Of a stretch of 64,000 nucleotides of DNA, positions 1 through 64,000 are shown in pieces. Numbering within the stretch: position 1 is the stretch's first letter; each line of letters opens with the position of its first letter. The position numbers and the translations under genes were made by a program. The DNA is taken from assembly GCA_946965045.2 (NCBI GenBank), contig OX337228.1, positions 6,882,001-6,946,000 of the forward strand. The letters run 5' to 3'. The notes under the pieces are model-generated. The model saw nothing but the letters and a program-made list of their open reading frames with translations, did no database searches and had not been told where the DNA came from. The stretch is from Epithemia pelagica. Its lineage: Eukaryota > Protista > Bacillariophyta.

Positions 1-1116
1 CGCTTCTCCTCGATCGGGTGGAGGACAACCATCCATGTTGACTGCCCCCGTCACAAACAGAACGCGGCGTACCAAGGCATTCGAAAGTACCTCGTAGACG
101 CGGTCGTCATTTTCCGAAGGTAAAGTCATCATGGCATCCAAAACGGCATACACCACGTTACAGGGAACTTGGAGTTTGCTCACTTTTTCGCTGTTGGGGC
201 CAAGGAAAGACTCTTTGACTATTTCTCCTGTACGAATCTTGGATTGACATTGACTGGCGCCTTGTAAGAGACGCAAAAAGGGCACTCCCAGTTCCGATCC
301 CGAAATCTTTGCCTGACGCACAGCAGGTCCCATGGCACACATCATACGACACGCATACACTGCAGCTCGAGGTTCTCCCCCGAAAAAATGCCACGAGGCA
401 ATGGATGCCAGGGCTTGGGCTCGAGATTTTAACAAATTGCAATGTGTTTCAGTCGTTTCCTCCTCGTTGGTTGATATCATGGGCAACGACAATTCCTCCT
501 CGAGGATTTGGTACGCCTCAGTCCCATTTCCAGCGCGCAAGAGATTTCGTACAATCGCACAACTTTCCAGAGGATTCATGTCATTGCGAAACTGATTTTG
601 ACGATAGGAAATGGCGTCCGTGGCGATTGCATGATTGTTGAGACGCAAGGCCGCCACGGTCAGTCGCGATAACAAGGATCCTTGGGAGCCATTGGCCATA
701 AACGAGTCATTTGTCTTCTCCAACAACAATTTTGCAATTCTCTTGAGTTGAGCTGTATCTCGACTATTTTGGGCTCTCTTAATGGCCGTCAACACCTGCT
801 CCGACGTGGATTCGGCCGTCAATTCCGGAGAATCGACCTTGGAAGTTTGTCTTTTGCGATTGCCGTCTTGTTGCGATGAGGCTTTGGCTTTCCTTGCACG
901 TTCCAAGGCTTTGCGCTCTGGACGAGACAATTTGGTCCGCTTCGGACGAGCCTCGGAATCGTCTTTTTCGACAGAAGTTACAGGATTTGCTGCAGAAAAG
1001 AATCTCCTGACATTATTTGCACCGAGGGTTTGAGGAATGAATTTCACATGGAACGAGAAAGTTTCGTGGAAACAAAAAGCAAGAGGGACGCATAATAGCA
1101 AGGACTTGGAGTTCAT
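1..1116 (-). CDS. engB: Plastid-targeted EngB/YihA-family GTPase, 5' part (copy 1; runs off the left edge of the window)
   Basis: ATG at 1116 (MNSKS...). It is the reverse complement of 48285-49403, whose continuation contains G1 GRSNVGKSS, G2 PGKTQ, G3 DLPG and G4 TKAD. The N-terminus reads as a signal peptide with a TVS-F cleavage motif. Confidence 0.8.
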   Translation of the reverse strand, partial: MNSKSLLLCVPLAFCFHETFSFHVKFIPQTLGANNVRRFFSAANPVTSVEKDDSEARPKRTKLSRPERKALERARKAKASSQQDGNRKRQTSKVDSPELTAESTSEQVLTAIKRAQNSRDTAQLKRIAKLLLEKTNDSFMANGSQGSLLSRLTVAALRLNNHAIATDAISYRQNQFRNDMNPLESCAIVRNLLRAGNGTEAYQILEEELSLPMISTNEEETTETHCNLLKSRAQALASIASWHFFGGEPRAAVYACRMMCAMGPAVRQAKISGSELGVPFLRLLQGASQCQSKIRTGEIVKESFLGPNSEKVSKLQVPCNVVYAVLDAMMTLPSENDDRVYEVLSNALVRRVLFVTGAVNMDGCPPPDRGEA

Positions 1117-1326
1117 GGTTCATTGTCCATCAGGGTGTCTTCTTTTGGTCATACGGATGATGTGATCATGTCTCGTGAATGGATGGCCCTCCGAATCTGC
1201 GACCCAAACGCGGTCACGAAAGACGCAGCAAAGGATGGTGTTGCTATTATTTGCTATGGAAGGAGAGATTTCAATTAGGTGTTAGTCTTTATGAATGGAA
1301 ACGAGGAAGAAGTCGATACATGGTCA

Positions 1327-3306
1327 TCACCACCAATTGAATCCTCCTCCCCCATTGTCGTAGCTACCGTAGTAACTAGAAGGGTCCCACCCGGCAGTTT
1401 CTTCACCTGGTTTGACCCGTGTGGCTGCTTGTTGCTGTTGTTGAGGTGGCGGTGCAGCTTGTTGGGGCTGCTGCTGATGTGATTGTGGTCCGTAGCTCCC
1501 ATACTGATACTGTTGGTTGTTATAGCCCGCACCATATCCTGCTTGTTGATTATATTGTTGTTGTTGTTGTTGTTGTTGATGTGGCTGTGCCATGCTTCCT
1601 TCGGGTTGGAAATTCCCATACAAGGAATTTGGGGCATGCGCGGCGGGACGAGGAGGTTGTGTAGTTCCACTGGTAGTCGATACTGCAGAGGGAGGTAAGG
1701 GTGGTGGCCCTTCCGGTGCAGGCGGCAAGGGTGGAAGGCTTCCATTGGGTGGTAGAGGTGGAAGTTTGTCCCCACCGTCATTTGATGTCGGTTCGTTGGC
1801 TGGCTGGTTGGCCTTTTTGCCATCCAGTTCAGCCATGAAAGAGAGATATTCGGAATCAATCTTTTGTTCACTTCCTTGTTGGTTGGCATCACCGCCAGCA
1901 GGATTGGTAGGGTCCAGATTGCGTCGCGTACAATCGCGTGTGGGATGACTAGTGTCACCACAAATGGCACACTTGATACCTCCCCCCATGGCACCCTTGT
2001 TAAGGAATCGTTTGGGACATTCAAAGGATCGATGTCCTTTCTCACCACAAATTTCGCAAAAGGCATCATTTTCCTTCAATGTACCATTCAAGAGGGCCAA
2101 TTCTCGAAGCTGCTGTTGTTTGTGCACATTCTTTTCATCGTCAATGACGACGAGCATTTGTTCAATCATCTCCGATGCGGCATCCACAGCACGTTGATCA
2201 TCCCCTGAAATTACCACATGCAAGGGTTCATTGTCTCCGTCCATGACTTTACCATCCCGGCGACCACGTGCTCCCTCCTTGACCGATCCCCGACCGCGAA
2301 TGGCAATTTTGCAGCCCGTCTTGGCTTCCAATTCTTTTTGCGTCTTGCCTCGTGGTCCAATAATTAATCCAATAAAATTGTAGTTCGGATGTTCTTCTAC
2401 GGGTACTCGAATCTTTTTGACTCGCCGTCGTACCAATAAGGAAGCCGCCCCCGTTGGTAACACGGGTCCAACGTTGCCCTTGTTGGATAACCGCATGATA
2501 CTTTCCAGCAAGTCTTGACGCTCGGCCGTGTATCGTTCCCTCCAACGGACCGCTCGTGTATTTTTTCGTTTCCCATCAGCACCGTAAACTAGAGACGTGT
2601 AGAAACAAGAAAAAGATGATAAGGTACAAGAAACATGGAATGGACCCTTGTTCGAACCCCAAAAGGCAACACAAAAGTCGATTGTGAGCAAACGATTATA
2701 CTTACTTGGAGGCGGCGAAGGCGATCGATCTCGATGTTCTCGTGGGAGCGCATCGACACGTGCTGCTTCCACTTCTAGATTTTCCAGACGATCGTTCACG
2801 GCACGAAGCTTGGCTTGCATGGTTCGGAGATCCTGTTGTTGTTGCTGCGTCAAGTTGGTGTTGACCGAGGACATGCTGGGCAATACGACACGGGGTGGTT
2901 GTCGTGAGGATGGGACTGGTGGTAGGGGAGCGAATCGTTTGTTCACTGGCGGATCCGACTGGCCATTCGAAGGTTCGGATGCCGCTTTGCCCCATCGCGA
3001 TTTTCGTTTGCGGGGAGCCTTTCCAGCAGTGCCATTGTTATTGGTGTCGCTCTCAATTTTGACGGCAACTCCTCCTGGACGATTTTCTTGTTGTTGCATT
3101 GCCTTGAGATATTCCTTCCGAGTTTCCTTCCATCCTGGCCAATTCAGGACTTCTTTCCACATGGAGGGATACGGACCGTACTTGTCCTGTAGCATTCGTG
3201 TCACCGGGCTGTGGTTGTGGCTGCTGTTGTACCACTCTTTCATTTTCACATGCTCATTTCGCACCGTCACCACAAACTCTGCGGCTTCCTCACTGTCTTG
3301 ACCCAT
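1327..3306 (-). CDS. SF1: Splicing factor 1 / branchpoint-binding protein (intact copy); one 117-nt intron at 2589-2705
   Basis: ULM motif RKRKSRW. Splicing GTAAGT...CTAG restores SPSPPPIYGADGKRKNTR. KH domain (YNFIGLIIGPRGKTQKELE..GCKIAIRGRGS, EPLHVVI), QUA2 (QLRELALLNGTL), two CCHC knuckles (CEICGEKGHRSFEC, CAICGDTSHPTRDC) and a P/Q-rich tail. Confidence 0.95.
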   Translation of the reverse strand: MGQDSEEAAEFVVTVRNEHVKMKEWYNSSHNHSPVTRMLQDKYGPYPSMWKEVLNWPGWKETRKEYLKAMQQQENRPGGVAVKIESDTNNNGTAGKAPRKRKSRWGKAASEPSNGQSDPPVNKRFAPLPPVPSSRQPPRVVLPSMSSVNTNLTQQQQQDLRTMQAKLRAVNDRLENLEVEAARVDALPREHRDRSPSPPPSKYNRLLTIDFCVAFWGSNKGPFHVSCTLSSFSCFYTSLVYGADGKRKNTRAVRWRERYTAERQDLLESIMRLSNKGNVGPVLPTGAASLLVRRRVKKIRVPVEEHPNYNFIGLIIGPRGKTQKELEAKTGCKIAIRGRGSVKEGARGRRDGKVMDGDNEPLHVVISGDDQRAVDAASEMIEQMLVVIDDEKNVHKQQQLRELALLNGTLKENDAFCEICGEKGHRSFECPKRFLNKGAMGGGIKCAICGDTSHPTRDCTRRNLDPTNPAGGDANQQGSEQKIDSEYLSFMAELDGKKANQPANEPTSNDGGDKLPPLPPNGSLPPLPPAPEGPPPLPPSAVSTTSGTTQPPRPAAHAPNSLYGNFQPEGSMAQPHQQQQQQQQYNQQAGYGAGYNNQQYQYGSYGPQSHQQQPQQAAPPPQQQQQAATRVKPGEETAGWDPSSYYGSYDNGGGGFNWW

Positions 3307-3685
3307 TGTGCGTAATGGTTCAAGAACCTATACACTTGGATGATTCAAAAGACCCGTGTCGACCTCTCGTCCAAGCCCTTTGATCGAAAGAACGAAAAAT
3401 CAAAAGTGTGGTGGTGGGAGATGCAGACGTGGGGCGAAAAAATGGGACTGAAAAGGGGATGACACGACACCCCCAAAACAGAATAACTTAAGCGTTCGGT
3501 ATTGAAAATGATTCTAATATCTCTGTGTACAAATTAATATGACCGCTGGAAACTGGATCCGGATCATTGAAATTCCTCCCCACCACACGCAACAACGGAT
3601 CCAGCCAAGACAACAACAACAATCCATTGACATCCTTGCTTTGGAGGAGACTGATTGTCTTGACAGTTGCAGTTCCCTTGAGGCA

Positions 3686-5639
3686 ATGACATCGAAGGCA
3701 GCGGGGGAACAAGGGAATCCAGTAGAAGTGGACGGTGACGACGAAGATGAATTGATTGACGAAGAGCAACTGCAAGAATACACAGAGATGGTGGATAATC
3801 TGGAAGAATTTCCTGTAGGTGCTGTCGCTGCGAGAACGTGAGGGGGTTTGGGTACCTGATTCTTTGTTTGCCTTTTTGTGATTGCATTCAACCCTAAATA
3901 TACAACCACAACAGGATAAGGTCAAGATCAGCAGTCTTTCCATGGTATCGGAAGATTACAGCGAGTCCTTGAGTGCCTCCAAAACCTTGTACAACATCAT
4001 ACGAGATCGAATCCTGCAAACCAAACGCGAAAGACTGTTGCCGCTCGTATATCTCATTGACAGTATCCTGAAGAATGCTAAAGGACATTTTATAAAGATT
4101 GTAGAGGACGATGCCGAGAATTGGCTCGCTTTGGTGTTTCAAAAGCTGCCCGAGGATCAAAAATTAAATCTCAAAAGAGTGTGGAAAACATGGGGCGATC
4201 TCAACTTGTTCGATTCGGAAAAGCTCAAGTCCATGAGTCGATGTTTCGACCGAAGCTCGAATAGTTCCGTTACACAAACGATTAGTACAGAAGTAGCTGG
4301 TATCACTAGAACGGTATGTAATAAGCAAGCAAGTTGTATAGTTGAGACGTCTTGGCATCTTTATGGTCTGCTGTCGCTGAGGGATGGATTGCTCTATCTT
4401 TCGCGTGTCTAATGCTTGTTTGTCTTTTGTTGTTTCTGTTTTCTTTTTCTTCAGAGCGATGGGAGTCTTCTTCTCTCCAAGGCATTGCGAGAGGAAATGC
4501 AGAATCTGTTGGATGACATGCAGAGCGATGTCAATGAGGTGGATAAGATTTCATTGGAGCGGCTTGCCCAGATTAACCCTTCGCTGTTGGCCAAAGTCAA
4601 GAAAACAGCACTCGAAGGGCTGGATCGCACAAGCCATGCAAGCGGCCATGGTCCCGGTAACCAAAGGTCACGACATCGCTCTGGATCTTCCGCTCCGGAG
4701 AACGCGATGGATAGTAATGCGTCTCTTCCCAGTTTCTTAGTCGAAACAAGACCTTATCAGCAGATTGAGAGAGCCCAAGCGTGGACAGAAATCTCATCCA
4801 AGACGAGAGAGTCGGCACCGGGCCTCGTAGACGAGCTACGTCGACAAGTTCAAATATCCGGTGAGACGCAATACACACGCCCCGAGGCCATTTCCATGAC
4901 GCAAAGTTTGGCTGCAGTCTCTGCAATTGCGGATCTTCTTTCAGCCACCTTGGAAAGGATACGAAATGAGTTGGATCAAAAGAACATTGCGTTGCAAATG
5001 GCAGCTGGTGGACAGTCGTTGCCTGGCGCAGGATTACCCGTTATACAAGCGCAGTTAGTTGATCCAAGCAACTTCACCAATGAAGGAGTCAAAAAGAAAA
5101 ACGATTCGGTTGTTTCAATGCTGTATGAGGTTGGTCTTCCTTTCGTGAGCTCATCGGATGGCCGAAGGTTTGCCTCGCAGCTGGAATTGTCCAAGCATTT
5201 GGATAGCCTTTTCAAAAAGAGTCAACTAGAAAAGTCCATTGCCAAGACAGAAGAACGAGGATGGTACGACCTTGACCTTGTATGGGCCAAGCTAGCGAGT
5301 CCAGCTGATATGGACGCAAGCGATGACCCGGCCGCGAATGCGCAGAAAAATGATGATGCTGAGGGTGAAGGAGACGGATATAGTCCGGAAACAAGCACTA
5401 TGCCTGCTGACGAGCTCCGGGACCGCTGTGTTGTATGTGGAATCAACTTTAAAATGTTTTTTGACAACGAGGACGGTCAATACAAATACAGCAACTGTCG
5501 TGAAATCGAACTCATGAATGATGAGATTGCCTTGAACGATTCGGAAAATGTTTTGGTACATGTCACTTGCTGGCGAGGACTCGGATCTCCCGAGTTTCTC
5601 ACCATGGACCAAGCATTGCAAGAAGCAGGTCGATTCTAG
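3686..5639 (+). CDS. PCF11: PCF11-like cleavage/polyadenylation factor (CID plus C-terminal zinc-finger region); exons 3686-3814, 3915-4313, 4455-5639
   Basis: CID motif LLPLVYLIDSILKNA...LKRVWKTW. PCF11-type C-terminus RRF..ELSKHLD..EERGWY and CVVCGINFKMFFDNEDGQYKY..LVHVTC. GT-AG introns keep the frame. Confidence 0.85.
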
Positions 5640-5847
5640 AAATAGGAGGACACGACTAGCTACTCCTAGAAGAGTATATAGGAAGATATATATGATAGAA
5701 AAGACGCCTAGCTCCCTCTGCAGTGTTAAACGTCCACGTGGAAGCCGTGTGCCCTGAATCCATCACACGTTCGATCAAACCACAGAATCCCATTGATGTC
5801 ACGACCGTCGTCACCACATTCCTTGAAGTCAACGAAAAGCTTGAACA

Positions 5848-6354
5848 ATGAGTTTGTTGAGTTTGAGGTTCATCTTCCTTACGCTTGTGGCATGCCTTTG
5901 TGCCTTGAGTAGCTCCTTTTCGCTTTCGCCGCCCATCGACAATGGAGTACTTATGCCGAGAGATGTGCGCTTGAATGGCATGGCACAACCCGAAACACAA
6001 ATAAAGACGAAAGTAAAGGTGGATGTACAGACAAAACAAAAGGTTGAAATCAAGAAGAAGGCTCAAACTGGAGATCCCGTATCAAGAAATGAAGAAGACT
6101 TCCAAGATGCTCCGATGTATAAGCTGTTGCTTTTGTCAGACGACGGATACGATGGAGAACATGTGATCACACGAATGTGCTCCATCGTGGAAGATCTAGA
6201 TGAAGATGCGGCTGCTACAATCTTTCAACAAGCGATGCAAGAAGGCAAGGCCATGTGCGGAAAGTATCCATTTGAGCGTGCCGAACTCTTCAAGGAGCAA
6301 CTGCTTCGGTCGGATCCCATGATATTTGCTGATCTTGAAGAGGAGAATGCTTGA
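5848..6354 (+). CDS. clpS: Plastid-targeted ClpS-like N-degron adaptor
   Basis: Signal peptide with an SSS-F motif. ClpS-like core PMYKLLLLSDDGY..HVITRMCSIV..EDAAATIFQQAMQEGKAMCGKYPFERAELFKEQL. Confidence 0.75.
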   Translation: MSLLSLRFIFLTLVACLCALSSSFSLSPPIDNGVLMPRDVRLNGMAQPETQIKTKVKVDVQTKQKVEIKKKAQTGDPVSRNEEDFQDAPMYKLLLLSDDGYDGEHVITRMCSIVEDLDEDAAATIFQQAMQEGKAMCGKYPFERAELFKEQLLRSDPMIFADLEEENA

Positions 6355-6615
6355 TGAGTTAGTATTCATGCTTTGTTGTTTCATAAAAGGTTTATAGGAG
6401 GTACTTCTATTAGTTTGGCGGATTCTATGTTGGAGGGAAGCTAGGTCACGGGGAGATTATCTCGTAGCTTTAACGGTCGTCACAAACGTTCACGGTGCAA
6501 GTCGATCATCTATGCCCTCTTCCTTCGTATGGTGATCATGACTTTTATAGGTCACGCAGACGGATCGATTCTAAACTAAAGCAAGCAAAGAATGATATCG
6601 CTACAATAGAAGTAT

Positions 6616-9600
6616 CTAGACGGCGGAACGCAAACGACGACGGCCCTTAGATACCATTTGATGGGTACCTTCCATGGATTGTCCGAGAAGTGAATCCGCG
6701 CTTTCCTCGTCCACATGCCCTTTTTCGTCGGTAGTTCCTGGGGCTAATCCCAGGTACTCCATGACATAGTAGGTATAGCCACCCAGAAAGAACACTGAGA
6801 ACATGATACAACCACTGGTCATGGCCTTGAGCTCCGGCTTGAGAGGTGTCCCTTCCCCACTTATCGAATCGTACATGGGAATGCTTTCAACAAGGGCAAA
6901 TGACATTGCCCCTCGGAGCCCAGCGAACCAAAGAACAAATTGCATCTTATGATCAATAATCACACCACCCGAAGAAACGGGAACAGTGCTCTGCCGTGAA
7001 TCTATCGATGACCATGGAGTGATTTGTCTGAGCTTCGTGAACATGTTGGCAAAAAACGATAAGAACGGGATCATCATCCCTCGACTGACACAACATGCCA
7101 GGACAGCCATGATTCCGTGGTTGATGCTCCAATGGTAGCGATGACTGAACAGGAAAAGGCCGAGGTAAGCAAAAATGGCAGTTTCCATTGTCGTAGCAAT
7201 CAACCCCGTAACGAAACCAATATGAGTCCGTGCAGTGGCCGATAGGTGACCTGTGGAAAGAGGTTTCTCCGAAATACGGGCTTCACTATCTTCCAGGTCG
7301 GGGCATCTCTGGCCGACGATATGTATATCCATGATAAAGCCTGTAGAAACGGTCGACACAATACCCGACCATCCAATTCCATCGCAGACATAATACGGTA
7401 GCAAAGCCCAACAAAAGAAGAGCAATACTTCCACCAAGGGTGTCTGACATCCTTGAAACAGCCAGAAATAGGCCGTACCGGCGTAGCCAGCAATGGCACC
7501 CACCATGAGTGATCCAAAAGCCACAACAAAGAAGTGAGACGTTGCTTCCGTGATTGTTTTTTGATCAATGATCATGTGGTCATCGAGAAAGTTCACCAGA
7601 GTTTCAAACAGAACAATGGCAACGCCGTCATTGAGTAAGGATTCTCCAAAGATGAGGACGTAGATGGTATCCTTGTCTGTCATTCCCATGTTGCTGAGCA
7701 CGCTCAGTACGGCAATGGGATCAATACTGGAGATCAGAGCTCCGAAAAGGAGAGATTCGATGTACGGAATGGGTGTACACCAACTGGAACACATACTAGA
7801 TCCTCGGTGAAGGATTTCAGCCGTTATGACTGTTGCGAGCAGGGTTCCAATGGTGGCATACAAAAGAATGGGAACAACATGCCTATTGAATGAAGTCTTG
7901 TCAATGGACAGGGCGGCTTCAAAGATGATGGGTGGTACCATGATCCGCAAAAACCACTGCCCGTCGAAACTTATGTCATGATGCGGAAAGAACATGAGAA
8001 CGTATCCACTTGCGATGCCCACAGCAATACAGCCGGCAGCCTCCGGCAACCAGAGAATTCGAAAATGTCGAATCAGGCTCTTGACCATTCCACAAAGAGC
8101 CATCACGAGCACAATCAAGAACAGACGACGATCGGATATTTGTTCGTCACCGCTTGAATTGCAGTTTTCATGATAGACATTGAGAATCGATGAGCAACAA
8201 GTCCGGGCTTCTACCGAGGAAGGATCGTTGAGCACGGCGGAAACGGCAGCGGCCGTGTTGGACATGGCTTTGGAAGAGACTGCCGCTTCTTGTGCAGCAG
8301 CATTGGTCTGATTGATCAACTTATCTCCTTGTTGAAGGATTAAAACATCCTGGATAACACCATCTCCTGCATGTTTCTTCAAGGTCGGCAAATCAAGATT
8401 GGAACTGACATGCTTTGTGGCATTGCTCGCCAGAACGTTGGACGAAGGGATGGTTTTGTTGGATAGTCCGAATTGAACCAATCTTCGATGATTTGAGGGT
8501 TGTGACATACTGTCACGATCCAACAGCTTTCGTCTCAAGTCTACATACACGAAGGAGTCCCAATCCCTGGATACAATATGCTCGGCATCGTTCCACACCT
8601 TTATAATTTCGTCTTCCACAAACAAAAAGTCATTGGTCTGACCAAACCATAATCTCCAAATGTCATGGAATTTCCGTTGCGTCTGCCACAGCCACAACTC
8701 GATCAAGTTCCAGTAGTAGCTGGATCGAATGTACAAATCATCAGTGTTCTCCTCCGCAAGACCAAGACGCCTTTGATGATACATGCGTTTTTGTTGATTT
8801 TGGTTCTTGATTCGTTTTCGACGGCGATTTTGAAATCGATGTTTAAAGTGAAGCCCATGAGATGACTGTTTGGACACTTGTTGTTGTTGAGGATTCGGTT
8901 CCACTTGATGTTGCTGTGGTCGCTGCTGCTGAGGTTGTTGTTGTTGTGGCGTAGCAGCTGTCGGTTGATCTCCACAGGTTTTATCAAAGGCTTTTTTCAA
9001 ACCTTGGCATTCATCTTTGGCATCCGTCGCGTTAATGACAAAACTCACGACGGATTCCCGACATTGCAGAGCATCGGCCGCACGCAAGGGAAGAAAGGGG
9101 TACAAGGAAGTGGGTAAGGGATCGGCAGCACGGTGAGTGGGCTTGGCATTTGACGCCTCGCCCTGGACAGTTGAGTCCTGTCTCTCGTGATTGTTGGATT
9201 CCTGCATGGTCTTGCTGGTTGTGGTTCCGGTTGCAGTGGATTCCATGGTATAGGATCGAATGCTAATGAGAGGGCTGGGCGAGGAGGGCAATGTGACAAT
9301 GTGATTCCACAAAATCATGACGCCACACACAATACTGGCCAATGCTAGCAGTTGACAATTGCGACGCCGAAGGGGATGACGTCCTGTACCCAGCCCCATC
9401 TTTTTGGGTGCACCGAGAACCACCACCATGGGATCCAGGGCACTGTTACTACTATTACTTGCTTCAGCACCACCAAGATGATCCGATATGGATAAAGTTC
9501 CGGGGCCAAATGCCTGTTGTTTGGACAAAAGGTTGTCACAGTACAATGAGATTAGGCTCATGTCGAAAACTGGGTCGTTCTTGGAACGTAGGTATGGCCC

Positions 9601-9642
9601 AGTGCGTGCGGTGTTGGTGGAAGTCATGCTAGTACTTACCAT
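6616..9642 (-). CDS. Na+/H+ exchanger (CPA1, NHE/NHX family) with a ~500-aa N-terminal extension
   Basis: Family motifs LPEAAGCIAVG, IMVPPIIFEAA, LLFGALISSIDPIAVL, LIFGESLLNDGVAIVLF, SGIVS and WFAGLRGAMSFAL in a multi-TM C-terminal half. Confidence 0.92.
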   Translation of the reverse strand: MVSTSMTSTNTARTGPYLRSKNDPVFDMSLISLYCDNLLSKQQAFGPGTLSISDHLGGAEASNSSNSALDPMVVVLGAPKKMGLGTGRHPLRRRNCQLLALASIVCGVMILWNHIVTLPSSPSPLISIRSYTMESTATGTTTSKTMQESNNHERQDSTVQGEASNAKPTHRAADPLPTSLYPFLPLRAADALQCRESVVSFVINATDAKDECQGLKKAFDKTCGDQPTAATPQQQQPQQQRPQQHQVEPNPQQQQVSKQSSHGLHFKHRFQNRRRKRIKNQNQQKRMYHQRRLGLAEENTDDLYIRSSYYWNLIELWLWQTQRKFHDIWRLWFGQTNDFLFVEDEIIKVWNDAEHIVSRDWDSFVYVDLRRKLLDRDSMSQPSNHRRLVQFGLSNKTIPSSNVLASNATKHVSSNLDLPTLKKHAGDGVIQDVLILQQGDKLINQTNAAAQEAAVSSKAMSNTAAAVSAVLNDPSSVEARTCCSSILNVYHENCNSSGDEQISDRRLFLIVLVMALCGMVKSLIRHFRILWLPEAAGCIAVGIASGYVLMFFPHHDISFDGQWFLRIMVPPIIFEAALSIDKTSFNRHVVPILLYATIGTLLATVITAEILHRGSSMCSSWCTPIPYIESLLFGALISSIDPIAVLSVLSNMGMTDKDTIYVLIFGESLLNDGVAIVLFETLVNFLDDHMIIDQKTITEATSHFFVVAFGSLMVGAIAGYAGTAYFWLFQGCQTPLVEVLLFFCWALLPYYVCDGIGWSGIVSTVSTGFIMDIHIVGQRCPDLEDSEARISEKPLSTGHLSATARTHIGFVTGLIATTMETAIFAYLGLFLFSHRYHWSINHGIMAVLACCVSRGMMIPFLSFFANMFTKLRQITPWSSIDSRQSTVPVSSGGVIIDHKMQFVLWFAGLRGAMSFALVESIPMYDSISGEGTPLKPELKAMTSGCIMFSVFFLGGYTYYVMEYLGLAPGTTDEKGHVDEESADSLLGQSMEGTHQMVSKGRRRLRSAV

Positions 9643-10005
9643 GTGTGATGTTGTGACCCAGTGGGCTGGCTGCTGTTTTGCTGTTGTGATTGTCGTCTAG
9701 GAATCCAATTCTGGAAGAGCTCAATGCGTCCTCTCACTTCTTCAGTTCCAATCGTGTTGGAGATTCAAGGAAGAGTACAATATCGGCAGGTGCAGAGTGC
9801 TGAGGATGGAATGAGACGCAGAATGCGAAATGGTCATGGCGACGGTGGCGGCATCAAGTCTTGCTGCCAAAAACACTCTGGAAGATAAATCTCCTCTAGC
9901 TGTAGCTAATATACATAGCAGAGATAGCTATGTTCCTATATGTCTAATCCAGAAAACTATCCATCTTCTTTTTATCAGCGATGCTAACCAAAAAGTAGTT
10001 TGACC

Positions 10006-11770
10006 ATGACGAACAACATGAACGGGGAAAAAGAGAATGACAAAAGAGAGAAAAGTGATACTGATGATTTGAACATGGAAACCAAAGACAAAGGTAAAGA
10101 GTCGGTATCTGAAACAACTACCAATGGCACTGAGCCCCAAACTGATGAGAACGAAAAGAATACTAGCAAAAGCTTCAACGCCGAAGCTCGTCGTCGATTG
10201 AAGAATGAAGCCCGTTTGACATCGGGCATCGGTAAAGGGAAGGAGAAAACGCACAACTTGAATGTATTTTGGAACGAGATTTGGCCAAAACTGGAGGAAG
10301 CTGGTTGGACCAAGGTAAATTCGAAATTTTGGGTGGATTCTCTGAATGTGTGTGGTTTATTAGCAGTGCCTATAGCTGATATCGAAACCTAAACCTTGTT
10401 CCAGGTGGATGGAAGTGGTCCGCAGATTGGAAGTGTTACCTTTCTTCCTAAAGGAAGTTCCTTGAATGTCGATGCCACTCTAGTTTCCGAGACGGATCGC
10501 TATGATCGCGTCCGTGATGTACTGGATCGTCTCGAGGAAGGCCGATCGCAAACCGAAGCCGCCATTGCCAATCTCTATCGGACGCTTCAACACCAGAACG
10601 AGGATGATCCAGCAATTCCAAATAATACAACAACGACCACACCCACCTCTGCCTTGGCGTCTCCGACCAATCGACCATCCGCTCGTCACAATGTTCTACT
10701 ATCCCCTAAAATGGATTTGAGCTGGAAAGATGGTGGTCGGAATTTTCCACGCAAGAGTTCACAGATAGGGGCAGACTATCAAGTATTGGAACTTCCCAAA
10801 GTAGGGACCTTTGATGCCAGTTCCTCGCCAGAGTGAGTTGCTGTGTCACTTGTCTTGTGTTGAGAGGGACGCCTGCAGTATGGCCGAGAACTCACTAGTG
10901 TGATACACTATTTCCACTCCTATTGCTGTTGGTTACAGGTGCACTATATTGTGGGATGTGAAACAAGCCGCCAGCTTGCTGGATGAGGAAGGGGATTTGG
11001 CCATTTTTGAGGAGGTTCCTTGGAACAAACGTGAGGGTGCCTTGGAGTTGCTGGCGAAACGTAGCTATGTCCCGGGCGACGATTTCTTGAACGCCGTAAA
11101 TGCCTTACCCACTCACAATGGGTCCGACTGGTCCAACGAGAAAAAGACCAAGTTTAGCGAGTGCGTGTTTTCGTACCGTAAAAACCTGCATGAAGTGGGG
11201 ACCGCCATGGGAATTGACATGGCCTCGTGCTTGGCTCATTACTATGGTATTTTCAAACACACGGACGAATACCGTCTGGTCAAGACGGTGATTCGAGCCG
11301 AAAAGAGGGATAACAATGCCGCTGTCCAAGAGGGAGAGCCGGATGCCTGTGTGATTTGTGACGATGGCGGGGAACTTCTGATTTGTGATGGATGCGATCG
11401 GGAATATCACCGAGAGTGTTTGGATCCGCCTCTTCGAAGTGTTCCCGAAGGTCATTGGGAATGTGATGAATGCGTGAATCGAAAACTCATGTTGTTTCGG
11501 GATTATTTGATTCGTCAGTCGGGCCTCTTTGAGGTCAAGGACGATGACGAAGAGAATGAGGAAGATGCGACGTTCAAGCCCACGGCACAAACAGTCCAAG
11601 CAGTTCGCACCATGGCCATGGGGATCTCCAAACTGCTGGCGACACCGGTGGAAGAAGAACCAGCGACTGTCAAGGATGAAGTCATGGCAGACGCATCCTC
11701 TCCATCTCCTGTTGCCACGTCGGCTAACGAGAACGATTCCAGTGGTGGGGTACGGAAACGAAAGCGTTGA
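10006..11770 (+). CDS. Chromatin protein with ELM2-like, SANT-like and PHD-finger regions; exons 10006-10314, 10405-10832, 10939-11770
   Basis: SQIGADYQVLELP (ELM2-like), DWSNEKKTKF..YRKNL..CLAHYY (SANT-like) and CVICDDGGELLICDGCDREYHRECLDPPLRSVPEGHWECDEC (PHD). C-terminal NLS RKRKR. GT-AG introns keep the frame. Confidence 0.85.
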
Positions 11771-11896
11771 TGGGGGGGTGTGTATTTGGGTCAACAAGTA
11801 CAACCGAATGTTATTTTGATAGCGTGAGTGAAAACAAAATACGTTAGTGCTACAACATGTTCATTATTATCATCATCTCTCTATAGGCACGTTTGC

Positions 11897-13327
11897 TCAT
11901 GTCAATCGATGCAACAATCGGAAGGAATAGGATTTGGTGACGGATATATAACAGGGTGTTCCGTCCGCCTCTTGGACTTTGAAATCGACCGTGCTAATCT
12001 GATCCTCGGTCGACGAGCATCGGAGCAAGACGGGAAAGCGTACTTCGTTCCCCGTAATGGCTTTCCACAATTTGGCTTGAGCGCTGACCATGAAGGATTC
12101 GCCCTTGTTGAGAGAGTCGAGTTGGAACTTGATCAATCTCTTGAGGGGATCGTACGAACCTTCTCCTCGAACAATCTCAATCGAATCGGCATCGACAACT
12201 TCAGGAATGGCCACCACCAAGGTAAAGTCCTTCAAGTCGCCCTTGTTGGTCAGTTTGGACCGAACCTGCAAGGCAATCCGACAAGATGTGTCATGAATGG
12301 TCACTTTGCGTTCCAGCAAAATGGGCATGTGTTCCACCACCTGAGAAAAGGAATAGTGTAGGACGGGTGTATATCCCAGGTCGGATTTGGGCACTTGGAC
12401 CAGGTAGGCTTCATGCGTTTCATCGTCATCCTCGTGGTGGACGGCAATGGGTTCCAGGGAAGTGGTTTGGGGATCGGGTCGTAACTTGACCAGAGACGTC
12501 ATGGTATCATCGTGTGGTGGTGGTTTCAGAGCCGCAAGGACAAAGGGTGCATTCTTGAGAGCATCACTACATTGCACTTGTGCCAGAACCGTTCCTTCGA
12601 CGGCAATTTGACTGGCCACCATTTCCAAGGCCAAGGCCGACACTTCTTCCGACAAGGTGAGTTTGACAGTCATTTTGGGTGGCAATGCGGCTGCTGCCTT
12701 ATGGTGGTGATTGGAAGAATGGCTGACTGTCGTACCAGTTCGTGCTTGTTGTTTGGAACCACCCGTCGTCGTCGTCGTCGTCGTCGAGGTCCTGGGACGC
12801 ATGGTCTCGGGATCCAATACGGGGAGTGCGTCCAAGGTGGTGCGCGCCGCATCCAAGCGACGTTCCAGACTTTGTGGGTGTTGCATCGACTCGTCCTCCA
12901 CCAAGGATGACGAGGATGATGATTGTGTCGCATCACCTCCTCGAGGACGACCGGCGGTAAAGGCCGCAATTCCAAAGGGGTCCAGTGTGGAATCCATGGA
13001 ATTGCTCGTTGGTTGCGGTTGTTGTTGTTGTTGTTGTTGTTGTACGAGGGAGGCATGTTGTTGTTCGGCCGATTGGAGACGACCCGCATGCGTGGTGCGG
13101 CTGGGTGATTTGTGAACGGCCGGAGGACTTTGTGCCGCATGATTTTCGGCGTACCGTTGACTGTGATGCGAGGGAGACGCAGCATGGCGACGATCGTTTG
13201 GTTTCTTCTTGTCTTCGCCGACGGCCATCAAGACGGGTCGTCGAGACGACGAATGTGGCTTTTGACTGGCTTTGGCCGCTTCAATGCCAAACGGATCAAA
13301 GTGGGATGGAGCTTCGGTATTGGTCAT
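11897..13327 (-). CDS. Mu-homology-domain (muniscin/stonin-like) endocytic adaptor 1
   Basis: Disordered N-terminus with two DPF motifs. C-terminal MHD-like segment VKLTLSEEVSA..IAVEGTVLAQ..CRIALQVRS..FTLVVAIP..GSYDPLKRLIKFQL..FPVLLRC. Confidence 0.65.
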   Translation of the reverse strand: MTNTEAPSHFDPFGIEAAKASQKPHSSSRRPVLMAVGEDKKKPNDRRHAASPSHHSQRYAENHAAQSPPAVHKSPSRTTHAGRLQSAEQQHASLVQQQQQQQQPQPTSNSMDSTLDPFGIAAFTAGRPRGGDATQSSSSSSLVEDESMQHPQSLERRLDAARTTLDALPVLDPETMRPRTSTTTTTTTGGSKQQARTGTTVSHSSNHHHKAAAALPPKMTVKLTLSEEVSALALEMVASQIAVEGTVLAQVQCSDALKNAPFVLAALKPPPHDDTMTSLVKLRPDPQTTSLEPIAVHHEDDDETHEAYLVQVPKSDLGYTPVLHYSFSQVVEHMPILLERKVTIHDTSCRIALQVRSKLTNKGDLKDFTLVVAIPEVVDADSIEIVRGEGSYDPLKRLIKFQLDSLNKGESFMVSAQAKLWKAITGNEVRFPVLLRCSSTEDQISTVDFKVQEADGTPCYISVTKSYSFRLLHRLT

Positions 13328-13965
13328 ATTGATATATTTGCTCTCCTTGGGAATTCAACCCTTGAGTTTACAGCCAATCTATATACCAATGGCTAGTGTG
13401 CAATCCAGGAGCGATCAAAGACGAATCCAACACCGAGATTGTCGAACTCTGGTTCGTGAGAGAAAGAGGTGAGGAGATGTTGGATTCGCGAGCCGGCCTA
13501 TGGTGGGACCAGTCGGATTTTGCACCGACTCCCGATGCGAGACTATTGCCCCCAGCCAAATTTGGTCCCGACTCTTGAGGTATGGCCTGCGCGGAAGGAG
13601 TAGTTTGATCCCGATAGCCGAGCAAGTTCTACAAAGAACGGCATACTTAGTAGCTTTTATTGTAGAGCGTGTGGCGATCCATGACTATTGCCCAGCCAAT
13701 ATCAGAAGGATCCAACGGATGGGAAACACACACAAGAAGTGCAACCATCATACAGAAAACAAAACAACCACCACCAACCACCTAAATGGACATTGTACTT
13801 GTACCTTAGACGGCATCATCGTCCAGTCCACTGCTTCAGAAGTGCACCGAACTTGCTTCGGAGCCGCGCATCTTTTGCTTCTTCTTGGTTATCCCCCAGC
13901 TCTTGGATTGCATCTTTTCGTGTTTCACAACAAGTGTATTCTAGACGAGCCCCAGCAGTCCAACC

Positions 13966-15246
13966 ATGGCTTTGGAAACAAGCACCCACTCCTCGTCGTT
14001 GGGACATGCGAACCAAAACGACGCCAACCATGCCGGAACCGATCCCTGGTCGGATAAGACGTGGGGTCCGGATGCATTGACCAATTTTGACACTGTCAAT
14101 ACATCACACGATGCCTTGTTTCCCTTTTCCACCGAAGCCGGAGACCTCCTCGAAACAGCCACGGATTTCTTTTCGGACGAAACCAACATGTTTCGCAATA
14201 CCAGCCAGCAAACCAAACCATTCACAGAGTCTCCATCCCAATCCACAACAACACCCACCAAATCCAAAGGCGAGTCAAGCTTTTCTCCCTCTTCGACTCT
14301 TGGCAGCAGCAGTCCTTCTTCCGGTCTGGTACGAGTCGCGGTGCACGAACAAGTATCGGCCCTGTACGATGGAGTCACGGACGAACCAACCTGTCATGTG
14401 GAAGGGTCCATCTATGTCCAACCCACGGAAGATTTGCAAGCCAAGACCTTTTTACTCGTGATTCGCGATGCCGACGGCCATGTGGCCCATTGGAAAGACT
14501 GGTCCTCGACCTGTCAAAACGTGACCGATTCGGTCCCCCGCAAAGGAGGCATGCATCGAAGCGATCGAGTTCTTCGAATCACTACCAAATCGCCCGAGGA
14601 ACAACGATCGCCTGACGTATTAGTACCCGAGGATACACTGGTGGCCCAATACATTTGTACGGACCGAGTACGACCCGTACCAATGGTAAGTCCGTCCTTC
14701 CTTGTGTGGTGTGGTGTGTCGATCCGAATGGCACGGTCGTTTGGGGTACAGGATATCTCACACCACATTTGCACTTGTGTGTGTGTGTGTGAAACTACTA
14801 CCTAGTTGATCAAAAGCCGCGTTGTGACCAACCAGAGATATTGTCGCGTGGGATTCAAGATACGAGCCAACCCCAGCAACACACTGGCCTTGACCAGGGT
14901 CGTTCTCTTGTTGGCCGTTCCGCCTCATATTGAAGGACGAACGGCCAAAATGTCGCGCAAGGGAGGTGTCTGGGATGACCTGAAACGAACCATTAGCTGG
15001 GTGATTCCCAAAATAGAACCAGGAGAAGCCCTCGAAGTCCAAGCGCAATTTGAAGGACCGGGAACCGACGGCACGCAGGAGAATAGTCATGCACCGCCTC
15101 GATTTCCTATATTGGCACGCGGAGACTATGCGGAAACCTATAGTTCGGTAGCCGTCAAAAAGTCCGATGTCCGAGATGGCTTGTCGCATCCCATTTATTC
15201 TCTCAAAATCAATCGATCGGGCCGAGTGCTTCATAGAAAAGTGTAA
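13966..15246 (+). CDS. Mu-homology-domain endocytic adaptor 2; intron 14686-14805; a short upstream exon is possible
   Basis: DPW motif. MHD-like VRVAVHEQVSALY..CHVEGSIYV..CRVGFKIRAN..VVLLLAVPP..GGVWDDLKRTISWVI..FPILAR. The GTAAGT...CTAG intron joins ORFs 13966 and 14806. Confidence 0.7.
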
Positions 15247-15630
15247 CAACAGGCAGCGTATGAACCTATAGAATAGACGTCATACGATCACAGCAGCACA
15301 GTATATTCACATTGTTCCGGTATTAGATGTATCCATATTGTTCGACGTCGGCTTGGTCGCATCCCTAGCTAAGAGTAGGTGAATGAAGATGAGGCAGGAG
15401 TAGCTGCCATAGCTTCATGGATTGGGCGACCGACGCGCATTGGCCGGGTCGAATCCCGAAAACGCGCCAGGCGAGCCTTTAACGCTCCATACGCCTACCT
15501 ACGACGAGAGCGAGACTCTCTACCTTTCTCGATTGCGCTTTTTGAAAGAGAGGAGCACAACTGGTTGTGTGGATTGGACAGCCATCCATTCGTCTTCCAA
15601 GTGAACCATTGACTTTTTGCGTTGGGCATC

Positions 15631-16030
15631 ATGACATACCGAACCAGAGGGAGATCAATGATCGAGGTCATATTGGTAAGACTGGTGTGGAAATTATAGA
15701 CTGGGATTGGGTGGTCGAAAAATCTCGAATGACAATGCAATCCACACAGCTCTGTTCTCACGCCATCTCGTCGTCACCAAAATTCGCCATCATCTTGTCA
15801 TGTTCCTTCCTTCATTTCTGTGTGTACAGGCCATTTGTTTTGTCACATTTTTGGTCGGATTCATCACTGTATTGTGTGTCGGAAATTATTTCAGAGCAAA
15901 GAGGGCACAAGAACGGCAACGGCAAAGAAGGCTGGCCAAATTAGCATCCTATCCACAAGAGGGCAACGGGGTTGCTCCTGGAGGTTCCTATGAAGCACCA
16001 GCCTCTATCGAACAAGGAGTTCAAGCATGA
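15631..16030 (+). CDS. Small single-pass membrane protein (~75-80 aa); intron 15676-15829
   Basis: GTAAGA...TACAG splicing gives MIEVILAICFVTFLVGFITVLCVGNYFRAKRAQERQRQRR..., a TM segment followed by a positive-inside basic stretch. Confidence 0.5.
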
Positions 16031-16336
16031 TGATGATGATGAGCAAGTCCAACTGGATGCTGACTATGCGAACGCTCGCCTACTGTACCAATATCGGAAT
16101 CACGGCTTGTTTGACATTGCTGCAAACCAATGCCGTGGTCTATGTGTTTCATGCCCACACGCTGAATCGTTTTGTGCCCAAATGATAGACGCCAAAACAC
16201 GTTGTAACAATCCATAAATCTACGGAAGATCCTATTATAAGAAGCAACTCATTCCTCGATCATGTAGTGGATCTTATGGCCTAGGTGATTTTTACGGATG
16301 GCAAGTCTTGATCGAAAGTTCCCGGACTCTGTGATT

Positions 16337-17176
16337 CTACACTTCGAAATGAACATCGATGCGAAAGGACCGTCCAGTTGCTGCTGCGTCTTTATGAGTC
16401 TGATACCTCAACGAGGTCTTCTCCATGTCCAAAGCTTTTTTCCAACGTTCCCCGATTCGAACACATATTTCTTTATTTCCAGTTTTCAACCATAGCGCAA
16501 TTCGGTCTTGACTCTTGCGTACCGATACGACTGCACCACAGATTTGATCACCCGTAGCATCCATCGTTTCACCCAAGACCGCCAACACGGTGAATAGCCA
16601 ATACTCGTCCAATTTCGTTACAAAATGGGCATCCGCTTTCCGATTTTTCCCACCCTTTCCCTTCCCATTGTTTTGATTCGCCTGTTGTTGGGGTTGTTTC
16701 GGTTTGGGAAGTGTCAATAGAAATTTCCCTCCATCCAGATTGGACGGGTGCTCCCACGCCGGTTGAATACCTTCACGAAAGACAGAGTAATTGGAGCTGA
16801 CCGAAATCATGGAAGGAGGAAGAACGTTGTTGTACACCCTCCAAAAGTGCTCCACGGTCCGAAAGGTCGCGATTTGTTTCAGGTTTTCTTTCCAGTCACT
16901 TCCGGCAGGGGCGATTTTCGGATTGTCAAACCACAACGTCCAAGAACCGTGCAATGGTGTTGAAGACGAAAGAGGCTTGGCTGGTGAAACTACATCAGAG
17001 ACTTCTGGTGTACCCTGCTGTTCCGTTGACACGGGAGGGTTCTCCGTTGACGCGGACGATTGGACAGTCTCCGATGTGCCATTGTCAATTTCTGCTGATG
17101 TTGCCGTAACATCACTCGACTGTGGAGTCTCCTCTTGTTTCCTTCCCTTGGATTTGTTTCGTTTGTTATTGGCCAT
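16337..17176 (-). CDS. EIF4E: Eukaryotic translation initiation factor 4E (class I-like)
   Basis: HGSWTLWFD, DWKENL, TVEHFWRVYNN, YSVFREGIQPAWEHP, ICGAVVSVRK..DRIALWLK. Confidence 0.95.
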   Translation of the reverse strand: MANNKRNKSKGRKQEETPQSSDVTATSAEIDNGTSETVQSSASTENPPVSTEQQGTPEVSDVVSPAKPLSSSTPLHGSWTLWFDNPKIAPAGSDWKENLKQIATFRTVEHFWRVYNNVLPPSMISVSSNYSVFREGIQPAWEHPSNLDGGKFLLTLPKPKQPQQQANQNNGKGKGGKNRKADAHFVTKLDEYWLFTVLAVLGETMDATGDQICGAVVSVRKSQDRIALWLKTGNKEICVRIGERWKKALDMEKTSLRYQTHKDAAATGRSFRIDVHFEV

Positions 17177-17462
17177 GACAACTCAAGGCTTCAAGCAAGG
17201 GTCTCTTTTATATACGGGGCCGTTGTTTTCTGATCTATTCAAGTTGTCCAACTTTCTCTTGAAAGCCTTTCTTTATTGTGCTTCTGTGGCCTCGGTGGTA
17301 GTCGTTGATCAACAACAGTCGCGCTTTGCGCAATCGAAAATCGAACACGTATTTCATTCAGTCACGAGTCGTCACCGATTCTCTCGCATTCCATCACGAG
17401 TCACGAGCCGTGTTGAAAAAGTATCCAACAAAGATTCGAAGTCTTGCAGCAATTGGTTCACC

Positions 17463-18309
17463 ATGAAGATCATTCGAAATACCGTTTGTTTCGCTGTGCT
17501 ATTCCAACAATGCGATGGATTCGCTTTCCAATCTCCGACGTGTGGTTCCACTTGTCTTCATGCCTTCAGATCCTCTGAAGCTGACACACACGAAGATCCA
17601 GGATCTCCCTCCATGTCACGGAGAAGACTCCTGGATGGACTTTCGAAGGTACCCATTGTCACGGTTGGTGCGGTAGCCCTTGTTTCTCCACTGGATCGTG
17701 CCGAGGCATCAGGAGGGGCAACAGCAGGCGGTACGTTCACGCTACATCAAATAATGTCACGATCGTATCATTTCCATGTTCTTCAAACTCGCTAATGCCC
17801 TGTTGTGCAACTTTACCACGGTAACAGGCGCTTACTTGCTCAGTGCCAAGCAGCGTTACAATGAACGGGTCAAGAGTGGGATTGCAGGATTCTTGGCGTT
17901 ACAGCCCCTTTTGGAAAGCGGCGATATTGGTGGTATTCGTTCCTACTTCACGAGTGAAGATGCGGGCTCATGGAAAGATTTGACGACAGCTGGATATCTT
18001 TTGGCCAACGCATTTCGTCGCAATTCCACAGCGGCCCCGGACTCGCTGCCCTCTGTTAAGGTAAGATGAGGAGTATCATACGCTGCACCAAGGTGTTTCC
18101 TGTGATGAAACTTACTTTGTCCTTGTATGTTCTTGTATTGTCTGTAGGCATGGAAAGCGTTTGCTGCTCAAGTTGAGAAAACGACAGCCGCCCTCAAGAA
18201 AAAAGACACCACGGCAGCTCTCTCAGCGTACCAAACTGCCCTTGGGCTATTGGACGAGTACCTAGAAAAGGTGGAACTTCCTTCTGCAAAGGAGATTGGA
18301 GGGAGCTAG
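17463..18309 (+). CDS. Thylakoid-lumen protein with tripartite targeting, PsbQ-like helical bundle; exons 17463-17730, 17828-18060, 18148-18309
   Basis: Signal peptide (CDG-F), twin-arginine SRRRLL, hydrophobic stretch and AEA cleavage site. The mature part is helical (AWKAFAAQVEK..ALSAYQTALGLLDEYL). The PsbQ-like label is inference. Confidence 0.6.
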
Positions 18310-18448
18310 GCACAAGCACAACCCGAAGATGAGCACAAGGAATGCATTCACCGATGCTCGTTTTAGTTCATATGTTTGTCACTCGAGCAAGCCTGAAGTC
18401 CCTAACTAGCTGGAAATGCCGTATCGTTATGAATGGCTTGAGTATCCA

Positions 18449-18473
18449 CTACTCCTAAAAATTTTAGGAGTAG
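18449..18473. other. 12-bp inverted repeat CTACTCCTAAAA-A-TTTTAGGAGTAG downstream of the PsbQ-like gene
   Basis: Perfect arms with a 1-nt spacer, read directly. Confidence 0.8.
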
Positions 18474-18786
18474 GAGTAGTAAGTTCCAGGTAGAGGCTAT
18501 TTCGTTCACATGCTTCAATCTTGATTCCCGATTATATCCACGCCAGACAGACGGGAATGCTGGCGTGATTTAGCCGTGACATTAAATAACTCTGTGAAGA
18601 CATCAATGCCGGCTCGATGTGCTCCCAAACCTACTTCAAAATTACAGAGCGGTCGTCTACCTACTCCCCGCTCGCAATTTTGGCGAAAGAGTAGCCTGCT
18701 TTCCATTTTTTCTTTTGAACTCGCGGCTGTCATTTCTTGTTTGATCCGTGAACGACGACTTGCATTATCCACACCAGACACCAACC

Positions 18787-19236
18787 ATGGCTGAAAAGAC
18801 ACTGACCGACAACCTACCAATGAACATTGCCACGATCTCCGCTGGTTTCGAAAAAGGAGATTTCCTTGTGCGAGAAGAACAAGGAAACCGCGTCTATTTC
18901 GACTTTTTCGAAGAGGTGAGCAACAACAAAACCGAACATGGACTCCATGACAGTTTTCTCACGACGTGCCTTGTATCACTTTTGTGACAGGCTTTCAACT
19001 ACATTTCCAACAAAGGATATTCCCGAATGAGCCGTGATGACGAGAAACATTGGGTAGACTTGATGAATGTCATCCACGACAGTGTCAAGGGAGGCATGAA
19101 ATACAACACTGGTACTCTTCTTATGGTTCTCTCTCGACCAGTCCCAGAGGGCTTGTCTTCTATTGAAAAGACAGAAAAGCCCCAGAAAAAGGCAGCCACT
19201 CCGGCCAAACCTGATACAAAGTCATTGAATCCTTGA
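18787..19236 (+). CDS. Small orphan protein (~125 aa); intron 18916-18990
   Basis: GTGAGC...ACAG splicing joins MAEKTLTDNLP..FFEE to AFNYISNKGYSRMSRDDEKHW.. in frame. Confidence 0.6.
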
Positions 19237-19407
19237 TTATGACATCTTGGGCGCCCTTGGAGATTGAGTTCACTGGTTCTATCTCGTATCGGCAGCCTCG
19301 CAAGATTTGGGTTCGATGGCTATAATATGGCCTCAGATTGATCGGCTTTCGTCATGGCACATGTTGAATTTGATTCATTCCATTATTAGTTTGTTTATCT
19401 TACATAT

Positions 19408-21736
19408 CTACACAAATCCTCTCGTCTGTTTCTCTCGTAGCTTCTTTGCTGCTGCTAAAATGCCTTTTAGTTCGATGGCATTCAAAGGGCGCTTTGCCTT
19501 TGATGGCTGAAGTTGATGAGACGTGCTTTCGACATACTCCACCGAGCTTTCGACTAGTTCAATGAATGAGTCAAGACGCTGCAAGAAAAACAACACAGAT
19601 TATGGAAAGAAACGACAGTGTGAGATTGTTATACCATACTGTTTGTTATGTTTGGATAGACTGGCCTCTATAACTTACATCCAGTGAGCCACCAAGTTCT
19701 TTGGAGAGAAGCTGCTCTCGTTCATCTGACGAGGATATTCGTAAACAATAGGCCAACAATCTCAAGCTGCGACCTTTTCCATCGGGTGCAAAGGCGGCTT
19801 CTGCCTGCAATCGATCCCGTAACAGCGTCAGTAAGAGAAGCAACTGTTCGGCGGGAGACTCGGGAACATGCAAGATGGATTCCTGCGAAAACGTAGCTGC
19901 GGCAGCAGCAGCATCTTGTTGCTTCTGGAGCTCCTGGGCCAAGACCCGTTTGACCATGGGGTCATTTGGATCGATACTTTCGACCCGCTCTCCATTTTCG
20001 GTCGTGACATTCCACAACTGATCAATGGATTCCGCAGAATCCTCCTGCATATCGTCCCCAATGACTGCTTGGCGTCTCTCATTCTCCCCTTGCTGCAATC
20101 TCCTCCGAGACATGACTTGTTCCACCTTTTTTTCTTGTTGACGAATGGCATCATTCAGGAAATCCAGTAGAGAATCATTGAGTTCCCCCGCAAAGTCACT
20201 CGTATCGTCACTCGACCGAGTCATGGATGCCAGTGTGAGGTCCAATCCTTCGACACCTTCCTGGACCAGTTTGTCCAGGAGGAGTGTTGTCGTTTCACGG
20301 GCCAACCTTCGTACTTGGGCTTGGCGATATCCTTGAAGAAAGGCTCGGACTTTGGAGACTTCTCGATAATGTCCACCGCCCTTGTCTCGATTATCTCCCG
20401 CCATGCCATCTTGACCAATCGCTTGAATTTCGAATTCGCGCAAAACAGTTTCCAACACTTGTCCTCGACCGGTCCGAATATACTTGGATGCCGACGCCAG
20501 TTGATTGGTGGGAACTTGCGTAGGATCAAATCCCACAAATTCGGTGGGAATCGGAAACGACGACGACGACGACGACGCCCCCGTGGTGCCCAGTAGGTCA
20601 TCATCATCGTCCTGTTTGTGTGCCAGCATGGCACGAAAGGCCGGTGCCCCCGATCGTGCCAAGAGCGATTGGACCAGATCCGTGATTTGTGCGGTAGCTG
20701 TTTCCATGTCTTGATCGTTGGTCGTTCGACGATTGGTATGGGAAGAAGAAGACGTGGCGGTCGAATCCATTTCCCAGGGTCGATCCTTTGTTTGTCCACC
20801 CACGGCTGCCTCCAGCAACTCTTGCGTATTGGCACGACGTCGTTGTGGACCCGGATCCGATGCCTGGATTCCCGTCAAATCATTTGGTTCGGTGGTGGAA
20901 TAAATGGTCACGACACGTTCTCCATCGTCATTGGGTTCCAAGTCGGGTGGCATGGGAGGTGCGGTCACTGCCGCTTGCGTTAAATAGGCGGGTCGCCGCC
21001 TCGCTTCCGTCTTGGTTTGGTTGGTGTTGGGTGGACCCGCAGTGTTCCCCATCATTCCCTTGTCTCGTGGCCCTTCTCCACTAGCCGAATGCGTTGTGGT
21101 ATTCCCGTTCTCCCAGGCACTCTTGTCATAGTAAATAAAAAACTCATCATCATCGTCCTCCTCGTCCAAGTCGTCGTTTGCGTGTGCACTAGTTCTCCAA
21201 CGGGTGGTTGGGCCACCACCACCCTGGTCCACCAGTTCATAGCGTTCCTTGGGATCATTTCCAAACCCATCTTGTACACGTTGCGTGTACAATTCTCTTC
21301 TCGAGGATTCTTGTGTGACTTGGTCTTGCGCATACTGGCGCAGTCTCTTGAGCAGCGTGGGCTTGGACCCCTTGTCGTCCAAACGCAATTGCTGACACAG
21401 AGATTGGAGCTGGTCCAACGGGACTTGTTGCAACAGCAGCTCGTCCTCCACACTAGTAGTAGTGTCTCCCAATTCCTCCTCATCCTCATCATCATTATTA
21501 TTGTGGTCATTCGAGGACCGGGTGTCATGATTGGTACGAGGGTTTTCCACCGTCGCAGAAAGGGCAACGGGAAACCGTGGTTGTTGCGATGACCGAACCA
21601 CCCTGCAGGGACCAATTCTGGCCTGGATCCGGTTCTTGAACTGCATCGCAGAGGGAATGATTCCCCAACTCCACGTGCCACAAAGCAGTCCGAATGCCAC
21701 TAGCGAACGAAAAGAGACTCTGGTCATCTTCATCAT
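19408..21736 (-). CDS. SAP-domain protein with a probable plastid presequence; intron 19579-19678
   Basis: Likely start MMKMTRVSF.. with a hydrophobic signal and an R/S-rich transit-like segment. SAP motif VPLDQLQSLCQQLRLDDKGSKPTLLKRL. Helical C-terminus. GTAAGT...GCAG intron. Confidence 0.65.
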
Positions 21737-22197
21737 GAGTCCATATGCCGTTGTCCCAAGTCGATGGTCTTCGGGTCGAAAAAGAAAATCTATGGATGGA
21801 GGTATCCATGGTGTTGGAAGCGAACCCCAATCGGACGACGTACAGGCCTCATGGATCGTTCCGAATGCACGTCGTCTGTCCGTAATCGTGGTGTCCACTC
21901 CAGACGTGGATGGGTCGCCGATGCGCGCAACGCACAAAACGCAAGTGACGGACGAAGAATTTCGCGCCCATCGCTCATTTTTCTCATCTCCTCTGGTTTT
22001 TTTTGCGAGAGGAGAGGGCAGAACAACCACACAGACAGAGAGCCAATCATTCAACGTTGAACCATTGCAAAAACGGAGACGACCACAACCAATTGTGGAA
22101 TTGTCGTTCTTGCTATATCGTTGGTGTTGCCAAACTGAACTTGTTTTGTAACCAAAGTCAAAGTTGCTATCTAGATCCAAGTCCATCATCCAGAACC

Positions 22198-24114
22198 ATG
22201 TGTGGTATCTTTGCCATTATCGCATCGAGCTTACCCGAAGCCGACTTGCGTCGCGAACTGATTTCCTGTTCGTCCAAGTTGCGTCATCGTGGGCCCGATT
22301 GGTCTGGCTACAAGGTTATTGAAGCAGATCCTAATCTTGGTATCAGTTTGGCGCATGGGATCGCTCATGAACGTCTGGCCATTATGGACCCCGAGTCTGG
22401 TTCGCAGCCCCTCGTCTCGCAGGACAATTCCATTATTGTTGCAGCCAATGGAGAAATCTACAACTACAAGGAACTCTACGATTCTCTCGAAACACCTTAC
22501 ACCGCCAAGACGGGTTCGGACTGCGAAGTCATTATTCCGCTCTATCAGCAATTTGGAGGCACGGTCGATATGCCCAGTCGCATGCGGGGCATGTTTAGTT
22601 TTATTCTCTACGATCGCAAGAACGATTCCTTTACTGTGGCCCGAGATCATATTGGTATTACACCCCTCTACATTGGATGGAGCAATGATGGATCCATTTA
22701 TGTCTCGTCGGAACTCAAAAGTCTGATTGGCGAATGCCACAAGTTTCAACAGTTTCCCCCCGGCCACATTTTTTGTACCAAAGGACCCAATGCCAATACC
22801 TTTCAGCGCTGGTACAAACCCGATTGGGCTCCCGAAATGAAACCGGGAGTTTCCTTGCCCACGGCCAAATTTCAAGCGGTACGATCGAGACTTGCAGCAT
22901 CTTTCATGTGAATTGTTGTTTTGTGGATCCAGACTCACCTTGTTGCCCTTCACTTTGCATGCCATGATGATGATGATGATATTATTATTATTATTCTACA
23001 GGATACACTTCGTCTCGCGTTTGAAAAATCAGTGATTCGTCGAATGATGTCCGATGTGCCGTGGGGAGTCCTCTTGTCTGGTGGATTGGACTCATCTCTG
23101 GTGGCGGCGATTTGTGCTCGACACGTGGGACGCCGATCCACCTCGTTTCCAAAACTTCATTCCTTTACCGTGGGTCTGGAAGGGTCCCCCGATCTCAAAG
23201 CGGCCAAACAAGTTGCGGAATTTTTGGGTACCATTCATCACGCCTATACCTACACCCTTCAAGAAGGTTCGGATGCCATTCGCGACGTGATTCGTGCCAT
23301 TGAAACCTACGATGTCACGACCATTCGGGCCAGTACACCCATGTACCTCATGGCGCGTAAAATCAAGGCCATGGGTATTAAAATGGTTTTGAGTGGTGAA
23401 GGCGCTGATGAAGTCTTTGGTGGATATCTCTACTTTCACAAGGCGCCCAACGCCCAAGAGTTTATGGATGAAACGGTGGACAAAATTAGCCGCCTGCACA
23501 TGTACGATTGCTTACGCTGTAACAAGGCCATGAGTGCGTGGGGTGTGGAACCCCGTGTCCCCTTTTTGGATTTGGATTTCTTGAATGTGGCCATGAACTT
23601 GGATCCGCGCGACAAAATGATTCACAAGGGTGCCAACATTAGTAAGGAAGATACCCGTATCGAAAAGTGGGCCATTCGCAAGGCGTTTGATACGCCCGAA
23701 GATCCCTACCTCCCGGAATCCGTCCTGTGGAGACAAAAAGAACAGTTTAGTGATGGTGTCGGCTATGGTTGGGTGGATCATCTCAAGGATATTGCCGAAC
23801 GAGAAATCAGTGATCAAATGTTTGCCATGGCGCAGAACCGGTTCCCTCACAACACACCCACCACCAAGGAAGGATATCGTTATCGAATGATCTTTGAAGA
23901 AATGTTCCCGGGTGAAGCGGCCGAGAAAACGGTTCCGGGAGGCAAGTCCATTGCCTGTTCCACGGAACGGGCCATGAATTGGGACAAGTCCTTTAGTCAA
24001 CGAGCCGACCCCAGTGGTCGAGCGGCGGGGGTTCACGATTCGGCCTACGATGCCACCTTTGAAGCCGATACCAAACTGTCGGAGGAACCTCCCACGAAAA
24101 AAGCCAAGGCATAA
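22198..24114 (+). CDS. ASNS: Asparagine synthetase (glutamine-hydrolysing); intron 22879-23001
   Basis: N-terminal MCGIF nucleophile Cys, LRHRGPDW, HERLAIMD, ANGEIYN, SGGLDSS, SGEGADEVFGGY, WRQKEQFSDGVG. Confidence 0.97.
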
Positions 24115-24212
24115 ACATTTGAGGTTCTCGACTACAACAACAACAACACGAAAAATAATAAACAAACAGACTTGAATGATATGCATCTGTGGTATGCGGA
24201 TTCGCAGTGAAT

Positions 24213-25598
24213 TTAAATTAGCGTGTACAGTATATATTCCAGATAAAAGAGATCCCATATGCGCTTGTAGTACAGTTTGACCGATTGAATGGAATCGGGT
24301 TCCAACTTGCGAAACTGTGCCAGCAGCATGGTGGCCAGAATGGCATGACCTCCAATCATGGGCACGGTTCGAAAGGAACTCCTCGAGAAAACGCCAGTAC
24401 ATATGGCGTGAATGTAGTTGAGAAACAAACAGGCGGTTGCTCCCTTGGCAATTCGGCCGACTCCAACCGTGGTGGCAAAGGTTTCAATGTTGTAGGCCTA
24501 CGAGAAAAACACAGCGACAGGCACAAACACACACACATGAAGCAATGAGAAGGGAACCGTTTGACGACGACGACGACGACGACGACAAGGCCCCCACAAA
24601 CACACAGTTCTTGCTCACCTTGTCACCTTCCGTGTCGGGAAGATCCTTGGTAACGGCAATTACGGTCGCAAAGACGGTCATAAATCTCGCGATAAAGGAT
24701 ACCTTGGGGGACCATCGAAAGGCCGCCCCCATGGCATCCTTGACAGCGTAATAGACTCCAAAATTCAACAAGAATCCTCGTACCGTCGCAATGGTAAGAC
24801 CGGCCAAGAGAGGATTTTGTTTGGTGCGAATGGGTGGGACGGAATAAATCAAACCCAAAACCAATCCAAACGAATACAACCGAAAGAGCAGGGGTGGAAA
24901 CAATTGGTGCACGAGAATGGGTCCCACGACACCCGAGGCAAGGACCGCGAACCAGGCAAATCGCTTGGACATTTCTCCACTGGCGACCGGTAGAAATGGT
25001 TTGTTCATTTTATCAATATCTTCATCAAAAATCTGGAGTATTGTATGTACAACTTGGTGGTGAGATCCATTGCATCACATGCGGGGGCCAAGATCCGATC
25101 CGTGGTCAGGCTGGCACAATCTCGGAATGCAAAACCTACCTGATTGATTCCGACAATAAAGGCATTGCCCATTAAGAGAGCCAGCATCCCAATAAAGGCT
25201 CTTGGTAACATGATATTCCAATTGGCGTCGGCCAGAGCGCCGGGTGTATCCATCAAGGCTCGAATCGTCCCGGCAATGGAGGCCAAAATGGTACCGCGAA
25301 TTGTGTGGGGTCGGGTAAACTTGTAGAGTGCCTTGAGTTTGGCTTTGAGAGATCCCGATTGAGCTTCTTCTCGAGCTTGGTCAATCGCCTCGGGATCAAA
25401 ATCACCCTCGACCGACATGAGCGTCGTTCGGAACGACGCCGTCGACGGACCGAACCGTGGACCATGGTTGTGGGATGCGCCGGGCAATCGTCTGTGGCTG
25501 ATGGGAACCGTAAAGGCGGCACTGTTTCTCCATTGCTCTTGGAAGGATAGGAGCAGAACCAACAGCCCCAGGAACGAACGATGCCGTATGTGGTTCAT
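24213..25598 (-). CDS. HST: Homogentisate solanesyltransferase (UbiA family, plastid); exons 25598-25140, 25032-24619, 24497-24213
   Basis: [63 protein letters not shown]. Signal peptide with an SAA-F motif. Confidence 0.9.
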
Positions 25599-26140
25599 GT
25601 TGTCGACCCTTCACAGAAAGACTGGCAACGACATGGAACAGGGCAACAACGGCACAAGAGAACAAAAACTCAAGAGATGGCTTCAACTCTGACACCAATC
25701 CCCGAGCGATTACGTCAGTCACTGAAACGCGTCTCAAGCGCGACTGTATCTTCTGATCGGGGCATAAATCTTGCTTGTCCATCCAACACAAGATATTCAC
25801 CATTATCACACATGAACATGGCGAAATGTACGATCCTTTGTTACGCGTTGAGAGAGAGAGAGAGTGGCCCACGATCGAACAATGTGTATCGTCTCTTGCC
25901 ACGATGATCCGTCGTTCGATTCTCTTTCATGTGCAATACACAAGGACACATACAATATCCATTTGACACTCAACGGTTTGCTCCTGGAACTCACACGTTC
26001 CCTTCGTGGAGCAATCCACAAATACTACCCCAACAAACAGGTCGTTCTCATGGATCCACAACAACGCTCGCAAAAGCGCTACGCTCCGTGGCTTGGTTCG
26101 ATCTCCGTGGGTCCACAACACAAATAACGCCTCACGTGTC

Positions 26141-27838
26141 ATGGAGGGTTCCACGACGACGACGAAGACCACCACACGCGGGAGAACGACGACGACAACG
26201 AGGACGAAGAATCCCTATATCATGCCCGATCCAGACCCCGCGTCTCCTTCGATTCGTAGTCTCAGTCCTACGATTCTTGCCCTGGATGAGGCCTCGACGC
26301 TTCGTGGTATGATTCAACGTCAAGCATCGACCATGGTACAGTTTCGAAAAAGCGAAATGACGGAACTCACAGCCGTGGAAACCACCGAAGAGTCCCAAAA
26401 AGAAGAGGACGAAGATTCGGATTCTCACTCGTGGCATGCCGCCTTTGAATTGGGTTCCAACCATGTGTGGTCGGATTCCAATGAGACTATGGTGCCTGCG
26501 GCATCCCCGGGCAGTGACTTGCATGACTCGATTGAAGCGATTCGAGAGGAGGCTTCTCGTGTCGATACGGCGATTGCCTTGGATCAACTTTATACCTTGA
26601 AGAATGAACTCGAATCCTTACGGAAACAAGTGTCCACACGAGACTCGGAGATTCGGCACTTAAGAGAAACGATTACGGTCAAGGACACGAGACTGTCCAC
26701 CCTACAATTGGAACGCGATTTGTACAAGGCCGATGTCGGATGTGATGCTACCAGTAGTGAACCAGAAGAACCCGCTCCATTCATTCCTCCCTGGTCTCCA
26801 GTGTCTCAACTCTCTCAGGCGGGTCGGTCTACCGCGGAGGATAGTAAATCGCATTCCAAAGTGTCTCGCGTTTCCTCTCGTCGTGGAGTTCCCCCCATGC
26901 GCGTCACACCCATTCCACCCCGTAAGGTGGAACGACTGGAACCGCAAGAAACCTTGTTGGGTCCGTCGTCCAATACCACTGCCTTGTTTCGTCCCGTCGC
27001 CATGGTACCACCCAGTCATAGTGGAGCCTTGGAACGAACGTTCCAGTCCACTGCGAGACACGAGTCCGTGTCGGTAGGGAGTCGACAAAACAGTGGTCTT
27101 TACAAGAATGATGAATCCACATCGGAAACCACGGACAGTATGGAATCTTTGGCGTTTCAGCTAGTTCCTCGTCCCATGTATCTTCACCACCACCACAAGG
27201 CATCCATGGACCAACACCATCGCCATGACAAGATGGAAGGTCCTCCTCGTTCCATTGTTTCGCCGCAACCTCTTTGGAACAGTACTCGCAAAGGTCGTAC
27301 GAAATCCCAATGGTCCGTCCCGAATGGAGAAGAGGATGTGACGTATGCTAGTACTGCGACACGATCTCGGTACCGGCGGGGATCCATGGTGGCGGAAACG
27401 GCAGCCACGCATGGTGGATCTCGAAGCAGCAAGAATGGTAAATCTCGTTCCAAAACGATGGAACAGCCCAAGGAAGAAACAAATTGGGCCGATGCAGGAT
27501 CTAAGACCTGTCTTCTTGTTCCCAAACTACGGTCCCGACGGAACAAGAAGAAGAATCCAGGATCACGGGAACGACCAAACCCGGACTCGGTCGGGTCGTC
27601 GTATCAGACCCATACTGAGGAGCTCACACTCCTCCTTCGCACCATGCAAGCATCGGAAGAAGAACTACGAAAACGATTGGCCATGATTACTACCTACTAT
27701 GAAACAGTGGTACAAGAACTGTTGGCCAAGTCCGTCTCAGCCGAACGAGACGGACCCCGGAACCCTGCACGAGAACATGTCTTGGAGTTTCCAACAAGTT
27801 TTCGAGCAACGCAGTGGCGTACAAAGGAATTCCAGTAA
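26141..27838 (+). CDS. Orphan, largely disordered protein with a central coiled coil (start codon uncertain; ORF open from 26006)
   Basis: Long ORF with heptad segments IEAIREEASR..LDQLYTLKNELESLRKQVSTRDSEIRHLRETI..LQLERDLYK and LRTMQASEEELRKRL. Confidence 0.6.
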   Translation: MEGSTTTTKTTTRGRTTTTTRTKNPYIMPDPDPASPSIRSLSPTILALDEASTLRGMIQRQASTMVQFRKSEMTELTAVETTEESQKEEDEDSDSHSWHAAFELGSNHVWSDSNETMVPAASPGSDLHDSIEAIREEASRVDTAIALDQLYTLKNELESLRKQVSTRDSEIRHLRETITVKDTRLSTLQLERDLYKADVGCDATSSEPEEPAPFIPPWSPVSQLSQAGRSTAEDSKSHSKVSRVSSRRGVPPMRVTPIPPRKVERLEPQETLLGPSSNTTALFRPVAMVPPSHSGALERTFQSTARHESVSVGSRQNSGLYKNDESTSETTDSMESLAFQLVPRPMYLHHHHKASMDQHHRHDKMEGPPRSIVSPQPLWNSTRKGRTKSQWSVPNGEEDVTYASTATRSRYRRGSMVAETAATHGGSRSSKNGKSRSKTMEQPKEETNWADAGSKTCLLVPKLRSRRNKKKNPGSRERPNPDSVGSSYQTHTEELTLLLRTMQASEEELRKRLAMITTYYETVVQELLAKSVSAERDGPRNPAREHVLEFPTSFRATQWRTKEFQ

Positions 27839-28008
27839 TGGTAGAGAGCGATAGAAAGTGTTTGGTATGGACCTAGTGAAGAATCCCTCTGTAACTTATA
27901 GGAGTATATCCAAAGACCTTTCGTTTTGACAAACCTCAAAGTCTCTGTGGCTCCTTTTGCTTGGAGGGATTTTATGCCTCCATAGATATCGCCACGCGCG
28001 TTCATCGC

Positions 28009-28614
28009 ATGCTGGCTCGATCGCGCATGCACGCCAAGATCGGGTCGCACTTTGGTTTCTCCTTGCGTCGCGACAATGAAGACACCCTCCATCCAAGCCG
28101 ACCAAGACGCAACAGATTGCCAGAGTCACTTGCTGAGATAGAACCTGCTACTAGGTAGATGTTATTCATGTCATTTCATGATCACTTAAAACTGGGACTT
28201 TTACTGTTTTGCTTTTTGGCATGTCTTTCTTCCTTGTGGACATCTCCCAGCTTTGAACTCGGAACTATCAGGGTTCCGACCTTGGCTCCCAACCTGAAAC
28301 AATGGTGCAAGAATCAAACGATTGGTTTACGAGAGTGCCACAAGAAAGAAGGCGATTCTTCCCGTGATCCCAATCACTGTAAGGATGCAACGGTAACACT
28401 GCAGACATGTGAGAATGTCATCCGAAAGGCGTACCGATACATCAACTTGGGAGGGTGTTTGGTCGACAATCAGATGCTGGCACGATGCCGATCCGAATGG
28501 TGTGAGGAACATGGACAACAAAAGCACCACCAACTGGATTGTGAAAAGGAGTGTGCCCTTGCGAAACGCAATCTTGATCAGTGCATAGAGAGGGTCGTTA
28601 CGAAATACCTGTGA
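28009..28614 (+). CDS. Protein with four CX9C motifs (two CHCH domains); probable intron 28155-28250
   Basis: CKNQTIGLREC, CKDATVTLQTC, CLVDNQMLARC and CALAKRNLDQC each have exactly 9 residues between the Cys. A phase-2 GT...CCCAG intron joins ORF 27961 to ORF 28159 in frame. Confidence 0.6.
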
Positions 28615-28913
28615 TGAATACACCTGAAAATTTACAAAAAGGGAACATGGCAACAACACTGAGATCTTTCCATATCCCGTGACACGCTGTACTTGTGTCG
28701 AAATACCATAGATTGTAGGATTAAAATTGCGGGTAAAAGTAGCGTGGCAAAAGCTTTAGGTTCAAACACAAGACGATTTTCCCCGTCTCGACACTGATAC
28801 TCTCTACCTCCTGAATCTCGTTCCATAAGATTGCTGCTCTCGCACCATTCTAACCGTACTCCAAAGAACTATGTGCTCCCTTATCAATAATCAGGCTAGG
28901 TCGTTTGGCTCCT

Positions 28914-30319
28914 TTAGACATCTACCACACGCGCCAGTTTTTGAATCCGATTCAAGAGAGCATCGCCCTTTTGAATCACTTGACGATATTTGGCATTTTG
29001 CCAATCGGCCCGATTCGTCACAATGGTGCCCAAAAACTTGTCAATCTTGGCCGACAACCGGCCGGCCGCAATGAAATGCGACACGTGCAAATCCAAAAAG
29101 TCTACCGAGACGCCAAATTGGTCCGCCATGGCCGCCAAGGTCACAGACTGATAGGAATCCAAAAATTGCTTGTACACCAGCAAATGCAATTCGCGCATCC
29201 AATAGGACGAATGCGCCGCCAAGTATCGATCGCTCTGTAAAATCTCTTCCAGGTCTACCATGGCATGTAGATAGGATTTGTAGTCGCAATCGTAGTACGA
29301 ACGAATCAATTTCATCTGATTTCGGTAGTAACAACCGTGTGAGTGACTTGCCCAACACACACAAACAAACATACACACTCCATTCTATGCACACTCACCA
29401 CAACTGGAATATCGGGTGCCACCGCCAAGAGTTCCGGTCCATTGAGTATTTTCTCGTAGAGTTTCGGCCGTGGCAAATGCAACAGATTGGTGAGGGCCGC
29501 ATAAATCAAAAAGGATTGGTAGGAACAGAGTTCTGTGGAGGTAAAGGTGGCAATCCCTTGCAACATGATTTCCGCCGACTTTTTCAAATCGCGTTTCAAC
29601 AAGAATTGAAGGGCCTGGTACACGGCCACTCGATTGCGTCGATCCCAATCGCCCGAGCCCGATTGGGCCAATTTGTCCGCCTTGTCAATCCATTCATCGA
29701 CCGATGCCAAGGTTGTCTTGGTTCCTCCACCAGTAGTAGTAGTAGCGGGAAAACTGTGTGCAAACGATGTCACACGGGCCAATTCCATGTAACAATCCAT
29801 CTTTTTGCCAGAACTCAATTTGGGCAAGTCCAAGACCTTTTGATAGGCATCCAGGGCTTGTTGAGTCGTCAAGGATTTAGCAGCAAAACGAGCAATGGCC
29901 AACAAGGCGTCCATCACTTCCATATCACCAGCACTCTCTTTGGCTTCTTCTACGACGGCCTCCAACTCGACCACCTTGGCCTTGTGTGCCTCCTTCATGG
30001 TCTCGACAGCGTCCGAAGAAAGAAAGGTGACGCTACTACTGGCATTGGCATCTTTTTGCAGTAAGGATTGCTGAAAGGTTTCGTACAAGGTTGGATTTTC
30101 CAAGGTTTTGGCAATGGTATCCGCCACTGACTGCGCCAATGTCAGGTCTGGACTGGAGGAGGACAAGACGCGATGAATCTCTTGTGCGAGGTTCATATCA
30201 GGAAAGGGAGCTGCTGTGTTGCCTTCATTCTTTTTCTTGCTCTTATCGTCGACTTTGTTGTCAGCAGTCGACGGCGATGCTTCTTCTCCATTGTTCGATG
30301 GTTTCTCTGCTTCACTCAT
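28914..30319 (-). CDS. RPN7: 26S proteasome lid subunit RPN7/PSMD6; intron 29316-29398
   Basis: EAKESAGDMEV, GDWDRRNR, ATFTSTELCSY, YWMRELHLLVYKQFLDSYQSVTL, FIAAGRLSAKIDK, KGDALLNRIQKL (PCI domain). Confidence 0.95.
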
Positions 30320-30596
30320 GGCACAAGAGCAATGTGATATAGGTAGATACTTGGAGAGTTTGAACTCCGATTGGGGATGGTATCTGTAATAATGCGCCCA
30401 GAAGAGGCAAAGAAATCCATCGAAGCTCGTCGCAAGACTTGCACGGATATAAACCGCGACTGGAATGTCGGTCCTATTTGGTCGCATATACAGCACGGCT
30501 GTTCTCGAGAAAATCTTTTGGATCTTTTCCGTCCATCAATCGATCTCAACACTCTGCTGCGCCGACTGGGTCCTCGTGCATTCAATCATCCTTTCC

Positions 30597-32207
30597 ATGA
30601 ACGAACCTGCACCTCCAACAAACCAAACGAGTCCTAAACAGATTACTCTGTCTTCCAAGAATCTGGAAGAATGGCGTCATGCCGATTATTGGAAAAGATT
30701 GGCTCCCTCGTCTCTATTAAGCCTTTCGGAAGACGACGAACCGAACGAGAGAACAACAATCGCAGCAGATCCGTCGTTGCAGCAACAGAGGAAGAAATGG
30801 GAATCGAATGGAACACAATGCCGACAAGCCTTGCGAAATCAAGGCTTTGCACTGGTGAATGATTTTTTTGCCACACGAGAACTCGTCCACAAGCTCCGCA
30901 AGGGCATACAACACTTGCATCAACTCGGTTACCCAGCCAGTTTTATCTTGCTGTACAATGAAACGTGGGAACTGGCCTATCATTCGTGGAATTCTGTCTT
31001 GAAACCATCCACCCATGAACGCAATGCCTTTCACTTGGATATTCTCGCTTGGTACATTGAATCCAATGGCTTTTCTCCCCATCGCGATCGACAACCCGAC
31101 TATCCTCCCCTCCAGAGTTTTTTCCAAGCCCCGGCAGAAGGTACCGTCGAACCCAACCAAACAGACGCAACTAATAGCACCACCCAACCAAACGGGAACC
31201 ACAACCATCATCAGAACCGTCAAGGCGGTTCCTACGATGCCATGTTTGTGACTCATTGGATTGCCTTGACGGACGCGACACCCGAAAACAGTTGCTTGTA
31301 CATGATTCCCAAGGATTTGGATCCTGGATATTTCAATGGAGATGGCATGAAAGATACAACCACAACAACAGCAGCACTCGACGACGAAAACGAAAGCGAA
31401 ACTGCCCAAGAGGAGGAGGAGGTCGACGACGATCCGTTACGGGTCGCCTTGTCGACCAAACAATCCTTTCAACACATTCGTTGCATTCCTCGACAATCGG
31501 GACAATCCGTCCTCTTTACCCATCGAATCATTCATTGGGGATCGGCCCGGCCCCCATATGATGAAACCAACCAAATTCGTTTGCCGCCGTGTCGAAGTGC
31601 CATTTCCTTTGTGTCGTGCCATGCCGAGTTTGAATCCCCCTTTCTAATCGATTCCGCCGGTTGGACGGGCGACTCGCCCACGCCTCCTCCCTTTGGCATT
31701 CGACTGCTCCTCGTGTGTGCCCAAATGTTGATGTATTACCAACGATTTGAGTTTCCCAAAGACTTTTTGAAAGCCTGTTATGACTATTGCAAAGAACATG
31801 ATGACAAGTTGGGACCCGAGTATCGACAAAAAGTCTTTTGCGAATTTGTCAAGGCCATGCAAGAACACCAAAAGAACAAGGCCCTGAAGGAACCATCCCT
31901 ACGTACAACATCCAACGATGCGACAAGTCGCGCAATTCCGGACGAGGACAATCATAAAGATGATGATGAAGAAGAAGAAGAAGAAGAGGCAATGATGGAA
32001 GAAATGCTTCGTGCCGCTCAAACAGGATACGGAGATTTCAACGATGATTACGACGAAGAGTTTGGTGCAGAGGAGAACCAACTCAATGATGAGGATGAAG
32101 ATGGCAAAGACGAAGAAGAGGAAGAAGTCTTTCTCGGTTTGGGTGGAAAGCGTGCCATCTCCACCAAAGATCCTAACCAAACAGCAAAGAAACCCAAGGG
32201 GTCATGA
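30597..32207 (+). CDS. Fe(II)/2-oxoglutarate dioxygenase, PhyH-like fold, with an acidic tail
   Basis: HxD motif (GFSPHRD), THWIALTDATPENSCLYMIP, and the distal His in VLFTHRIIHWGS. Confidence 0.8.
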   Translation: MNEPAPPTNQTSPKQITLSSKNLEEWRHADYWKRLAPSSLLSLSEDDEPNERTTIAADPSLQQQRKKWESNGTQCRQALRNQGFALVNDFFATRELVHKLRKGIQHLHQLGYPASFILLYNETWELAYHSWNSVLKPSTHERNAFHLDILAWYIESNGFSPHRDRQPDYPPLQSFFQAPAEGTVEPNQTDATNSTTQPNGNHNHHQNRQGGSYDAMFVTHWIALTDATPENSCLYMIPKDLDPGYFNGDGMKDTTTTTAALDDENESETAQEEEEVDDDPLRVALSTKQSFQHIRCIPRQSGQSVLFTHRIIHWGSARPPYDETNQIRLPPCRSAISFVSCHAEFESPFLIDSAGWTGDSPTPPPFGIRLLLVCAQMLMYYQRFEFPKDFLKACYDYCKEHDDKLGPEYRQKVFCEFVKAMQEHQKNKALKEPSLRTTSNDATSRAIPDEDNHKDDDEEEEEEEAMMEEMLRAAQTGYGDFNDDYDEEFGAEENQLNDEDEDGKDEEEEEVFLGLGGKRAISTKDPNQTAKKPKGS

Positions 32208-32309
32208 TATTGGTCGTATACATGCGTTGCTGTAGCTTGTAACACAACTTTCCTAATAGAAGTAGCTGTAACGTGGCCTAACGTAGATCCATTACAATGA
32301 TTCTGACAG

Positions 32310-33164
32310 TTACCAGTTCTCTCCACCCGTGGCACCACCATCCCCGTCCCATCCGCCGGCATACTCTTCACCGCCTTCTTCAAATCCAGTTGCTTCCTGC
32401 ATGGGAGCCGATTCTACGAGACCCGGTTCCACCACGACTGGTTCGGTATCGATAATCGCTTCTTCTTCGTAGGCCGCGGGGGTGACCGCCACATCGTCGA
32501 CTTGGGCTTGTTCGTCGTCCGACTTTTTAAGTTCTTCGGGGTCACGGTGGAAAAAGAGATCGACCGGGACCTCCCATTCCGCACGGCTAATGGATCCTCG
32601 CAAACGAAGGACCTCGCGAGCCAGCAACCAGTACATGAGACCAATCGAGTGCTTTCCCTTGTTGTTGGCCGGAATGGCCACATCGACATATTGCAAGGGA
32701 GAATCGGAATCACACAAGGCAATCACGGGGATATTCACATAGGCAGCTTCTTTGACAGCTTGTTGATCGGTTCGAGGATCCGTCACAATCAACAAACGAG
32801 GTTCCCGAAATTGCTTGGTGATTTGATTCGTAAAGGTACCGGGTGTGAATCGCCCGGCAATCGAGTTGCTTCCCGTGTAATTGGCAAACTTGAGAACCGC
32901 ACGCATACCGTAGGGACGAGCCGAAATGGCAATCACATCTTCGGGGTTTTCAATCGACACAATCACGCGGGCCGCCAAGACCAACTTTTCCCAGGTTTTG
33001 CCAATGTTGAGAATGTGCACCCCATCGTTGCGACGACGCCAAATGTACTCCGTCATCATGGAATCCGAGTTACGAGTTCCCGTATGAACACCAGCGGACA
33101 ACATCATTTGAATGTCCTCCTCCTTGGGCTGGAGGATCGGGGGGAGATTCGCAAAGGCCGACAT
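32310..33164 (-). CDS. RPSA: 40S ribosomal protein SA (uS2)
   Basis: [84 protein letters not shown]. Confidence 0.98.
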
Positions 33165-33422
33165 GTTGGATGGTTCACTTGGATGAAACTAGGAGATGCC
33201 TAGAGAACAAGGATATTGCACTGTTCCTGATAACTGATATTATCTCGTCTAGAGAAAACAGTAAACCGGTAAGGGGGAAATCCAAGTAAGGCAGTAAGGG
33301 GTAAAACTATGTGTGGACGGGTATAGCTTTCGTAGAACTATGGCTCCAGACCGATCGATACCCCCATCGCGTTGCCATGTCAAGAATTCGAGTCATTTCA
33401 TGTCAAATGTCAACTCTGATGA

Positions 33423-34688
33423 ATGGCGGTCATCACCAACAAGAGAAAGAGAAGTTTTGGCTGGTGGATTGGCTGTTGCGTTGCGTTTGGTTCGTCGCTG
33501 GACCAAACTACCAGCGTTGTCCATGGTGCCTCCCGACCAGTTGCATGTTTCGTTCCGTCGACGAGCACAACTGTAGTAGCCCCAAGAACCACTAGCAGCC
33601 GACCACAAGGGTTTGGCTGGACCGTCAGGGCCAGGCCAAATCACAACAACAACAACAACCACGACAACCACGTTCCAAGTCCACAAAATAATGGTGAAAC
33701 TGATCTTGCCCATCCATCCAACGAGAAACGGCGCAAGAAAAAGAATAAATACGACAAATTCTCCAAAGTGCAACATGATTTCGACCCGTTTGATCAACTA
33801 CTTGCGGAAACCACTCAAAAAGTCCAAGACATGGAAGAGGCGGCGCGATTGCGCAAAGAGAAAAAGAGGTTTTCTCCTCAAGCGCAATCTGCCATGAATC
33901 GTTCCAAACAAGAACAACCACAAGCCTTGTCGTTTCCCGATACCCAAACCATTGATCCCTACGATCCGACCACCTTTGGATATATTGAAATTGCCCATGT
34001 GACAGGTGCTCATGGAGTGTATGGATGGCTCAAGGTCCAATGCGTGACGGGATTTCCAGTGGAACGACTCTTGACGGCTGGCATTCGGCACTTGAAACCC
34101 AAACAAAAACGAGCGCCCCGACAAGTCGTCCTGGTGGAGGGACGATATTCGGGTCGAAATGAGGAGTATTTGTTGCAGTTGGAACATGTTCGAGATCGGG
34201 AAGCAGCTCTCAGACTACGAGGATCCATACTCTATGTTCGAGAAGAAGAAAAGGTGGAGTTACGGGCCTCAAACAATGACAAGCAAGACGATCATGCCAA
34301 CAACAATCAAGAGGAGGAGGAGAAAGAAGAAGAAGAAAAAGAAGAAGAATACTTGTTGTCCGATCTCGTGGGATTGGAAGTCCGGTACTCCAGTACGGAC
34401 ATGGTTGTCGGTACGGTACATGGCCTTGTGTTGGCCGAAGAAATGTGTGCCATTCCAGAACTGGGACATGACACCCTCGAAGTCCTACTGCAGAAAGGAC
34501 CTCTACCATCGTTTCGAGATGAACTGGTGCTGATACCGCTCGTACGTCAAATTGTTCCCAAGGTCAGCCTTGTGCAAAAATGCTTGTGGATTGATCCTCC
34601 GGCAGGCTTGCTGGATTTGACCTATGTCCGATCCGAACGGGTCCGCATCAAGGGATTTTTGCCAACGACGGCGTCCACGGATGTGTGA
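33423..34688 (+). CDS. rimM: Plastid-targeted RimM (16S rRNA processing / 30S maturation)
   Basis: Presequence with VAC-F. RimM N-domain [26 protein letters not shown] and PRC barrel YLLSDLVGLEV..LVLIPLVRQIVPKV..IDPPAGLLDL. Confidence 0.88.
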   Translation: MAVITNKRKRSFGWWIGCCVAFGSSLDQTTSVVHGASRPVACFVPSTSTTVVAPRTTSSRPQGFGWTVRARPNHNNNNNHDNHVPSPQNNGETDLAHPSNEKRRKKKNKYDKFSKVQHDFDPFDQLLAETTQKVQDMEEAARLRKEKKRFSPQAQSAMNRSKQEQPQALSFPDTQTIDPYDPTTFGYIEIAHVTGAHGVYGWLKVQCVTGFPVERLLTAGIRHLKPKQKRAPRQVVLVEGRYSGRNEEYLLQLEHVRDREAALRLRGSILYVREEEKVELRASNNDKQDDHANNNQEEEEKEEEEKEEEYLLSDLVGLEVRYSSTDMVVGTVHGLVLAEEMCAIPELGHDTLEVLLQKGPLPSFRDELVLIPLVRQIVPKVSLVQKCLWIDPPAGLLDLTYVRSERVRIKGFLPTTASTDV

Positions 34689-35435
34689 CAACAAAACCAT
34701 GACCATCGGATGGTCCATGACTCCAACCAGTTTGTCGGAAAACTCAAAACTGGAGCAGACCGACTAGGAAGAGGGAAAGGAGGGATGTAGAAATCCATGT
34801 ATCGTGAATAGTATGGTTGATCACATGTTCACACTGTTGTTCTCTCATAGTATAGACATGTCGATTGCCAATACTGAAAACACCAAACCTGGGATTCCTC
34901 TGGCCTAGGTAGAATACCACTATTAGGTACTACCTAGTAGGAGAGTCTCTGCGGACGGACTGGCACAACGAAAAAAGACCCTCTCTGTTTTTGGTCAAGG
35001 AGGATTGGTTCCACGTTCCAATGCCAGAGAGAGAAAGAGAGAGAGAGACAAACCCACACGGCGCAATCCATACGCTTCTCTCTCTACTATACTAGCTACT
35101 AGAGGTATAATGATTCGAACGAGGAGTAAAAAAAAACCAATCCAACACGTCGTGCTATTGTAGTAGTCGGATGAACGATACACACTCTTCACACACAGAG
35201 ACAACGGCCCAGCCACAACCACCACACCACGGTTGGTCCGTTCCATCCCACACACACACACACAACACCAACAACAACAAGAAGGATGTGAGGGTCGTCC
35301 CATTCTGTGGTGGCCACCCACAGTCTCTCTATTTTCTCGCTCATTGTAATTCTTGTTCCAGAGTCGCATGTCTTGTTGTCGTTGTGGTGTTTCTTCTTCT
35401 TGTTATTAGTATTGCTTGCTTGCTTGCTTACTTAC

Positions 35436-36626
35436 TTACACATTCGGCACGGCCGACGAGGCCGACAAGTGTTTGTGCCCGTATTTGCGATCCAACAAAA
35501 ACTTGGGGCCTTGTGGAACCGTGAGGGGACGTCGCACATGCGATTGCGTCGTGGCGGCGCTGGCCAAGGAATGGGCATCATCATGGTCATTCCATCGTCG
35601 TCTCTGTGAAATACCGGCGACACTGTGGGCATCGTCCGACAATCCCAGGGCCGTGCCGCGCCGTTGGGGGGAGGAGGCCGAGGCGGACTTGGTGCCATAT
35701 TTTTGATCCAACAAAAACTTGGGACCGACGGCCTTGGTGGTGGTGCGACGACGGGGCGATTTCGAAGTAGCCTCGCCGCGTGCCGTGGCGGGCACACTGG
35801 AGGATCTGGATGGACTATTGAGAGCCGCCGCTTGTTTGGCATGAGTCCGGTTGCGACTGCTGGCCGTGGGTTGCATAAAGGATCCGGCGGCGCGTCGTGT
35901 CGTGGAGGTGTACGTACTTTTGCTGGAAACGGAGCGGTCGTCTCGGCTGGTATACGGTGTAGAAGTCGATGGCTTGGGCCGGGCCGTGGCGCGCGTGGCC
36001 GTGGCAAAGGTGGGAGCGACGGGTTTCGTCAAGGCCTTGGTGGATCGAATGCGTTGGGGATGAATCGGACTCGAGTCCGTGGTCGTATCGGTGGCCTCGT
36101 GTTTGCGATAGAGGCCCGTCTTGGGTTTGTTGGAGGTGGACAAGGCCAAGGGTTCGGGCACCGTCACGCCGCGGCTACTCTTGCGGGGACTGCCCGAGGA
36201 TTTGGACGATGGACTTGGTGTACCAGCCACCGTTCTTCGAGGAGACGACGTATTAGACGAAGCCGCAGGACTGGCCGCATGTTTCTTGGGGGGCACAATT
36301 TTGGAGGTTCGTTGGGAGGGCGTCTTCTTGGGGGTCGTGGTTGTAGGACCTTGTTGGGGATTGGCACTAATGGGTTTGGAAGGCGTCGTGTCGGCGGCCG
36401 CAGGATCGTCCTCTTCATCTTGGGCCAGAATGCGATGCGACGACAAGGGCGAGGGGGCCGGTTCCGTTTCTTCTTCTTCTGGTTCCTGTGTTTCGGCTGG
36501 TGCGGCATGCACATCGACGGCTACCGATGTGGGTGAGGGATACTGCGGCTCGTCGCCATGGTCTTTCACGGCTTGCTGTTTGGCGGGGGGAGAGGACACG
36601 TGGTCCTCCATGCCATCGGCCGTCAT
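35436..36626 (-). CDS. Basic S/T/P-rich disordered protein with repeated motifs; candidate microtubule-associated protein (3' end may splice onward at GTAAGT ~35440)
   Basis: 398-aa ORF with GPKFLLDQKYG/GPKFLLDRKYG, VTVPEP, LTKPVAPTF, LTVPQGP and FMQPTASS motifs. Confidence 0.55.
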   Translation of the reverse strand: MTADGMEDHVSSPPAKQQAVKDHGDEPQYPSPTSVAVDVHAAPAETQEPEEEETEPAPSPLSSHRILAQDEEDDPAAADTTPSKPISANPQQGPTTTTPKKTPSQRTSKIVPPKKHAASPAASSNTSSPRRTVAGTPSPSSKSSGSPRKSSRGVTVPEPLALSTSNKPKTGLYRKHEATDTTTDSSPIHPQRIRSTKALTKPVAPTFATATRATARPKPSTSTPYTSRDDRSVSSKSTYTSTTRRAAGSFMQPTASSRNRTHAKQAAALNSPSRSSSVPATARGEATSKSPRRRTTTKAVGPKFLLDQKYGTKSASASSPQRRGTALGLSDDAHSVAGISQRRRWNDHDDAHSLASAATTQSHVRRPLTVPQGPKFLLDRKYGHKHLSASSAVPNV

Positions 36627-37151
36627 GATCACGTTGGGTGCTTGTCGTCAATGGGAATGGAAACAAAAGAGTTCGTTGGTTGTTTTTTGGAGACAACAAG
36701 CTCGCACTTGAAAGCACTAAAAGGACTTGATGAATGATGATCGTGTCCAAGGAACACCGACGATTTCCAATCCTCTTGGTGGTGAACTTGAAATGTTGTT
36801 CTGTTTCCACTCGGCAAGCAACGAAGGAAAGCGTTTGTTTCTCACCAATAAGAGTCTCGCAATCAATCCAGGAAGGAATTGAGGAATTACAACGGATTCT
36901 GGTAATTCCAGTAGTCCTTGGGTGTTGTGTGTCACTTTGGTTGCCGCCTCGAGGCTCCAACGGAACAACAAGGGGTCCAAGAACAATTTATCTCGAATTT
37001 CTTCAACGGTTGGCGCGCCGTTGTTGTTACACAAGTTGTGCTCGTTGTGGTTGGTTGGTTCGTTCGATCGATCGATTACTGACGGCAACAACTGTTTGAC
37101 CCGCCGACAAACTCTGCTATCTATTCTTCTTCTTCTTGTGGGTCGTTGTCG

Positions 37152-38057
37152 TCACAGACAGTGGTCCAGGAGAGGAACCGAAGATGGTGGTGTTGCGTTG
37201 GGTGTTGTTGCTGTTGTTTTGTTCTCAGTAGCAGTAGCAGCTATTAGTTTTTCGGGTGTACACTGCTTTCCAGACAGAACGCGACCTGACACGGGGGTGC
37301 TTTCGTTTGGTCCAAAGAGTACGAGAGTGGCAGAACGAGTACGATGGTGGAGGGAGACATTCGAACCGACCTTCTGTAGGTCCAACTAGTACGAGTACTT
37401 AGGAACTCCTCCACCTATGCCCCAGTCGTGGTCAGCGGACCCAGCGGCGCGCGGCGCACCGCCAGAGACGCCGGCTGTTCCTTCGTTGTGGCGGCCCATC
37501 CTCACGATAGTATGAGTCGATCGATCCACCTCGTATCTTATGGGGGAATCGAATCCATCAGTTCTAGATGCCAGATTTCTCCATAGATCCAGTTGACCGG
37601 ATATCCCAAACGTATCCACACTCGACATGCCATTGTACGGTCAAGACTCTGTGCTTCGTGTCGTCATGTCCTCTTCTTCTGTTTTGGATCACTTTGATCA
37701 GTCGATTGTTTCTTTCACCAGCTCTGGCGGATCCAAACTATGAGTATGTACGTGTGAGATTTTAGAAGCAGAAGTGGCCGAGTTTGTGGGAACTCCAACA
37801 CTCCCCCGATCCAACGACCACCCATGTGTCCCTCCCCGACAGATTTGATTGCCAGTCATTGCATGCATCAACGGTTGGCACCATTGCGCAACGCGAACGC
37901 ATTCGAACAAAATGGTGAGACAAAGTTCCAACTCGGAAAAGGACGGATCCTTGGATTCGTTGGATGATGATTGACTTGAAGCAAAAGTATTGGTGGTCTT
38001 CGTGTCGGCAGTTTCTTGCTCGTTCTCTGCAAAAGAATGCGCTGCTACCCGATCATG
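37152..38057 (-). pseudogene. Decayed coding fragment cut at its 5' side by the duplication junction at ~38058
   Basis: Protein-like stretches lie in changing frames with stops (..SFSELELCLTILFECVRVAQWCQPLM.., ..GQLDLWRNLA..). The sequence switches abruptly to EngB-derived DNA at 38058. Confidence 0.35.
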
Positions 38058-39491
38058 GCTCAACTCAAGAGAACTGCAAAATTGTTGTTGGAGACGACAA
38101 ATGACTCGTTTATGGCCAATGGCTCCCAAGGATCCTTGTTATCGCGACTGACCGTGGCGGCCTTGCGTCTCAACAATCATGCAATCGCCACGAACGCCAT
38201 TTCCCATCGTCAAAATCAGTTTCGCAATGACATGAATCCTCTGGAAAGTTGTGCGATTGTACGAAATCTATTGCGCGCTGGAAATGGGACAGAGGCGTAC
38301 CAAATCCTCGAGGAGGAATTGTCGTTGCCCATGATATCAACCAACGAGGACGAAACGACTGAAACACATTGCAATTTGTTAAAATTTCGAGCCCAAGCCC
38401 TGGCATCCATTGCCTCGTGGCATTTTTTCGGGGGAGAACCTCGAGCTGCAGTGTATGCGTGTCGTATAATGTGTGCCATGGGACCTGCTGTGCGCCAGGC
38501 AGAGATTTCGGGTTCGGAACTGGGAGTGCCCTTTTTGCGTCTCTTACAAGGCGCCAGTCAATGTCAATCCAAGATTCGTACAGGAGAAATAGTCAACGAG
38601 GCTTTCCTTGGCCCCAACAGCGAAAAAGTGAGCAAACTCCAAGTTCCCTGTAACGTAGTGTATGCCGTTTTGGATGTCATGATGACTTTACCTTCGGAAA
38701 ATGACGACCGCGTCTACGAGGTACTTTCGAATGCCTTGGTACGCCGCGTTCTGTTTGTGACGGGGGCAGTCAACATGGATGGTTGTCCTCCACCCGATCG
38801 AGGGGAAGCGGCCTTTATCGGAAGAAGCAATGTGGGCAAGAGTAGCCTGGTCAATGGCGTGACGAACCGCAAAGCACTGGCCTATACTAGCAAACGACCC
38901 GGCAAGACACAACAGTTCAACTTTTTTGCCGTCAATGACAAGGTCGGTAGAGAACAAGAAATCAAATACGGCGACATGGTGCATGGAAGCAAGGATGCAG
39001 ATTCGTTCTATATGGTAGACGTAAGTGAAATTGCTGTTTCGTGGACATCTGGAAAGAGCGCTCGTTCTCACACGTGCTGCTTCTACCAGCTCTCCGGATT
39101 TGGCTACGCCAGGGTACCAGAGAAACAACGCCAAGAATGGTCCTCCTTTATGCAAGATTACATTGCAACTCGCCCAACCCTTCGAGTCTTGTTTCACTTG
39201 ATTGATAGTAGGCATGGTCCAACTGAAGAGGATGCCGCTATTATGAAGCAAGTCGAGGAAAACATTCCTCCCACAGCCAAATATGTAATTGTCCTAACAA
39301 AGGCGGATAAGAATAGCAAAGGAGCACCGGGAAACTATTCTGGAAAGGTATCCAACGATGTCATGAACAAGCTGCGCCAGGTAATGGGAGAAACGTTACA
39401 GCATGATGTTCCTGTTGTTTTGACATCGGCGGAAAGCAAGCTCGGCAGAGATAAAATGTGGAGCTATCTTCGCCGTGCTGCCATTTCCTAA
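38055..39491 (+). CDS. engB: EngB GTPase copy 2: 5'-truncated but open; 69-nt intron 39021-39089
   Basis: Homology to the other copies starts at 38058, with an ATG at 38055 just outside it. G1-G4 are present, but G3 reads DLSG instead of DLPG. The presequence is missing. Confidence 0.7.
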   Translation: MAQLKRTAKLLLETTNDSFMANGSQGSLLSRLTVAALRLNNHAIATNAISHRQNQFRNDMNPLESCAIVRNLLRAGNGTEAYQILEEELSLPMISTNEDETTETHCNLLKFRAQALASIASWHFFGGEPRAAVYACRIMCAMGPAVRQAEISGSELGVPFLRLLQGASQCQSKIRTGEIVNEAFLGPNSEKVSKLQVPCNVVYAVLDVMMTLPSENDDRVYEVLSNALVRRVLFVTGAVNMDGCPPPDRGEAAFIGRSNVGKSSLVNGVTNRKALAYTSKRPGKTQQFNFFAVNDKVGREQEIKYGDMVHGSKDADSFYMVDVSEIAVSWTSGKSARSHTCCFYQLSGFGYARVPEKQRQEWSSFMQDYIATRPTLRVLFHLIDSRHGPTEEDAAIMKQVEENIPPTAKYVIVLTKADKNSKGAPGNYSGKVSNDVMNKLRQVMGETLQHDVPVVLTSAESKLGRDKMWSYLRRAAIS

Positions 39492-39519
39492 ACTGTGGCG
39501 CACGGTTCTCTTAAGTCTA

Positions 39520-41170
39520 TCAACTGGTTTCGGTCCCTTGTTTCCCCGACGACATGACCCAATCCGGCATGCGATTCAGTTTCCAATGACTCAGATCGAC
39601 CTTGTTCCGTTCGGCCAGGGCAAGCACTTTCAAAAACAGCAGTGTTGCCGGTTCGGCATTGGAACCAATTTCTTCGCAGATAATGTTCAAAACAATCTCA
39701 AAGGCGTGATGTGACGGTGGATCATCGATATCGTACAGCATTTCGACCTTCGAACCTCGGTGGCATTCATTAACAGGGGAGTGGTAAGACTGTCCATTTT
39801 TACCAAGAGATCCCATGCTTTCTTGGACCAATATAGTTCCTCTGGGGGCGTTTCTCCTTTTTGCTTAGCTTCTTGCCAATAAGCCCATAGGACACGTTTG
39901 TAGTCGGCTCCTTTTACTTGTACACCCAATCAGGGTTCGCAGCTACAAGTGCGCCAGCCATGTCGTAAAGTGTTGTCCCACTTGCGGAGGAGAAATGAGG
40001 GTGAGCAGCGTCGTATGTTGCGAGGTGCTGGTTAATGACTCCGACTTGGACATGGACGAATCCAGCAAGGCCATGACAAATTCCACGTCACTGACAGAGT
40101 TTCGATCGGATTTGGGTGTGTCGCATAATAATGGCAGAGCAGATGTTTGCACTGTTCAAGGTACCACCCAGACAGAGGAACTGGAGGACTTTTTCGGTTT
40201 GCGAGGCATCCAAAATGGTAAAGGTGGGATCTTGTTTGAGTGCAATGTCCAAGAGCTCGATAAAGCGTTCCGAAGCCTCTCGACAATATTCGGGCAAGGT
40301 GAATCCAATTCCTGCCGGAGTGGATTACGACGATGTGGTTGTTGAGCTTGGAGCAAACGGGCAAACGAAAAGAGCATGGGTCGCAACACGTTGAGAGTGG
40401 TGGATTGTCCCACTTTGGTATACTCGTGAATCGCCGTATCCGATTTGGAGTTTTTCGGATTGTCGTCTGGTTTCGATTCAGAGTCTGCTTCTTCTTCCTC
40501 TTCTTTTTGTGCACGACCGGTCAAAAAGTTGACAATGCTGGATGCGGTGCAACCCTCGAAGAGCCGCCAGTGCCAAATCCAAGAGTTGCATTTGAGTTCG
40601 TCTCTGTTTTCGGTAGGTGGTTCGTCGTCAAGGGAAAGCTTTGGTTTGGACGACACAGCCCCATCTCGCACAAAGGACTCGAATCATATGGTCCTCTCGA
40701 CTGTGCACCACGGCACTCTTTTCAATGGCAACTTGCGCCTTGCAAATCGCTTCGTCGAATGATTTGGAGGCACCATCAAAGTCACCTTGCTTCAGAAGCG
40801 CCCGACCATGTCGTGTTAAGAGTTTCACTTCGAGCGGTGGCCCCCATCTCTAGAGAAATGCTCTCCGTTTTTGGAAATGTGCTTAAGGCCATCACGGCAA
40901 TCACAGGCCGACACTTCGAATAGACCCCATCATTAACAGTGAGGCTGCTCGTTTCGAATGGAGAACTGCTAACAAATCTCCCAATTGGATACAAGCTGGG
41001 CTTTCGGATAGCATTCTAATACCATGGTATAATGGCGAATTGAAGCCCCGTAGTCACCTTTCATGTAGCACCTTTCATGAAGCACCTTTCATGTAGCATC
41101 GACGAGCGTCTTCCTTGATTGCCGCAATGGAATTCTTCATCTCCATTCTTGCGACCGTGTCACGATGCCC
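39520..41170 (-). pseudogene. TPR-repeat protein pseudogene, copy A
   Basis: TPR-like pieces across frames: AAIKEDARRCYMKGDYGASIRHYTMVL, LHSKRAASLLMMG..CDCRDGL, LLTRHGRALLKQGDFDGASKSFDEAI. Multiple frameshifts and stops. Confidence 0.7.
41055..41096. repeat. 14-bp tandem repeat CACCTTTCATG(T/A)AG x3 interrupting the TPR reading frame
   Basis: Read directly; copy B has four units. Confidence 0.9.
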
Positions 41171-41393
41171 CTCTGGTTGATTGTTGCGCCGAACTCCGTT
41201 GCCCTCGAGGAACGTGTTGTTGCCGTAGAGGTGCGTGCAAGACTGCCCCGACGGTTGATTGTTGCACTGTGTTAAACCGACCCCGCTGCCTCGCAGCTCC
41301 AGGGTCCGATCGCCAATCAACACGAAACGCCAACAACAACACGCAACAATCCAACACGCACAAAAAACAAATACGAACGAAATACGATTGACC

Positions 41394-42314
41394 ATGATGA
41401 TGTGTGATTGTAATTACTGTTACGAAAAGATGATCAGCTCCGAATGGGCTCTGTTAGTTGCTCCTTTTGTGGTTCTCATACTGTGTTACGGTGTCGCTGA
41501 TGTCCTCGATGAGGCGAAACTTATCGTCCAACACCTGTTTCGGGTCATTTTCAGCAAGAAAAGTCGTACTACAAGTAGCGAGCATACGGAGCTTCGACAC
41601 GAACATGCGGAGCTTCGACAGCTTCGACACGACAAAGCTCAGCTTCAACAACAGCTGGCCATTGCCGAAGCTAAGCAACAAAAAGAAATTGCAGCGAAGG
41701 ATGGAGCCTACAAGAAGCTTCGTCGCGAGAATGCGGCGCTTCGAGTGAGGAAAGTGCGGTCTGGCCGAAAGCTTCGACGCGAAAATGCTCAGCTTCAACA
41801 ACAGCTTGCTGTTGCCGAAGCAAAGCTTGCTGCGAAGCAACGCGAGAATGGTCGCCACGAGGATGGAGAGATCGAGATTCGCGATCGCGAGGAGGAGGTC
41901 GACGTCGACACTGTTGCTGTTCTGCCTTGCGAGTTCGACGCTGACTTGGACTTCCCTCCTCTCGCACTCGCAGACGATCTCGAGGACGACGAGGAGACCC
42001 CTCTAGTTCCAGTGGACCGTCCTGAGCCTGAACCCGCGCTCATCCCCGACAACGACGACGAAATCACTTTGGGGCACGACTCACCCCCTCGAAAGTCCAC
42101 CCCTCCTTCCCCCTACCCCACCCCCACTGAAAAAGATACCTCGCCTCAGATGGATGAGAATGCCCCCCAGAGCGTGATCGAGAGTTCCGCCGGCCCCGAG
42201 AACACCCCACATTTGGGCAGAATCCTTACTGTTGCCTACTCCAAAAAGGCACGCCGAATGGTTCACGTTCGACGATCCGCTCGTCTTTTGTCAGCGGGTA
42301 CGGGTAAAAAATAG
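41394..42314 (+). CDS. Intact orphan ORF, 306 aa (TM - coiled coil - acidic/Pro linker - basic RRSARL tail), copy A
   Basis: Hydrophobic WALLVAPFVVLILCYGVA, the repeated heptad AQLQQQLA(I/V)AEAK, and the C-terminus KKARRMVHVRRSARLLSAGTGKK. Open in both duplicates. Confidence 0.7.
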   Translation: MMMCDCNYCYEKMISSEWALLVAPFVVLILCYGVADVLDEAKLIVQHLFRVIFSKKSRTTSSEHTELRHEHAELRQLRHDKAQLQQQLAIAEAKQQKEIAAKDGAYKKLRRENAALRVRKVRSGRKLRRENAQLQQQLAVAEAKLAAKQRENGRHEDGEIEIRDREEEVDVDTVAVLPCEFDADLDFPPLALADDLEDDEETPLVPVDRPEPEPALIPDNDDEITLGHDSPPRKSTPPSPYPTPTEKDTSPQMDENAPQSVIESSAGPENTPHLGRILTVAYSKKARRMVHVRRSARLLSAGTGKK

Positions 42315-42553
42315 AAAAACAGAAAAATAACATGTCGGTTGTCGGTTGCCAGTGGTACGTGCGCACGTTCGTGTCGGTTATGAATCTTTCCATACTCTCA
42401 CTCTACCCCTTCTTCTGTTTCTAGCGATTGCAAAATTCTACTCCTACTCCTACATCAGCTGAGTCTAGCTCGAGTCCTTGTCGGAGATGTCCTTGTTGGT
42501 TTGTTGGTTTGTTGGTGTGTTGGTTGTCGGTGTGTTGGTTGTCGGTGTTATCA

Positions 42554-42971
42554 CAAAACCCTGGTGGCACGAGGACTTTGTCCTTGTGTCATCAGGTATG
42601 GCATGGAGACTTCGGTCTCTGTGCCATTTGGGAAGAGTGCCATAGTTGCCCCTGGAGAATCCATTGATTCCTCCAGGCTTCCCAAATTTCACAAAATCCT
42701 GGTGGCACGAGGACTTTGTCCTTGTGTCACCAGGTATGGCATGGAGACTTCGGTCTCTGTGCCATCCCAAAATCCTGGTGGCACGAGGACTTTGTCCTTG
42801 TGTCACCAGGTATGGCATGGAGACTTCGGTCTCTGTGCCATCCCAAAATCCTGGTGGCACGAGGACTTTGTCCTTGTGTCACCAGGTATGGCATGGAGAC
42901 TTCGGTCTCTGTGCCATTCGGGAAGAGTGCCATAGTTGCCCCTGGAGAATCCATTGATTCCTCCGCTTCCC
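42554..42971 (+). repeat. Structured tandem array: four 76-bp double-hairpin units plus two ~62-nt linker modules (U-L-U-U-U-L'), copy A
   Basis: Units start at 42554, 42692, 42768 and 42844. Each has hairpin CCTGGTGGCACGAGGAC-TTT-GTCCTTGTGTCACCAGG and hairpin ATGGCATGGAGAC-TTCG-GTCTCTGTGCCAT. Confidence 0.9.
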
Positions 42972-43189
42972 TACCCGCTGTATTTAAGTGTTGGGTTGAT
43001 CGATAACGAGTGGATTAGTGTTTCGGCTAAAATGTTTCTATATAACATGTAGTGGTAACAATAGCAAGTGGAATTTTTGAACATGCACGACAACATTGCT
43101 GACTAGTGATTCCTAGGAGTAGTCGACAATCAGAGAGGATAAATGGTAATTGCTGTTTAAGTGGCTGAAGCTACTTCATGCGCTTCTTT

Positions 43190-44600
43190 GTGAGCTTTCT
43201 TGCCTTTCCTACACCAGAGCGACCCTTCTTTTTCCGGAAACTTGATGGTCCAAATCCATCATCCTATTCGTAGTCGATCTCCCTTGGCGTATTGTCCCTT
43301 TCTTATCTTTCTCTCTTTTTCAAAACACCACCACCCTCAACTACGCTCTTTAGCACCTTCATACTTGGTTCTCGTTCATTCTGCGAAACCTTCTTATTTC
43401 CAGTGGCACTCTTGTATTTTGGTTTCTTCCGATTGGACAACACATCTTTTTGCGCTATGGTTCATCCTCTCTCATTGTGTCAAATCGCTCCATAGATGCA
43501 GTCGATCGTTGAGTGACCCAGAGAGGAGAAACCGTGGAATCCTTGCCACGCTTCCTGGATGATATATCGGTCTACTCTTTTTTGTCGCCTGCAAGTCTAC
43601 TGGGACGCCAGGTATGTGGACGGTGGAACCATTGTCACGATCCATGGGTATTTGATTTCATGGAGCGACAAGTGGTGCCGCTTGCCAAGACTCTTGCACG
43701 TTCCGGATTGCGCATACCTTGTTCTGTGTGTTTCTCCATTCGGGCACGCTTTTCGCTTCGCGCTGCCGTTCCCATGGATCTGCATGAGAGGGATCCTCCT
43801 TGTTTTTGACCTCCACATAATTTGGCCATTCGTTGCTGTCGTCGTTTGCTGTTTGATATCCTCCATGACGGAACATTCATGTTCCAGTGGCTTTGTCCCA
43901 TACCGTTCGCGAGCGCTTGTTCTTTGGCAATGGAATTCCTCTCTCCCCCGCGCAAACGTTTCCCATTTCGTCTTGTTCTTTGCTTCTGGAGGAGGCTGGA
44001 ATGACCACGTACGTTGCGTGAGAGTCTGACAAACTGGACAAGAACACGAGGAACTCGACAATCGTCTGGCAGAGGCAGACGCACCATTGCCCCAGCGTCA
44101 CTCGTTTCGTTGGGGAGTTGCCACACGGCCTCTACAAGAAACTGGGCACAACCACCATTGGAGGCGTTCTGGAGTAAACAAGCCTCGTCGACACGGTCAA
44201 AGTCGAACGCAGGGGTCCACGATGCTTTGAGTTTGCTGGTTTTTGTTTCTGGTCGATTGAGAGCATATCGACGAGGTGCGCAATCATGGCCAACAACCAA
44301 TTTTTCAAATCCAAAAAGTGCCAAAGGTTCTCCGTTGGACGACACGGGCTGCCGAATTGGCGTTTCCATTGTCATTGGAGTTGCGCTTTCCGCTTCACGT
44401 TCCTGTTGTGAATTTTCCGATGCACTGGCACTTTCTTGGTCGTCCTCGACGGCAAGGCCGTCTTGGCATTCTGAACCATCAATTCCTATAGTTCCTCCAT
44501 ATTGGTTGTCACAGCAGCAACCTTATGGGACACCAATTCTCCCGTGGCGAATTCCTGTGGAGAATGAATCCGTCTTGAGAAGGACAATTCCTTGCACCAT
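43190..44600 (-). pseudogene. Pseudogene of an unknown gene ('gene X'), copy A
   Basis: Protein-like segments with stops and frameshifts (..SWTPAFD..ASNGGCAQFLVEAVWQLP..; WPNYVEVKNKEDPSHADPW..; IYHPGSVARIPRFLL..) shared with 53770-55290. Confidence 0.5.
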
Positions 44601-46106
44601 GATATTCGAGATTTTATAAAACAAACACACACACTCAAGTCCAACGAACATGGAGTAGTCGACCAAACTGATGACTGTGGATCTTTTGAGCGAGAAAAAG
44701 ATCTGAAGGATACGTGTGTTGAAAAGATACGTGTCTTGTCTACAGTATGGGCTATTCTAGAGGAAAACCACAGAAACTACCTATACTATGTTGTCGTATC
44801 GTCGACCGATTCACGAGCGACCCACTTCTGTCGTTCGAACTTGCGCGCCCACGCGAGGCGGCCCGGTGCGCGAAATGTGCGACCAAAACTTGGTAGCAGC
44901 AGGAAACCCTCCAATTAGAAGGCATACGAGTAGTGTAGTTGCCCTTTGGAATCCGCTCGATAAGGAGTACACCTCCGTGTGGTTGATTCACACTCAAGAC
45001 TCAATCTATCCTAACTAGTTCTCTGACTTTGATACCGACAGCAATGACGACTCGACGAGTTCGAGAAAGGACCGTTCTGCACAGGCGGTGGATTTGTGCC
45101 ATAAGATTTCAAGTCGATTGGCGAGCTTGATAGACCAGCACAAAGAGGAGGAGGAGGAGAATGATGATGATGGCTGCTTGGAGAAGAAGGAAGATCCAGA
45201 CCGTGTTGGTGATGGCCTTCGTTGGTCCACAGAGGCCGAGTTTCATGATCCGGACAATTCGTACGATATCAGGAGGATGACAAGCCTGCACACGACGAGA
45301 CCACAGTGAGTCTTTGAGGGCGTGCTCCAGAACGCGATGCAGAGTTTGAAGACAAGGTTCAAAACAAGAGTCGTCGTCAAGAGCAAAAGAAGACCCACCA
45401 AAAGAAAAGGCAAGACGCTCGGTTGGTGTCTTGTTTATTGAGAGTTTCGGAAAATCGTGACTCCTCCACAGTACTCAGTCGCCAACAAGCCTTGAGTCAG
45501 TCGATGCGCCCAATGGCTCAGACGACTTGTGGCCAGTGAAAAGCTGCGATTCTTTGATCGGAGTGCTGCGGATATTCGCAAGGCCTATATCGCAGCATGG
45601 TCACCCGTGTACATCCAGATCAAAATCACAATGTTCGAGCGGACCGTGCATTGCCTACAGTATTCTGTCGGATAAGAATCAACACAAAGCGTACGATGAA
45701 ACCTGGAGCGTTCAGTCCTATGATGGATGGATGGATGGATGGATGGAATGATCGACAAACGCGGCTGGCTCAAACCACACAAGCGACTCTCATGACAGTC
45801 GTACGACTTGTTACCATGGTCCAGAAAGTTGTAGGACCATTTGCCGTTCCTGTTGGAATTCTCGCGGCTGTTTTCCTTTGAAGTTGGCGTTCCATACTGT
45901 TGGAGTCGGTTCATTGTCAAGTGGAATGGTTTTGTATCAGTATGAAACTCAAACATTCAAGTGAAGCCGTAGGAGAACAACAAGGCATCTCATCCTCCTC
46001 CGACCATAGTACCAGATCCTATTACAAAAGCAGCACCACAGAGCAGCAGCGGTCCAATCTTGCATCAATTGGAACTGAATAATTTCACCTTGCAGGATGT
46101 GACACA

Positions 46107-49100
46107 ACGCACAATGGGTCAAGACAGTGAGGAAGCAGCAGAGTTTGTGGTGACGGTGCGAAATGAGCATGTGAAAATGAAAGAGTGGTACAACAGCAGC
46201 CACACCCACAGCCCGGTGACACGAATGCTACAGGACAAGTACGGTCCGTATCCCTCCATGTGGAAAGAAGTCCTGAATTGGCCAGGATGGAAGGAAACTC
46301 GGAAGGAATATCTCAAGGCAATGCAACAACAAGAAAATCGTCCAGGAGGAGTTGCCGTCAAAATTGAGAGCGACACCAATAACAATGGCACTGCTGGAGA
46401 GGCTCCCCGCAAACGAAAATCGCGATGGGGCAAAGCGGCATCCGAACCTTCGAATGGCCAGTCGGATCCTCCAGTGAACAAACGATTCGCTCCCCTACCA
46501 CCAGTCCCATCCTCACGACAACCACCCCGTGTCGTATTGCCGAGCATGTCCTTGGTCAACACCAACTTGACGCAGCAACAACAACAGGATCTCCGAACCA
46601 TGCAAGCCAAGCTTCGTGCCGTGAACGATCGTCTGGAAAATCTAGAAGTGGAAGCAGCACGTGTCGATGCGCTCCCACGAGAACATCGAGATCGATCGCC
46701 TTCGCCGCCTCCAAGTAAGTATAATCGTTTGCTCACAATCGACTTTTGTGTTGCCTTTTGGGGTTCGAATAAGAGTCCATTCCATGTTTCTTGTAGCTTA
46801 CCATCTTTTTCTTGTTTCTATATGTCTCTAGTTTACGGTGCTGATGGGAAACGAAAAAATACACGAGCGGTCCGTTGGAGGGAACGATACACGGCGGAGC
46901 GTCAAGACTTGTTGGAAAGTATCATGCGGTTATCCAACAAGGGCAACGTTGGACCCGTGTTACCAACGGGGGCGGCTTCCTTATTGGTACGACGGCGAGT
47001 CAAAAAGATTCTAGTACCCGTAGAAGAACATCCGAACTACAATTTTATTGGATTAATCATTGGACCACGAGGCAAGACGCAAAAAGAATTGGAAGCCAAG
47101 ACGGGCTGCAAAATTGCCATTCGCGGTCGGGGATCGGTCAAGGAGGGAGCTCGTGGTCGCCGGGATGGTAAAGTCATGGACGGAGACAATGAACCCTTGC
47201 ATGTGGCCATTTCGGGAGATGATCAACGTGCTGTGGATGCGGCATCGGAGATGATTGAACAAATGCTCGTCGTCATTGACGATGAAAAGAATGTGCACAA
47301 ACAACAGCAGCTTCGAGAATTGGCCCTCTTGAATGGTACATTGAAGGAAAATGATGCCTTTTGCGAAATTTGTGGTGAGAAAGGACATCGATCCTTTGAA
47401 TGTCCCAAACGATTCCTTAACAAGGGTGCCATGGGGAAAGGCATCAAGTGTGCCATTTGTGGTGACACTAGTCATCCCACACGCGATTGTACGCGACGCA
47501 ATCTGGACCCTACCAATCCTGCGGGCGGTGATGCCAACCAACAAGGAAGTGAACAAAAGATTGATTCTGAATATCTCTCTTTCATGGCTGAACTGGATGG
47601 CTAAAAGGCCAACCAGCCAGCCAACGAACCGATATCAAATGACGGTGGGGACAAACTTCCACCTCCACCACCCAATGGAAGCCTTCCACCCTTGCCGCCT
47701 GCACCGGAAGGGCCACCACCCTTACCTCCCTCTGCAGCATCGACTACCAGTGGAACTACGCAACCTCCTCGTCCCTCCGCGCATGCCCCAAATTCTTTGT
47801 ATAGAAATTTCCAACCCGAAGGAAGTATGGCACAGCCACAACAACAACAATATCATCAACAAGCAGGATATGGTGCGGGCTATAACAACCAACAGTATCA
47901 GTATGGGAGCTATGGACCACAATCACACCAGCAGCAGCCCCAACAAGCTACACCGCCACCTCAACAACAGCAGCAAGCAGCCACACCGATCAAACCAGGT
48001 GAAGAAACTGCCGGGTGGGACCCTTCTAGTTACTACGGTAGCTACGACAATGGGGGAGGAGGATTCAATTGGTGGTGATGACCATGTATCGACTTCTTCC
48101 TCGTTTCCATTCATAAAGACTAACACCTACTCCTAACTGAAATCTCTCCTTCCATAGCAAATAATAGCAGCACCATCCTTTGCTCCATATTTCGTGACCG
48201 CGTTTGGGTCGCAGATTCGGAGGACCATCCATTCACGACATGATCATCCGAATGCCTGAAAGATACCCTGATGGACAATGAACCATGAACTCCAAGTCCT
48301 TGCTATTATGCGTCCCCCTTGCTGTTTGTTTCTACGAAACTGTCTCGTTCAATGTGCAATTCATTCCTCAAACCCTCGGTGCAAATAATGTCAGGAGATT
48401 CTGTTCTGCAGCAAATTCTGTAACTTCTGTCGAAAAAGACGATTCCGAGGCTCGTCCGAAGCTGACCAAATTGTCTCGTCCAGAGCGCAAAGCCTTGGAA
48501 CGTGCAAGGAAAGCCAAAGCCTCATCGCAACAAGACGGCAATCGCAAAAGACAAACTTCCACGGTCGATTCTCCCGAATTGACGGCCGAATCCACGTCGG
48601 AGCAGGTGTTGACGGCCATTAAGAGAGCCCAAAATAGTCGAGATACAGCTCAACTCATGAGAATTGCAAAATTGTTGTTGGAGACGACAAATGACTCGTT
48701 TATGGCCAATGGTTCCCAAGGATCCTTGTTATCGCGACTGGCCGTGGCGGCCTTGCGTCTCAACAATCATGCAATCGCCACGGACGCCATTTCCTATCGT
48801 CAAAATCAGTTTCGCCATGACATGAATCCTCTGGAAAGTTGTGCGACTGTACGAAATCTATTGCGTGCTGGAAATGGGACAGAGGCGTACCAAATCCTCG
48901 AGGAGGAATTGTCGTTGCCCATGATATCAACCAACGAGGACGAAACGGCTGAAGCACAATGCAATTTGTTAAAATCTCGAGCCCAAGCCCTGGCATCCAT
49001 TGCCTCGTGGCATTTTTTCGGGGGAGAACCTCGAGCTGCAGTGTATGCGTGTCGTATAATGTGTGCCATGGGACCTGCTGTGCGCCAGGCAGAGATTTCG

Positions 49101-49403
49101 GGTTCGGAACTGGGAGTGCCCTTTTTGCGTCTCTTTCAAGGCGCCAGTCAATGTCAATCCAAGATTCGTACAGGAGACCAAATAGTCAAAGAGGCTTTCC
49201 TTGGCCCCAACAGCGAAAAAGTGAGCAAACTCCAAGTTCCCTGCAACGTAGTGTATGCCGTTTTGGATGTCATGATGACTTTACCTTCGGAAAATGACGA
49301 CCGCGTCTGCGAGGTACTTTCGAATGCCTTGGTACGCCGCGTTCTGTTTGTGACGGGGGCGGTCAACATGGATGGTTGTCCTCCACCCGATCGAGGGGAA
49401 GCG
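46107..49403. repeat. Inverted duplicate of window positions 3313 to 1 (SF1 plus the EngB 5' part)
   Basis: Reverse-complement colinearity. The SF1 end begins 7 bp upstream of the ATG (ACGCACAATGGG); the other end is set by the window edge. Confidence 0.95.
46114..48078 (+). pseudogene. SF1: SF1 copy 2 with a premature TAA at 47602-47604 (truncated protein or pseudogene); intron 46715-46831
   Basis: GGC AAA AAG in copy 1 is GGC TAA AAG here. The downstream frame stays open to the original stop at 48078. Confidence 0.85.
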
Positions 49404-50092
49404 GCCTTTATCGGAAGAAGCAATGTGGGCAAGAGTAGCTTGGTCAATGCCGTGACGAACCGCAAAGCACTGGCCTATACTAGCAAACGACTCGGCAAGA
49501 CACAACAGTTCAACTTTTTTGCCGTCAATGACAAGGTCGGTCGAGAACAAGAAATCAAATACGGCGACATGGTGCATGGAAGCAAGGATGCAGATTCGTT
49601 CTATATGGTAGACGTAAGTGAAATTGCTGTTTCGTGGGTCTGGAAAGAGTCTCATTGCGCGCTCGTTCTCACACGTGCTGCTTCTACGAGCTTCCCGGAT
49701 TTGGCTACGCCAGGGTACCAGAGAAACAACGCCAAGAATGGTCCTCCTTTATGCAAGAATACATTGCAACTCGCCCAACCCTACGAGTCTTGTAGCACTT
49801 GATTGATAGTAGGCATGGTCCAACCGAAGAGGATGCCGCTATTATGAAGCACGTCGAGGAAAACATTCCTCCCACAGCCAAATATGTAATTGTCCTAACA
49901 AAGGCGGATAAGAATAGCAAAGGAGCACCGGGAAACTATTCTGGAAAGGTATCCAACGATGTCATGAACAAGCTGCGCCAGGTAATGGGAGAAACGTTAC
50001 AGCATGATGTTCCTGTTGTTTTGACATCGGCGGAAAGCAAGCTCGGCAGAGATAAAATGTGGAGCTATCTTCGCCGTGCTGCCATTTCCTAA
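48285..50092 (+). pseudogene. engB: EngB copy 3: full-length with presequence, but nonsense TAG at 49793-49795; intron 49614-49690
   Basis: After splicing it reads DLPGFGYA..LRVL*HLIDSRHGP (TTT in copy 2, TAG here). G2 reads RLGKTQ instead of RPGKTQ. Confidence 0.85.
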
Positions 50093-50120
50093 ACTGTAGC
50101 GCACGGTTCTCTAAAGTCTA

Positions 50121-51800
50121 TCAACTGGTTTCGGTCCCTTGTTTCCCCGACGACATGACCCAATCCGTCATGCGATTCAGTTTCCAATGACTCAGATCGA
50201 CCTTGTTCCGTTCGGCCAGGGCAAGCACTTTCAAAAACAGCAGTGTTGCCGGTTCGCCATTGGAACCAATTTCTTCGCAGATAATGTTCAAAACAATTTC
50301 ATAGGCGCGATGTGACGGTGGATCATCGATATCGTACAGCATTTCGACCTTCGAACCTCGGTGGCATTCATTAACAGGGGAGTGGTAAGACTGTCCATTT
50401 TTACCAAGAGATCCCATGCTTTCTTGGACCAATATAGTTCCTCTGGGGGCGTTTCTCCTTTTTGCTTAGCTTCTTGCCAATAAGCCCATAGGACACGTTT
50501 GTAGTCGGCTCCTTTTACTTGTACATCACCGCCCCCAATCAGGGTTCGCAGCTCCAAGTGCGCCAGCCATGTCGTAAAGTGTTGTCCCACTTGCGGAGGA
50601 GAAATGAGGGTGAGCAGCGTCGTATGTTGCGAGGTGCTGGTTAATGACTCCGACTTGGACATGGACGAATCCAGCAAGGCCATGACAAATTCCACGTCAC
50701 TGACAGAGTTTCGATCGGATTTGGGTGTGTCGCATAATAATGGCAGAGCAGATGTTTGCACTGTTCAAGGTACCACCCAGACAGAGGAACTGGAGGACTT
50801 TTTCGGTTTGCGAGGCATCCAAAATGGTAAAGGTGGGATCTTGTTTGAGTGCAATGTCCAAGAGCTCGATAAAGCGTTCCGAAGCCTCTCGACAATATTC
50901 GGGCAAGGTGAATCCAATTCCTGCCGGAGTGGATTACGACGATGTGGTTGTTGAGCTTGGAGCAAACGGGCAAACGAAAAGAGCATGGGTCGCAACACGT
51001 TGAGAGTGGTGGATTGTCCCACTTTGGTATACTCGTGAATCGCCGTATCCGATTTGGAGTTTTTCGGATTGTCGTCTGGTTTCGATTCAGAGTCTGCTTC
51101 TTCTTCTTCTTCTTCTTCTTCTTTTTGTGCACGACCGGTCAAAAAGTTGACAATGCTGGATGCGGTGCAACCCTCGAAGAGCCGCCAGTGCCAAATCCAA
51201 GAGTTGCATTTGAGTTCGTCTCTGTTTTCGGTAGGTGGTTCGTCGTCAAGGGAAAGCTTTGGTTTGGACGACACAGCCCCATCTCGCACAAAGGACTCGA
51301 ATCATATGGTCCTCTCGACTGTGCACCACGGCACTCTTTTCAATGGCAACTTGCGCCTTGCAAATCGCTTCGTCGAATGATTTGGAGGCACCATCAAAGT
51401 CACCTTGCTTCAGAAGCGCCCGACCATGTCGTGTTAAGAGTTTCACTTCGAGCGGTGGCCCCCATCTCTAGAGAAATGCTCTCCGTTTTTGGAAATGTGC
51501 TTAAGGCCATCACGGCAATCACAGGCCGACACTTCAAATAGACCCAATCATTAACAGTGAGGCTGCTCGTTTCGAATGGAGAACTGCTAACAAATCTCCC
51601 AATTGGATACAAGCTGGGCTTTCGGATAGCATTCTAATACCATGGTATAATGGCGAATTGAAGTCCCGTAGTCACCTTTCATGTAGCACCTTTCATGAAG
51701 CACCTTTCATGAAGCACCTTTCATGTAGCATCGACGAGCGTCTTCCTTGATTGCCGCAATGGAATTCTTCATCTCCATTCTTGCGACCGTGTCACGATGC
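50121..51800 (-). pseudogene. TPR-repeat protein pseudogene, copy B
   Basis: Same fragments and most of the same lesions as copy A. It has a longer GAA (poly-Glu) run and lacks one stop/deletion found in copy A. Confidence 0.7.
51673..51728. repeat. 14-bp tandem repeat CACCTTTCATG(T/A)AG x4
   Basis: Read directly. Confidence 0.9.
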
Positions 51801-52045
51801 CCCTCTGTTGTGGAACTGCACCCGACGGTTGATTGTTGCGCCGAACTCCGTTGCCCTCGAGGAACGTGTTGTTGCCGTAGAGGTGCGTGCAAGACTGCCC
51901 CGACGGTTGATTGTTGCGCTGTGTTAAACCGACCCCGCTGCCTCGCAGCTCCAGGGTCCGATCGCCAATCAACACGAAACGCCAACAACAACACGCAACA
52001 ATCCAACACGCACAAAAAACAAATACGAACGAAATACGATTGACC

Positions 52046-52966
52046 ATGATGATGTGTGATTGTGATTACTGTTACGAAAAGATGATCAGCTCCGAATGGG
52101 CTCTGTTAGTTGCTCCTTTTGTGGTTCTCATACTGTGTTACGGTGTCGCTGATGTCCTCGATGAGGCGAAACTTATCGTCCAACACCTGCTTCGGGTCAT
52201 TTTCAGCAAGAAAAGTCGTACTACAAGTAGCGAAACTGCGGAGCTTCGACACGAACATGCGGAGCTTCGACAGCTTCGACACGACAAAGCTCAGCTTCAA
52301 CAACAGCTGGCCATTGCCGAAGCTAAGCAACAAAAAGAAATTGCAGCGAAGGATGGAGCCTACAAGAAGCTTCGTCGCGAGAATGCGGCGCTTCGAGTGA
52401 GGAAAGTGCGGTCTGGCCGAAAGCTTCGACGCGAAAATGCTCAGCTTCAACAACAGCTTGCTGTTGCCGAAGCAAAGCTTGCTGCGAAGCAACGCGAGAA
52501 TGGTCGCCACGAGGATGGAGAGATCGAGATTCGCGATCGCGAGGAGGAGGTCGACGTCGACACTGTTGCTGTTCTGCCTTGCGAGTTCGACGCTGACTTG
52601 GACTTCCCTCCTCTCGCACTCGCAGACGATCTCGAGGACGACGAGGAGACCCCTCTAGTTCCAGTGGACCGTCCTGAGCCTGAACCCGCGCTCATCCCCG
52701 ACAACGACGACGAAATCACTTTGGGGCACGACTCACCCCCTCGAAAGTCCACCCCTCCTTCCCCCTACCCCACCCCCACTGAAAAAGATACCTCGCCTCA
52801 GATGGATGAGAATGCCCCCCAGAGCGTGATCGAGAGTTCCGCCGGCCCCGAGAACACCCCACATTTGGGCAGAATCCTTACTGTTGCCTACTCCAAAAAG
52901 GCACGCCGAATGGTTCACGTTCGACGATCCGCTCGTCTTTTGTCAGCGGGTACGGGTAAAAAATAG
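52046..52966 (+). CDS. Intact orphan ORF, 306 aa, copy B
   Basis: Differs from copy A only near the N-terminus (N/D, F/L, HT/TA). Confidence 0.7.
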   Translation: MMMCDCDYCYEKMISSEWALLVAPFVVLILCYGVADVLDEAKLIVQHLLRVIFSKKSRTTSSETAELRHEHAELRQLRHDKAQLQQQLAIAEAKQQKEIAAKDGAYKKLRRENAALRVRKVRSGRKLRRENAQLQQQLAVAEAKLAAKQRENGRHEDGEIEIRDREEEVDVDTVAVLPCEFDADLDFPPLALADDLEDDEETPLVPVDRPEPEPALIPDNDDEITLGHDSPPRKSTPPSPYPTPTEKDTSPQMDENAPQSVIESSAGPENTPHLGRILTVAYSKKARRMVHVRRSARLLSAGTGKK

Positions 52967-53205
52967 AAAAACAGAAAAATAACATGTCGGTTGTCGGTTG
53001 CCAGTGGTACGTGCGCACGTTCGTGTCGGTTATGAATCTTTCCATACTCTCACTCTACCCCTTCTTCTGTTTCTAGCGATTGCAAAATTCTACTCCTACT
53101 CCTACATCAGCTGAGTCTAGCTCGAGTCCTTGTCGGAGATGTCCTTGTTGGTTTGTTGGTTTGTTGGTGTGTTGGTTGTCGGTGTGTTGGTTGTCGGTGT
53201 TATCA

Positions 53206-53547
53206 CAAAACCCTGGTGGCACGAGGACTTTGTCCTTGTGTCATCAGGTATGGCATGGAGACTTCGGTCTCTGTGCCATTTGGGAAGAGTGCCATAGTTG
53301 CCCCTGGAGAATCCATTGATTCCTCCAGGCTTCCCAAATTTCACAAAATCCTGGTGGCACGAGGACTTTGTCCTTGTGTCACCAGGTATGGCATGGAGAC
53401 TTCGGTCTCTGTGCCATCCCAAAATCCTGGTGGCACGAGGACTTTGTCCTTGTGTCACCAGGTATGGCATGGAGACTTCGGTCTCTGTGCCATTCGGGAA
53501 GAGTGCCATAGTTGCCCCTGGAGAATCCATTGATTCCTCCGCTTCCC
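53206..53547 (+). repeat. Structured hairpin array, copy B: three 76-bp units (U-L-U-U-L')
   Basis: Units start at 53206, 53344 and 53420, exactly one unit fewer than copy A. Confidence 0.9.
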
Positions 53548-53769
53548 TACCCGCTGTATTTAAGTGTTGGGTTGATCGATAACGAGTGGATTAGTGTTTC
53601 GGCTAAAATGTTTCTATATAACATGTAGTGGTAACAATAGCAAGTGGAACATTTGAACATGCACGACAACATTGCTGACTAGTGATTCCTAGGAGTAGTC
53701 GACAATCAGAGAGGATAAATGGTAATTGCTGTTTAAGTGGCTGAAGCTACTTCATGCGCTTCTTTGTGA

Positions 53770-55290
53770 GCTTTCTTGCCTTTCCTACACCAGAGCGACC
53801 CTTCTTTTTCCGGAAACTTGATGGTCCAAATCCATCATCCTATTCGTAGTCGATCTCCCTTGGCGTATTGTCCCTTTCTTATCTTTCTCTCTTTTTCAAA
53901 ACACCACCACCCTCAACTACGCTCTTTAGCACCTTCATACTTGGTTCTCGTTCATTCTGCGAAACCTTCTTATTTCCAGTGGCACTCTTGTATTTTGGTT
54001 TCTTCCGATTGGACAACACATCTTTTTGCGCTATGGTTCATCCTCTCTCATTGTGTCAAATCGCTCCATATGCAGTCGATCGTTGAGTGACCCAGAGAGG
54101 AGAAACCGTGGAATCCTTGCCACGCTTCCTGGATGATATATCGGTCTACTCTTTTTTGTCGCCTGCAAGTCTACTGGGACGCCAGGTATGTGGACGGTGG
54201 AACCATTGTCACGATCCATGGGTATTTGATTTCATGGAGCGACAAGTGGTGCCGCTTGCCAAGACTCTTGCACGTTCCGGATTGCGCATACCTTGTTCTG
54301 TGTGTTTCTCCATTCGGACACGCTTTTCGCTTCGCGCTGCCGTTCCCATGGATCTGCATGAGAGGGATCCTCCTTGTTTTTGACCTCCACATAATTTGGC
54401 CATTCGTTGCTGTCGTCGTTTGCTGTTTGATATCCTCCATGACGGAACATTCATGTTCCAGTGGCTTTGTCCCATACCGTTCGCGAGCGCTTGTTCTTTG
54501 GCAATGGAATTCCTCTCTCCCCCGCGCAAACGTTTCCCATTTCGTCTTGTTCTTTGCTTCTGGAGGAGGCTGGAATGACCACGTACGTTGCGTGAGAGAG
54601 TCGGACACACTGGATCAGAAGACTGTCGTCCAACCACACGTTCGACAACTTACCAGCTGAGCACACGAGGAACTCGACCATCGTCTGGTAGAGGCAGACG
54701 CACCATTTCTCTAGTGTCACTCGTTTCTGGGGGGAATTGCCACACGACCTCTACAACACAAACTGGGCACAACCACCACCATTGGAGGCTTTTGGGAGGA
54801 AACAAGCCTCGTCGTCGACACGGGCAACGTCGAACGCTGGGGTCCACGAGATCAACGTCTTGTGTGTCCGTGGTGTTGGGCTTGGAGGAGTTTGCTGGTT
54901 TTTTTTCTGGTCGATTGACTTGAGCATATCGACGAGGTGCGCAATCATGGCCAACAACCAATTTTTCAAATCCAAACGTGCCAAAGTTTCTCCGTTGGAC
55001 GACAACACGGGCTGTTGGATCTCCGTCTCGTCGACGACAGGATCCTCCTCCACGTCATGCGTTTCATTGGCTATTCCATTGTCATCGATGGAGCTGCTAT
55101 CCGATTCACGTTCCTGTTTTTGTGAAGTTTCAAATGCACGGGCACTTTCTTGATCGTCCTTGACAGCAAGGCCGTCGTGGCATTCTGAACCATCAGTTTC
55201 TAATATAGTTCATCCACATTGGTTGTCACAGCAACCTTATGGGACGCCAATTCCTGTGGAGAATGAATCCGTCTTGAATAGCAATTCCTT
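53770..55290 (-). pseudogene. Pseudogene of unknown gene X, copy B
   Basis: ..ETLARLDLKNWLLAMIAHLVDMLKSID..FLPKASNGGGCAQF.. followed by a frameshift and stops. Confidence 0.5.
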
Positions 55291-55977
55291 GCACCATGAT
55301 ACGAGTATTCGAGATATTACACTCAAGTCCAACGAACCATGGAGGAGTCGACCAAACTGATGGAGCGAGAAAAAGATATCCGTACGTGTCTTGTCTAATA
55401 GAGTACGGGTTATTCTAGCTAGAGGAAGACCACAGAAACTACCTATACTATGTTGTCGTATCGTCGACGATGAGCTTTTGTTCGAACCTGCGCGCCCACG
55501 CGAGGCGGTCCGGTGCGCGAAATGTGTGACCAAAACTGGGTACCCTAGAGGGCATAACGTATTGTAGGTGCCCTATGGAATCGTCTCGATAAGGAGTACA
55601 CCTCCGTGTGGTTGATTCACACACAAGACTCAATCTATCATGACTAGTTCTCTCTAGGCATGCGATAGGAGGCGCCATAATAGTCTCTCGAATGCCCACA
55701 AGCTACCTATTAGTCTCCTATAGTCTAAAGCCACGATGGTGTGGGATGGATTCCCCTTGTGTGTGTGTGTGTGTGTGTGATGATTGAATTCTCTGTGGTT
55801 ATACTGTTACACTGTGCTGCTAGATACACTCCATGGCTGGTTCCCAGCTCCATTTGTTGGTTCCATCCCGTTTCGTTCCCCAGGGTCCGTAGTCTTTTAT
55901 TTCCCAGATTGCGCCCATGTATAAGAGGGGGTGGTGTCATTTCCTCGTTGTCATCGTATTATTTATAAAGAATGATT

Positions 55978-58305
55978 TTAGACCAATGGCGCCTGGTCGA
56001 GGTTGTTACTGCTCGGATGTGAGGATGCATTGGAAAGACTGGACACGACGACGCGAGTTGGCAGTTCTCCGGCATCGTCTTCAATAATGACAAAGCCATG
56101 GGGAACACGGGCATGAGCCAAGGCGGCCGCCATGGCGGCGGCAGGACTTTCCATGACCACTTCAACGGAATTTTGTTGAATGACCGGAATGGGTGTATGC
56201 GGCAAGGTACTCCTTGTGTTGTTGTTGTTCTTGTTCTTGCTGTTGCGAGAACAGGTTGCCACGGAATATCCGGATTGGGGTGTGCCAGTGGGATCGCCCA
56301 CGGCAAAGTATCGGCCCCATCCCAAGCGACGGAAAAAGGATGTGTTGGTGTTTGAGTTGGTAGTATTGTTGGAGTTGTTGTTGTTGTTGCTGTTGCTGGT
56401 GGCTTGGTTATTGGCCGACGTGACGTTGCGAGACGACGAGACTTTGAAGGTGGAAGGATTGCGACTACTACTGGCTTCCGGCGGACTAGTACTGTTGAGA
56501 ATGGCACTGTCTCGGCCACGAGACGCACTTCGCGAGGTTCCTCGACCTCGTGAAGAAGATGCCTGACGAGACGCACTTTGGGAACGGGGACGGGTGGCAG
56601 TCTTGGCCGAAGCCGATTTGTGGTTGGACGAAGATGTTCCGTTGCGACCTCGCGAGATGCTGCGAGCATTGCGTTTCTTGGCATCGGCCCCAGCAGCAGC
56701 TGCTCCTCCTTTGAGTGCTGCGGATCGGCCTCGAGAGACACTGCGCCCTGATCGAGTCGTAGATGGTTTCTTGTTGTTGGTAGCCGTTCGTCCCCGGGAG
56801 GCACTGCGGGCTCGTGTGGGAGTTGCCGCTCGACCCGAACGTCCCCGTGAAGTGGATCGCTTCTTGGTGGTATTCTTGGGGGCCTTTTGGGTGTTGTTGT
56901 TCTTGTTCTTGTTGTGGTTGTGGTCGTCCATGGCCAAGACGACAGCTCCTGCTGCGGCGGCAGTAACCCCAACGGCCGTGGCGGCTCCCATCCCGGTAGG
57001 AGCAGCAGCCGCATCTTCCTTGTTGTGGCGGTTGTGGTTGGTGTTGGTCGGTGTCGTGGATTCCACTCCTCGTGATTTCCGACGCGACGACGGAGTCGTG
57101 GATCGTTTGGGGGTGGACGATCGGACCAGTTTGGACGGAGAAGTTCGTCCCGACCGCCGCGGCGAAGTCGTCGTTGTCTTGTCGGGTGGTCGACCGGTCC
57201 GACTCACATATTCCAGTTCTTGTTCGACTTCGTGGGCTTCATGTTGCGGTTGCGAATGGTCCTGGACGAGCAAGACAGGTTTGCTGCTTGCCGTGGTTTC
57301 TTCGGGATAGACGAGCTTGGTGTAGTACGAATTGGATTTTCGAGTGTGATGATGATTGTTTTGAATGCGGGGCGTCGACTGCGTCGTGGTGGTGGTCTTG
57401 GACTTGCGCGACGGTTGTGAACTTGGGGATCGGGTTTGCGGATAGGGCTGCTGGAGGTTCGGGTGGGTGTGGTGCGTAACGACGCGGCGACTGGGGGACG
57501 CCGTACGACCCGTGGGAGTCCGAGATCGACCATGCGATGGATGATGGTGGTTTCGATGAGAGGCTTGTTGTTGTTGTTCAGCTTGATCCAAGGTACTGAC
57601 ATTCCAGGCCATTGGCGAGGACGGTGAGGATGCATGCCGACTGTGATAGGGACTCTTGGATCGTCGTTGTCGTGGATCGCTGCCAGACTCGACTCCTCCA
57701 CGTCGTCGCGAACCAGAAGATGCGGGCATGAGGACTTGAACGGGATCCCAGGTACTACATTCTTCCGTCAAATCTTCTTCGGCCAAGCGTTGTTGCAGGG
57801 GATGGAACCGATCTTGCAAATAGACTTCGGGATATTGATCGGCATTTGTCAAGGTATCATCAAAACTTTGATTCGAATTGGCCTGGTGCTGGTATGGTTG
57901 TTGCTGTGCGGCGGCCCATTGCGCTTGTTGCTGGGCCAATTGTTGCTGTTGCTGTTGCTGTTGTTTGTATTCCTGATACTGGTCGACCAAGTATTGATCG
58001 TCCTTTTGATAGTGTTGCACATCATAGGCCTCGTCTCGTTGCATTCGAGGCGTGTTGCGACTGGAGGATGGCGGGTGTGGTGGTTGTTGTGGTGGTTGTC
58101 GATACTCGTCCTGTTCCGCTGCTGGATGATTCAGAACGGGTGGTGCTACGGCGACGGTGGACGAGTATCGATCCATTCCACCATAGCCGGGAGGAGGAGG
58201 AGGAGCACCACCGCCAGCCTCGGGTGCTTTGTACCGAGGAGCATACCCCATGGTGGTGGTCGGGTCCGGACCCTCGTACGGCTGCTGCTGCTGGTGCGTC
58301 CTCAT
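55978..58305 (-). CDS. Long disordered Q/H/S/R-rich orphan protein with RSxSRGR repeats
   Basis: ORF of ~775 codons from the first ATG, with six SRGR motifs and no recognisable folded domain. Confidence 0.65.
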   Translation of the reverse strand: MRTHQQQQPYEGPDPTTTMGYAPRYKAPEAGGGAPPPPPGYGGMDRYSSTVAVAPPVLNHPAAEQDEYRQPPQQPPHPPSSSRNTPRMQRDEAYDVQHYQKDDQYLVDQYQEYKQQQQQQQQLAQQQAQWAAAQQQPYQHQANSNQSFDDTLTNADQYPEVYLQDRFHPLQQRLAEEDLTEECSTWDPVQVLMPASSGSRRRGGVESGSDPRQRRSKSPYHSRHASSPSSPMAWNVSTLDQAEQQQQASHRNHHHPSHGRSRTPTGRTASPSRRVVTHHTHPNLQQPYPQTRSPSSQPSRKSKTTTTTQSTPRIQNNHHHTRKSNSYYTKLVYPEETTASSKPVLLVQDHSQPQHEAHEVEQELEYVSRTGRPPDKTTTTSPRRSGRTSPSKLVRSSTPKRSTTPSSRRKSRGVESTTPTNTNHNRHNKEDAAAAPTGMGAATAVGVTAAAAGAVVLAMDDHNHNKNKNNNTQKAPKNTTKKRSTSRGRSGRAATPTRARSASRGRTATNNKKPSTTRSGRSVSRGRSAALKGGAAAAGADAKKRNARSISRGRNGTSSSNHKSASAKTATRPRSQSASRQASSSRGRGTSRSASRGRDSAILNSTSPPEASSSRNPSTFKVSSSRNVTSANNQATSNSNNNNNSNNTTNSNTNTSFFRRLGWGRYFAVGDPTGTPQSGYSVATCSRNSKNKNNNNTRSTLPHTPIPVIQQNSVEVVMESPAAAMAAALAHARVPHGFVIIEDDAGELPTRVVVSSLSNASSHPSSNNLDQAPLV

Positions 58306-59072
58306 ATGATGGTGTTGTTTCCTTGGCAACTCCCACAACGAACAAGAGATCAAAGAGTGATAGTGAAAACGAACGACGATATCAACACTCTATTAATTGG
58401 TCTTTTCCTCCTCTCGTGTTATGTTGTGTGTATGTTGTGCCAATCCGTTGTCCCATCTCTACTAGCTAGAGAGAGAATAAGATGCGTTGGACGGGAACGA
58501 GTGTGGTCTAAGTAACATCATGAGGAGTGCGCCATGGTTCGGCCGGACGTATCGACGTCGGGTTGCGAAGGTGCGCCGTGCACCTCTGTCCCATGGTCCA
58601 TTCCGAATTATTGTGAGATGGAGGACGGTGGGGCAACGGATACTTAGAGGATCCCGAGGTTCCTATCTATTCCTCGTTTTGCTAACTATCCCTCTTGGCT
58701 CCGTTGGCAGAACGGAATTCCGAGTCGTTGCGACTCCCGAGAACCCTGGGCCGGCGTGCCCTCGAAAACTATGTGTGCTAGCGGTGCTATCCAAAGATTC
58801 CTCCCCCTCTATGTTGGGGAACATGGATCGATCGACCATGACACACTCGAGTGCAATGCGGTTCCATCGTTTTCATGAAGCACGGGGATCTTAACACTCA
58901 CTGAATAGTACTCCATCTGGATCAAGAAGTCACCATGTCGTATGGGAGAGAGACAGAAACTCCACACAAGAGTCTACTTTACTCGCGACTTGAGATTCAA
59001 ACCATGGTGATCTCTATTCTAGATTGGACGGATTTCGGTCCCGAATGCATCCTTTGAATGCTGGAGCATTCA

Positions 59073-59790
59073 GGGAAACGCCTCTTGGTGAGGGTCCAAC
59101 ACACTAGGTATAGAAATGTAATATGAATCTAGAGAGACGAAGGATCTTTAGATGGATCCGTCATCCCCGCCGTCCCCTGTAATGTGTGCGCTAGTGTTTG
59201 TGCAAATTTCTGGGAACCTTTTTTGTCGCTCTGAGAATTGGGTCGGCCGTGTGGCTGTAGTACCTAGTTCCATCTCTCGATCAAGATCACCAGTGATCCA
59301 CGTTGCATGGGAAACTCCCAAGAGTCTCTTATACCCTCGACTACTACTACTCGATTCATGTCCATGGTGATGGTTGCGTTTGTCTAATACCTAGTGCGTA
59401 ACCTATGCAGATTGGGTGGTTGAACGCTGCAGCTAAATGGGAAACGCCTCTTGGTGTGAGCGTCTAACGAACTATGTACGAATGTATTATGAATCTGGAG
59501 AGAAGAAGAATCTACCTAGATGGGTCCTGTATCCGTCTTCCACAGGCCGTCCCCTGGAATGTATATGCTTGTGTTGGCGTGTTTGTGCAGACTATGGAAC
59601 CTTGTAGTAGATGTCGTTTGGGGAATCGGGTCGGCCCTTTTTTGGCTTTGGTGGCCAAGAAGAAGAATCTAGATGGGCCCTGGATCCGTCGGTCCGTGCC
59701 GTCCCCTGTGTGTTTTTGTCTTTCGAGTTGGGAGCCTTGACTGTCGTTGGGGAATCGGGTCGGTCGTTTTTGGCTTTCTTTTCTAGCAAG
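59073..59790. repeat. Degenerate, locally repeated modules in the intergenic region
   Basis: Exact 18-mer GGGAAACGCCTCTTGGTG at 59073 and 59439. GAA(G/G)ATCT..TAGATGG..CCGTCCCCTG at ~59140, ~59500 and ~59660. G(G/A)GAAT(C/T)GGGTCGG at ~59235, ~59620 and ~59750. Confidence 0.7.
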
Positions 59791-61845
59791 TTAGGTGGCC
59801 GAGGATACGGAAAAATCCACCACGGACGACGATTCCAAGACGACGGTTCCCGTGTAATGGTCGGAATATCGCAAAAACAAGGTTTCAATGCCCGATTCCA
59901 TGCGATCTTGATGCTGCAAAAAGCTTTCAAGTTTCGACGCAGATTTCCTCGGCGGAGAGGAGGAGGAGGAGGATGGAGCATTCGTGTCGCGTGCGTCGTC
60001 TGGTTCTTTGGGTTTGGACGAATGGTCCAAGACGGTGGCGTCCCGTTCTTCAGCGACAGCGGCCGCGGTTTGTTCTCGGGGAGCCACGGCGTACTTGTCG
60101 AGTTGTACCAGCGTGTTCTTCGTCTTCTTGTTGTTCTTGTGGATCTTCTTGTCCACCAGCGAGTTTGGTGCCGAACAAGCGACTGGTTCCAACAGATTGT
60201 CTTCGTCGTCCTCCCTGTCGTGTGGAAACTCCTCTTCCAGAGTGGTATTATGGGAGGCACACACTTCCAAGACTGTACTACTAGGAGCTGCCGTGTCGGT
60301 TCCTTGTACCAACAAATCAGCCGATGACATGGGCGTCAAGAGACTCAACATTTCATTGGGAAACAAGAGAGAGGTCAAGGTGGAGGAGGACGAAAAGACA
60401 CTTTGGTTGTCGTCCTTATCGTTGTGGTTGGCTGTCGGATAGCGACTGGCAATGGGAATAATGGGCAATCGTTCTCGGAACCATCGCTTCTTGGTGAGAG
60501 CGGTAGTACGGTTGTTATTGTTGTTCTTGGTATTGTTGTTCTTGGTTTTGTGGATGGGTTTCCCATTCTTGTGGTTGTTGCTAGTGTTTGGATTTGGAGT
60601 TGCTTTGTGATGGGTGGACGGGTACTTGGGCGGACGGGATGGGACAACAACCGGAGATACTGCTACTGGTGGCTCTGCCATTCGGGCAGAACCTTGTTCT
60701 AGCATGGGACTAGAGGACCGACGCATCATTGCAACACCACCCTTTTGTTTGTTGCTGCTATGATTGTGGTTCTTGGTTGGAGGAGGACCTCGTGCACTAC
60801 TTGGTGATGGAAATCCTCCATATCCCGAACAAGGACATGCCGGAGAGTCCAATTCGTGGGGTTTTGGGTGGTTTCGACCTTGTTGTCGTCGCCTCGAGGA
60901 TGCGCTCGTACTGCTACTGTTTCCTTCCAAAGACGATCGACGACTCGGTCGGGGCTTGTTGCTGGTGTGGCTACGAGTTCCATCGGCCGAAGAGGAGGCA
61001 TAGGATGCCATGGAGGATCTTCTGTGTCTTGTTGATGGTGGTGGTGGTGGTGGTGCTGTGTTTCTCTGTGGTGCCTTGTCTTGTGCATGTTCTTGTTGTT
61101 GTTGCCGATGCATCCTAGAAGAGGAACTACACGAAGACGATCGTCGTCGTCGTGCAGGATTCTCGTGAGGCATGGCTGCTACCGGATCTTTGTGTTCTTC
61201 TGGTTGGTGGTCTTGTTGAGGATTATAAGGATAGGGGTGTCCCTCGTGTGGGGGTTCCCTTTCACGCTCCTCTTGTCGGAGAACTTTGTCCTGTCTTTGC
61301 TGGTACTGTTGATATTGTTGTTGTTCCTCCCACGACGAGGGATGTGGTGTTTCAATCATAATTACCGGTGGGGGAATGACGCCATTGTGACTGGAGCTTC
61401 GCACGGGAGGAATTCGTTCGGCTGGTTCGACAATTCTCAAGGCCCGTGGCACTCCTACTCCTGCTGCTGCTCCAAAGGATCCCTTGAAACGTCTCAGGGG
61501 AGCAGTGGGACCGTTGGGTTGCTGTTGTTGTTGTTGCTGCGCATGTTGCAGTTGTGATTTGGAGGAGACGCGCCGTTTGAGACGGTGATACTTGTTGGGA
61601 GCCTTGGGATTGCTCGCATACCAGACCGAAGGTGCATCTGCTTCCTTCTCCATTCGCAGCTTCTTGTCGTTGTCGTCGTTGCGGCTGTCGTTTTCGGTAG
61701 GAAGTATGACCACCTCGGCTGTAGTAGTACCAACAATGGTTGTGGCAGCGGTCGTGGGAGCCGTCGTCGTTGTTCGGGGAGCAGTATCCTTGGTGTTATC
61801 CTTGGTGTTATCCTTGGTGTTGGTATTGTGGGTGTTTCTCACCAT
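59791..61845 (-). CDS. Long disordered Q/P/S/N-rich orphan protein (684 aa)
   Basis: Uninterrupted ORF from ATG 61845. A 12-bp tandem repeat at ~61786-61822 encodes NTKD x3. Confidence 0.6.
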   Translation of the reverse strand: MVRNTHNTNTKDNTKDNTKDTAPRTTTTAPTTAATTIVGTTTAEVVILPTENDSRNDDNDKKLRMEKEADAPSVWYASNPKAPNKYHRLKRRVSSKSQLQHAQQQQQQQPNGPTAPLRRFKGSFGAAAGVGVPRALRIVEPAERIPPVRSSSHNGVIPPPVIMIETPHPSSWEEQQQYQQYQQRQDKVLRQEEREREPPHEGHPYPYNPQQDHQPEEHKDPVAAMPHENPARRRRSSSCSSSSRMHRQQQQEHAQDKAPQRNTAPPPPPPSTRHRRSSMASYASSSADGTRSHTSNKPRPSRRSSLEGNSSSTSASSRRRQQGRNHPKPHELDSPACPCSGYGGFPSPSSARGPPPTKNHNHSSNKQKGGVAMMRRSSSPMLEQGSARMAEPPVAVSPVVVPSRPPKYPSTHHKATPNPNTSNNHKNGKPIHKTKNNNTKNNNNNRTTALTKKRWFRERLPIIPIASRYPTANHNDKDDNQSVFSSSSTLTSLLFPNEMLSLLTPMSSADLLVQGTDTAAPSSTVLEVCASHNTTLEEEFPHDREDDEDNLLEPVACSAPNSLVDKKIHKNNKKTKNTLVQLDKYAVAPREQTAAAVAEERDATVLDHSSKPKEPDDARDTNAPSSSSSSPPRKSASKLESFLQHQDRMESGIETLFLRYSDHYTGTVVLESSSVVDFSVSSAT

Positions 61846-63549
61846 TCTGTGATGGACTCAATGGTATTCTGAACTGGGAGGAGGAGGAAGAGAAGAGAAT
61901 CACTCTCGTTCCTCAGCAGTCTCCTTGTTTCTTATGGACTCCTATAATATGTACATACAGCAGATAGAAAAGAGTGGCGTAGTGTCTCATTTTTCTCAAT
62001 GCTGTTTCGGCTCATCCATTTCATCAGTTGAGAGCAGACAATGGTTCACGGCGCATCTAAGGTAGGATGTTGTTCGCCTATGTGTCTTTCTCAACGCGTC
62101 CTCTCGACTTGAGTAGTTAGAGGAAAATGGATGGGATGCGCACCATGGTTGCGTACCGAAAAAACGTCTCTACGTATCTTTGTCTTGGTGCATAGGATTC
62201 CGCTCATGCGTTGAAGCGTTACAGTGGCGCACTGGGACTTGAATGGAGCATGACCAACGTCTTTTTGGTGGTTCAACGGATGAGATGGGGGATGTCGTGT
62301 TTGCACGTTGTTTGGTGTGTCGGTGGTTTGTCTGTCTATACTGACTCGATGCGAGACCAAAGAAACAAGTCACTTTACATTATAGTAGTAGAACGACGAA
62401 CCGAAGGATGATGAGTCTTTGTGGTTGCGCTGTCTAGTTTGTGAGACGAAAGGATCAAGTCTCTATACAATTAGATGCTAAAGGAGTTGTAGGAACTACG
62501 ATCCGACCACGGTTTTACGCTCAACGAGTGGCTATATGGATGATTACTGATTGTTAGTCTCTCTCAAAGGGAGCGACACAAAGAGGGAATCGCCTTTCAC
62601 GCATGCGTCCGAGTCCAAGGGAAAGAACGTCTCCTCTTGAACGAATGGTGGTGTATGTCTGTACTCGTATGTATACCCATTTCCCCGAGAAGTGTCGCCT
62701 GGCGTTCCAGATCCGTTGGCCTATTGACTGATAAATCGGAATTGGCGTTGAGGATCCGCTGGCTGTATTTGATAAACAACAAATCGGAAGCTGTGCGTTG
62801 AGAATCCGTCTACTTGTTCTTTGAAAGGTAACAATTCGGAAGCTCGGCGTACGTCTTACGTCGAAGTACTTCTGTCACTCCTTTTCTCACATACATAGAA
62901 AGCATTTGGTCTTTGTCGTGTACGAGCTCCATCAATCGATATGGGTAACCGTAGTGGCCCGTGCTTTTCATACCCCCACTGTTTTTTCTACAGTGATTCT
63001 AACTTCGTAGGGACACCACTACGGTCATTTTGCACTGCGTAACACCACCATGACACACTCAAGCCGGTGTGCACCTCCAACGAAAGGTGCCAGCTCTCTT
63101 GCGACCATCAAGGATGCCTAAGAATCAAGTGTACCGTGAGGGAATGGGCGGGCAGGGATGAGTTGGCTTTTTTTATGGACCGACGGCAAGATTTTGAAGT
63201 CTTCCTTATTTGGCATCCGAAACAGAGGAAGTGACCTTGAGAAGAAGACGACGACAACCGATAGAATGCATCCAGCAAGTCACCGATCATACGTCCGCAT
63301 GCAGCAATCAACTCCTCGTCACTTAATAGACCGAGCACAACATTGGAAAGCCTCGACCGTTGGTGGCTCAAACGCAACAAAGCTGATTTGTCCAGACAAA
63401 ACAAACGTGAACCGTGGGTGGAAGGACTGCTTCTACTGCGACAGACGATGGTGGTGCCGGTGGTGCGGCTGATTCCCACAGCACAATTTGAGTGGAAGAA
63501 GGAGGGGATGCCATGAAGCTGATGGGCGGTGGTCGAAGAGCCTTGCGAG

Positions 63550-64000
63550 TCGACAAGACTCGGCAACAACAACAACAACCCAAAACCCAAACACAACAAT
63601 CAACTTCTCACTCCTCGCTGCCACCGAACGAACAACAACAACACTCGGCAACAACACTCGACAACGACACTCGGCGGCAAGACTCGGCGACAAGATGGTG
63701 TGGTCGTCCTCCTTCTTCTACCGTGCGACGAAACAATCAACTCCTCGTCTTTTCGTTGCCCTCACCCAACAAATCGAAGCCTCGTCCACTGGTGGTAACA
63801 AGCGACGACAACGACAACCACAAGCGGCTCAACTACAAATGGCGAAACAATCGACGACGATGTCACAGCTGATCGATCGAATGAACGAACGAAAGAACGA
63901 ACGAATGAACGACAACAACAACACTCGGCGACAACAAAAATCCAAACACAACAATCAACTACTCACCGCCACTGATCGAACGAACGAACGAACGAATGAA
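63550..64000. repeat. Degenerate simple-repeat tract (CAA, GAAC, ACACTCGGC) with a recurring module
   Basis: CCAAACACAACAATCAACT at 63587 and 63942, several ACACTCG(G/A) units, and (GAAC)n at the window edge. Confidence 0.7.

Follow-up and report, generated by a model that had tools for sequence, protein, structure and literature searches.

In the mRNA of the transferrin receptor, five iron-responsive elements form a regulatory cluster of stem-loops in the 3′ UTR, and histone mRNAs have their 3′ end defined by one short hairpin whose sequence is fixed. In mammals, the A-repeat of the long non-coding RNA Xist serves as a multivalent protein platform. To our knowledge, very few conserved RNA structures have been described in diatom nuclear genes, and no report of a comparable conserved hairpin element in such genes was found in the literature. 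The window analysed here, a stretch of 64,000 nt from the diatom Epithemia pelagica, contains two arrays of related hairpins, each downstream of a copy of the same gene. The arrays are real, non-chance features and represent a new diatom family of structured hairpin elements that are linked to genes; as judged from the sequence, they most likely act in the 3′ region of these genes as RNA of the sense strand.

Hairpin arrays and the gene family upstream

The features of the window were as follows.

41394-42314, + strand: gene copy 1, encoding 306 aa, with a C-terminus shorter than that of most paralogs
42315-42553, + strand: spacer from the stop codon of gene copy 1 to array 1, ending in a GT-rich microsatellite (42493-42548)
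42554-42975, + strand: array 1, in the order A-B-C (internal), A-B, A-B, A-B-C (terminal)
42560-42627, + strand: unit 1 of array 1, hairpin A (with one extra G.T) followed by hairpin B
42560-42596, 42698-42734, 42774-42810 and 42850-42886, + strand: copies of hairpin A, 17 bp (15 Watson-Crick, 2 G.T)
42598-42627, 42736-42765, 42812-42841 and 42888-42917, + strand: copies of hairpin B, 13 bp with 2 wobble pairs and a TTCG loop
42628-42685, + strand: hairpin C, internal form, 58 nt, separating unit 1 from units 2-4
42692-42917, + strand: three 100% identical 76-bp A-B units (A at 42698, 42774 and 42850; B at 42736, 42812 and 42888)
42920-42971, + strand: hairpin C, terminal form, 3 nt shorter, with the inner stem lacking its outer part
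52046-52966, + strand: gene copy 2, a duplicate of copy 1
53206-53547, + strand: array 2, A-B-C (internal), A-B, A-B-C (terminal), with three A-B pairs
38058-45024 and 48648-55653: direct segmental duplication of ~7 kb, from self-comparison

An earlier note on this DNA had described array 1 as made up of 76-bp units. This description stands for the three perfect tandem units (76-bp period at 42692-42917, 3.0 copies and 100% matches in TRF) but not for unit 1, which is set apart by the 58-nt hairpin C. The base pairing given there for hairpins A and B, including the TTCG loop of B, agrees with the sequence. Hairpin C and the second array (53206-53547) had gone unflagged; array 2 has exactly one 76-bp unit fewer than array 1. 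Each hairpin core occurred in seven exact copies in the window versus none in shuffled sequences, and folding of both strands, as had been proposed, gave structures far better than those of shuffles (z-scores of -14.5 for the + strand and -11.3 for the - strand). Consisting of head-to-tail 76-bp units, 1-4 per locus, the array fits the description of a minisatellite, a descriptive class that is compatible with function and does not exclude it.

The leader preceding the ATG (41300-41393) was CA-rich and the spacer preceding the array (42493-42548) was a GT-rich microsatellite of variable length; the two are thus complementary to each other in composition, with no significant long inverted repeat found between them. 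In public protein sets the arrays appear as proteins of 131-143 aa, and opposite-strand ORFs derived from them are annotated in public gene calls at 42465-42860 (- strand, 131 aa) and 53117-53530 (- strand, 137 aa). These opposite-strand proteins are annotation artefacts; such a spurious ORF used as a query retrieved three clusters only, all from the same assembly.

The gene upstream of the array had been taken for a single orphan, which it is not: a word search detected 23 relatives at E <= 0.001, which without exception came from a few large contigs of one assembly (ENA ERZ21939226), the window itself lying on a 624.5-kb contig of it. When 1.84 billion representatives were searched with a profile, only two more fragments were added, also from this assembly, and no member was found outside this one raphid pennate diatom assembly among the ~15 billion proteins. 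Pfam and PDB sequence searches with the family protein returned only sub-threshold coiled-coil or membrane noise. The protein has an N-terminus rich in Cys and a single helix predicted to be a membrane helix, together with a coiled coil that differs in length between paralogs, regions that are acidic or rich in Pro/Ser/Thr, and a conserved basic motif; most paralogs also have a Lys-rich tail. An internal repeat (41616-41676 and 41766-41826, 150-nt spacing) corresponded to the variable number of coiled-coil repeats among paralogs. The gene family is specific to this diatom lineage, fast-evolving and young. Both copies in the window stop short of the end reached by most paralogs, and the first part of the spacer 42315-42553 was homologous to sequence that codes for the C-terminal tail in other family members; the usual stop of the family therefore lies ~170 nt before the first hairpin, which is also its position at the other loci.

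Identity between the two copies of the segmental duplication was 97-99% over the first ~6 kb and 77-94% over the last ~1 kb, and an inverted partial copy was also present (1-3313 versus 46107-49403, 96%). Besides the gene and the array, the duplicated block carries neighbouring cellular genes, encoding an SF1/branchpoint-binding protein (KH domain and zinc knuckle) and a MMR_HSR1 GTPase; the SF1 protein shared 70% identity with that of Epithemia clementina and 54-60% with those of Amphora and Nitzschia, which places the host among the raphid pennate diatoms. At every locus the next sizeable ORF past the array ran in the opposite direction, and these ORFs were mostly unrelated between loci, as judged from prokaryote-style gene calls that are unreliable for these neighbours. 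After array 1, this ORF was located at 43635-44375 (- strand) and gave a sub-threshold match to RRS1.

Eleven paralog loci, chosen by protein similarity, were compared. The array was present on the strand of the gene in nine of them, that is, in every intact locus, with a start 170-260 nt after the stop codon, 1-4 A-B units, all in direct orientation, and with or without hairpin C. The proteins of paralogs keeping the hairpins were 66-98% identical to the window copy. Of the two exceptions, L001, the closest paralog locus, had its 3′ flank broken 91 nt after the stop codon by an insertion, so that its array, if present, lies beyond the insertion, and L008, the most distant paralog locus, was a rearranged fragment without the array. 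The insertion in L001 (7013-12921) contained an ORF of >1700 aa with a match to RVT_2 (Copia-type reverse transcriptase), which runs off the locus.

The homology shared by the dispersed loci extended from ~100-250 nt upstream of the ATG to ~100-330 nt past the array. At the 5′ side it faded between -97 and -250, through a conserved promoter or leader; at the 3′ side its end varied by subfamily, and most loci continued into further conserved hairpin modules. An A-B covariance model, the construction of which had been recommended in the earlier note, matched nothing but the arrays in 173.7 kb searched on both strands at E up to 10. All copies compared are paralogs of one genome, and gene conversion could therefore add to the apparent conservation.

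One subfamily had extra modules after A-B (L003 7185-7560, L004 5192-5720 and L010 5243-5860), comprising a short direct-repeat module and an A-like hairpin that resembled A with a symmetric 2-bp deletion and without the inner stem. In the same subfamily a perfect 14-bp stem enclosed its version of hairpin C, and the terminal hairpin module was one common to most window-type loci. At another locus, L007, several genes with HA domains (helicase-associated, PF03457) flanked the paralog (2123-3208 and 6174-7620).

Structure-preserving variation and strand asymmetry

Hairpins A and B were compared in 14 distinct units from the paralog arrays, in which 99.5% of the stem cells were paired. Eight of the ten variable stem columns retained a standard pair through G.U, and the other two were single-copy transversions, each breaking one stem pair. 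The C-to-T variant noticed earlier in unit 1 was among those yielding G.T, as seen in the unit alignment. Between A and B, two adjacent two-sided changes were observed, in agreement with the earlier description of the two hairpins as a homologous pair differing by two adjacent double substitutions that preserve pairing. One subfamily had a matching 2+2-nt insertion in both arms of B, resulting in a longer stem. Eight bases of the A-rich spacer preceding each A were invariant. The loop of A was one base shorter in one subfamily, and that of B was TTTG instead of TTCG (UUUG in RNA) in 5 of the 14 distinct units. Since the B loop is not conserved, an extra-stable tetraloop is no requirement, and the argument that had been built on C(UUCG)G fails.

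The internal form of hairpin C had an outer helix of 8 bp and an inner stem of 11 bp; its 5′ internal loop (15 nt) was conserved, the inner stem carried one bulge on the 3′ side, and the loop was CAUU. The terminal form is the last element of the array at every window-type locus. The 15 distinct copies compared, which belonged to two subfamilies, shared the 5′ flank, the four-base loop and the single bulged base on the 3′ side, while most stem pairs were replaced. Seven of the 11 pairs were changed on both sides, mostly on one branch, between the two subfamilies, and 93.9% of the cells were paired. Neither this level of pairing nor the covariation score was reached by any of 500 shuffles, and slid controls were 27-50% paired. 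When run without a supplied structure, RNAalifold returned the same stem and bulge, plus the outer helix. Hairpin C shows true covariation, and its invariant unpaired parts were the loop and the 5′ internal loop; with the exception of these two, loops may vary freely, as may the number of units. Covariation was strongest in a hairpin that had not been flagged earlier; within A and within B, two-sided changes were absent among the 14 distinct units.

All non-canonical pairs had been reported to be G.T on the + strand. In the paralog copies, G.U was found on the + strand at 12 pair positions of A, B and C (in at least one copy), and A.C at none. Treating two B positions as homologues of A positions leaves ~10 independent cases of G.U, with a sign-test probability near 0.001. 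Among the variable columns of the A+B stems, seven were C/T, one was A/G and two were transversions. Outside the array, in the promoter, coding region and spacer of these paralogs, 87 variable columns were of the C/T type and 101 of the A/G type, with transversions roughly equal in number to transitions; this strand-symmetric background led us to reject a strand-biased C-to-T mutation pressure as the source of the G.U excess.

Variable columns made up 17% of the A+B stems, a figure deflated by recent within-locus duplicates, versus 32% of the promoter, 42% of the spacer and 36% of the coding sequence, the last being inflated by alignment ambiguity in the coiled coil.

In 11 of 11 arrays the + strand was more stable than the - strand, by 10-34%. 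One A-B-C unit gave -73.3 (+) versus -57.9 (-) kcal/mol as RNA, and -37.2 (+) versus -33.9 (-) kcal/mol as DNA, so that the strand gap was larger with RNA than with DNA parameters. Two properties characteristic of conserved structured cis-RNAs were thus found: two-sided changes that keep the pairs (7 of 11 in C and two between A and B), and strand-specific pairing (12 G.U and no A.C, with the + strand favoured in all 11 arrays). The G.U-only pattern, the low variability of the stems and the strong covariation in independent copies support the earlier suggestion that the + strand is under selection for a single-stranded structure.

Searches for known families and candidate explanations

The array had not been recognised as a known family in the earlier note, and the Rfam scan recommended there gave the same result: no match was obtained with Rfam 15 at the curated gathering thresholds in the window and six loci, and a cut-off relaxed to an E of 1 brought up just two miRNA models, with ~30 bits versus thresholds of >100. 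A degenerate A/B pattern had no match in IMG/VR, JGI metagenomes or 185,579 prokaryote (GTDB) genomes. A pattern of the invariant parts of C was found in no viral contig (IMG/VR), and its three metagenome matches are due to chance, having neither complementary arms nor A-B units.

Several known classes were rejected on these and other grounds. A MITE or foldback element did not fit, there being no flanking inverted repeat and, in the 173.7 kb searched, model matches only in the arrays. Membership of the REP/BIME elements was dismissed on account of the diatom host, the direct orientation of all units and the absence of matches in the prokaryote genomes. An origin hairpin of an ssDNA virus was rejected by the variable loops of 3-4 nt and the lack of IMG/VR matches to either of the two patterns, and the virus-type 3′-end signal proposed earlier likewise found no viral counterpart in IMG/VR. 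A miRNA-type precursor was discarded, the local stems of 13-17 bp falling short of a ~21-nt duplex.

A cis-acting structured module of the 3′ region of the gene family, working as sense-strand RNA, is considered a reasonably probable identity of the array. The gene transcript would read into the array and the hairpins would fold locally as the transcript is made, jointly forming a platform that may define or protect the mRNA 3′ end or bind a protein. Candidate protein contacts are the invariant single-stranded parts, namely the loop of C, its internal loop and the A-rich spacer before each A, and the number of units would shift fast through unequal exchange between identical 76-bp units. In diatoms the poly(A) signal amounts to a weak triplet preceded by a UG-rich zone, which is not enough to locate the 3′ end (PMC6413133); the GT-rich microsatellite before the array fits either a location inside the mature 3′ UTR or one past the cleavage site. 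Of the roles suggested in the earlier note, an RNA-level multivalent platform or 3′-end element fared best, but the data do not divide RNA from ssDNA; G.T wobbles are tolerated in ssDNA too, and the - strand also folds far above shuffles. We regard it as rather improbable that the array is a family-specific 3′-end signal, polyadenylation-independent or RNase-dependent, that arose de novo with the orphan membrane/coiled-coil genes in one diatom lineage; the logic of such a signal would be like that of the histone stem-loop, but modular and amplifiable.

A DNA-level palindromic minisatellite could have hitch-hiked on the expansion of the family, its symmetry arising by hairpin-templated repair or gene conversion without any RNA function. 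The perfect tandem units, a copy number that differs even between duplicates of 97-99% identity, the symmetric indels in both arms and the derivation of all evidence from paralogs of one genome agree with such an origin, which is nevertheless judged unlikely. Templated correction should erase wobbles and bulges, so that the four fixed G.T pairs, and the single 3′ bulge of C that was kept while seven surrounding pairs were replaced, oppose it; so do the one-sided mismatches (12 G.U, 0 A.C) set against a symmetric background and the stems that vary less than coding sequence. A duplex role at the gene end between convergent genes, as a cruciform-prone, nucleosome-excluding or boundary element, would suit the convergent intergenic position of the array and has a precedent in yeast, where poly(A) sites have an excess of inverted repeats, which reduce nucleosome occupancy (PMC6420913). 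It would predict neither a strand preference of mismatch type nor a conserved bulge, and the yeast repeats are short, AT-rich and of another type than the diatom array; we consider it very unlikely.

Stable + strand hairpins, the opposite-strand position of the next sizeable ORF in every locus and the weak matches to miRNA models would be in keeping with a substrate of a double-strand-specific RNase, either a small-RNA precursor or a site of co-transcriptional cleavage that ends transcription before the convergent neighbour. That the array is such a substrate is doubtful, given stems of 13-17 bp that are short for Dicer-type products, miRNA matches of ~30 bits versus thresholds of >100, variable loops and neighbour genes known from unreliable prokaryote-style calls; the small-RNA precursor suggested earlier is itself unlikely because the stems reach only 13-17 bp. 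Least credible is the terminus of a mobile element using ssDNA or RNA hairpins (Helitron/HUH, REP-like or a retroposed cassette), which we hold to be highly improbable. The homology of the dispersed paralog loci does stop ~100-330 nt past the array, but these loci were picked by protein, so that shared flanks around the ORF are expected and are no evidence of mobility. Both boundaries fade, terminal inverted repeats were not detected, the loci contained no gene for a Rep protein, helicase or transposase, and neither unlinked copies in 173.7 kb nor viral matches were detected. A Helitron/HUH end in particular, one of the roles put forward earlier, was rejected for want of sharp termini common to the dispersed copies and of a Rep or helicase gene among the called genes of 12 loci.

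Comparison with known systems

As a putative sense-strand RNA module, the array is a defined candidate for post-transcriptional control or 3′-end definition in organisms where poly(A) signals are poorly defined. The young, fast-evolving family constitutes its own comparative series, in which three hairpins were kept with structure-preserving evolution, and the array illustrates the growth of a structured element by tandem duplication and symmetric indels.

Like the family-specific histone stem-loop, the array follows the stop codon; however, Rfam gave no histone stem-loop match at E values of up to 1, and the gene does not encode a histone. With the Xist A-repeat it has in common tandem units that each contain two short hairpins, with single-stranded spacers, but sequence, size and context are different, so that the likeness is one of working mode and not of membership. 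In 3′ UTR stem-loop clusters such as that of the transferrin receptor, several related hairpins also follow a coding region, have a conserved loop or bulge and covarying stems, and act on the sense transcript. No similarity to these clusters in sequence or model was found, and the diatom array differs from them in its tandemly amplified units of variable number and its three alternating hairpin types. The REP/BIME elements (PMC3184786) are likewise imperfect palindromes, grouped in clusters just after genes, with strand-asymmetric wobbles, and are thought to protect the upstream mRNA. They are prokaryotic, occur in hundreds of copies genome-wide, often in alternating orientation, and are linked to a dedicated transposase, whereas the diatom units are direct, tied to one eukaryotic gene family and absent from the 185,579 prokaryote genomes searched (0 matches). 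By analogy, the array would resemble clustered 3′ UTR stem-loops or bacterial extragenic palindromes in its action, while being a member of none of these groups.
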